NCBI GenBank assembly: GCA_001687465.1 | Contig: LVLI01000044.1 | Coordinates: 1 to 32,291, forward strand | Source: Halocafeteria seosinensis | Lineage: Eukaryota | Direction of reading: 5' to 3' | Length of the DNA: 32,291 bases | In this document: positions 1-32,291 of the stretch, one piece after another | Numbering within the stretch: position 1 is the first letter of the stretch | Layout of the letters: the number at the start of each line of letters is the position of its first letter | Notes under the pieces: generated by a model | What the model was told of the DNA's origin: nothing | Database searches by the model: none | Seen by the model: only the letters and a program-made list of their open reading frames with translations | Position numbers and translations under genes: made by a program

Positions 1-171
1 CTCCTCCCCCGATGCCTCCTGAGCTTAACCAGTGCTGTGTTCCCCCACGGCGCATGTCAGCAAGGCTGCAGGAACAGCGGGCCCGTCGCTGCTTAACACG
101 GGCGCTTACCGCTCCTCGTTAAGAGGATGTGGTCAACTTCCCGGCCGGCGGGCTATCTGTCACATTTGTGT

Positions 172-360
172 GTGTGAGTGTATCAGGGTCCTGTGGTTCC
201 AACCTCAACGCTTTGTCCATACTCTCTCTGGCAAGACCCAATTTCCCTCGAAGTCGTTGTACTTCCGCTTTCTTTAAAAAAAGAATCTTTTTCCATTGGA
301 AGCCGTATGGCTTCATCATACTCTGATATGGCGTCTACAAGTTTGTACTGTTTCTGCTTA
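172..360 (-). pseudogene. TPR-repeat gene fragment (frameshifted)
   Basis: The minus strand reads KQKQYKLVDAISEYDEAIRLP in one frame and KAEVQRLRGKLGLARESMDKALRLEPQDPDTL in another. Both look like TPR helix pairs (A..Y..A.RL.P pattern). The frame changes near the A7 run at ~276-282, so this is either decay or a homopolymer error. Confidence 0.4.
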
Positions 361-3294
361 CAGCTAGCATTGACGCAGGCCCATTACGGTTCCACACCTT
401 TGCCCATGGTACTCCGAGGATACCTTGGCCTCGCCGTACAGTACCAACAGTATCTCACTTTACTGTACAACATGTTTAGTACTTTACTTTACATGTTTAG
501 TAGCTAAGATTCGAAGATTGCTGGTGTATCAGTGGTCGGGGTTGCTCCCATACCACGCCGATTGGGGAAAGCGTCGGGATAGAGGTCTTCCTTGATATTT
601 CGACGAAGACGCTTTGGTCAGTGCCCAGTTCCGGCTAATTGTGGCTTCCTTCGGAGTACTGGACAGTCTGGGCTTTCGCTAACGCTTTACTAGACAAGAT
701 ATCTCCCAAAGGCAATCCCTCCTTCAAGGGTGGGTGCGTCGACTACCGTACAACGTGGCGTGTATGTGTGTCTCGTTTATCTTGTTTTTCTCCCCGGATC
801 ATCTTCATTATGACTTCCACACTGGTACCCTCTGGTACTACCAAACGAAGCGTGACGAAGGCCAATCAATGTCAGCGGGCGGATCTACTACCAAACAATC
901 ATTCCGTCGACATGAATCATGATTGATGGTCTACAGTATCTACCCCCCGCGTTGGCGTTGCCATTCATCACGTAGGGTTGAGAGACAGATGATGTGGGGA
1001 AGCAGTAGGAACCAGGGAGATGGCCTACTTCCTTCCTGGCGTCGCCGGATGGAGCTACCAATCTTCCCGGCTAGCTGGCTTGTGGTGGGGGACCTTCACA
1101 ACATGGTGATGGGTGCTCGACAATGCACAAGAATACTGTCCTGTCCTGTAGACCGAATGGGGTGGTTGAACCGATGCAATCCAGGCATGCAACAACAAAA
1201 AAGACGTACGGTATTGGCTGGCTAGACAATTACAGTACAATACAGCCTGAGAAATCCGTCTGGTCGGTCTCCCAAGTAAGAATACACTGTACGGTATGTA
1301 CAGTATTCAACTCCCTTCTTGGAAGGACTGTACTTGTACAAATACTCTATTCCGGGTCTTTAGATCTCCATTGTGGCCTGCAAGCAATTTGGATGGGGGC
1401 TGTGCTGGTGGTGAGGTGAGCATCCCATCAAAGGTGTTTACATCGAACCATGAACCATGATGAACGGACCGATTCATGCACTGGCTCGGTGATATGGTAT
1501 CTGTGATGGAAGGGGGTAGGACAGTTGGCGAGATACCTACACGTGTCCGTGTTGCGAAGCACACTTTTTTTTTGAGGTGAGAACATGACACGTGGAAAGG
1601 GAGAAGATTTGTCCTTGCAGGATGTGTGGATGCATATTATGTAAAAGAGTTCCGTGAAAAAATGCCAGAAGAAGCTGAACATGTACAGTATTGCAGAGAT
1701 TGGAAGATAGGGCGAATGTCAATTTTGCATTAGATATCCGGGGTGTTGGTGTCATTGATCCGGACGAGCAATCTACCATCTAATCAAGTCAATGTTCTGG
1801 ACTTTCTCATGGCGGTTGTTCAATGCAGAAGAACGGGACTCATGGGAGACAGAGCCCCGCGGTTAGTTCGAAGTGAATGATTTTGACAGAATCTCTAAGC
1901 CCAACCCAGGAAGCGATACGTTAGAGTCTCCCAGAAAGCACCCAAACGAATACACTGCAGTATTCGTCAGTCAACTTGCCAAACGATCACATTACGGAAC
2001 ATGTTCTTCAACGCCACCTATTCTCTGTGCGGCTTACCATACAGAGATGTACGGGAATCAAGTCATGACGTCTTTTATTGATGACGGTGACGATTCTGAC
2101 GCTACGACTTTTCTTCCTGTCAAGGACTCAATCTTGGCTGCCGAGAAAAGAAAAAATGATTTGGGTTTTACAGTTGATAGATTCCCAGGAACCTACTCGT
2201 TTTAGAATGTGCGTCTATACCGTGGTATGACTGAGAGGAAGAGCTTCGTAAGCAGCACAACTTGGACGGGCGAGGGTGGAAGCCCTCGGAGTAAGCAGAA
2301 AGAGCTATACCCGGCGAATAGAATCTCTCACTGCCAAGAGTGCAAGAATCCCCGTTAGGTGTCTTCATAATTAGATGCGAGATGTCGCGGGCTCCGTAAT
2401 TGGGAAGGCTGTGGTTCTTGACGGTGAAACGGGCAATGGGACAACGGGGCAACGTCAATGATCGACAGCGCCAATGTAGATGGCCTCGAACGGCTGATGA
2501 GGTTACTTGGATTTGTTCCCGCAGGACTCATTAAAGCTGTATTGGAGGAAAGAGTTGGGTAAGCACGTCAGCTCGCAAACGCGGCACCGCAGAGTCTGCG
2601 GCGCAGAGACTGCCTCTAGCACTAGAGGTACGTTATCCGCAACGGCAGCAAGTCAACCACAGATGGCTTGGGAGCTCCTATCGTAGAGTATTCCGAATTC
2701 GAAGAAAAAGTCAGGTCGCGCAATGACAGGTGAAACATCCGCCGAGGGATGAACCTTAAGTCGAACCAGAAAGATGGATCCGTACAGAAGAGAAGTCCCA
2801 ATTGCTGTTTTCCCTCCGCTTCTACATAGGCAGAATCCTATCAGACCAGATAAACATGGACGAGTGAATTGTTAAACGCTACAGTACGCCTTGCAATCGT
2901 TCTGCTGGAAACTTCAACCGGAGTTACTCGAGGATGAGGCTACATCTGTACAATTGACGTTTCCCCCGTGGCTTTTTTAATTCGCAGAATTATTTGCATC
3001 ACTCCAAAAATAAGCCGTGGACAAAGGGAGGGTTGGACGCTACAGTATGCAACTACTGAGTCTAACGAAGTCGAGCTTCATGTGCTTCCCAGATAAGTTG
3101 AAAGGCTCAGTGCGGATGAGCTTGTATCATATTGCATTAAATAAGAGTCAGAACTGCTGTCGGGTACATACTTAATTTAGGTAAGATTGTTAAGATTCGA
3201 GTCCCGCTACTGCAACAAATATCACTCATTAACTGTATTTAGCTCGCCTCCACATTTCTTTGATTCATTCCTTGAAAGGCTTTGCTAAACATCT

Positions 3295-4860
3295 TCAGCC
3301 TTTGACCGTGCGCTTGGGTTTTTGAGCAGGCAGTACAATGACCTTGTCAGGCTGATTGCTTGGTTTACTCGCAACCGAAGAGTAATTTGTTTCAGAAATT
3401 GTCGGCATGGAGCTTCGTGTTGGAGTCAAGCTCGACGATGACGTTCCTGACAATGACGATGGCGTGGCAGTCGCAGAGGATGTTAAACTGCTTGAAGGAG
3501 TCTCCGAGCTTGTCGTTGTCGGTAATGGCGTCCACGTGGGTGTTGGAGCAGGGGATGACGGTACCAATTGAAAGCGTAGAATTGGCAGCAGATTCTCTTC
3601 TTCTTCGTCGTCACTTGATCCTCTATTTAAAGCCCATACGTCCTCGGACCACTCTCCCGGCTGATATAGTTGTCCCTGTATATCGGTTAAATCATCTGAA
3701 TTGTTTGTCTCTGCAAGATTGCCGCCATCATCCACTCCGACGATCGACGCTGCTCCTTCACTGCCATTGTATACCGAATATTTCACGTGGATTGTACCAC
3801 TTGCACCACTCTCTATTTGTCCTATAATTCCACCAGCATCCGTTCCAGTGACTGTACCTGATGCATATGTATTTGTGATGTAGACATCACCTGTGGCTTG
3901 GCCAAATGCTGATTGCCCTCCTGTGTTTCCACCTGTAATACCTCCTGTTTGGGTGCCAGTAATATCTCCTCGTGTATAACAATCTGTGATATGTACTTCA
4001 CCCCCATCGTCTGCTGTATCTCCTCCACTCATTCCTCCACTATGATCTGCAGATATTTGTCCCATACTATAACATTTCCTGATATACACGAATCCATTGG
4101 TATGACCAGCATTACGACCCACAATACCACCACTGTGTTGACCATTAGAAATGATATCTCCTGTGGAATAGGAACGCGTTATATACACTTGACCATTCGT
4201 CCAACCAGCACCATCCCCACAAATACCACCGGCTTGTTGTCCTTCGATAGTCCCAGTAGAATAGCAATCCGTGATATTGACAATCCCATGATTGTATCCT
4301 ACTTGGTCCCCTGCAATACCACCTGCCTCACCACCCACTATCCTCCCTGTCGAATACGAATTCGATATCTTGATTTGACCATGATCAAGACCACTTTGCC
4401 GACCACATATACCGCCATCTTGGCTACCAACAATATCTCCTGATGAAGTACATGAGTCTATGATAAAGAATTTCTGCTCTCGTCGGACAATGAATCCACC
4501 TCTATATGCAGTTTTCCCATTCCTAACATCAAGATTCCGAATCAACGGAGCTTGATCAAACGATCCAACACTACCCAGTATAGTAAACAATCCTTCGAAA
4601 TCTATTATTCGGTTCAGATCTATAAAGTTCCCATTTTGCCGACCACCATCAAAGACCTCATTCGAATCCAAGGAGATGTAGTCTTGATTCGAATAGCCAT
4701 GATCTACCCAAGCCAACACACTGCAATTCATTTCAAATTGGTTTTCATTCGCATTATAATAAAAGCAGGATTCGTCACCATTTAGAATCGCAGGTCGTAA
4801 ATCTGTTGCTGCTACTACCTCGTTCAAAAGAATGCAACCGAAAAACAATGTCACCAACAT
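3295..4860 (-). CDS. Secreted GLUG-motif / beta-helix repeat protein with C-terminal Ser/Thr/Pro-rich stalk
   Basis: 3' part of the 862-aa ORF. It has a signal-peptide-like start MLVTLFFGCILLNEVVAA (ATG at 4860; alternative ATG at 4944), about 7 repeats of the form GGIxG...I.xCYSTGxI, and a S/T-rich tail (PTPTWTPLPTTTSSETPSSSLTSS) with a basic end. Confidence 0.8.
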   Translation of the reverse strand: MLVTLFFGCILLNEVVAATDLRPAILNGDESCFYYNANENQFEMNCSVLAWVDHGYSNQDYISLDSNEVFDGGRQNGNFIDLNRIIDFEGLFTILGSVGSFDQAPLIRNLDVRNGKTAYRGGFIVRREQKFFIIDSCTSSGDIVGSQDGGICGRQSGLDHGQIKISNSYSTGRIVGGEAGGIAGDQVGYNHGIVNITDCYSTGTIEGQQAGGICGDGAGWTNGQVYITRSYSTGDIISNGQHSGGIVGRNAGHTNGFVYIRKCYSMGQISADHSGGMSGGDTADDGGEVHITDCYTRGDITGTQTGGITGGNTGGQSAFGQATGDVYITNTYASGTVTGTDAGGIIGQIESGASGTIHVKYSVYNGSEGAASIVGVDDGGNLAETNNSDDLTDIQGQLYQPGEWSEDVWALNRGSSDDEEEENLLPILRFQLVPSSPAPTPTWTPLPTTTSSETPSSSLTSSATATPSSLSGTSSSSLTPTRSSMPTISETNYSSVASKPSNQPDKVIVLPAQKPKRTVKG

Positions 4861-5883
4861 AACCGTCGTGAGTGACGAAATATGACTACTCGTACTTTGC
4901 AGTCCGTAAGCCAGAGACCCCTTTCCATGCGCTAGGAGTTTCATTCTCCTATAACCCGATGGCCACGTCAGTGTCTTTGTTGGAAATATATATCGCCAGG
5001 GAGAAGCCTTTTCCAATGAGTTGCTGGCTGGGGAAAAATCTTCATCTCCTGGAGTTGTAAACTTCCAACTCAATGCTTGTAAAACCTGGACGGATGCGAT
5101 TAGTAGGTTCAATACAACGAGCAGTGATGCCTCCTTTGGGACAGTCAAGGTGTGGAATCCAAGGTGTGTCATGTGACCACAAAAGCGAACTATCTCTCGG
5201 ACACTACGGAGTGGATTCATATCGCTCGCTACAGTGCTGGCAGGCGTTAAAGCAGCACCTTCTCGTTTGCTCTTAACTAGCTTGTTCCACCGATGAACAT
5301 AGTCGGTCGTTGGGTAATGAAATCTTGGATAAACGTCATTTTTCAGGTCGAGGTGTGTGTTCGTCTCAGACGTGAAAAACCCATTGGAATGACCCATGAA
5401 CTTCATGTCACTGGTACTCTCCCGCACCACGTTAATCGCTGCAACAAGATGCTTCATTGCAACTGGACCATCCGGGAGAGTTATACTTAGACACTGCAAC
5501 CTTCTTCCCGTATTTCCAAGTATGTAGTAGTCACAAGATAATATCTTGTGGGTTCTTCCTCCTCGTGACCACGCGCCAAACTGAACCAGCATCGGACGAC
5601 AAGGGACATGGGTGCTACGAACCGAATAAGATGACGGCACGATACGAGCAAAGGAGGCAAAGCGACGCAACCTCTGACGAGATCCATGAGCCGCTAGGAA
5701 AGTACCACACTGAGAAGAGAATCCTGGTACGCGATGCGTTACCGATATGCGTGGCTCACTGGGTTGCTTTGGCTCCTTGTCGGAGACCAAGCAAGGATGG
5801 ACAGCAACGAAAGCAACCCCAATCAACGTCAGCGCCCATTGCAAGGTGAGCAAAGATGATATACGCTTTGTGGGTCGTGCCAT
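4861..5883 (-). other. Open in-frame 5' extension of the GLUG ORF; possibly a separate or partly intronic gene
   Basis: About 340 stop-free codons with their own hydrophobic N-terminal segment (LLTLQWALTLIGVAFVAV) but no recognisable domain. A second signal-like peptide occurs at 4860. Confidence 0.25.
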
Positions 5884-6859
5884 GGTTACAGTACAGTATT
5901 AGGTTGGGAAAAGGGGATGAATCACGCGCTACGTTTCGTTGCCCTTGTTCTTTCTGCCTCAAGTAGTACCGGTAGAGTAGAGTAGTAGTTGTCCGACACC
6001 TTGGTTTGGCTTTGGGAGAAAACCTCAGTTTAATTAACGAGCACCTGTTCCGGTCTCTGGTTTGTTCGTCAATATTGTACTCTACACCACTTCTGTATAA
6101 AAGACCCGCTTTTATTCTTGTTTGAGACGCGAAAGAAGCAGTCAGCAGCTCCTGTAGCTGTATAGAGTAGGGGAAATCTCCTACGCTCTCAACTCGAGAC
6201 GACGATACGTATTGCTACGCTACGTAAACATGGGAATCGTAGAGCGGGACACGGTTCCAAATTAGTGTATTTGTGAATATTTCCAAATAATCTAGTTCAA
6301 CTTCAACATCACACCATTGCTCAAACAATTTCAACACATTCATGAAGTTATGCAATTGCGTTGTTGCAACCGTTGCTCACTTTAACCAAACAGGTGCGAA
6401 CCGCTTCTATACAGTTTACCGGGTTGAATAGCGCTATATCAGCCGAAATATGCAAGCCATGAAGGTAGCAAAGGTAGGAATTTTTTGGAATCATTTGCAA
6501 CCTTACCAACGGACACTGGTATCCTAAATCAAAGATACAGGAAGGGGAATTCACCCCTGATGAGCCCTAAGGATGCATAGGAGTCTGTTGGGAAACTAAA
6601 GCGAGCGGTGAAACGTGATGATGACAGCCAGGAGTAAGGGCGCTGAAAGCTCCCCGTGAAAGCAAACCAGAAGCGCCCGATCTAGAAGCCTTAGGAGGGT
6701 TTGCTAGAAGAGTCTTAGGAAGGACTGATTCTGTTGACGACATAAGACGCAAGTCTGTTTCCTGCAGCTTGCGCTACGGATGTGCAAGGACCGGGCCTAT
6801 AGCCGTGGTGGTGTACAGCCGTATCGTCGGCAGAAAGCCAGCATTGTACACGTAGCACG

Positions 6860-7600
6860 AAGCCCGACAAGTGCAAAATCGAACAGCGCTATGTACATAC
6901 TTTGATATCTGATGAGCATACCGTAGCATGCCTTCGAGTGGAGACCAGGGAGCGGGCAATGGAGCCAGACGAGGCTGTAAAACAAGATGTTAGAACTGGT
7001 TCTCGTAAAAACTGCAAATTTCAAGTGACATTCATTTTCGAATTCAAGCGATAACCTTTGGTCAATCTTCGACGATTGCGTCTCCTATACTGCAACTTGT
7101 GGTGGGCCTTTTTGAGGACAATGGCTTTCGTATAATCTTCACGGATGATGCGAAAGGCTTCCGGAAAGCCGTTCGAAGATCGCTACCTCGGACGCACCAT
7201 AGAGGCTGTGGCTTCCACATGTTCCAAACGTAGTGGGATTGGCTCCGTCATTTCAAGGATAAGGCGAAGATAGTGAGAGCCAAAACTCTGCTCTGGGAAT
7301 CAATAACCTCCATAGATCTCCAAGTTAATGACGAACATTGGGAAGCACTCTATGCCCTCTGCAAAGAAAACTTGGCGAGGGAACATTGGTCATTTCTGCA
7401 TTCCTACGGCAGAAATCGTCATTGTATTGGTCCTTTAAGAGGCTTCCCCGACAGGTCTTTGTGGGAAGCTCCTTTGCGAATAGTGTGACTGGATCAGCAA
7501 GCAACATGGTCAAGCGCCAAGGGATTTGTAAAGCACGAGCTTTGTTCCCTCAGGGCGCCTGCAGTTACCGTATGAACACTTCGATGACGTTATAGGAATT
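6860..7600 (+). mobile_element. Degenerate Mutator-like (MULE) DDE transposase remnant
   Basis: 7132-7230 translates IIFTDDAKGFRKAVRRSLPRTHHRGCGFHMFQT*, matching the MULE D...A.....P.....CxxH signature. The same frame continues after the TAG at 7231 (ORF 7273..7488). RQVFVGSSFANSVTGSASNMVKR resembles a decayed TNNxxESxNxxxK motif, and upstream RTGSRKNCKFQVTF resembles the FAR1/WRKY-GCM1-type N-terminal domain. Stops and frameshifts are present; no TIRs were found. Confidence 0.6.
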
Positions 7601-7634
7601 GAAGAGATAATGCTAGAGTGTTCATAAAAGGACA

Positions 7635-8785
7635 TTGACGCAGTTGGCATATATCCAAACGGATTCAAAGCTGCACCCCTTCTATGTCGTACTGAATTCA
7701 ATCGTGTATGATTACTTCATCGCAGCGATGAGTCTGCGGTCGGGTGATGTTGCTATCGACACAAACAGCAAGAAGAAATCGATGGTTACCTATTTACTGA
7801 ATGCATGGCTTCAAAATGTTCCAATTGCAAGCCAGATTAGTGGCGCATTGCATGTTGTGATGAAAAGTTATGTGAACTTGGATGTCACTCAGGCTATGAA
7901 CAACTTGCTATCAGTGGCACCCACTCACACCGAAATTATGCGGCTAGTCGAGCATGTGACGCGGAGTATTACGTTGGGATTGAAAAATCACATTGATGCA
8001 CTGGATCCCACAAAAAACCTCGGGATATTTGGCGACGAATCCGTGATCGCATCATGTCGGATCTACCCGCGAATGTATATGAGGAAGAAGGACTTGCTTG
8101 TGGAATGTCAATTGTAAAAGTATGTATGCGAGGGGATATAGGTCCAGAAGGCTTTACGGCGATGCAGTTATTAAACTCGCTGGACTATGACCGGCATTTA
8201 ATCCACCAAGCTCTTGCACGATACCGCTATGAAGCCGTTGGTTCCGACAATGTAGGAAGCGGGAGTACATCTGCCAAGTCTCTTAGTGACGGCCGAGGGC
8301 AAGTAGCCGATTCAAGCGAAAGACTTGAACGTCTTGAACAGAAGCTTAATTTAATGGAGAAGGGACATGCTCCAAAACATTAATTGGATGCGCTCAGAGG
8401 GGAACTTGACGTTCTGCTTGCAGAAGCAAGAAGCGCGAAAGAGATGGCTGAGAAGAATCAAAACAATGGTGTGAATATTGTTGGGGGGTCAAGCGCTCAG
8501 CAGCAACTCCCAGCCCCGGAAGGCTCAGACGGTCAGTTTGCTCAGGCAGAAAGGATGGAAAGGTTTGAAAAGCATTTGGAGGAAGTGACACATCAGCTCC
8601 GCGATGTGACGGAGATTGCGCATGCTAATCAGGAGAATATCGGAGAGAACGCCCGGAGCGGAGTCTCAGAGTCGGTCTCTGATTCCCGCAATGTAACAGC
8701 AGTCTCTTCTTCTACCGCAGCACGTTCAATGGATCAGTTTGATCGGTTCAACTTTCCTTTCGATATGACCGTTCGAACCGGTTAG
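7635..8785 (+). pseudogene. Disrupted gene for a helical/coiled-coil protein of unknown family
   Basis: Three consecutive protein-like ORFs: 7635..8117, a frameshift into 8054..8383, then a single TAA followed in the same frame by 8384..8785. Heptad-like segments include ERLERLEQKLNLME and ERMERFEKHLEEVTHQL. Confidence 0.45.
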
Positions 8786-8849
8786 ATGAACAAACTACCT
8801 TGATAAACGCACGGAGAGGCCCTGCCACATCGCCAACTTCCTGACCGGC

Positions 8850-9780
8850 GGGCTTCTGTCAGGAGGTATTGTGGGTTTCTCTGAATACAACATGATTGAC
8901 GAATTCGCTGGTGGTGGATCGTATTCCACCGAGGAATTTAATTTTTTTGGAGACAGAAGTAGAGGAATCCTGAATGCGTTGGCAGGTTCTAAGGTAGGAT
9001 TCGTTGGGATAAGGGAGTGTTATTCCGCCGGCAATATTAAGGGGACGCAAAGCGGTGAAATTACAGGTATACAGGTTTAGATACAGCTACCGACGGCGGA
9101 TGAGTCCGTATTGAGGACTGTTACAGTATTGGAATGATTATGGGCCGAGCAGCGGGGGGAAGTGTGTACAGAGCAGAGGAGGTATCGGGGATGGTACTCA
9201 GGGCATGGTTGTCCCTCTGAGGACGTTGAGGAATTTACCGCCGGCGATTTTATTGGAGGGATAAATAGAGAAGTGTCAGAGAATGTATATTACATTCACG
9301 TGGAATATTTCGTCTGCGATGAACAGCTTGCCATATGGTAGGCACCGAGTCTGTCGACGTTGACGAAGGGAGCTCTGGTGACTTATCTACGAACAACGGT
9401 CAACTCTCCGATGGTTCGAGCAGATTTGAGCTACGGCGGATCCAAACGAATTCTCTGTCTTACAGTTTCATCTGCATCCTCCACTACCAGTGGTAAAGAC
9501 AACGACCCGCATGGCCACAAGCAACACCATTCTCGCAAGAAGTCCCAGCTCCACGTCCACTACTACTCCACAGAGCGCTACACTAACAACCAGTTCGACT
9601 CCTACCCCCTCGGGAAGTTTGACGAGGACTCGAAGTCCTACATCGAGTCCAACTGGTACACCAATTCTGACGAGGGTGCGAAAGTGCTACACGAGCAGGC
9701 ACAAGATTGTCCTCTGCAAGTCAGCTAGGAGGCTACTCAGATGCTTCCAGAAATCCAGCGGCAACCAGCACTTCCTCTGA
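8850..9780 (+). pseudogene. Degraded paralogue of the GLUG-repeat/stalk gene, in inverted orientation
   Basis: Fragments occur in the same order as in 3295..4860: SYSTEEF, GFVGIRECYSAGNIKGTQSGEITG (vs GFVYIRKCYSMGQISADHSGGMSG), EDCYSIG (vs TDCYTRG), IHVEYFV (vs IHVKYSV), SVLQFHLHP (vs PILRFQLVP), then a S/T-rich stalk and KIVL (vs KVIVL). Multiple stops and frameshifts. Confidence 0.65.
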
Positions 9781-10162
9781 GACAGATACACACCGGGAAA
9801 CCTCTGGTTCTGTAGAAACTCAGCATCCTGCTATGTCACGTTTGCCTCCGACAAAAAACAACGGGAAAAGAGTTCCAAATCTTCCGTGTCTTCGTTCAAA
9901 AGGCTTTACTCATGTGTCGGAAAACGATTGAAAGCTTGAGATCTATATTACCGGTGGGATGTGGAAGGTACTTGTCAGTGGTTGCCGTGTAGCAGCTACT
10001 TTACCCAGAAACTAGATAAAGCCAGATATTATCCAAAGTTGCCAGGAAACAGGTACACCGCATGGGATGAAATTACGATTACCCACTGTCTTATTTCGAC
10101 GTTCATTATTCTGGTCAATGAATGGGCAGAAACTACGAATCGTATAAGGGCGGTACACGCTT

Positions 10163-13100
10163 CTACATCTTTGTTTCACTAGCTTCTTGTTCATGGTCTC
10201 CCTCAAGCAGGTTTTTCGTAGAAGACGCGTCAGATTCAGAATCGTCGGTAGCAACTACTCGTGTGTTGCTTGTATGTCGGGCGTCAGTGGAAAGAGGATT
10301 CTGCACCAAACTAGGCTCTTCTACCTTCGATGACCCCGCTTCGGGAGTGGAGGCGGAAACCACCTGTTGAGACGTCATTTGGGGCATACTTTCTACTGTC
10401 CTCTCCGATTTCGCTTCAGGAGCGTTGTCCTCCGGTTTTGGGTTGTCAACTTCAGCCCGAAGTTTCTCCGCTTGCTCTCTCACTTCTAGGATGTAAGATC
10501 TCACACGTTCCCATTTTTCTTTTCCAGGCGGTGCCTCCTCTGCAACAAGTTCGTTAACTGACTTTGTTGACGCTTGCTGCTTTAGCGCCATAGGATTGTA
10601 ATTCATTTCGGCCCCTTGCTTGGATTCAGTACCGACGCTGGTGTCCTCTTGCCTGCTTCTCTTCGACTCGCATAACCTTGTTATCGTTGCCACGTTGCAT
10701 GTCGCACCTAGTTCGGCGACGAACACTACGAAGAAATACAGTACACTCGCCGCAATGACAATACCAATAGCAATTGCCAAAGCATTTCGTTGTGCTTCAC
10801 CGTCACCATTATCGAAACGGCTACTCTGAAACATGATCCCACCGAGTGCCACAAAGACAGCAGATGCCAGAAGAACCGACTCCACTGTATTGTAGTTAAA
10901 CACGAAATTTGCAGATCTGGCTTGCTTTTCGCGGAGGATCTTGTCCATGTTCTCCGACTTTCCTTCCCGACGGGATTGTGCAGCTTTTTCGGCACTTTCA
11001 TACATTCGCTTAATGTTCAAATGCTTCGTACTCCCTTTGTTAACTTTGTTGTTATGATGTAGAAGCACTTCTTTCCGCCCCGCCATACTCATGTAAGGTT
11101 GGTAGTGAATATGCAGCGCAAACGCCAGGAACAGAACTACAAGGGCAACTGCTAACTGGAAGGAAGGAGTGCGTCGAAACATCAACGAAGTGATTGCGAC
11201 ACCAAACTTCCTCGATATGATCAGAAGAATCCAGTACCACTTTCCAGGCTTGAAGTGGTAATACATTCTATGGAATTTTCGTCGGAAAGACAAGTACGGG
11301 TTGGTCGACTTGGTTTCACCGATTCCCAAACAGCGCAGCAATTGATCCGTCTTCACGACATGCTTGTTTCGACGCAATAAGATACCGACGAAGAGCGGAT
11401 AACCGAGTGTGTACACGCATGCGAACAAGATTGCAAATGGAAACAACCGCAAATGCACTCCCCCTTCCTTAAAGCACGGGGCAACCGTGGCTTGCATATA
11501 TCCAGGACCCCAATCATCCGGGGGATCTGTCGGATTGCAATTGAATACCTCGAAAATCGTTCGCGTGAGGTACAAGTAGAGGAAGTAGAACATCAAGAAA
11601 AATACCCCAATAAGGATTGAAGCATGCTGGTTTCGTTGACTTGACCCCCACCGCAGAATCCAACGATGATACACGTAAAGACAGATGTGGATCAACAACA
11701 GAAGAGTTCCTACTGCCACGGGTAACAGCATCGTTGCAAACCACCTCACTTCATAAGATACGGTGGGCATCGCACATTCGGGAGCAGTCACCTCAATATT
11801 CAGATTAAAAATGTTCATAATCCAAAATAGTTCCCGAAGGAAACTCGGCCAGGCAACACGAGAGTTGGCAAACATAGCCAAAACTTGAAAGTAATCCACC
11901 CCGATTGTAACAAACGAAATATTAAACTTGTACTTATGAACGATGTATCCGCCAACAGCCACTCCAATTACCAGGAGAACGAAGAGAACCACAAAAACCC
12001 ATGCGTTGGAAGGACAAGGAACGCATAAACCACCTCGGCGATAATACTTGCCAGCAACACACTCACTACATCTCTCGCCAGTATACCCAGTCGTGCAGGT
12101 ATTGTTCGTGTCGCAGGCCTCCTTTGGTTGACATGCGATGAAATGAGGGCAGCGGTCTTGCACAATAGATGGCCGCTTACGTCTCTCTTCCGGGCAATGC
12201 TTCGAGTCTCCAGGGGTAACAGGTTGTTTCCACCATCCGGAGGCAGCAAATGGTTCCTCATATTCGACACAAGTGCCGTCCGTTTCGTTCACTCTGATAC
12301 AGCCTTTGAATCCTCCACGGCAAATTCCACCTGGGGGACACGCCATGCATCGCTCGCCTACCTGGCCATAGAACTCCGGGAAGCATCTCATTTCCACAAG
12401 CCAGTCGTCTTCTTCTTGTAACTCCTCAATCGTACGACCACCTTCAGCAGACCGCAAACCGCGTCCCGGGGACAAAGTTGGATCGTCAAGGACAGGTTCA
12501 ATTTCGTATCCATTCGCCGGGAAAGTAAGGTTGGAATAACCAGCCACAGACAGTTTCAGAATCTTAGGCCCAACGATATCCCGTTGGATGGCACAGTCAA
12601 TCCGACGGTCGCTAATAAGTTCTGGGCTTTTACAGGGCGTACCTCCTATCCAAAGTTGCGGCGGATTTTCAGCACTTCCGAAGCTTGGAGCACCGAAGTC
12701 TTCTCCCGCCAGGAATGCGTCATCATGACCTTCGGCATCGGGGCGATCAGGAATCATCCCTTCTGCGAGCGGTGCGTTGTACGAGAACTGTTTCGGGGTA
12801 CCCTCAATCCCATCTACCTGTGGTTCCAGGTCGATGTTCCTTCCAAAACCACTGATAATCTTGCAGAAAAAGCTGGTGTGCGTGTACGCACTCTCGGGTT
12901 GCGGCGGTCTCTCACCATTTTCATCACGCTGTAACCATTCATCAAAAACACTATCGAAATTGCCAAGAACAGAGCCGCAGCGTCGTCGTTCACCTCCAGG
13001 AAGGCGAACATTAACGATTAATCCATTATCAACTTCTTTCGTCCCTAATGACCGAACGATACCGTCGTTTGTGTTGTCTTTGTTTCTGATAGGGGGTAGA

Positions 13101-16100
13101 ACATTCGATTGCTCCTCAAATGATGGAATACTCTCAATGCGCCCAAAGTTATTTCCTTCCAGTTTCACCAGGTATCCTTCGGTAGGTCCAGTTTCTGGGA
13201 GCACTCGGAAAACAGTTGGAGCCGTGTATGACACTTCGAGCGCTTCATCCACAGAGCTGCTTTGTCCCGCGACGTGGACACGTACTTTTCGAAGGCCACC
13301 CTGTCCTTCCGGGGTGACAATCTCTATGACGGAATGATTAAATTGGGTGATCTCGCCCCCATGTACAAACAAGTCGCCTTCGCGGAATGGGTTCGGTAGC
13401 GTGTATCGGACGTCCTTGTCCGGTCGAGTTGGTTCAAGCGTTACCAGTAGATGGGGAGAACGAGCCTTATTCTGAGGTGCGAAATCAACCCCATCGACTC
13501 CCTCGTTCCCAAAATTGGCACCATATATGGAAACAGACTCTCCTCCCGTTGTACTCCAATCCTTCAACGAGATACTGTGGATTTCCGGATGAGAGTAGCT
13601 GTACCGAACATCGCAACTACTTGGATCACAGTTGGCTTGGTCGTCAACCGTCACAATTACGGGATGATTTACTCCTGCATACTCAGGAGCAATGCAGCTT
13701 ATTTCATCATGCTTTTGCTCAATCACCACGTCGCGGCATTGTCGACGTCCGATGCGAACATTGATTCGATCTTGGAATGACCCGAAATTGGATCCTCGGA
13801 TCGTAACGCGATTCCCACCATTGGTCGGACCACGTGGTGGATCGATATGATCTACCACGGGAGGCTCATAATCAATTCCTAGGTAGTGCGTCAACTGTTG
13901 CCCATCTACATCCATTACAAATTGGTGACCTCTCCCTGTATTTCCTGGTAGATTCAGCGTAGAATACGTGTGATCGAAATCTGTTGAGTCGAATACATGT
14001 GCGTCTGTGGGAACGAACTCGCGACGTGTTCCATCAGCCTTCATTTCAAGGAATGCGTGATCTTCTCCAAAAGGAGTTGTTCCAAAGTTATCACCTTCTA
14101 ACATGACTTCGCCACCTGTTGTAGGCACTACTATGCGTTTATCGAATTTTGGACGGGGACTGTGCTGGCGGAAATTATTCCCGCGGCCGAAAAACTCTGC
14201 AGGTGCAGCGAACAATTCGGAAACATTCCTCCAAGTCGCTACTTTGTTTCCTTGAGAGTCGACCTTAGCGAACACATCTCGAACCACAGGTGGAGCGTAG
14301 TTCAGAACACAGCTGTCGCTATCAGTTTCCATACCAAGGCGTTCGATCACAATCTGATTGCCGGTCCCTTCACCTGGGGGAACCTCGCATTCTACCTGAC
14401 ATTGCAAGGTAATATTGTTCTCGCCGACCGGTACACAATTGAAGGCACCAGTGTTGTTCCTGCATTCTTTCTCTCCCACCGTTATGCGCAAATCAGCCCC
14501 TTGAATGTCGCGAGCTTCCAAGGTTAAAATTTCTGGTTCGGCCGCTTCGTAACCAGCAGTTCTAAACAGGCGATGTCGATTCTCCTCACATTGGCCAGTG
14601 CTAAATGATGGAAATTCTGGAAGGTAACGTTTACTTGAGGTCTGCCGTTCTGATACGCTAGCACGCACAAACCCTTGACTAAGTGGGATCTCTGCCACCA
14701 CACCATCATGATTCCATGACTTTATGGCGGGTCTCGTGATCCGAAGCCAAGTAGCATTGGTCTCCCATCCAAAAATACCTAGGTCTTCCATCTCTGCGGC
14801 TGCTAACTCAATATTCCTGGTTGCTATATCCTCAGATTTAAGGTTTAGTTCAAGACATCCACATTCCGGGAATGGACCAACTGTAGAGTAGCCGGACGCT
14901 CCTGGACACGAGTCCACATCCAGTGCCACCGTTGCCGGATGACACAGAGAGCTACCGCGTATACTCAATTCCATCATCCGAAGGCGGCCATCCAGTATTT
15001 TAGTCTCCATTGCTCTAATACCATTAATAACAGGAGGGTCGTAAGACAGTCTCACTGTATCAGAGTAATGATCGCCCGTTTCGGTATGAGTAATGATTTG
15101 CAAAGGAATATCCTGACCGTAACCCGCGGGCACTGTGAATACGAAGACTTCCAGTGACCCTTTGAGTTCTGTGGTACCGTTACGACCAGGGACGATTGCC
15201 CTCGTTTGGCGGTTGGGATCATTAAAAAAAGCCATGTCCACGGGAAAAATCTCTTCTCCAAAGATAACTTCGTGAGACGCATGAGGATCATCTAAACCAA
15301 GGTTCCGACCAACCACGCGAATTTGAGCACCACCCGCTGTACTCGTTCGAGCCGATTTTGGATTGGAGCAGTCAGTGGGGATGTGAGATGGTTGTGTGCC
15401 GTCTGGTAGAGGAGTGGGACGAGGTGTATGTTTCTCCATGCACTCTAGTGTGCCGGCCTGGTATCCCCACGAAGGAGATGCCTCACTCACCTGGCCAGCT
15501 ACACTAAGACGCCAGAACAAAGGATTTCCGCTGCCCGGAGGGACAGTACATTGAATTTGAGAATGATTTAATACGCGACAATCTCTTGCCTCATATTGAG
15601 TTGGTACACCAGCCATATCCGGGCCGAAACGTACCCACTCCAAGTTGGCTATCCCAGTTTCTTGGGGGCCAAAGTTACTGCCAATAATGAGTATCTCTTG
15701 CCCACCATCCGTAAGTGCATCAACAGCCCCTGGACCACCGAAGTTAGTGATCGAAGGACGAGCGTACCGTGTAACTGGAGGAATAGAAGATTGTCCGTCC
15801 ACCGTAATGTTCCAAATCATGTCGGAGCCAGCGCCCGGCGGCAACGCGCATTCAAGTAAAATATGGGGAGTCTTCACCTTACAGTCGGCTTCAAAGATAG
15901 GGGAGATCGTATCCAGAGCTGTATCCTTTACATCGTTATCCGCATTCAAAGCATCCGACCGAACGAAAGTTGCCTGGTCAACATTACCAGGTGGACCGAA
16001 CATCGAACCATGCACCAATACTTCGTCTCCTTCAGTGTCCAAATGATTAGCGCCTGCAGGACCACCTTCCACTGCTTCATAGAATGAAACTATTGGAGGC

Positions 16101-19100
16101 GAATAACTCGTATTGAATACTAGTGGCATGGGATGTCCTACGTGAGGTTGCCCGCCAACCCACACATTCCACTGAAGGTCTTTTCCGGTCCCTTCCACCG
16201 TTTCACAGCGAATAGATTCGTGGGGCACAGACACCTTACACTTCGCCGCCGTATATCGACTGGAGTCATCCAGAGGGCCGTAGGTCACTTTCAATAGCTT
16301 ATCACCATACATATCGGAAATATCGTCAGAGAACATTGCGGATGATGGACCCATATTGATGCCGTTCAGGGTTATTCGTTCTCCTCCACGAGTATCGGCC
16401 TGTAACGTGCCTTCACCCTCAATGTTAGGAACAAGAGGAAACGCGTAATGGGTCGTGATATCCTGTGACACTTTCAGGTCGCTGATTGTATTGCCCGTGT
16501 GCACGCGCCATAGCAAGCGATTGCCCACGCCCTGCCTTGTCACGCATTCGAGAATAGTGTGAACAGCGATAAACGTGCAGTGTTCCGCTTCATACACGTC
16601 ACCTTCGGAAATCATCTGTAACGATGTTGTATTGATGAGGCTTTCGCCATCTATGCGTTCACCAGGACCAGGGACTCCAAAGTCGTTACCGGTGAGACCA
16701 TCCGTTGATATAACGGGACCGTAGTACACCGCGATTTCTGCAATGTTTTCTCCGAAATTGTCTCCCACTATACGAACCGTCTCTCCTCCCTTCGTCGACA
16801 TTATGGTACCATTCAAGTATATCGAAGAATATTCAGGACGACATATTTCATGAGAAGTCGCGGACACAGAATGGACAATAGGCGGGCCATGCGCTGAGTC
16901 TGCTCTTAAAATGTTGCTAGTCCTTCCTTCAGCAATTACAAGTTTCCAAGCAATACGGTTCCCAATGCCGGGAGAGGTGGTACAATGAACCTTAGTATGA
17001 GGAGATTCATTACTCACATCGCATACTGCCGCTTCAAACTGGAAGGAAACCGAGCCATCGTTGCGACGAGGGCCGTACAAAACAGTCACATCGGTACCAG
17101 CCGGGCCAAAATCAGTTCCTATTAATGTGATGTTTGTCCCTCCAGACGTTAACATGGCCGCATCATTCAGAATTTGGACTAACTCGGGTCTTCGGTACGT
17201 ACTGCGAAGGTTACTCAAATGGGTACTCACCCGATTGCCACCGTACTTGGCCCCGTTATCCTTATAGTCAATCCGAGTTTCCCATACAATATCTTCGCCA
17301 ATGCCTTCCACCGAGCTGCACTGGATTTGGATGTTTCCCAAACTCTGGTGGCAGTCATTCAGCCTGTACTCCGTGCGTTGGATCGTTTCCTTAGACGAAA
17401 CCATGCGTTCTTTCCCTGCCGCCCGTGAGCTCTTGGGCACGTCTACGATTGTCCCGCTACCGCTCCCATTTGGCCCGTACCCAAGCACCACTATCTCCTC
17501 AGAGCCATGGAGTGGATGACTGTCGGCATATCCAAGGTCACGGCCATCGAGCAACAGGACGTTTTCGCCTTCCGAGTCCATGTATCCGTCAGATGAATCG
17601 GATATGTTAACACTATAAATCTTCGAATCTGGTTCATTCAGAGCGAAGATCCAGACGTGAACTACATCACTCAGGTTATGATGGTTCAGAAAGTCATGAT
17701 CCGATACTTCGACAGTTAAATTGTAGGAACTTTGCTTCTCGAAGTCGAGCGATTCCGTTATTCGGATATCTCCGGTTGCCTTCTCAATATAAAATGCGTT
17801 ACCATCATTTCCGCCGACGATTGCCCACCGTTTTATACCCCAGCCATACGAATCCGGAGAATCTTCGTCAGATGCAGGCGCGTACCACAAGCTCATTCTT
17901 CCCCTTCGACTCTGAAACTGACACAGCAAAATCCGGATTCGGCTCAGGAGAAAACACAATCGGCGGATCGTTAACGTCATCCAATTGGATTGTAAATACA
18001 CGGCTGTGCGTCAGTACGGTCACATCACCAGTTGTAGGATGAGGAGGAAGGCCATTATCCGAAACTTGGATCTCAACCTCGAACTTTCCGACCGTCTCGA
18101 AGTTAAGGGAGCACGTAGGGTCTTGGAGATCATCTCGAACGAAAACTTCGCCACTAGTGGCGTTGATAGCAAAGGGGAATTCACCATCACAATCAAGTTC
18201 CGACGGTTGAGGTGTGTAGTCGAGAATATGGAATTTGAACTCCTCACCGGCAACTGCCATGTCTGGATCGTCGACGCGAACACTTGTGACGAATGTCCCT
18301 GGAGCAGAGTTTTCGGGAATGTGTTTTGGAGTGTCCGCATTGGTGATCTCGGGAGATTCATTCACATCTTGAACAATGACAGTAGTGGTGTTTATTGTCC
18401 TCAAATTTCCCGGGCCATCATTGCGTACTTCAATTCTCAGTTCGTACCTGTCCTGAGACTCAAAATCCAGTGTTTGGTCTCGTAACCGGAGCGGGGCAAC
18501 ATTGCGCTTCTTGTTTTCTTCTTCCTCATCGCGCCATTGCACTGAAAACATGCGGGTTCCCTCCGAAGGGGTGGAATCACGAATTGCGAAAGACAACGTC
18601 AACTTATCGTCATGAGTCTCTGCACCAATTGAGTCCAGAATCCGACCATTAGGCCTCAAGTCTTCCGGGACCTCTACTGTTTGAGCTAAAAGGGTAGGTG
18701 GGAAGTTGTTCCCAATGATATCAATGTGCAGTATGCCATATTCAGAGGTGAATCCTGAAGGATCAGTTACGTTGACTAGCATTTCACAGTAGTCCGCAAT
18801 ACCGTCAGAAAGGGCAGGAAGTCTAATATCACCTACGCGAATGGTGGCTTTTCCAGCCTCTTCCTCATGAGAAACAATGAAATATTGACAAGAGTTAGTC
18901 GGACGTTCGACAGAAGCAAATGCAAATGTTAGCTTGTCGGCATCCCCCTCATCGACATCGTCCCCTTGAATAAAGTCTACTCGGGTTCCTGGGAACGCTG
19001 ATTCCCCGATGCTGGTTTGATACTCAACCGTATCGTATGCTGGGAATGCGGGATGCTCATTAACGTCGTTCACTTGAACGGAGATATGTCCGACACTTGA

Positions 19101-22100
19101 CAGGCCCCCGGGGTCGGAGACTCGTATGCTTATTCTGTAGGAAGTTCGGCGCTCAAAGTCTAAAGCACTGCCTAGTCCGGTCCTTGGTTCTCCCGTGCTA
19201 ATATTGATTTGAGTTCGAATGTTTCCATTCGGTTCAATAGCAAATACGTCCTTCCCGAGAGAGCCTTCCTCCATCTCGTACAGCAGGCTAGCAGTGTCAC
19301 CAGGATCTTGGTCCCACCCAAGAATGGGACTGTTCTGGAGNAGGTGATTCCCGCCGGTATTTTCATCCACGTGGAAGACTTGACCGGCAATGAGATTCGG
19401 CGCAGTGTTGACGTTTCGAATCAACACAGTAACCACTGCTTCAGACGAACGAGGTGGACTTCCATCGTCGGACACACGAAGAATCAGTCGATATTCTTTG
19501 CGCGCCGTGTGATTAAATTCGGCACGAGAAAGTATTTGACCAGAATCTTTCTCAATGTCAAACAAGTCCGTGGCCTCCGAATCCTCGCCGGGGCTAAAGT
19601 CACTGGCCCACCCAGCAATGTTATATCTAAGAGTCGGGGGAGTAAAAGGCATCTCCTTCCCAGAAACTGCGCCGGGACCAGTGTCAGGATTCGTGGCATT
19701 CAGCTTCGGATGAACTCGGCTTCCGGAAGGTTCCCTCTCTTTTATCCAAACTTCTTGGTCATCCACGATTGGAGGCTCATTAACGTTATCCAGATCCACA
19801 GTTACTTTTGTAACATCCCGCAGAGCTGGCCATTCCTCTGGCCGTGGAGTACCTTCATCAGATACTTCCACATAAAACACATACCGCGCAATATGCTCGT
19901 AGCCCAGACAAGCTGGACCGAACTCGTTCACTACAATTCGAGCCGTCTCTTGATTTGATCCTTCAGGTTCCACCCGGAATGGGAAAGAGCCAGGATCAGA
20001 CACCGTTTCGGAACCATCGCCATATTCGATGGTTGAATCGCGAATAGTCCAAGAGAATATCGTGCCTACATTTTCATCAGTCGCTGAGACCGTTCCTACC
20101 GTCGTATCTTCCTCTGACATCTCCTTTATTCGGAACATCTTCGACCTGGACTCCGTCTCGGGAAACAAATTGGCCTTCAGTATGTCAACAACAAAATCAC
20201 CCGTATCACTCAGCTTGGAGTCAGTTATTTTAATTGTCAGCGAAAGTTGATGGTCCGATATACTCTCATATGCGATACGGGGAGCGTTGGGCGCAACAGA
20301 TATTGCCCCAGAAAACTGATCGATCTGTAGAAATTTATTAGAATCTTGAGATACAATAGAGTACATGACCTTGTCCGGTGAGTTTGACTCCGCTAGAGCA
20401 TCTGGATCAGCTGCTTCTACAAGTGTGTCGTAGCCACTCCCTAAAACTAAGGGAGTTCCAACAGTGGAGTTTTCAAAAATTGCAAACTTATGTTTTGCAG
20501 GCTCCTTCGTGAAATAGGGAGCCTCGTTTACATCGTTCACATGAATTGTAACAGTTCCAGTGACTTGCTTAGCGGGTTCACCTCGGTCATCCGCAAGTAT
20601 CTCAGCTTCATACATGCGAGTGCGGTTTTCGAAATCAAGGAGACCCGCTCCATCCCGGGAGACGCTTAGTTGGCCTGAGCATGAACCAATGCTAAAGAGG
20701 CTCGAATCCTCCGAGACATCAACAGACAAGATAGAGAAGAGAAGTTCCTGGCCAAACGAGCGAGCAAGCTCGTCCTCATCGAATACTACCAACTCATGAA
20801 GGGGGTTTCCAATCAGAGTAGCCCTTTCGGAGTGTTCGTCCACACTAACAATTGTCAGATCTCCGGACGAGAATGAACTCCGCCACACGGGCTTCTCGTT
20901 TATATTAACAATATTCACTTTGATCGTACAGGTAGCAGAAAATCCATCGGCCTTGGCCTTTACCCGCAATGAATACTGCCGGCATGCTTCGTAGTTAGCG
21001 AACGCGTTGTCCCCAAACCTAATATGGAAGTCATCCCCTTTATCCTCGCCAATGAAGAGCTCCTGTGTGTCAGGGACATGAAACGTATACCACTCCGGAA
21101 TCCCTTCAGTATTGATGCAATGTTCAGCGCTGGAAATATCATCGATGCTGTACTCAACAGGTTTCTCCGATTGACGATTCTTTGCACGCACGTGTACGAT
21201 CGACCCTCCACGGTTGTTTTCTTGGGCTTCAGCGAGAGTACCACCGTCGACTGTGCTTCCCGACGTGGCACAGCCACGTTCCCATTGAATCCGTGGATAT
21301 CTGAATCCATCAATACAGACTTCATTGCTACTACAAGCCCGTTGCCCTTCTCTTTGGGTCTCGGGAGCACCCTCGGGAATCGTGTAATGCCCTCCATCTA
21401 CCTGTTTAATTGAGTTGGTTCCCTTTGGGCAGTAGTACGTGGCCGGGTCTTGCGCCCCTGAAGGAGCGCAGCTACTTGATGTGGCCGAGGAAGAGCCTTC
21501 GCCACAGAAGAATCCAGCCCGGCATCGTCCGGAGCAATCAGATGAAGTCAATCCCCGCTGATTCCCGAACCGTCCTGCCGGACATTGATAGCGTTTTCCT
21601 TCTTGACAATAGTACCCTGCTTCGCACTCCAATTCTTTGGTGCGAGTTTTTTCGCTTGAGCCTCCCACGGTGTAGTATCCATTCGAGACGTGCACAGGAC
21701 TGTCGCTACTTTCGGGGCAGTAGTACTTGGCAGATCCGCACTTTTTCTCCGTTGGACTTGTACTAGCCGGGGGACAATAGTATCCTGCAGCGCACTTGCC
21801 TGCACATGTAGACGAGGTAGATCCCTCCGTGCCATAATACCCTGCTTGGCAACTTTGGCTCGAAGATTGGGGCTTGCGGTTGCCTCCACTACAATAATAC
21901 CCGGCATTGCAGAAGCCTGAGCAGGAGCTGTCACCAAGACCTCGTCGAGCCCCGTAAGTCCCAGGTGGGCATTCTTTCTCGTCAACTCTCGTCGACCCAG
22001 GAGGACAATAATGTCCTTCCAGACAGGAGCCGGAGCATTCAGCGGTGAATAGTCCGGGAGCATCGCCGTAACGGCCTGGGGGGCACTTGACACATTCCGC

Positions 22101-23871
22101 ATCATCTCCGGTTCCTGCTTGGTACGTGCCCGGCATGCATATGTCACATTCACCATTCACTTCGGTTGACCCAATAGGGCACGAGTCATAATATGAAAAC
22201 GCATTCGTCATTTCTCTCCATAGTCCACAGTTCGCGAGGTTAGAAACCTCGATTTCGACATTATTGGTCCCAGGGTCAGAGTTCTTGGTCAAAGTGGCCT
22301 TCTCCGGTACGACGCAAATGACATGGCTACTGGTAACATAAATTGCTCTTCGGTTGACCCACTCAGAACCACCTTGGCCTCGTAAACGGAATCTACAGGC
22401 AAGGGCTGCACTCAGCTTAAAGTTGCTGCCAAATACATTCATCGTTGTTTGTGCGTCCTTCTGTCCCTGTTGAGGAGACACACTGTTCACATTGGGCAGT
22501 TCTTCGGAATCTGGTACAAACAGTTCTACAGTTTCCGGGGATGAAGTACCCTCGTTATCTTGAGCAGTTATGCTCATTTGGTGAACACCATCTTGATTGG
22601 CCGTAGACTCCCAGCTAAACTCATACTGAACAGGATTGCTGCCAGAAGATACCTGTGTAAACGTTGAACCACTGGGTCTACCAGCAGTCTGGAGCTTTAC
22701 ACTATGACACGGCTCTTCGTTGTCTTCAGCGGTGACTAAAAAACTCTCCCTCGTCCCGGGAAGAAAACACTGAGGTAAGGTATCATCAATCCATGGGGAC
22801 GGGGATTTAAATGTTGGCGGGTGATTACCCACACAGGAGCAGCCACTGCCACAGTCGTGATCGTTGAAGCATGCTTTGCCACAATCATTGCAGTTACTTC
22901 CTCCACTGCAAATGTCAGCCCGTGGTACTATTCGCAAGATGAAGTCGATACCAACTTTGGAGTAACCATCTGATACAATGACATTTGTATACCACAGTTC
23001 TTGGTCATTCCCTCCAAGAGATGGGGGATTCCAAGTCATTTTCCCGCTTCCTTCGTCAATGGAAATTCCAGGAGGATGGTGCCCGGTGCCGGTTTCTACC
23101 ATTTCGTCGCTCTCAGCAAGTCGAAATGTTAAGGGATCCATATCATCATCGCTAGCATCGACAAAAAAATTATTTTCCTCTCCCTCGGTAACGGCAATGA
23201 TGGGCATCATAGAGGAGGCCGGAGGGCGGTTTACCATATTGATGTCGCTGCGGTGAGAAAGGTCAATATCGGCAATCAGACGCCAAGAGGATGACCCACT
23301 ATTTTGGATAGCCCCGATGCGACAGCACGACTCGAAACGCCATCGATAGGGATCCCCGTTGTTGGTTTTGGCAGGATAGCGGTGCTTTGTCTGAGCTTCC
23401 CCGTCAAACCAGTCTTCATCTTCGTCGATGGAGTTGATGTTCAAGGGCGGCATTCGCTCTCTGTCTCCATCGCCATAGTAGAAGCAGCAGTAGTCTCCAT
23501 CTTTTTCACCTATTTTGGGCCGATGGAAAAACGACCACCGCCTGCATCCACAACACGCAAAGGAAAGCCATTTATAACAAGGTACTCTGATGTGCCAGCA
23601 GCGGGACTCACGAATCAACTTACCAGCCAATGCTAAACGTAAACCGCACGGTATTAGGGTGGTGGTCATTCGGCTGGTATCTCCACGTGACAACCCCATA
23701 GCGATAGTGCGACGCCTTCACTGCGTCCAATAGAAAGCTCAAGCCTACTATCGTAGACGCCATAAATGGCAAAGAACGACTCTTTCTCTTCCTCCTGCCG
23801 TGAGCCCGCTGCCGCTGGGCAATGCCAGCTGTCTCACCATAGAAAGAAGCACCCATTGCTCTGCTTTTCAT
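10163..23871 (-). CDS. Giant cadherin / IPT-TIG / Cys-rich cell-surface protein with nine TM helices (nonagonal-cadherin-like), ~4,500 aa
   Basis: Joined from exon 1 (start ATG at 23871, 23856 or 23763, to 23624; signal-like MASTIVGLSFLLDAVKA-SHYRYG), intron 23623..23542, ORF 17868..23699 and ORF 10163..18001, with a frameshift at ~17880. It has cadherin motifs (LDFE, DxD, DVNExP), CPxGxYC repeats, G.NFG IPT/TIG repeats and nine hydrophobic helices near the C-terminus. The start codon is uncertain and small in-frame introns cannot be excluded. Confidence 0.85.
10715..12005 (-). other. Nine-pass transmembrane region of the giant gene
   Basis: Hydrophobic segments begin AWVFVVLF, ISFVTIGVDYFQ, WFATMLLP, ILIGVFFL, LFPFAILF, WYWILLII, FQLAVALV, VESVLLAS and ALAIAIGI. 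Counted by eye. Confidence 0.7.
17630..21250 (-). repeat. About 10 tandem cadherin repeats within the giant gene
   Basis: Repeat-end linkers NINEKP, DVNEAP, KANLFP, NVNEPP, NVNTAP, DVNEHP, GNNFPP, DVNESP, DVNDPP and ALNEPD, plus LDFE/LNFE and DxD calcium-binding motifs. Coordinates approximate. Confidence 0.85.
21310..22190 (-). repeat. Cys-rich CPxGxYC (ephrin-receptor-like / GCC2_GCC3-type) repeat tract within the giant gene
   Basis: CPIGS, CMPGTY, CPPGRYG, CLEGHYC, CPPGTYG, CNAGYYC, CQAGYYG, CAAGYYC, CEAGYYC, CPAGRFG, CRAGFFC. Coordinates approximate. Confidence 0.8.
23542..23623 (-). other. 82-nt GT-AG intron (phase 2) of the giant cadherin gene
   Basis: The minus strand reads GGCTG|gtaagt ... 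ggatgcag|GCGGTGG. Splicing joins ...FTFSIGW to RWSFFHRP in frame. Confidence 0.85.
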
Positions 23872-25071
23872 TCCATCAAGAAAGAATAGAATATATATCC
23901 TGCACAACCACATAATAAAAGTTTAAACTCATGAACATGGTTGTTGGTTGTTTTTTTTTTTTCTGCCTTCTTTGCCCTCCTCAGCTTGAGCTGAGCTGAA
24001 CCCAGCTGAGGAATTCCAGCCGTAGCCGCACATGCTTACGTGTTGAGCGAGAAAAGAAAAAAAGAAAAGAAAAGAAAATACATACCGGTAATTTAATAAA
24101 AACGCACGTCCGTGACTTTTTCTTCAAGCAGAATAGACAGGGAGAAAGAGCACCTACATGTACGTGTAGGCTGACAAGCCATATTCGAGCGCCCTTTATA
24201 CGACGACGCAAAAAAGGAAAACTGGGGGAAGTGAAAAGGGAGTGGAATCTGGGGAGTCGCAGCCCTGGTCGCACGGAGGGAGGCTTCAATGTGAGTCATC
24301 ACGATCTGACGGTTTGCGGCCACTGGGAATCAGTTGTCAGCGGAAAGGAGAGGAATTGAACTGTCTTTTACCTACGATGACAGCAGGGGCGATGCTGTCT
24401 GGATCACGGAACATACTTCCGAAAAGTGTTGGAGGCTTAGGAATTGTAGGGTGGGAGGAACGACCGCGACTGGCTCGGCTTCAAAACATCCCGTTGCAAC
24501 AATACGACACGGTTTAGAGTACAGAAGGACCCCAATTCTGACATGGACGTTTCTACTTTCGTTGTAATCTGCATTGGTGTTGACTTCCTTGGCAAATCCT
24601 CCGGACACGAAAGAGATCGTCGGCACGAACAGCAACAACTTCATGGCCAGAAGGAAAGATAAGGAACAAGGAAGTGAATGGCATGTTTGAGAAGGAGGCA
24701 CCAACTGAAGGCACTAGAAATTCCAGAGGGACAAGTTGCTCGCTCCCTTGTTGCCTCGAAGGAAAGACGATTAACGCCTCACGAACTTTCTGAATTGACC
24801 AGACATCCAAGCGTTAAAGTCAATAGACACGAGCGACGTCGCGATGCATTCCCAATATCCAGTACATTCTCATCTTTTTGTCCCCCGAACGCCACATTAT
24901 GCAATATCATCGTGTTGTTTTTCAACGGACATACCAAACGAGGTTACACGCAAAGGTTGAAGAAGCGTAGCCACGTCTTCCGGTACATCACCAATACATA
25001 CAAGCAGCCTAACCCGACGCCCTCGGGCCCATGGCACACAATCTGGGTGGGTTGTTGCTTGTTTATCTGAG

Positions 25072-25132
25072 GTAAATCCACTCAGCACAGAACACCATAT
25101 ATGCTGGTATTGTTCAACTGTATGCTGCCTAG
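25072..25132 (+). other. Probable 5'UTR intron of the LRR gene
   Basis: ctgag|gtaaat ... tgcctag|. The donor context tatctgaggtaaaNccactcagca is conserved upstream of the third LRR copy (~31642-31665). In-frame stops precede ATG 25149. Confidence 0.45.
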
Positions 25133-25148
25133 ATGAGGAGAATAAAGA

Positions 25149-28100
25149 ATGGCATCGAACAGCAAGAGGGACGCCAGGACGGAAGAAAGAGTGCAGACGT
25201 GGATTCAACGGATTCGACGAAATGATCCAGGGTATAAGGATACAGGATGGGATCTTTATCGGAAGAACTTGGATGACGAAGATGCAAAAGACATAGCAGA
25301 TGCCTTGCGGGAGGGAAAGAATACGACATTGACGAGGATTACTTTAGCAGGGAATCAAATCAGTGCTAAAGGAGCTAAATATTTGGCACATGCATGGCGC
25401 GTCAATAAGACATTGACTGGGATTGATTTAGGACGGAATCAAGTCGGTGATATAGGAGCTCAACATTTGGCGGATGTCTTGCGGGTCAATACGACATTGA
25501 GTGCGATTTGGCTACATGGGAATCAAATCGGTGATATAGGAGCTCAACATTTGGCGGATGTCTTGCGGGTCAATACGACATTGAGTGCGATTTGGCTACA
25601 TGGGAATCAAATCGGTGATAAAGGAGCTCAGCATTTGGCGGATGCCTTGCGGGTCAATACGACATTGACCAGGATTAATTTAGAGCGGAATCAAATTGGT
25701 GCTATGGGAGCTCAAAGTTTGGCGGATGCCTTGCGGCTCAATACGACATTGACTAAGATTTGGTTAGACAGGAATCAAATCGGTGCTACAGGAGCTCAAC
25801 ATTTGGCGGATGCCTTGCGGGTCAATACGACATTGACCTATACTGGTATAAACAACAACCAAATCAAGGATCAATCTCTTACGGACCGGATCAAGCATTT
25901 AGTATTCCAGAGAAACAATGTAAGACCACAACGACAATGTGTTTTGTGGAAACTAGCTTTTTTTTTAGATGAATGCATGAATGAATGAGGAAGGAAGGTC
26001 ACTTGCGACGACATACAGTGTAAACCCGGTCGCGTTTGTCCTTGTGTGGGTGTGGATAGGCGATTATGAACTAATTGTTTGCGATTTTCGTGCGTTTGGG
26101 TTTTGGTTGGCTTGACGTTTCTAGGGCAGTGATTGTGCATTTCCACTGTTGTTAAGCACTGAGCCAATTATTGTCCCTTTATCTTTTTCCTTGGTTTTGC
26201 GGATTGCAGCACGAACCGGAACGAGCCAAACGAGAAGCTGAAGAGATCAGAAAGGAAAGCGAGGAACGACAGCGACATAGTAATTGGATTGGCCTCCACG
26301 TATCAGTACGCATATCTGTACTTGAAGCCATACTGTTCGTTTACGAGATCAACGTCGATTCGTTGGCTTGTTTCGACATGTGAAAACTGCAGAACAGCGA
26401 CCATCGGAGCAAAAGGGACGCCATGAAGGAAGAAAGGGTGCAAACGAGCACTCAAAGGATTCGGCGAAATGATCCAGAGTACACGAGGACGGGAAGTGAC
26501 CTTTGGGGCACGAACCTGGATGATAAAGATGCAAAAGACATAGCAAATGCGTTGCGTGAGGGAAAGAATACAACATTGACATGTATTGATTTAGGAAAGA
26601 ATCAAATCGGTGATACCGGAGCTCAACATTTGGCGGATGCCTTGCGCCTTAATACGAATTTGACTGAGATTAATTTAGGAGCGAATCAAATCGGTGATAC
26701 CGGAGCTCAACGTTTGGCGGATGCCTTGTGGATCAATGCATCATTAACCACGATTCATTTAGGAGGAAATCGTATCGGTGCTGCAGGTGCCCAACGTTTG
26801 GCGGATGCCTTACGGGTCAATACAATATTGACGAAGATGGTTTTAGCAATCAATCAAATCAGTGCTACAGGAGCTCAACATTTGGCGAATGCCTTGCGGG
26901 TCAATACGACATTAACTGAGATTCGTTTAGAAGCCAATGAAATCGATGCTACAGGAGCTCAACATTTAGCGGATGCCTTGCAGGTCAATACGACGTTGAG
27001 GGAGATTGATTTACCAGGGAATCAAATCGGTGATAACGGAGCTCGACATTTGAGGAATGCCTTGCGGGTCAATACGACATTGACTAAGATTGTGTTAGCA
27101 AACAATCGAATCGGTGCCACAGGAGCTCAACATTTGGCGGATGCCTTGCGGGTCAACACGACGTTGACTGAGATTTATTTAGGATTTAACAAAATCGGTA
27201 ACACAGGAGCTCAACATTTGGCGGATTCCTTGCGTTTCAATACGACATTGACTACGATTTGTTTTGGGGAGAATCAAATCCGTGCTATTGGAACACAGCA
27301 TCTGGCGGATGCCTTGCGGGTCAATACGACATTGACCACGATTTGGCTGAATGGAAATCAAATTGATGATACAGGAGCTCGACATTTGGCGGATGCCTTG
27401 GATGGCAACATGACATTGACTGATATTGATATAGACAACAATCCAATCAAGGATCAGTCTCTTAAGGACAGAATCAAGAATTTAGTATACCAGAGAAACA
27501 AGGTAAGACCACACGACTTTCTCCAGCAAACAACGGTTGCGTCTTGTCCAAGCTCGTTCCAGTGGAATGAGACTAGCTCTTTTTGTTGGAGCACACAGCA
27601 ACAAAGTGAATGCATGAATGAGGAACGGAGAAAAGGGTAGGTCGCTGCAACGAAGTAAAGTGTAAAACCGGTCGCATATTTCATTGTGTGCGTGTGTATG
27701 GATCATTAGTGAACTATGTCCTTCTGATTTGTGTGTGTGTTTGGTTGGACTGATGTCTCTAATGCAATGCTTCAGCATTTCCACTGTTAAATTTTAAGTC
27801 GATTCTTGCCCCTTTGTCCTCATTCTTTGGTTTACTGTTTCCAGGCTGAACCCGAGCGAGCAAAGGGAGAAGCTGAAGAGATCAGAAAGACGGAAAGCAG
27901 GGAGCAACAACGACATAGTAATGGCATTGACACTCATGAATCAGATGCAGTAAGTGCGTCTCAGGCGATTATCTTCATGAAAAAGGTCCACGTTGGCTTC
28001 TGCTGTCAACGTGCGTAACCCACAGAAGAGAACGTATGAACCCTTACGAGTGAAGCGTTTGGAAAAGCTGGCAAGGACGGATGATTATGATGGGATCCGG

Positions 28101-28478
28101 AGACTGCGAGGTTCTTTACGATCGGTAGATCTTGCTGGAAACACTGTCTTGCACAAGCTCCTGAAAAGTGCTGACGAAAACGTTCGGGACAAAGCCAGAT
28201 ATTTATTAGTGGTTGAAAACTTGGATTTTGATGTCAACATTCAAAATGACCGCGGAGAAACAGTTCTCCATTTGGCCGTCGGGAAGTCGAATGCTGACAT
28301 TGCTGAAGCTGTTGCCAACAGAGGAGCTAACCCAAATCTCCTCGATAAAAGTGGCAAGCCAGTGCTGTCTTATATTGAGGAGCGAGGGGACGAAGAATTG
28401 TATCGTCGTATCTTTGTCCAACATCGTGACCAGTTCGACATGACTTTAGACAGCAACCAACACACAGTGGTACGGTAG
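25149..28478 (+). CDS. Spliced LRR(7)-linker-LRR(11)-linker-ankyrin protein, ~844 aa (NLRC3/ribonuclease-inhibitor-class LRRs)
   Basis: Exons 25149-25919, 26210-26305, 26393-27502, 27845-27949 and 28026-28478. Donors are gtaaga, gtacgc, gtaaga and gtaagt; acceptors are tgcag, tgcag, tccag and cacag. All four introns are phase 0 and the joined frame is open. The repeat consensus is GAQHLADALRVNTTLTxIxLxxNQI. The last exon has ankyrin motifs GNTVLH and GETVLHLAV. Confidence 0.75.
25290..25865 (+). repeat. 84-bp tandem array, 7 LRR units (first LRR exon)
   Basis: Period-84 unit ggagctcaacatttggcggatgccttgcgggtcaatacgacattgac...aatcaaatcggtg. 25444-25620 is an exact period-84 duplication. Confidence 0.95.
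26535..27450 (+). repeat. 84-bp tandem array, 11 LRR units (second LRR exon)
   Basis: Same unit as the first array. Beta-strand variants are TCIDLGK, TEINLGA, TTIHLGG, TKMVLAI, TEIRLEA, REIDLPG, TKIVLAN, TEIYLGF, TTICFGE, TTIWLNG and TDIDIDN. Confidence 0.95.
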
Positions 28479-28628
28479 CTAAACACGATATGAATCCTAC
28501 AACAGTACTGTACATATATATATGTGTATTTGATGTTTTCGTCTCTAAACGAAATTAGAATAGCCGGCCAGGGACAATCACTACTAACGTGACACGTTTG
28601 GTGGGCCAAAGGAGGGACTTCCACCAAA

Positions 28629-28697
28629 CGTCGCACTGGTGCACCAAGTTATCCACCCAAAGGCTTTGGGTGGATAACTTGGTGCACCAGTGCGACG
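28629..28697. repeat. Perfect 69-bp palindrome (34-bp arms, 1-nt spacer)
   Basis: cgtcgcactggtgcaccaagttatccacccaaag-g-ctttgggtggataacttggtgcaccagtgcgacg. The arms are exact reverse complements. Confidence 0.97.
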
Positions 28698-28788
28698 GAA
28701 CAGAGAAACGCCTGTCTGCCGCGGGTCGTTGGGACACCAACAGTGAGTGTCTTTTTTTTTCTTCTCTCTCTTTGTTGGCATATAAACG

Positions 28789-30672
28789 ATGGAGGGACTT
28801 GTCGTGAGTGCCCTCGATGGGGTAAGAAAGCTGTATAATGCATTCAAAGACTATAAAGTGGCGGCCTCGGAAGCCGAGGATCTCGCCCACCGCCTCTCCA
28901 TGCTGGATTCCATGCTTCAAAGAGTACCCACAGACGACGACTCGATCCGCACGCCATTGGAGCGGGTCGCTCAGACAGTGGACAACAGCTATAGTGCTAT
29001 CATGGAACGTCTGCAACCGAAAAAGGGGATATGGAGAAAAGTCAAAGAATTGGCGTCCTCGGCCGCGGATCGCCAAGCGTTCAGCAAGATAGCATGGGAG
29101 ATTTTCCACGCCACTTCGGATCTTAATATGGCACTCACTTTGGACAACAGGCATGACCTACGCCGCATTCGTGAAATCTTGGAAAATAAGGAATTGATTA
29201 ACGAGCAAATGGTGAAGCAGTTCCTTGCGCTCGTTGCGGTGAATTACGAGAACGAGCCAATCAATCCGAAGAAAGAAAACGAAAGCGATGATGAAGATAT
29301 GACGTGGGGCATGAGTAGCATTCGGAGGTACTCGTTGGACGACTTAATCTGGGAAGATGGTGAAGGACCAACACGGGATAGTCCTGAGAGGTGTCTCATT
29401 CGGAAGGGTGGCTTCGGATCTGTCTATCGAGCCAAGCTACGCGGTGTTGGCGATGTTGCCGTTAAAAATCTGAACATTGATCCGAATGAATTGAAAGGGA
29501 AACGGTACAAAGAGTTTAAACGGGAATGCGTCCTACTTCATCGGGCTTCGACGAATCCCAACGTTGTGTCGTTCTTCGGAATCGTGAAGACGAAAGACTC
29601 GATCGGCCTAGTGACGGATTTAGCCAAAGGAGGATCCCTATTTGCTGCCATGAATGAAGAAGATCATGAATACTGGTCAGATCTACCCACCGCGCTGAAA
29701 TTGAAAGCGTTGCTTGACCTACTCGTCGCAGTAAATTGGATGCACTCGTTGGGACTGGTCCATGCCGACTTGAAGCCGCAAAACATTCTTCTTGCAGAGG
29801 ACATGAAAGATGCTTCATTCCCACCTAGTCTGTGGGTGAGTGATTTTGGATTGGCCCACACTACACGCACAATTAAGACATCACGAGGCTCAGCCCTTTG
29901 TCCCAAAGGAGAAGGGCCAACAGGTGGCACTTTGGGATTCATGGCTCCCGAAACGCTCTCGAGGTCGGAAACCACTAAGGAATCGGATATATTCTCGCTT
30001 TCGGTTACGCTTTGGTCCGCACTGAGTGGTGAAGAACCCTTTAAAGGCGTTGTGGATGCTCAGCAATATCTACTCCAATTGAAGAATGAAGGACTTCGTC
30101 CGAATTTAGACCAGCTTTCAAGGGACGTTCCTACAAACATAGTTAAAATCCTGCAACAAGGTTGGTCATTCGATGCGGATCAGCGTCCGACTATTGAAAC
30201 TATGCTAAACGAATGGAGTGGTGAAGCCACACAGGCGATCTATGCAACCCTCGGAGCAGTTTACCAGGTAGAAGAAGCTGCGAAAACCCAAGACTTTGCT
30301 CGCGTCCATGATCTCAAGTCGTCTGTCAATGACAGAGACGCTACAGGGAACACAGCGTTGCATCGCCTGATCCAAGCTGGAAATGAAAGCGTGTTCGATG
30401 CTGTGGAGTGGTTACTTATTGACGAAGACTTACCATTTGACGTTGACATTCAGAACGAGGAAGGTAAAACTATTCTCCACTTGGCCGTCGAGGGTGCCCA
30501 CGTCGACCTGGCAGATACTATCTGCGCTAGATCCCCCGACCCTACTCTCAAAGATGGGGCTGGTCGATCTGTATCCTCTTTTCTGCAAACCTGTGGAGAA
30601 ACTACGGAACTGTATCAACGGATATACATGGAATATCGGCGAGGAATCTTTGGCCACGAAACGGAGCCATGA
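28789..30672 (+). CDS. Protein kinase (TKL-like, non-RD) with N-terminal MLKL-like helical bundle and C-terminal ankyrin repeats
   Basis: 627-aa ORF. Kinase motifs are RKGGFGSVY, VAVK, FKREC, HADLKPQN, DFG, GTLGFMAPE and SDIFSL. The C-terminus has GNTALH and GKTILHLAV ankyrin motifs. The N-terminal ~125 aa of amphipathic helices end in KGIWRKVKELASSAADRQAFSKIAWEIFHATSDLNMAL, which resembles the MLKL N-terminal domain pattern. That domain call is less certain than the kinase call. Confidence 0.9.
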   Translation: MEGLVVSALDGVRKLYNAFKDYKVAASEAEDLAHRLSMLDSMLQRVPTDDDSIRTPLERVAQTVDNSYSAIMERLQPKKGIWRKVKELASSAADRQAFSKIAWEIFHATSDLNMALTLDNRHDLRRIREILENKELINEQMVKQFLALVAVNYENEPINPKKENESDDEDMTWGMSSIRRYSLDDLIWEDGEGPTRDSPERCLIRKGGFGSVYRAKLRGVGDVAVKNLNIDPNELKGKRYKEFKRECVLLHRASTNPNVVSFFGIVKTKDSIGLVTDLAKGGSLFAAMNEEDHEYWSDLPTALKLKALLDLLVAVNWMHSLGLVHADLKPQNILLAEDMKDASFPPSLWVSDFGLAHTTRTIKTSRGSALCPKGEGPTGGTLGFMAPETLSRSETTKESDIFSLSVTLWSALSGEEPFKGVVDAQQYLLQLKNEGLRPNLDQLSRDVPTNIVKILQQGWSFDADQRPTIETMLNEWSGEATQAIYATLGAVYQVEEAAKTQDFARVHDLKSSVNDRDATGNTALHRLIQAGNESVFDAVEWLLIDEDLPFDVDIQNEEGKTILHLAVEGAHVDLADTICARSPDPTLKDGAGRSVSSFLQTCGETTELYQRIYMEYRRGIFGHETEP

Positions 30673-31083
30673 CACTTTGGTTGGATCTCGGTTGACCGGA
30701 ATAACAAAGGCGATATAAATAGGTACCACCAAGGAAAAACAACTTGCACTAGTCGAACGGATTTACAGGTTCTGCGCGTTTCGAAATTGCATGGTTTACT
30801 ACTCATTGTCGCCCCAGACATACATGTACATCTTTTAAACCAACCTGCAGTTCCTCTGATGGACATCACTTACCTATCCCTGCAAGGATAGTGTCCCTTC
30901 CCTTCGACTATAGTAGTTGTTGGCCTTCTGAACATACTACAGTAGTTATACATGTAGACACAGGAAACTGGTGCTCAGCATCCAGTACAATTGTAGCTGC
31001 AGAAACTCGTTCTTCTAACTCAATCTGTGGAAGTGAGCTCCAGCAGCAACACTTGCAGCGGACTTTGGTTTGACGATAATTCC

Positions 31084-31320
31084 ACCCTGTTGTAAAGTCA
31101 ATACAATACCGGTAGTCACGAGCGAAGTCACGATGCATTCTCTTGTTCCTGTTGAGTTCGTGAGTTCCTGTTGATACAATCTTGGAGAGCTCGCGTTGCT
31201 AGCTAATCGTCGAGAGTCCGATAAGCCCTGGCGGTACTGTAGTACAGTATTCTCAAACATGAGAATGAGGTCTTACTGTTGTACATTGTACAGTACCCTG
31301 TTGTAAAGTCAATACAATAC
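31084..31320. repeat. 26-bp exact direct repeat pair
   Basis: accctgttgtaaagtcaatacaatac at 31084-31109 and 31295-31320. Confidence 0.85.
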
Positions 31321-31639
31321 AATAGTCGCGATGCCTTCTCTTTTTCCAGTTGTACATACCTTTCGTCCCCGGACCGCACTGTGCCTCCCTCAACACACGA
31401 TGACCATGACCATACATTTCGGATGGACTGTGGACATACCAACACAACCATACCATCGCATCCATGGGTTAGTAGCTACCACTGGTACAATACAATACCC
31501 CTACCTACATAACCACACCAAGATTGGCATTTATTTGGTTTACCAAAGAAAAAGACAGTCTGCTTGTTACATGTATACTATACTGGTATGCATCATGCAT
31601 CATGGATAGGGGTTGTTTGCCTGCTTGCTTGCTTTTTTA

Positions 31640-31985
31640 TCTATCTGAGGTAAAGCCACTCAGCATACATACTGTGCATCCATCCATACACTACTACCGG
31701 TACACGGAGATGCTATAGTATACAACAAAGTATACGGTAATAGTGTACTGTACAGTCTACTGTACCTATCTAAAGAAGAAGAAGAAGAGGAAGAATGGCA
31801 TCCAACAGCAGCAAGCCGAGCAGGAAGAAAGAGTGCAGACCAGTATTCAACGGATTCGACGAAATGATCCAGAGTATACGGATACAAGAGGGGATCTTTG
31901 GCACAAGAACTTGGATGACCAAGATGCAAAAGACATAGCAGATGCCTTGCGGGTCAATACGACATGGACTACGATTTATTTAGCA
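31640..31985 (+). pseudogene. Third, truncated copy of the LRR gene 5' end
   Basis: It shares the upstream donor motif, the aagaatggcatc start context and EERVQTSIQRIRRNDPEYTDTRGDLWHKNLDDQDAKDIADALRVNTTWTTIYLA. The ATG (MASNS) is out of frame with EERVQ, and homology stops abruptly at ~31985. Confidence 0.85.
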
Positions 31986-32291
31986 TCAGTTCCCAGGTTG
32001 GTTCTTTGGTCAAATCCGAGCCATATTTCAGGGTGTATTCCTGGTAATTTTCAATTGCTATGCTTTCCCCCTCGGGAACAGCAGCACGTCTAACCAGGAC
32101 TTCTACACGACCTTCAAATACACAGTACACCACTGCGTAACAGACTTTGTTCGTCGCCCCAGCAAAGGCCTCCGTCACTTCGCCCTCGTCATTTTGCACT
32201 AGCTTTGTTGCTTGCAACCAAGCCGCGTATAGTGCGGCTTCAGCCCTGTTAGAGTCAATGGAGTCTGTAACTCGCTTCAATTCAATCGCAG
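31969..32291 (-). CDS. Possible 3' end of an unrelated gene entering from beyond the window
   Basis: A 103-aa protein-like ORF reaching close to the window edge and converging on the LRR truncation point. No motif recognised. Confidence 0.3.
   Translation of the reverse strand, partial: AIELKRVTDSIDSNRAEAALYAAWLQATKLVQNDEGEVTEAFAGATNKVCYAVVYCVFEGRVEVLVRRAAVPEGESIAIENYQEYTLKYGSDLTKEPTWELMLNKS

Follow-up and report, generated by a model that had tools for sequence, protein, structure and literature searches.

A candidate sensor-plus-executor gene pair in Halocafeteria seosinensis: an LRR-ankyrin gene beside a RIPK-type kinase gene with a predicted MLKL/HeLo-like N-terminal domain

Animal MLKL combines a four-helix bundle (4HB) at its N-terminus and a two-helix brace with a pseudokinase and is activated by RIPK3. 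Plant MLKLs and the wheat Pm13-type MLKL_NTD-kinase, as described in the available extracts, likewise join an MLKL-like bundle at the N-terminus to a kinase-type domain and are used in immunity. In the fungal systems het-S/nwd2 and HELLP/PNT1, an NLR gene adjoins a gene for a HeLo/HELL executor, and a common homotypic amyloid signalling motif transmits the signal between the two products (available portions of PMC12881547 and PMC9815663). Direct LRR-kinase pairing, in turn, has been proposed to bypass adaptor complexes (Richter et al. 2018, PMC6040629, in the part of the text available). Capsaspora has RI-type LRRs of the present class fused directly to TKL/IRAK kinases (P0136, P0222), and a fusion of such LRRs to a U-box occurs in the same transcriptome (P0184).

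The window, i.e. the whole stretch of DNA analysed (32,291 nucleotides, Halocafeteria seosinensis contig LVLI01000044.1), contains two adjacent, co-oriented genes on the plus strand, an LRR-ankyrin gene (gene B, 545 aa) followed by a kinase gene (627 aa). The stop codon of gene B at 28478 and the kinase ATG at 28789 are separated by a spacer of 310 bp (Table 1), in agreement with the distance and orientation given by the first-pass annotation. The interval 25149-30672, which had been described as holding one LRR gene with an ankyrin end, contains two LRR genes (A and B), of which gene B has that end. Contigs from four runs of a single study were used, one of them DNA-like (X1) and three spliced-looking (X2-X4); all of these contigs are strandless. 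The LRR-ankyrin protein and the 25 ORFs covered by the domain scan, which elsewhere in the window took in exons of at least 110 codons, yielded neither NACHT nor NB-ARC domains, in line with the earlier remark that none is visible in the window. The remaining genes of the window are of the adhesion type (cadherin, TIG, SIBA) and not defence genes.

Table 1. Positions of the features of the locus within the window.
Feature	Position	Strand	Basis or remark
LRR gene A, exon 1: six RI-type repeats of 28 residues between an N-terminal and a C-terminal cap	25149..25919	+	Pfam LRR_6, GT donor
LRR gene A, exon 2 (predicted): homologue of the charged linker of gene B, reaching a stop	26210..26383	+	acceptor TTGCAG/CAC, translation HEPERAKREAEEIRK...
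Gene B, exon 1 (360 codons): ten RI-type LRRs of 28 residues, preceded by a cap and followed by a C-terminal cap	26423..27502	+	Pfam LRR_6
Gene B, intron 1 (342 nt, GT..AG)	27503..27844	+	joint 27500/27843 (cut +2), contigs of X2 and X3
Gene B, exon 2: charged linker, 35 codons (105 nt)	27845..27949	+	bounded by both joints, in frame
Gene B, intron 2 (76 nt, GT..AG)	27950..28025	+	joint 27949/28026, contigs of X2, X3 and X4
Gene B, exon 3: ankyrin module with the stop codon	28026..28478	+	Pfam Ank_5, Ank_2
Perfect palindrome with arms of 34 nt separated by 1 nt	28629..28697	.	repeat search; in the 310-bp spacer
Spliced antisense transcript across the whole kinase CDS	28752..31359	-	CT..AC joints, X2-X4
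Helical N-domain, residues 1-156: predicted MLKL/HeLo-like four-helix bundle and long further helix	28789..29256	+	AF2 model, weak matches
Kinase domain (TKL, RIPK-like), residues 206-474	29404..30210	+	Pfam Pkinase, PDB matches, motifs
Ankyrin module of the kinase protein, residues ~491-617	30259..30639	+	BLASTP to gene B module, Pfam Ank_2
Third LRR copy, degenerate 5' fragment	31743..31985	+	DNA identity to gene A

In gene B, ORF 26423-27640 matched the Pfam family LRR_6 (E 4.4e-41) and ORF 27993-28478 matched Ank_5 (E 2.9e-9) and Ank_2 (E 1.7e-7). The underlying 84-bp array (26567-27434, 10.3 copies) encodes ten repeats in exact 28-residue register, as is characteristic of the RI-type (LRR_6, NLRC3-like) class, with variation at repeat positions 6, 8, 10, 11 and 17. 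The earlier description of the LRRs as hypervariable holds only for the differences among repeats and between the paralogues A and B, although some variation of this kind is seen in any LRR protein. The joint of intron 1 was present in two of the three spliced-looking runs and that of intron 2 in all three, whereas both were absent from the DNA-like run X1. Splicing yields a CDS of 1638 nt that is in frame and gives the 545-aa product; the contigs connect the LRR, linker and ankyrin exons, so that the proposed ankyrin end of the LRR gene is borne out. The LRR family is apparently multi-copy, with 66 of 181 X1 contigs fitting two places and a summed depth far above that of the kinase gene, and the presence of one of its members beside a particular gene may therefore be coincidental.

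Gene A (ORF 25149-25988; LRR_6, E 3.5e-22) contains an 84-bp tandem array of 6.2 copies (25320-25837), followed by the exon 1 donor AAT/GTAAGA. Its second exon is counted as predicted, because the corresponding RNA joint was not found in the contigs of the four runs. It is a separate LRR gene that lacks an ankyrin exon, its linker exon ending at a stop. The LRR copy noted earlier just downstream of the kinase gene corresponds to LRR-derived sequence, but amounts to a degenerate fragment of ~60 codons. Over 168 bp, its DNA is 87% identical to the 5' end of gene A; its ATG at 31795 does not share the conserved EERVQ reading frame, and it has no Pfam match. The fragment breaks off at 31985/31986, where the contigs of all four runs carry on with other sequence.

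The kinase gene consists of one intact ORF (28789-30672) whose product is 99% identical to a transcriptome product and 32-44% identical to its relatives over the entire length. Pfam assigned Pkinase (residues 206-474, E 2.8e-38) and Ank_2 (residues 504-589, E 2.6e-8), and the proposed succession of helical bundle, kinase and paralogous ankyrin module in one ORF was recovered with Pfam, BLASTP and the AF2 model. The closest PDB sequence match of the kinase was RIPK1 (E 6.3e-26), the family profile matched RIPK1 (1.4e-37) and RIPK3 (1e-32), and Foldseek with the full-length model returned RIPK1 as the top match (E 6.1e-13). The catalytic motifs are kept (KGGFGSV, VAVK at 223-226, HADLKPQN at 325-332, DFG at 352 and APE at 386), and the catalytic loop is of the non-RD type (HAD). 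By its sequence, the kinase is a RIPK-type TKL kinase. An MLKL-like pseudokinase was considered and rejected, given the presence of VAVK, HxD, DFG and APE and best matches to the active kinases RIPK1, RIPK2 and RIPK3. Since all catalytic motifs are present, the protein is not MLKL proper, and the label 'MLKL-like kinase' had to be dropped for the kinase part, which is RIPK-like. The kinase domain of the 627-aa protein is thus best matched, by sequence and profile, within the RIPK1/RIPK2/RIPK3 group, and it has a RIPK1-like glycine loop (SGGFG/KGGFG) and the non-RD catalytic loop, but a bundle at the N-terminus and a tail of ankyrin repeats take the place of a death domain, CARD or RHIM; none of these three was found as a Pfam domain, and the protein contains no [IV]Q[IVLC]G tetrad.

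The region N-terminal of the kinase (N-domain) belongs to a very narrow family: a search of 1.84 billion representatives gave only 6 hits, with no named plant protein among these, and the relatives of the domain there number 5. The Pfam comparison covered 24,736 families and the PDB comparison 177,635 sequences. The best of ten PDB profile matches was mouse MLKL (E 0.33), aligned colinearly (profile positions 15-153 with MLKL residues 19-158). The query protein itself had no MLKL-class Pfam match. Within the family, PigL_N (PF17111, Helo_like_N; best E 4e-5) and SesA were each matched by three of seven members and MLKL_N (PF22215) by one of seven (P0243, E 0.012, residues 13-119 with profile positions 9-115 of 142), in all cases below the gathering cut-off. 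Helo_like_N and SesA are handled as MLKL-related profiles in the available part of PMC9815663. In the Atlas, the second- and third-ranked clusters (score 0.89) had MLKL_N in 26-30% of their members. The weak signals of three separate tools, none significant alone, hence converge on the MLKL/HeLo-like superfamily. The domain stands alone in P0243 (191 aa) and is joined to other C-termini in P0244, an occurrence that, judged from sequence, resembles that of a portable effector domain.

The AF2 model of the N-domain (7 sequences, mean pLDDT 67, block pLDDT 67-88 over residues 1-120) shows four helices bundled in an up-down arrangement, a short helix separating helices 3 and 4, and a long helix after the bundle (2-24, 27-44, 51-74, 81-90/92-119 and 124-154). 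A short helix of this kind is common to MLKL and HeLo-like proteins according to the available text of PMC9815663. The long helix (124-154, block pLDDT 56-61), which was compared with the MLKL brace helices, precedes a disordered stretch (155-182); the full-length model (pLDDT 59) is too poor for domain packing. When compared with 48,161 chains using VIA, for which a helical-bundle Z below ~13 may reflect just a common arrangement, five of the top ten were natural proteins (NRG1.1 CC-R, Z 10.8; MLKL, 10.5; Rx-CC, 10.0; Sw-5b N-terminal domain, 10.0; MLKL NTD, 9.8), and the nearest natural folds were NRG1.1 CC-R, MLKL and Rx-CC at Z 10-11.5. For human MLKL (6zz1_B), 130 residues were aligned, the long following helix among them (Z 10.9, rmsd 4.6); with AtMLKL3 the alignment spanned 143 residues, at Z 8.7 and rmsd 5.4. 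The MLKL-class matches were equalled by the four-helix bundle of c-Cbl (TKB; Z 10.8) and by designed bundles, which reached Z 13.4. Of the proposed MLKL-like four-helix bundle, the model thus retains the four-helix topology and natural neighbours that include MLKL, while unrelated bundles score equally well and the suggested Foldseek comparison reached a best E of only 0.12. The N-domain is probably a distant member of the MLKL 4HB/HeLo-like/CC-R superfamily; its homology is probable rather than proven, because equally good scores are reached by designed bundles and by c-Cbl.

The ankyrin modules of gene B and the kinase are 39% identical over 127 aa (BLASTP, E 9e-36), with similarity that is not confined to the repeat consensus but takes in the flanking residues (ELYRRIF versus ELYQRIY), and are paralogous by sequence. 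Elsewhere in the family, ankyrin repeats occur in P0004 alone, and its array is of a different, canonical kind, so the shared module is specific to the two neighbours, and the identity including non-repeat flanks suggests that the modules are under constraint.

The gene pair is therefore presented as a candidate sensor-plus-executor defence module. We tentatively favour, with confidence short of an even chance, a reading in which gene B encodes a sensor or regulator and the kinase gene an executor of cell death or defence, the two communicating through the shared ankyrin module; we infer this coupling from adjacency and the common module. The diversified concave LRR face would bind a ligand, whether foreign or modified self, upon which the ankyrin tail of the LRR protein might pair with that of the kinase or compete for a partner, altering kinase activity or oligomeric state. 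Autophosphorylation could then take the part that RIPK3 plays toward MLKL and free the bundle to act on membranes, whereas the antisense transcript over the kinase gene may keep expression of a dangerous protein low. Against such coupling, the ankyrin paralogy could have arisen by plain local exon duplication.

Compared with animal MLKL, the kinase protein has the same predicted order of N-terminal bundle, long helix and TKL-type kinase fold, but its kinase is catalytically intact in its motifs and closest to RIPK1/RIPK3, an ankyrin module is added at the C-terminus, the bundles show no significant similarity in sequence and a separate RIPK3-like activator is lacking. Plant MLKLs and Pm13 differ in that the available extracts report no ankyrin tail, and they showed no significant sequence link to the N-domain in the search of the 1.84 billion representatives. 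MLKL_N-bearing clusters are present in fungi and oomycetes (Atlas), and 4HB-kinase proteins occur in plants and fungi according to the accessible source text, so that the putative executor half is a variation on an already known type. The Capsaspora proteins tie the same RI-type LRR class to a TKL kinase by direct fusion; unlike in these and in the choanoflagellate 'Kinase TLRs', LRR and kinase are separate neighbours here, linked by an ankyrin module, and the kinase has a 4HB-like N-domain. The fungal amyloid signalling motif comprises roughly 20 residues, whereas the two products here have a folded ankyrin module of ~130 residues in common. The adjacency and co-orientation of the fungal clusters, in which a repeat-bearing sensor gene lies beside a 4HB executor gene (PMC12881547, PMC9815663, available portions), are also found here, but the putative sensor is devoid of a NOD/NTPase domain and the putative executor bears a kinase.

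It is quite possible, though less likely than not, that the protein is an ordinary TKL signalling kinase with a generic regulatory or oligomerisation bundle lacking membrane activity, the LRR genes belonging to a large dispersed family and lying nearby by chance and the ankyrin similarity being a relic of local exon duplication. All 4HB signals are sub-threshold and matched in VIA by unrelated four-helix bundles; the LRR family is apparently multi-copy, RI-type LRRs accompany many unrelated domains, gene A and the fragment at 31743-31985 show active local LRR duplication and decay, and the surroundings are adhesion-type. However, the weak signals of separate methods all lead to one superfamily (MLKL, HeLo-like, SesA, CC-R), the N-domain sits at the extreme N-terminus before a RIPK-like kinase, like in MLKL-type proteins, and the ankyrin identity includes non-repeat flanks.

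An unlikely alternative is a genuine MLKL/HeLo-superfamily executor that is activated by its own kinase independently of its LRR-ankyrin neighbour, with the ankyrin tails binding separate partners. The kinase relatives P0005, P0006, P0243 and P0244 have other C-termini or none, and the N-domain family is therefore not dependent on this ankyrin module; the restriction of the module to the gene 310 bp upstream and the LRR-TKL kinase fusions in Capsaspora nevertheless argue for the coupled arrangement that we favour.

Gene B and the kinase gene are covered by the same spliced-looking runs. Sense expression of the kinase gene is unproven, because the contigs are strandless and spliced antisense RNA covers the gene. 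The minus-strand GT..AG introns of this RNA lie at 29011-29138 (GTGAGT...TTGCAG), 30377-30433, 30772-30873 and 31297-31358; a run of 19 T before 28752 in one X2 contig indicates a poly(A)-like end at ~28752, and the 5' end is undefined. One of four assembled transcripts (P0247) fits the antisense skip of 128 nt, and the antisense ORFs matched no Pfam family. Contigs keeping the antisense introns had depths of 12.4 (X3), 6.6 (X4) and 37 (X2), compared to 10.9, 4.3 and 14.3 for the spliced forms; for intron 1 of gene B in X3, the values were 5.6 (kept) and 62.9 (spliced). That the antisense RNA, as minus-strand read-through or a non-coding RNA from downstream, matters more than a little-expressed or decaying kinase ORF is very improbable: canonical minus-strand introns in three of three spliced-looking runs, the poly(A)-like end and the splice in P0247 speak for it, but the intact ORF, its near-identity to the transcriptome product, its full-length relatives and the depth of the intron-keeping contigs, which is at least that of the spliced ones where gene B intron 1 is kept far less, speak against it.

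The palindrome in the spacer lies ~90 bp upstream of the kinase ATG and is present in a single copy in the window, with none expected by chance. In this region, one contig of the DNA-like run X1 deviates, with a joint at 28604/28664.

The window consists of eukaryotic DNA with spliced genes in the target region. This region is covered by four public sequencing runs of one study (X1-X4), for which the run type is not on record. X1 is DNA-like, with long contigs and no GT..AG or CT..AC splice joints; the contigs of X2-X4 are spliced, and these runs were therefore taken as RNA. An LRR gene with an ankyrin module at its end, as proposed in the first-pass annotation, is indeed present: GT..AG joints were seen in contigs at 27500/27843 (cut +2; X2 and X3) and at 27949/28026 (X2, X3 and X4), so that its three exons form one in-frame CDS (gene B). 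The annotated range also holds, upstream of gene B, a second and independent LRR gene (gene A), which lacks an ankyrin exon and for which no RNA joints were seen in the X1-X4 contigs. The supposed downstream LRR copy is a mere fragment (fragment C). Over 168 bp it shares 87% DNA identity with the 5' end of gene A, its ATG is out of frame with respect to the conserved coding frame, and it is truncated at 31985/31986, beyond which the contigs of each of the four runs carry other sequence. No Rfam matches at gathering scores were obtained for positions 24000-32291.

Coordinates of the open reading frames, genes and transcripts considered
Feature	Position	Strand	Details	Basis
ORF	25149-25988	+	279 aa; Pfam LRR_6 E 3.5e-22	
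ORF	26423-27640	+	405 aa; Pfam LRR_6 E 4.4e-41	
ORF	27993-28478	+	161 aa; Pfam Ank_5 E 2.9e-9, Ank_2 E 1.7e-7	
ORF (kinase gene)	28789-30672	+	627 aa; Pkinase, residues 206-474, E 2.8e-38; Ank_2, residues 504-589, E 2.6e-8	
ORF	31743-32093	+	116 aa; no Pfam match	
Gene A	25149-25919; 26210-26383	+	exon with six repeats; predicted linker-exon homologue running into a stop	sequence
Gene B CDS	26423-27502; 27845-27949; 28026-28478	+	LRR exon; 105-nt linker exon; ankyrin exon; 1638 nt in frame, 545 aa	splice joints
Spliced antisense transcript	28752-31359	-	introns 29011-29138, 30377-30433, 30772-30873, 31297-31358; spans whole kinase CDS	
Two very long ORFs	10163-23717	-	2615 and 1949 codons, overlapping at 17868-18010; cadherin, IPT/TIG and SIBA-type (integrin-beta-like protein A-E)	

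The product of the kinase gene is 99% identical to the EukProt transcriptome protein P0003 (record GECG01000640.1) and carries an N-terminal domain, a kinase domain and an ankyrin module. Among solved structures, the best matches to the kinase domain are RIPK1 (E 6.3e-26) and RIPK2 (2.7e-25); with the family profile, the order is RIPK1 (1.4e-37), RIPK3 (1e-32) and TAK1 (4e-32). Since the catalytic motifs are retained (KGGFGSV, VAVK at 223-226, HADLKPQN at 325-332, DFG at 352 and APE at 386), the protein is expected to be an active kinase, with a catalytic loop of the non-RD type, rather than a pseudokinase. An MLKL-like pseudokinase identity was excluded by the intact VAVK, HADLKPQN, DFG and APE motifs. 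Inspection of the sequence and Pfam searches of the kinase protein revealed no RHIM tetrad, death domain or CARD. The full-length AlphaFold2 model (mean pLDDT 59) was too poor for an assessment of domain packing, and Foldseek searches with it returned TKL kinases only.

Residues 1-200 are without a Pfam family. Among 1,835,955,588 representatives, they gave six matches with E <= 0.001, one of which was the protein itself. The combination of N-domain and kinase recurs in P0004, P0005 and P0006 (32-44% identity; P0006 lies outside the six matches), whereas P0243 is a stand-alone form of 191 aa, P0244 joins the N-domain to a charged, coiled-coil-like tail, and P0245 is a paralogue from the same transcriptome as the kinase protein. 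A profile of the N-domain alignment, searched against 5.8 billion proteins, retrieved only the already known P0245, so that no bridge to annotated families was obtained. In an AlphaFold2 model based on a seven-sequence alignment (mean pLDDT 67; 67-88 in the block over residues 1-120, lower beyond), helices were predicted at residues 2-24, 27-44, 51-74, 81-90, 92-119 and 124-154.

Several comparisons point to an MLKL/HeLo-type bundle. Searched against 177,635 PDB sequences, the N-domain profile placed mouse MLKL first, at an E-value of only 0.33, with a colinear alignment of profile positions 15-153 to MLKL residues 19-158. When the seven family members were scanned singly, matches below the gathering cut-off were obtained to PigL_N (PF17111, the former Helo_like_N; three members, best E 4e-5), SesA (three members, best E 0.01) and MLKL_N (P0243 only, E 0.012). 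In PMC9815663, Helo_like_N and SesA are treated as MLKL-related profiles, with TM-scores of 0.51-0.64 for HeLo-like models against MLKL. In a protein-atlas feature search, the best three clusters scored 0.89, below the lead line of 0.9; MLKL_N occurs in 26-30% of the members of clusters 2 and 3, which are commonest in Basidiomycota and Oomycota. A VIA-align search of 48,161 chains, whose top ten comprised five natural and five designed proteins, aligned the model with the CC-R domain of NRG1.1 (Z 10.8, rmsd 2.7, 100 residues), mouse MLKL (Z 10.5, rmsd 2.5, 95 residues), Rx-CC and the Sw-5b N-terminal domain (both Z 10.0), and the human MLKL NTD (Z 9.8, 109 residues); with human MLKL 6zz1_B, 130 residues including the long post-bundle helix were aligned (Z 10.9, rmsd 4.6). 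The model also has a short helix between h3 and h4, a feature that, according to PMC9815663, is common to MLKL and the HeLo-likes.

These matches lend the MLKL-like four-helix bundle of the first-pass annotation some support, but similar or higher VIA-align scores were reached by designed bundles (up to Z 13.4) and by the unrelated four-helix bundle of c-Cbl (Z 10.8), and helical bundles with Z below about 13 may show merely a common arrangement. The Foldseek comparison proposed for this domain did match Rx-CC (best E 0.12) and the MLKL NTD 6d74 (E 0.47, TM 0.49 normalised by target length), but none of the matches reached E <= 0.001. Taken together, the N-domain probably belongs to the MLKL/HeLo/CC-R superfamily. 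The plant MADA motif (consensus in 10.1101/693291) was rejected as evidence, as the N-terminus shares only M..VS..KL with it, and loosely.

Gene B and the kinase gene are adjacent (310 bp gap), lie in the same orientation and are both covered by the same spliced-looking runs. They have in common an ankyrin module that is specific to them, with 39% identity over 127 residues (E 9e-36) and a similarity that reaches the non-repeat flanks; P0004, the one further member of the family that carries ankyrin repeats, has an array of a different, canonical kind. The absence of NACHT and NB-ARC domains from the window, noted previously, holds for the 25 ORFs scanned with Pfam.

From the observed architecture and the predicted fold class, we infer, tentatively and with somewhat less than even confidence, that the kinase protein is a relative of the RIPK3-MLKL pair that is complete in itself, with the LRR-ankyrin protein as its regulator and an antisense RNA that damps it. 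The active RIPK-like kinase would control an MLKL/HeLo-like bundle within its own chain, ligand sensing and regulation would fall to the LRR-ankyrin protein, acting on the kinase protein via the shared ankyrin module, and the antisense RNA would damp expression of the kinase gene. The closest known logic is that of fungal het-S/nwd2 and HELLP/PNT1, where, according to PMC12881547 and PMC9815663, an NLR and an adjacent HeLo/HELL executor have a common homotypic amyloid motif; here, in contrast, a folded ankyrin module would take the place of that motif, and the sensor lacks an NTPase. Proteins combining a four-helix bundle with a kinase are known in animals, plants and fungi (PMC11476962; the Pm13 papers), as are LRR-kinase pairings in unicellular holozoans (PMC6040629), and the locus is therefore best seen as a variant of known systems. 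In a limited search of the open-access literature on MLKL/HeLo in protists and unicellular organisms and on Capsaspora LRR/IRAK proteins, no description of a four-helix-bundle-RIPK-like kinase-ankyrin protein or of an LRR-ankyrin partner was found.

In the main alternative, the protein is an ordinary TKL kinase, its helical N-terminus would be a generic regulatory domain, and its gene lies by chance within a patch of duplicating LRR genes. The bundle scores and the LRR copies next to the kinase gene would suit this explanation, the ankyrin module common to both products would not, and we regard it as only a little less likely than the reading preferred here. Were the N-domain inert, what remains would be a TKL kinase particular to this lineage, next to genes of an expanded LRR family. 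A one-polypeptide necroptosis machine, in which an active RIPK-like kinase fused to an MLKL-like membrane-attacking bundle would preserve the state before RIPK3 and the MLKL pseudokinase split into two proteins, with an NTPase-free LRR sensor that switches it on via homotypic pairing of the ankyrin modules and a spliced antisense RNA that silences it, is the boldest reading and is improbable. With regard to the origin of necroptosis, a protein with an MLKL-like bundle and an intact RIPK-like kinase would provide a testable model for the emergence of the RIPK3-MLKL pair, and would let one ask whether autophosphorylation alone is enough to release a four-helix-bundle executor. Gene B likewise raises the question of whether an LRR sensor without an NTPase switch may control an executor via a shared folded module; such control, if true, would have its counterpart in the amyloid motifs that the NLR/HeLo gene pairs of fungi have in common.

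The antisense transcript is defined by CT..AC joints at 29010/29139 (all three of X2-X4), 30376/30434 (two of the three), 30771/30874 and 31296/31359 (one each), the first of which, read on the minus strand, is a textbook intron (GTGAGT...TTGCAG). An X2 contig ends with 19 additional T before 28752, a short distance upstream of the kinase ATG and beside a genomic run of nine T; this end reflects either polyadenylation of a minus-strand RNA or priming on the nine-T run. The 568-aa 'isoform' P0247 (one of four assembled transcripts), with 58 out-of-frame residues followed by residues 118-627, matches the 128-nt skip exactly and is thus explained by the antisense splice. Although the contigs are unstranded, plus-strand kinase mRNA appears to be present as well, because intron-retaining contigs over the kinase gene are at least as deep as spliced ones, whereas retention of intron 1 of gene B is much rarer in X3 (5.6 vs 62.9). 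The antisense ORFs are without a Pfam family.

The repeats are exactly 28 residues long and number ten in gene B and sixteen in the two genes A and B combined, with the consensus NTTLTxIxLxxNQIGxxGAQHLADALRV, which form 84-bp arrays at the DNA level. Variation is concentrated at positions 6, 8, 10, 11 and 17, the x positions of the beta-strand face, where, of 600 codon pairs, 504 show non-synonymous and 32 synonymous differences, compared with 119 and 232, respectively, of 1440 pairs at the twelve conserved positions. This pattern looks like a diversified ligand-binding face but is equally normal for any LRR protein, and as the comparison covers repeats within genes A and B, the term 'hypervariable' is not established. 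Two neighbouring repeats of gene A (25465-25640) are identical at the protein level (NTTLSAIWLHGNQIGDIGAQHLADVLRV), a sign that part of the 84-bp array was duplicated very recently or underwent conversion. In the DNA-like run X1, the LRR family looks multi-copy: 66 of 181 contigs placed fit two sites, and the summed LRR depth is far above that of the kinase gene, although depth does not equal copy number. The same LRR class is joined to TKL/IRAK kinases in Capsaspora (P0136, P0222) and, in rotifers, to ADP-ribosyltransferases, B-boxes and F-boxes. Two LRR proteins from the kinase's own transcriptome, P0184 and P0199, have the same N-terminal cap and differing C-termini (a U-box in P0184; in P0199 a tail of ~330 residues without a Pfam family on record), pointing to a family of LRR sensors whose output modules can be exchanged.

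Elsewhere, the window contains giant cadherin/TIG/SIBA-type adhesion gene(s) on the minus strand, so that the surroundings are not a defence island; the two very long ORFs probably form one giant gene. An open frame of 867 codons lies at 3295-5898 (-), without a Pfam family at E <= 0.001, and another ORF without a Pfam family (31969-32289, -) is open at the window end. The spacer between gene B and the kinase gene holds a perfect palindrome (28629-28697; two 34-nt arms separated by 1 nt), with another inverted repeat at its flank (28589-28636); one X1 contig differs at the palindrome, and the spliced-looking runs have almost no depth across it. Positions 31986-32291 reach depths of 510-1292 in all four runs, compared with 63-110 over the kinase gene, and the contigs of these runs carry other sequence upstream of 31986, so that fragment C is met here at the boundary of a repeat, at an insertion or at a join made in assembly.

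What the first reader, a model, noticed from the sequence alone, without database searches (positions are those of the whole stretch)
25290..27450. LRR variation concentrated in four exposed codons per 84-bp unit
The 18 units have near-identical scaffold DNA but differ mainly at ttgacN-NNN-att-NNN-tta-NNN-NNN-aat, the concave beta-strand face. Variation falls mostly on codon positions 1-2 with position 3 retained. Site 1 has agg, ggg, gcg, aag, gag, acg; site 2 has act, gat, aat, cat, gtt, cgt, tat, tgt. This gives 17 distinct strand sequences among 18 units. Such a pattern is expected from strong diversifying selection on a ligand-binding surface over a homogenised scaffold, analogous to plant NLR LRRs, lamprey VLR modules and brown-algal LRR-ROCO repeats.
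Basis: partly seen in the sequence, partly recalled or inferred. Interest (0 to 1): 0.75.

Follow-up and report, generated by a model that had tools for sequence, protein, structure and literature searches.

The report
Fast-changing binding face in LRR genes
Two neighbouring genes of a eukaryote encode leucine-rich-repeat proteins whose 28-residue units share one scaffold but differ at four codons per unit that change amino acid faster than silent sites change, a known hallmark of recognition proteins that are likely selected to bind varied targets.

Summary
The repeats are real, but they are not one 18-unit array. They are two tandem paralogous genes on the + strand. Gene A (25149-25919) has 7 units. 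Gene B (26423-28478, three exons, 545 aa) has 11 units plus an ankyrin tail. Both are RI/NLR-type 28-residue LRRs (Pfam LRR_6; AF2 pLDDT 94.7; best fold match ribonuclease inhibitor).

Variation among the 16 regular units concentrates in codons 6, 8, 10 and 11, with codon 17 a weak fifth. Codons 6 and 8 flank the buried Ile of the beta-strand. Codons 10 and 11 open the loop after it.

In my codon-model fits these four codons have omega 2.7-6.7. This is significantly above 1 on three trees, holds with a local rate multiplier, and is reached by 0 of 400 neutral simulations. Scaffold silent divergence (dS about 0.3) matches intron divergence between the two genes (0.37).

Contigs of public runs indicate an apparently large, expressed family with the same variable positions.

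However, the test compares repeats, not alleles, and no ligand or function is shown. The pattern is well known from plant NLRs, fungal NLR repeats and brown-algal ROCO genes. This is a new member of a known kind.

The parts
25149..25919 (+). Gene A, exon 1: N-terminal cap (25149-25319) plus 7 LRR units of 84 bp (25320-25907), ending at a GTAAGA donor
   Evidence: ORF 25149-25988. Pfam LRR_6 E 3.5e-22. Units listed. 64% identical to gene B over 228 aa. The donor is inferred from homology with the gene B donor, which is confirmed by spliced contigs.
25920..26305 (+). Gene A: predicted intron (25920-26209) and short charged exon 2 (26210-26305). No ankyrin exon follows.
   Evidence: The intron aligns with gene B intron 1 (200 matches, 82 mismatches, JC 0.37). 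Exon 2 aligns with gene B exon 2. No spliced contig of gene A was seen, so this part is inferred.
26423..27502 (+). Gene B, exon 1: N-terminal cap (26423-26566) plus 11 LRR units (26567-27490) and the start of the C-cap. In every unit starting at s, the variable codons are s+15..17 (site 1), s+21..23 (site 2) and s+27..32 (sites 3 and 4); the weak fifth is s+48..50.
   Evidence: Pfam LRR_6 E 4.4e-41. AF2 pLDDT 94.7 with 11 strand-helix units. Foldseek top hit is ribonuclease inhibitor 1a4y, E 1.5e-21. Codon statistics.
27503..28025 (+). Gene B: intron 1 (27503-27844), exon 2 (27845-27949, charged linker), intron 2 (27950-28025)
   Evidence: GT..AG joints 27502>27845 are seen in contigs of X2 and X3. 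Joints 27949>28026 are seen in X2, X3 and X4. The frame was checked.
28026..28478 (+). Gene B, exon 3: ankyrin-repeat tail and stop codon
   Evidence: Pfam Ank_5/Ank_2/Ank_4. 39% identical (E 3e-32) to the ankyrin tail of the next gene.
28789..30672 (+). Context: neighbouring gene with a helical N-terminal region, a protein kinase and an ankyrin tail homologous to that of gene B
   Evidence: Pfam Pkinase E 2.8e-38 plus Ank. 99% identical to a public transcript-derived protein, P0121. Motifs VAVK, HADLKPQN, DFG and APE are present.
31795..32005 (+). Copy C: a third, truncated family member (start region, N-cap and first strand only)
   Evidence: tblastn gives 72% identity over 54 aa. 91% DNA identity to the gene A cap over 131 nt. 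Homology is lost after the first strand, and the ATG appears out of frame.

Best explanation
The 18 units belong to two tandem paralogous genes (7 and 11 units) that encode RI-type leucine-rich-repeat proteins, and their four variable codons per unit have changed amino acid about three to seven times faster than silent sites, which likely reflects positive selection for new residues on the predicted binding face.

Shown:
- The gene structures, the LRR class and fold, and the positions of the variable codons.
- The rate excess at those codons.
- Spliced contigs of gene B.
- Many further contigs in the same runs that carry the same scaffold with other strand variants.

Inferred:
- The units descend from one master unit that was amplified, or kept alike by exchange between units and genes, at about the time the two genes split. 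Afterwards each unit acquired its own residues at strand positions 6 and 8 and loop positions 10 and 11.
- This gives each protein a different concave or ascending surface.
- The proteins are cytosolic recognition modules. The ankyrin tail (in other family members a U-box or another domain) would pass the signal on.
- The ligand and the biological role are unknown.
For: Architecture:
- TRF arrays and ORFs. LRR_6 at E 4e-41 and 3.5e-22.
- AF2 pLDDT 94.7 and pTM 0.91, with strands at unit positions 6-8 and helices from position 16.
- Foldseek matches RI, NOD2 and NLRP chains at E 1e-21 to 1e-18.
- Gene B splices are seen in contigs of 3 of 4 runs.

Rate excess:
- NG86 over 120 unit pairs: variable codons pN 0.636 and dN 1.41. 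Scaffold pS is 0.27 and dS 0.33.
LRT P ranges from 3e-5 to 7e-17 on three trees.
- With a separate rate for strand codons 4-12, omega is 2.7-5.6 and P is 0.0024 to 1.6e-7.
- Per codon, sites 6, 8, 10 and 11 are the four highest, with omega 2.4-11.
- 0 of 400 all-neutral simulations reach the observed top-four signal on either tree.

Silent sites look neutral:
- Intron 1 of A against B has JC 0.37. Cap dS is 0.43-0.60. Scaffold dS is 0.19-0.44.
- Third positions of codons 6 and 8 are kept while positions 1-2 are near saturation.

Family:
- 161 contigs of run X1 lie on one 144-nt unit. Summed depth reaches about 43,000, against about 95 in unique flanks.
- The best-supported differences fall at codon 5 position 3, codon 6 positions 1-2, codon 8 and codons 10-11. 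None is listed at codon 6 position 3 or in codon 7.
- Paralogues in the same public transcriptome carry the same caps with other C-terminal domains: P0074 and P0059 (U-box).
Against: - The test compares repeats within and between two paralogues. A single tree without recombination is assumed, and gene conversion among repeats can inflate such tests. I used my own GY-type implementation, not codeml or HyPhy.
- pN at the variable codons (0.64) is near saturation, so the corrected dN is imprecise.
- Silent variation is also raised inside the strand segment. Conserved strand codons have dS 0.60, and codon 5 position 3 differs in 6 of 13 units against 0-3 at other four-fold sites. This hints at a local mutational or exchange effect.
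- The youngest duplicate pair (A3/A4) differs at 3 scaffold bases and 0 variable-codon bases.
- Contigs of X1 are identical to the window over 26699-27086 (units B2-B7, 0 differences). Non-coding flanks show about 2% differences, for example 13 in 634 nt. So no allelic hypervariability is visible. These are contigs of one study, and X1 may be the window's own source.
- No binding partner, localisation or phenotype is known.
- Depth from contigs is not a copy number.
Confidence: 0.6

Rival explanations
1. Concerted evolution with purifying selection. Exchange among the many units keeps the scaffold alike. The four codons hold old, unit-specific residues that are kept because each protein binds one fixed partner. 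There is no selection for novelty, and the high ratio arises from an artificially young scaffold.
For: - The scaffold tree is star-like, with A6 and B7 close to the consensus.
- Variable-codon distance is unrelated to scaffold distance (Spearman -0.06).
- Variable codons of units B2-B7 are identical between the window and X1 contigs, while non-coding flanks differ.
Against: - Exchange tracts cannot skip single codons, yet ATT and TTA between the variable codons are uniform.
- Third positions of codons 6 and 8 are as conserved as scaffold silent sites. The variable codons are therefore not older than the scaffold.
- A and B share no conserved set of variable residues at matching units.
- Mean scaffold dS between genes (0.30) is not clearly below intron divergence (0.37).
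Confidence: 0.2
2. No selection for change. The four codons are simply unconstrained surface positions, perhaps in a local mutation or micro-exchange hot spot. The excess over silent sites comes from rate heterogeneity or multi-nucleotide mutations.
For: - Silent variation is higher in the strand segment (dS 0.60 against 0.26 elsewhere).
- Codon 5 position 3 is an outlier among four-fold sites.
- Many variable codons differ at two adjacent bases.
Against: - Omega stays at 2.7-5.6 (P 0.0024 or lower) when the strand segment gets its own fitted rate of 1.25-1.5.
- 0 of 400 fully neutral simulations reach the observed signal.
- Codon 7 and the third positions of codons 6 and 8, inside the same segment, hardly vary.
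Confidence: 0.1
3. Programmed diversification. The variants are made somatically or by a dedicated mechanism, such as VLR-like cassette assembly or retroelement-type adenine mutagenesis.
For: - Position 3 is kept at two sites, which superficially recalls AAY-type targeted codons.
- There are many strand variants in the genome.
Against: - Differences from the consensus are not adenine-specific. Per consensus base they are A 2.4, C 2.3, G 2.8 and T 1.6.
- No reverse-transcriptase family appeared in the Pfam scans of the eight long window ORFs.
- Both genes are complete and in frame in the germline.
- Contigs of the DNA-like and the transcript-like runs are collinear with the window and show 0 differences over units B2-B7 and B8-B11.
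Confidence: 0.03

Closest known systems
Plant NLR / R-protein LRR domains (hypervariable xxLxLxx positions under diversifying selection)
   Same: The variable positions are four of the five x positions of xxLxLxx. The non-synonymous rate exceeds the synonymous rate there. The genes form a tandem cluster with different repeat numbers (7 and 11).
   Different: No NB-ARC or NACHT domain is present. The repeat is the 28-residue RI class, not the 24-residue plant-specific class. The test here is between repeats, not between alleles or paralogues at matching repeats.
Fungal NLR repeats with high internal conservation (HET-E, HET-D and NWD WD40 repeats, and ANK and TPR repeats; Dyrka et al. 2014, PMC4986451, passages read)
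   Same: The repeat units are kept alike at the DNA level. A few codons per unit are hypervariable, positively selected and map to the binding face. Repeat number varies. Exchange within and between family members has been proposed.
   Different: Those repeats are WD, ANK or TPR; the paper states that no LRR was found in fungal NLRs. The paper's criterion of more than 85% identity over at least 100 aa is not met here (mean unit identity 65%). There is no NOD domain here.
Ectocarpus LRR-ROCO genes (Zambounis et al. 2012, PMC3341825, abstract and passages read)
   Same: This is an LRR family outside animals and plants. The positively selected sites lie on the concave face. The genes are clustered and repeat number is variable.
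   Different: In Ectocarpus each LRR is one exon and exon shuffling drives the variation. Here all units of a gene lie in one exon. There are no ROC/COR GTPase domains. The LRR class also differs.
RI/NLRC3-type LRR_6 proteins of bdelloid rotifers and Capsaspora (closest sequences, P0001, P0014, P0016)
   Same: They share the same 28-residue consensus scaffold (N-x-T-L-T-x-L-x-L-x-x-N-Q-I-G-D-x-G-A-Q-x-L-A-x-A-L). They are 45-53% identical over most of the LRR domain. They are fused to varied effector domains (ADP-ribosyltransferase, kinase, F-box, B-box).
   Different: No close orthologue exists; the best hit is 53% identical. The ankyrin tail was not seen among the listed hits.
Lamprey variable lymphocyte receptors
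   Same: An LRR scaffold with diversity concentrated on the concave face.
   Different: VLR diversity is assembled somatically from cassettes into an incomplete germline gene. Here the germline genes are complete and contigs match them. The LRR class also differs.

Membership tests
RI-type (Pfam LRR_6, PF13516) leucine-rich repeat | Significant match to the family profile in tandem copies | tested here: met
   Gene B scores 136.1 bits (cut-off 23.4), E 4.4e-41. Gene A scores 77.1 bits, E 3.5e-22.
RI-type (Pfam LRR_6, PF13516) leucine-rich repeat | 28-29-residue period with LxxLxLxxN, one strand and one helix per unit, horseshoe fold | tested here: met
   Period is 84 bp. AF2 shows 11 strand-helix units at pLDDT 94.7. 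Foldseek top matches are ribonuclease inhibitor (4peq TMq 0.84), NOD2 and NLRP3.
NOD-like receptor (NLR) | Central NACHT or NB-ARC NTPase domain next to the repeats | tested here: not met
   Pfam finds only LRR and Ank families in both genes. The gene B model of 545 aa leaves no room for such a domain.
Fungal-type high-internal-conservation repeats | More than 85% identity between repeats over at least 100 aa (criterion in PMC4986451) | tested here: not met
   Mean amino-acid identity between the 16 regular units is 0.65 (range 0.50-0.93). Nucleotide identity is 0.77.
Fungal-type high-internal-conservation repeats | A few positively selected codons per unit that map to the binding face | tested here: met
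   Codons 6, 8, 10 and 11 have omega 2.4-11. They lie in the strand and the following loop.
Fungal-type high-internal-conservation repeats | Repeat-number polymorphism between alleles | not testable with these tools
   Only paralogues (7 and 11 units) could be compared. No long reads or second haplotype spanning an array were available.
Ectocarpus-type LRR-ROCO | One exon per LRR, and ROC/COR GTPase domains | tested here: not met
   The arrays are uninterrupted ORFs. Splices lie only downstream of the array. No ROC/COR match was found.
VLR-like somatic assembly | Incomplete germline gene completed from flanking cassettes; reads that differ from the germline | tested here: not met
   The ORFs are complete. 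Contigs are collinear, with 0 differences over 26699-27086 and 27128-27500. Contigs drop rare variants, so rare somatic forms are not excluded.
Diversity-generating retroelement | Adenine-specific substitutions relative to a template, with a reverse transcriptase nearby | tested here: not met
   Differences from the consensus fall on A, C, G and T alike. No RT family appears in the Pfam scans of the window's long ORFs.
MLKL-like protein (neighbouring gene only) | N-terminal four-helix-bundle executioner domain followed by a kinase or pseudokinase domain | tested here: inconclusive
   The kinase domain is clear. The N-terminal model is helical but has low confidence (pLDDT 54.8). Foldseek gives nothing at E 0.001 or better. 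VIA-align gives MLKL Z 10.1, NRG1 CC-R 10.1 and Rx CC 10.3, but designed helical bundles score as high.

The most novel reading that the evidence does not exclude
The locus is a sensor-executioner unit of an innate immune or cell-death system that works without a NOD domain. Hypervariable RI-type LRR-ankyrin proteins detect foreign or altered molecules. Through their shared ankyrin tail they engage the adjacent kinase, whose helical N-terminal bundle acts like the membrane-attacking domain of MLKL or plant CC/RPW8 domains. The large LRR family would then be the receptor repertoire of this eukaryote.
Probability: 0.12. Interest if true: 0.8.

Novelty: new member of a known kind. Interest (0 to 1): 0.45.

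Why it matters
Repeat proteins with a uniform scaffold and a few fast-changing surface codons mark the recognition repertoires of plants, fungi, brown algae and jawless fish. This locus adds an RI-type LRR family that has no nucleotide-binding domain. It comes from a eukaryote whose proteins have no close relatives in the large protein collection searched (best 53% identity). That suggests the same evolutionary solution arises wherever many ligands must be told apart.

It also gives concrete candidates for study: two genes, four positions per unit, an ankyrin tail, and a neighbouring kinase with a possibly MLKL-like head. These could be used to ask how such organisms recognise partners, prey or parasites.

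The principle itself is not new, and notes of this scan describe similar families in at least five other genomes.

Tried and rejected
- **Own genome.** None is held, so the family could not be collected at the DNA level.
- **Metagenome scan** with gene B exon 1: 4 loci, all only 26% identical and useless for rate tests.
- **Search with the N-cap alone** (residues 1-62): 5 candidates, none at E 0.01 or better. This used the last of the three large protein searches.
- **Sequencing runs.** There are 4 holders, all of one study. No RNA holder is listed on record. I treat X2-X4 as transcript-like only because their contigs carry the GT..AG joints.
- **TRF's 252-bp (three-unit) period.** Unit pairs three apart in gene B differ at 8-21 of 72 scaffold bases, no less than other pairs. 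B4/B7 (2 of 12 variable bases) is the one exception. I rejected it as a super-repeat.
- **Adenine-specific (retroelement-like) mutagenesis:** rejected.
- **Rfam gathering scan** of the whole window: 0 matches.
- **Minus-strand ORFs** over the region (25871-26167, 27482-27784): no support.
- **Kinase N-terminus.** Pfam gives nothing significant; the best hits are Sfi1 at E 0.0046 and PUB10_N at E 0.13. Foldseek gives nothing at E 0.001 or better.
- **Complex prediction** for the two ankyrin tails: the queue was full at every try and nothing was folded.
- **Earlier notes of this scan.** Look-ups by place and by sequence found nothing.
- **Organism name.** I did not try to name the organism from the transcript accession, so the lineage stays open.
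Full report
**What is there**

Tandem Repeats Finder reports two 84-bp arrays, not one. They are 25320-25837 (6.2 copies, 84% matches) and 26567-27434 (10.3 copies, 75% matches). Each lies in its own + strand ORF: 25149-25988 and 26423-27640. Read in register, the first has 7 units and the second 11.

Both ORFs match Pfam LRR_6, the 28-residue ribonuclease-inhibitor/NLR class, at E 3.5e-22 and 4.4e-41. The 659 bp between the arrays (25908-26566) are not repeats. They hold a GTAAGA donor, an intron, a short charged exon, intergenic DNA and the second gene's start.

**Gene models**

Four public runs of one study hold the region. Contigs of X2 and X3 join 27502 to 27845. Contigs of X2, X3 and X4 join 27949 to 28026. 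Both joints have GT..AG ends. X1 has contigs that run through the introns at a depth of about 95.

Gene B therefore has three exons (26423-27502, 27845-27949, 28026-28478). It encodes 545 aa: N-cap, 11 LRR units, C-cap, charged linker and an ankyrin tail.

Gene A has the same cap and linker exon by homology. Its intron 1 aligns with that of B at JC distance 0.37. No ankyrin exon follows it. Whether it is a short paralogue or is read through into gene B is open; an in-frame GT..AG path exists but was not seen in any contig.

The next gene (28789-30672) is a protein kinase whose ankyrin tail is 39% identical (E 3e-32) to that of gene B. A third, truncated copy of the cap and first strand lies at about 31795-32005. 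The organism is a eukaryote. The kinase is 99% identical to a protein from a public transcript assembly, and I did not pursue its name.

**The observation**

Over the 16 regular units the consensus is N-T-T-L-T-x-I-x-L-x-x-N-Q-I-G-D/A-x-G-A-Q-H-L-A-D-A-L-R-V. The two terminal units are divergent caps.

- Codons 6, 8, 10 and 11 have 7, 9, 7 and 8 different residues. Codon 17 has 6. N1, L4, N12, G18 and L22 never change.
- The 12 variable bases are 42% identical on average. The other 72 are 83% identical, range 69-97%.
- 17 of the 18 strands are distinct.
- Third positions are kept at codons 6 (G in 15 of 16) and 8 (T, or G in TGG and GTG). They are not kept at codons 10 and 11.

It is wrong on the single array, and overstated on 'near-identical' scaffold DNA and on position 3.

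**Is it more than chance, and is dN/dS above 1?**

- Of the 7 unit pairs with 5 or fewer scaffold differences, 6 have 5-8 of the 12 variable bases different. Examples are A6/B7 (2 of 72 against 6 of 12, P 2e-4) and A2/A3 (4 against 8, P 5e-5). The seventh pair, A3/A4, has 3 and 0.
- Nei-Gojobori counts pooled over 120 pairs give pN 0.636 (dN 1.41) at the four codons. Scaffold pS is 0.27 (dS 0.33) and scaffold dN is 0.15.
- I wrote a GY-type codon likelihood with shared branch lengths and separate omega for the two partitions. Omega at the four codons is 6.7, 3.5 and 6.7 on the scaffold tree, the whole-unit tree and a star tree. LRT against omega = 1 gives P 5e-14, 7e-7 and 7e-17.
- For the structure-defined set 5, 6, 8, 10, 11, which owes nothing to inspection of the data, omega is 2.7-5.0 with P 3e-5 or lower.
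- Giving strand codons 4-12 their own rate (fitted at 1.25-1.5) leaves omega at 2.7-5.6, with P 0.0024 to 1.6e-7.
- Codon by codon, sites 11, 6, 8 and 10 are the four strongest on both trees (omega 2.4-11, each P<0.05). Codon 17 is borderline (omega about 2, P 0.04 and 0.13). The core residues have omega near 0.
- To guard against picking the most variable codons and then testing them, I simulated all 28 codons as neutral on the fitted trees. 0 of 400 replicates reached the observed top-four score on either tree.

Silent sites do not look constrained. Scaffold dS is 0.19 within A, 0.44 within B and 0.30 between the genes. That is the same order as the intron divergence of the two genes (0.37) and the dS of their caps (0.43-0.60).

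**Where the sites lie**

AlphaFold2 on exon 1 of gene B, with 38 aligned homologues, gives pLDDT 94.7 and pTM 0.91. There are 11 strand-helix units. Every strand covers unit positions 6-8 and every helix starts at position 15-16. Foldseek places the model with ribonuclease inhibitor, NOD2 and NLRP chains.

In LRR nomenclature the strand is xLx of LxxLxLxxN, and the loop after it is the ascending loop (PMC4598782, passages read).

- Positions 6 and 8 flank the buried Ile on the concave sheet.
- Positions 10 and 11 open the ascending loop.
- Position 17 sits at the helix N-terminus on the same flank.
- These are four of the five x positions of xxLxLxx; the fifth (T5) is conserved here.

I had no coordinates, so contiguity of the patch is inferred from geometry, not measured.

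**Family context**

When a single unit with 30-nt flanks was laid at 80% likeness, 161 contigs of X1 mapped to it. Summed depth rose to about 43,000 in the scaffold core, against about 95 in unique DNA. The tool warns that this is not a copy number, so I read it only as 'many, probably hundreds of units'.

Of the 40 best-supported difference rows (78 in all; 38 not shown), 29 fall between codon 5 position 2 and codon 11. They are strongest at codon 5 position 3, codon 6 positions 1-2, codon 8 and codons 10-11. None is listed at codon 6 position 3 or in codon 7. The remaining rows are one at codon 2 and ten in codons 13-26. Most of those are minor, apart from the A/D dimorphism of codon 16.

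The transcript-like runs show many of the variants too. Two proteins of the same public transcriptome carry related caps and linker with other C-terminal domains: P0059 with a U-box and P0074 with an unassigned domain.

The closest proteins elsewhere are 45-53% identical LRR_6 proteins of bdelloid rotifers and Capsaspora. They share the scaffold consensus and are fused to diverse effector domains.

**Explanation and rivals**

The best reading (0.6) is positive selection for new residues on the binding face of units that share a recent or homogenised scaffold. The setting is an apparently large family of cytosolic recognition modules.

- **Main rival (0.2).** Exchange keeps the scaffold young while old, unit-specific residues are preserved for a fixed partner. 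The kept third positions of codons 6 and 8, and the uniform codons 7 and 9 between the variable ones, argue against this. The identity of variable codons between the window and run contigs over units B2-B7, next to about 2% differences in non-coding flanks, speaks for it, or at least against visible allelic hypervariability.
- **Neutral or hot-spot reading (0.1).** This is weakened. It is kept alive by the raised silent variation in the strand segment (dS 0.60) and by codon 5 position 3, where 6 of 13 units differ. I cannot explain that last point.
- **Programmed diversification (0.03).** There is no adenine bias, the germline genes are complete, and contigs are collinear.

**Comparison with known systems**

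The pattern is that of plant R-gene LRRs, Ectocarpus LRR-ROCO genes (PMC3341825, passages read) and, most closely in its genetics, the highly internally conserved WD, ANK and TPR repeats of fungal NLRs (PMC4986451, passages read).

It is not a member of any of these:

- There is no NOD domain.
- The units are not single exons.
- Unit identity (65% amino acid) is below the fungal 85% criterion.
- Fungal NLRs lack LRRs, according to that paper.

Notes of this scan list similar LRR families in five other genomes. These are unchecked leads, and they lower the surprise. My two literature searches for the combination of terms turned up no description of such an RI-type LRR-ankyrin family. That is weak evidence of absence.

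**Verdict**

The mechanism is a known one in a new family: a new member of a known kind, interest 0.45.

The more novel possibility is that these LRR-ankyrin genes pair with the adjacent kinase, whose N-terminal helical bundle weakly resembles MLKL and plant CC domains (inconclusive). This rests on neighbourhood and a shared tail only. The complex prediction that might have tested it was not available.

Noticed in passing
window 28789-30672 (+): The neighbouring gene encodes a 200-aa all-helical N-terminal region, an apparently active non-RD kinase (VAVK, HADLKPQN, DFG and APE present) and an ankyrin tail 39% identical to that of gene B. The low-confidence N-terminal model (pLDDT 54.8) aligns with MLKL (Z 10.1), NRG1 CC-R (10.1), Rx CC (10.3) and AtMLKL3 (8.4). 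Designed helical bundles score as high, so an MLKL-like architecture is only a hint. The non-RD label and its link to immune kinases are recalled, not tested.
   Followed up: partly
window 31795-32005 (+): This is a third, truncated family member with only the start region, N-cap and first strand. It is 91% identical in DNA to the gene A cap. Against A it has dS 0.065 and dN 0.118 over 40 codons. Its ATG appears out of frame with the LRR frame, so it is probably a relic.
   Followed up: partly
window 26393-26422 and 26405: Homology to the gene A N-terminus continues 30 nt upstream of the gene B ATG, in frame and behind a possible CAG acceptor. An A-B read-through product is therefore conceivable. 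Separately, contigs of X2, X3 and X4 match gene B from 26405 onward with 1-2 differences, but carry unrelated sequence upstream, and no AG precedes that point. The cause could be a near-identical paralogue, another haplotype or a leader, and it is unresolved.
   Followed up: no
window, codon 5 position 3 of each unit (for example 25754): The four-fold silent site just before the first variable codon is far more variable than other four-fold sites. It differs in 6 of 13 units, against 0-3 elsewhere, and all three alternative bases are seen in family contigs. The silent third position of the variable codon next to it is almost fixed. I have no explanation.
   Followed up: partly
window 10163-23699 (-): Two very long ORFs (2612 and 1943 aa, overlapping at 17868-18001) carry cadherin, IPT/TIG and SIBA-type integrin-beta-like domains. 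They are probably one giant adhesion protein gene. A single N lies at 19341.
   Followed up: no
window 3295-5883 (-): An 862-aa ORF has no Pfam match at E 0.001 or better.
   Followed up: no
window 24900-25210, 25801-26434 and 27371-27723, against run X1: Contigs of X1 differ from the window by about 2% in non-coding DNA (6 in 311 nt and 13 in 634 nt, plus a 23-nt deletion at 27576). They show 0 differences over 388 nt of the gene B array. X1 therefore holds another haplotype or strain, with less difference in the coding repeats than around them.
   Followed up: partly

What the first reader, a model, noticed from the sequence alone, without database searches (positions are those of the whole stretch)
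28789..29165. MLKL-like N-terminal bundle attached to an apparently active kinase
Animal and plant MLKLs carry pseudokinases. Here VAVK, the catalytic Asp (HADLKPQN), DFG and APE are all intact, an acidic linker follows the bundle, and ankyrin repeats are appended. It could be a self-activating, RIPK+MLKL-in-one protein. The MLKL assignment rests on my recognition of the helix pattern only.
Basis: inference. Interest (0 to 1): 0.7.

Follow-up and report, generated by a model that had tools for sequence, protein, structure and literature searches.

The report
Protist MLKL-like kinase with ankyrin repeats
This gene, likely from a single-celled eukaryote, joins a helical bundle distantly related to the animal cell-death protein MLKL to a kinase with all its catalytic residues and to ankyrin repeats; the layout is already known from cereal disease-resistance genes and likely serves here as a defence or cell-death switch, but no function has been tested.

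Summary
ORF 28789-30672 (627 aa) encodes a four-helix bundle, a predicted brace helix, an acidic linker, a non-RD kinase with intact motifs, and ankyrin repeats. The bundle belongs to the MLKL/HeLo superfamily. A family profile's best PDB hit is mouse MLKL (E 4.7e-4, but only via bridging members). Relatives hit Pfam MLKL_N and Helo_like_N, and an alignment-based model matches human MLKL and NRG1.1 best among natural proteins (Z about 10, tied with designed bundles). New here: a separate, probably protist, kinase clade with both intact (4 of 6) and degenerate (2 of 6) kinases; an ankyrin module shared with the adjacent LRR gene; and a spliced antisense RNA across the gene. Best reading: a bundle-executed defence or death switch gated by the kinase domain (inferred, untested). 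The scan noted MLKL-like bundles in other protists before, on other architectures. New variant of a known kind.

The parts
28789..30672 (+). Single-exon gene, 627 aa: four-helix bundle - brace - acidic linker - non-RD kinase - ankyrin repeats (P0001)
   Evidence: EukProt full-length products P0002, P0003, P0005
28789..29142 (+). MLKL/HeLo-like four-helix bundle, residues 1-118; predicted helices 2-20, 27-44, 51-75, 81-90, 92-118; amphipathic first helix at the free N-terminus
   Evidence: model, fold; sequence and feature links; helix-1 moment p 0.007
29158..29247 (+). Predicted brace-like helix, residues 124-153 (pLDDT about 59-66)
   Evidence: aligns into the MLKL brace region
29251..29388 (+). 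Acidic linker, residues 155-200 (14 D/E, 5 K/R)
29398..30210 (+). TKL-type kinase domain with intact K226, E246, D327, DFG, APE; non-RD (HAD)
30259..30639 (+). C-terminal ankyrin module, 39% identical to that of the upstream LRR-ANK gene and unlike the ankyrins of family member P0006
   Evidence: (108 bits, E 4e-32) against (22 bits)
26423..28478 (+). Upstream LRR-ankyrin gene, 545 aa after splicing (introns 27503-27844 and 27950-28025); candidate sensor
   Evidence: joints; spliced frame open; LRR_6; variable repeat positions
25149..25988 (+). Tandem LRR paralog (first exon or ORF)
29011..29138 (-). Intron of a spliced antisense RNA (GTGAGT...CAG on the minus strand), inside the bundle-coding sequence (residues 75-117)
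   Evidence: joint in X2, X3, X4 and not in X1
30377..30433 (-). Antisense RNA intron (GTAAGT...CAG)
   Evidence: joint in X3, X4
30591..30873 (-). Antisense RNA intron, one donor (30873) with three acceptors (30772, 30610, 30591)
   Evidence: one form each in X4, X3, X2
31298..31359 (-). Antisense RNA intron (GTATGT...CAG)
   Evidence: joint in X4
28629..28697 (.). Perfect 34-bp inverted repeat 91 bases upstream of the ATG; role unknown

Best explanation
The gene encodes an MLKL-architecture protein (MLKL/HeLo-like bundle, predicted brace, kinase with intact motifs, ankyrin repeats) that likely acts as a defence or cell-death switch, in which the kinase domain would hold the bundle inactive until a signal frees the amphipathic first helix to oligomerise and damage membranes. 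Shown: architecture, intact motifs, purifying selection, the family with intact and degenerate kinases, the shared ankyrin module, the antisense splicing. Supported by computation: the MLKL/HeLo fold. Inferred: membrane attack by the bundle; the kinase as a conformational or nucleotide switch (as in wheat R3AK) rather than a self-activating RIPK3; ankyrins and the neighbouring variable LRR proteins as the sensing side; the antisense RNA as a brake on expression.
For: Fold: family profile A4 finds mouse MLKL as the only PDB hit under E 1e-3 (4.7e-4, profile 14-145 on MLKL 17-150; next hit 0.04). Of the 10 new relatives from 1.84 billion proteins, 4 hit Pfam MLKL_N (3.8e-6 to 0.014), 2 of them also Helo_like_N/PigL_N, and one is a fungal NLR N-terminus (hhalign prob 77, E 2e-5). 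ESM Atlas: all ten best family-bearing hits share one family or clan, with MLKL_N, MCAfunc and RPW8 among the rows shown, for P0001 and P0008. The 13-row model (pLDDT 76) matches human MLKL 6zz1 Z 10.3 (rmsd 4.7, 129 aligned), NRG1.1 Z 10.0 (2.8, 101), Rx-CC 9.6 and AtMLKL2 8.9. In the unbiased wide search the two best natural chains are NRG1.1 (Z 9.4) and MLKL 4btf (Z 9.3). Bundle as the business end: the region aligned to helix 1 is amphipathic in 13 of 13 rows (p 0.03 or less against shuffles), and the bundle is kept where the kinase has decayed (P0049 HAHLNPHN/DSG, P0050 HAEIKPHN/GFG) inside one clade with support 100. All four intact kinases are non-RD, a trait linked to immune kinases whose catalysis can be dispensable (PMC8463890). 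R3AK precedent: the bundle kills, kinase-site mutation auto-activates, and it is paired with a neighbouring sensor. Neighbouring LRR repeats vary at 4 positions (6-8 residues among 14 repeats) on a conserved frame.
Against: No function was tested. P0001 itself hits no MLKL family above cut-off (PUB10_N E 0.06). The MLKL hit vanishes when the bridging members P0052 and P0054 are left out. Structural Z-scores are tied with designed bundles and with the non-killing Cbl N-terminal bundle (Z 9.6), and Foldseek gave nothing under E 1e-3. The bundle is not basic (net -2; family -6 to +3), whereas human MLKL uses basic clusters for lipid binding (PMC8433767). P0049 has TPRs in front of helix 1, and P0006 and P0007 have short N-terminal extensions, which would hinder insertion. 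In Pm13 the same layout works the other way round. Variable concave positions are common to many LRR proteins, and the ankyrin sharing may be local shuffling without functional pairing.
Confidence: 0.45

Rival explanations
1. Pm13 mode: the kinase is the output and the bundle is an auto-inhibitory or sensing (decoy) domain; activation frees brace-driven kinase dimerisation and downstream phosphorylation.
For: In Pm13 only brace-kinase killed, dependent on the catalytic Asp; bundle alone and full length did not (PMC11297308 passages). The kinase motifs are intact in 4 of 6 family kinases, the gene is under purifying selection, and the bundle lacks a basic surface.
Against: Two of six family kinases are degenerate yet keep the bundle. 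Helix 1 is amphipathic across the family, as in executing bundles.
Confidence: 0.25
2. One reading: a self-activating RIPK+MLKL in one chain. Clustering via the ankyrins drives trans-autophosphorylation of the activation loop, which releases the bundle.
For: Best PDB kinase matches are RIPK1 and RIPK2; with the family profile RIPK1 scores 137 bits against TAK1 117 and RIPK3 113. Activation loops hold 7-12 Ser/Thr in the four intact members. Kinase plus ankyrins recalls RIPK4 (recalled).
Against: Neither tested intact-kinase MLKL works so. The kinase is non-RD, a class thought not to need loop phosphorylation, with low activity. No RHIM, death domain or CARD was found. Trees give no supported RIPK sisterhood, and sisterhood with plant receptor kinases fits as well (p-AU 0.61 and 0.53).
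Confidence: 0.15
3. Not a death protein: the bundle is an adaptor or membrane-targeting module (as in Cbl, plant U-box ligases or MCA/CNR13 proteins) on an ordinary stress-signalling kinase.
For: The Cbl N-terminal bundle scores Z 9.6 and 9.3. PUB10_N is P0001's own best superfamily Pfam hint, and MCAfunc clusters are among the Atlas hits. The bundle is neutral in charge. A survey of 67 protists found no necroptosis regulators by homology (PMC7539657).
Against: Patchy family with varied repeat partners (ANK of two origins, TPR, Sel1, NLR), non-RD kinase, allelic amino-acid variation and a neighbourhood of variable LRR genes all fit defence genes better than housekeeping signalling.
Confidence: 0.15

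Closest known systems
Wheat R3AK (helper MLKL paired with R3NLR; bioRxiv 10.64898/2026.08.07.743466, passages and section 7)
   Same: 4HB + brace + kinase with conserved catalytic motifs; a leucine-rich-repeat gene next door
   Different: Kinase here forms its own clade apart from the plant receptor kinases sampled (R3AK itself not in the tree); ankyrins appended; the neighbour is LRR-ANK in tandem orientation, with no NB-ARC domain
Wheat/Aegilops Pm13 (MLKL_NTD-kinase; PMC10951266, PMC11297308, passages)
   Same: MLKL_NTD + brace + kinase with all key residues
   Different: Pm13 kills through its kinase; no ankyrins; arose by recent fusion in grasses
Vertebrate MLKL (4btf, 6zz1, 6zvo) and Arabidopsis AtMLKLs (6lba)
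   Same: Homologous N-terminal bundle with matching helix order, followed by a brace and a kinase fold
   Different: They carry pseudokinases; vertebrate MLKL is switched by RIPK3 and uses basic lipid-binding clusters; no ankyrins
Basidiomycete MLKL-like (BaMLKL) and HELL N-termini of fungal NLRs and HELL-kinases (PMC9815663 section 13; PMC12881547 passages)
   Same: Closest sequence pattern of the bundle (P0055/P0060); same overlapping Helo_like_N, SesA and MLKL_N hints
   Different: Mostly NACHT-WD40 receptors; no NACHT domain here
RIPK1/RIPK2, and RIPK4/ANKK1 (kinase + ankyrins; architecture recalled)
   Same: Best PDB kinase scores; kinase followed by ankyrins
   Different: No N-terminal bundle in RIPKs; no RHIM, DD or CARD here; orthology unresolved

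Membership tests
MLKL/HeLo/RPW8 four-helix-bundle superfamily | Sequence homology to MLKL_N, Helo_like_N or related profiles | tested here: met
   Met only through relatives: A4 profile finds MLKL 4btf at E 4.7e-4; MLKL_N 3.8e-6 in P0054 (26.9 bits, cut-off 27), 6.7e-5 in P0052, 0.012-0.014 in close members P0046 and P0050; PigL_N 2.8e-5. Not found without the bridging members; P0001 alone E 0.06
MLKL/HeLo/RPW8 four-helix-bundle superfamily | MLKL-type helix topology in register from the N-terminus | tested here: met
   Model helices 2-20, 27-44, 51-75, 81-90, 92-118, 124-153; in-register matches to 6zz1 (Z 10.3), 7l7v (10.0, 9.4), 4btf (9.3), 6ux8 (8.8). Z-scores are within the range of generic bundles
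MLKL/HeLo/RPW8 four-helix-bundle superfamily | Membrane permeabilisation through helix 1 | not testable with these tools
   Helix 1 is amphipathic; net charge of the bundle -2
Vertebrate MLKL | Pseudokinase domain | tested here: not met
   K226, E246, D327, DFG and APE all present
Vertebrate MLKL | Two-helix brace | tested here: inconclusive
   One long helix 124-153 at pLDDT about 60; the model ends at 154
Vertebrate MLKL | Activation by RIPK3 phosphorylation; orthology of the kinase domain | not tested
   No MLKL or RIPK3 sequence was available to the trees; no whole genome held
Monocot MLKL-kinase fusion proteins (Pm13, R3AK) | 4HB + brace + kinase with catalytic residues | tested here: met
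Monocot MLKL-kinase fusion proteins (Pm13, R3AK) | Kinase drawn from plant kinase lineages | tested here: inconclusive
   Family kinases form their own long-branched clade (support 100); sisterhood with 4 plant receptor-type kinases is not rejected (p-AU 0.53); Pm13 and R3AK were not in the tree
RIPK family | Kinase domain groups with RIPKs | tested here: inconclusive
   RIPK1 is the best PDB score; no supported grouping with P0009 or P0019; p-AU 0.61
RIPK family | RHIM, death domain or CARD; or kinase at the N-terminus followed by ankyrins as in RIPK4 (recalled) | tested here: not met
   Pfam finds no RHIM, DD or CARD, and a bundle precedes the kinase

The most novel reading that the evidence does not exclude
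A unicellular eukaryote lineage has independently built a necroptosis-like module. An MLKL-architecture family diversifies into active-kinase and pseudokinase members (replaying the kinase-to-pseudokinase step that is lost from the record for animal MLKL). This member is the executioner of a linked pair with the adjacent variable LRR-ankyrin sensor, with which it shares an ankyrin module, and a spliced antisense RNA holds it in check.
Probability: 0.2. Interest if true: 0.8.

Novelty: new variant of a known kind. Interest (0 to 1): 0.52.

Why it matters
MLKL-architecture proteins are described from animals, plants and fungi. My searches found no paper on a bundle-brace-kinase protein in protists, and one survey of 67 protists reported no necroptosis regulators (PMC7539657). 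If this protein kills, lytic regulated death by an MLKL-type executioner extends to single-celled eukaryotes. A review notes that no ancestral active kinase is known for the MLKL lineage (PMC13519141, passages). A small family with both intact and degenerate kinases on the same bundle gives a natural series for testing what catalysis does in such switches, and which of the two opposite wheat mechanisms (Pm13 or R3AK) is general. The architecture itself is not new, and MLKL_N domains already sit in database clusters whose commonest taxon is Oomycota.

Tried and rejected
The single-sequence model (pLDDT 64) fused helices 1 and 2 and gave only generic bundles, with no MLKL among the rows shown by VIA or Foldseek; it was superseded by the 13-row model. 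Foldseek on the better model: no hit under E 1e-3 in PDB (Rx-CC rank 2) or BFVD (a few small giant-virus proteins at TM about 0.5, E over 0.2, not taken as evidence). phmmer of the bundle alone and profiles A2 and A5 did not reach MLKL; DELLA, Sfi1 and Occludin hints were rejected as short coiled-coil chance matches. P0053 (MlaD/MCE repeat protein) was dropped from the 10 new hits as a false positive. Word-indexed searches for the bundle found only the protein itself. Scans of JGI metagenomes (80 loci kept of 314) and IMG/VR (1 locus) found kinases but no bundle, so no genomic context for relatives was obtained. EukProt P0004 (568 aa, lacking most of the bundle) was rejected as a real isoform: it is the antisense-spliced RNA read on the + strand (99% match). 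Coding potential of the antisense RNA was rejected: longest stop-to-stop frame 166 aa in 10 splice combinations, no Pfam hit in two minus-strand ORFs, no Rfam hit. A complex prediction of the neighbour's ankyrin module with the kinase-ankyrin part gave no model, so binding is open. No holder was listed as RNA. No whole genome was held, so paralogs were not counted. The host lineage was not established by any search.

Full report
Observation. The window is eukaryotic: short GT-AG introns are spliced in three of four runs, and the protein is in EukProt as transcript products. No call names the organism; I take it to be a protist, and from recall a heterotrophic stramenopile, unverified. The finding is the first 126 codons of a single-exon ORF, 28789-30672, 627 aa. 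Pfam gives a kinase at 206-474 (E 2.8e-38) and ankyrins at 504-589. K226, E246, D327, DFG352 and APE386 are present, and residues 155-200 are acidic. The catalytic loop is HAD, so the kinase is non-RD. Run X1 shows two variants at about half depth each (48.5 and 52 against 107.5), which reads as two alleles. Of the 25 variant sites shown in the ORF (40 of 69 table rows displayed), 15 are synonymous, pN/pS about 0.2, p 7e-5. The gene is real and constrained.

Family. A search with residues 1-480 gave 41 proteins, of which three besides itself cover the whole region (P0006 44%, P0007 41%, P0008 32%). All three have bundle plus intact non-RD kinase, with different tails. A profile of the four N-termini against 1.84 billion representatives gave 14 hits at E 1e-3 or better: the 4 seeds and 10 more. 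One is a false positive (P0053). P0048 is a truncated paralog from the same EukProt set. P0049 (TPR-bundle-kinase) and P0050 (bundle-kinase-ANK) have lost catalytic residues (HAHLNPHN/DSG; HAEIKPHN/GFG); P0058 from a second contig repeats the P0049 changes. P0046, P0051, P0052 and P0054 are short proteins on contigs of about 1 kb and may be fragments; P0059 is bundle-Sel1 and P0055 is a fungal NACHT-type WD40 receptor. The six family kinases form one clade (FastTree 1.0, 60 of 103 kinase rows used; SH-aLRT 100, 28 rows, quick tree). Its sister group is unresolved: neither RIPK (p-AU 0.61) nor plant receptor kinases (0.53) is rejected. By score RIPK1 is the best solved kinase. No MLKL, RIPK3, Pm13 or R3AK sequence was in the trees.

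Is the bundle MLKL-like? P0001 alone gives only PUB10_N at E 0.06-0.07 over nearly the whole profile. Relatives do better: PigL_N (PF17111, called Helo_like_N in PMC9815663, which aligns it to MLKL) at 2.8e-5 in the seed set; MLKL_N at 3.8e-6 (P0054), 6.7e-5 (P0052), 0.012 (P0046) and 0.014 (P0050). An 8-row profile finds mouse MLKL as its only PDB hit under 1e-3 (E 4.7e-4). Without P0052 and P0054 this hit is lost, so the link is transitive; the seed profile and the bridging members align at hhalign probability 95 (partly circular), and the close family aligns with the fungal NLR N-terminus at 77. ESM Atlas features point to MLKL_N, MCAfunc and RPW8 clusters for P0001 (0.85-0.93) and P0008 (0.83-0.93). 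The 13-row AlphaFold model (pLDDT 76, pTM 0.64) has helices 2-20, 27-44, 51-75, 81-90, 92-118 and 124-153. Among 48,161 chains its best natural matches are NRG1.1 CC-R (Z 9.4, rmsd 2.7, 100 aligned) and MLKL 4btf (9.3, 3.5, 109), behind one designed bundle (10.0). Realigning Foldseek's candidates puts human MLKL 6zz1 first (10.3, 4.7, 129), with NRG1.1 10.0, 6zvo 9.8, Cbl 9.6, Rx-CC 9.6 and AtMLKL2 8.9. These Z-scores alone would not prove it, and Foldseek found nothing significant. Three kinds of evidence agree, and I put the superfamily assignment at about 0.9. Fold does not show function: Cbl shares it.

Neighbourhood. Upstream, RNA-type joints link an LRR ORF and an ankyrin ORF into one 545-aa LRR-ANK gene. 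Its ankyrin module is 39% identical to that of P0001 (108 bits), while P0001's ankyrins barely match those of its relative P0006 (22 bits). So ankyrins were attached at least twice in the family, and this one was shared locally. Two more LRR copies flank the locus. Among 14 core repeats, four positions carry 6-8 different residues on a conserved frame, as expected of a binding face, though this is common in LRRs. Summed contig depth over the LRRs reaches 3,600 against about 100 in X1, suggesting a large family; the tool warns that depth is not copy number. Whether the two proteins bind is open.

Antisense RNA. Runs X2-X4 (kind not on record; one study) show joints with CT..AC ends at 29011-29138, 30377-30433, 30591/30610/30772-30873 and 31298-31359, absent from X1. 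On the minus strand all are GT-AG introns, and their 4 donors are among only 7 strong consensus donors of 187 GT sites. The spliced RNA has no frame over 166 aa. Unspliced contigs across the first intron exist in X2 and X4 at similar depth; contigs cannot show their strand, so sense expression is likely but not shown. EukProt's P0004 is this RNA misread.

Mechanism. The layout is known. Pm13 has MLKL_NTD, brace and a kinase with all key residues, among 714 such proteins retrieved from grasses and Arabidopsis (PMC10951266 passages); its kinase kills and its bundle represses (PMC11297308 passages). R3AK kills through helix 1, becomes auto-active when the kinase site is broken, pairs with an adjacent NLR, and such fusions arose several times in monocots (bioRxiv 10.64898/2026.08.07.743466 passages and section 7). 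Fungal HELL-kinase/pseudokinase fusions are mentioned in PMC12881547 (passages). I favour the R3AK-like reading (0.45) because the family keeps the bundle where catalysis is lost, helix 1 is amphipathic in 13 of 13 rows, and non-RD kinases often act without catalysis (PMC8463890 passages). Against it: a neutral bundle (net -2), unlike the basic clusters of human MLKL (PMC8433767 passages), and N-terminal extensions in three members.

Novelty. Seven literature searches listed no paper on such a protein in protists, and PMC7539657 (passages) found no necroptosis regulators in 67 protists by homology to human sequences. The library lacks most subscription papers, and no supplements were read; InterPro-type tables may already list oomycete or fungal MLKL_NTD-kinases. 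An Atlas cluster with MLKL_N is mainly oomycete, and this scan noted MLKL-like bundles on a protist ROCO and a protist NLR (unchecked), though nothing for this sequence or genome. Other papers seen as passages only: PMC11932488, PMC9950082, PMC10583209, PMC10197012, PMC13519141. Verdict: a new variant of a known kind, interest 0.52.

Noticed in passing
window 28695-31450, minus strand: Multi-exon, alternatively spliced antisense RNA without a long ORF covers the whole kinase gene; spliced contigs are of similar depth to unspliced ones. It produced a false 568-aa isoform in EukProt (P0004).
   Followed up: partly
window 28596-28697: A perfect 34-bp palindrome (28629-28697) just upstream of the gene, preceded by a 16-bp segment (28605-28620) between 9-bp inverted repeats that appears inverted in one X1 contig; the segment also repeats 10 bases of the gene start.
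   Followed up: partly
window 25149-28478 and 31795-31985: Cluster of three RNI-like LRR genes with 84-nt repeats, variable at four positions. The third copy is frame-shifted after its ATG and cut at about 31986 by a stretch of high depth in all runs, possibly a mobile or repeated element with no Pfam hit.
   Followed up: partly
window 10163-23717, minus strand: Two giant ORFs (2615 and 1949 aa; cadherin, IPT/TIG, SIBA-like Ig, cysteine-rich, multi-pass membrane end) overlap in different frames near 17870-18010 and may be one gene with an intron or frameshift; one N at 19341.
   Followed up: no
window 3295-5898, minus strand: 867-aa ORF with glycine-rich beta-helix-like repeats and a Ser/Thr-rich tail; no Pfam hit.
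   Followed up: no
P0008 C-terminus: Cysteine-rich tail resembling a PLAC8 domain (recalled; no Pfam hit); PLAC8 is the commonest partner of MLKL_NTD in plants according to PMC11297308.
   Followed up: no
L001-L005, L007, L008, L010; P0010: Unrelated non-RD kinases; most of those printed are preceded by repeated 'KKDG.LDMR' motifs, an unexplained repeat-kinase family in metagenomes.
   Followed up: no
BFVD hits: Small uncharacterised giant-virus proteins (Faunusvirus, Mimivirus LCMiAC02, Terrestrivirus, Bodo saltans virus) match the bundle model at TM about 0.5 but with E over 0.2; possible viral bundle mimics, not tested.
   Followed up: no
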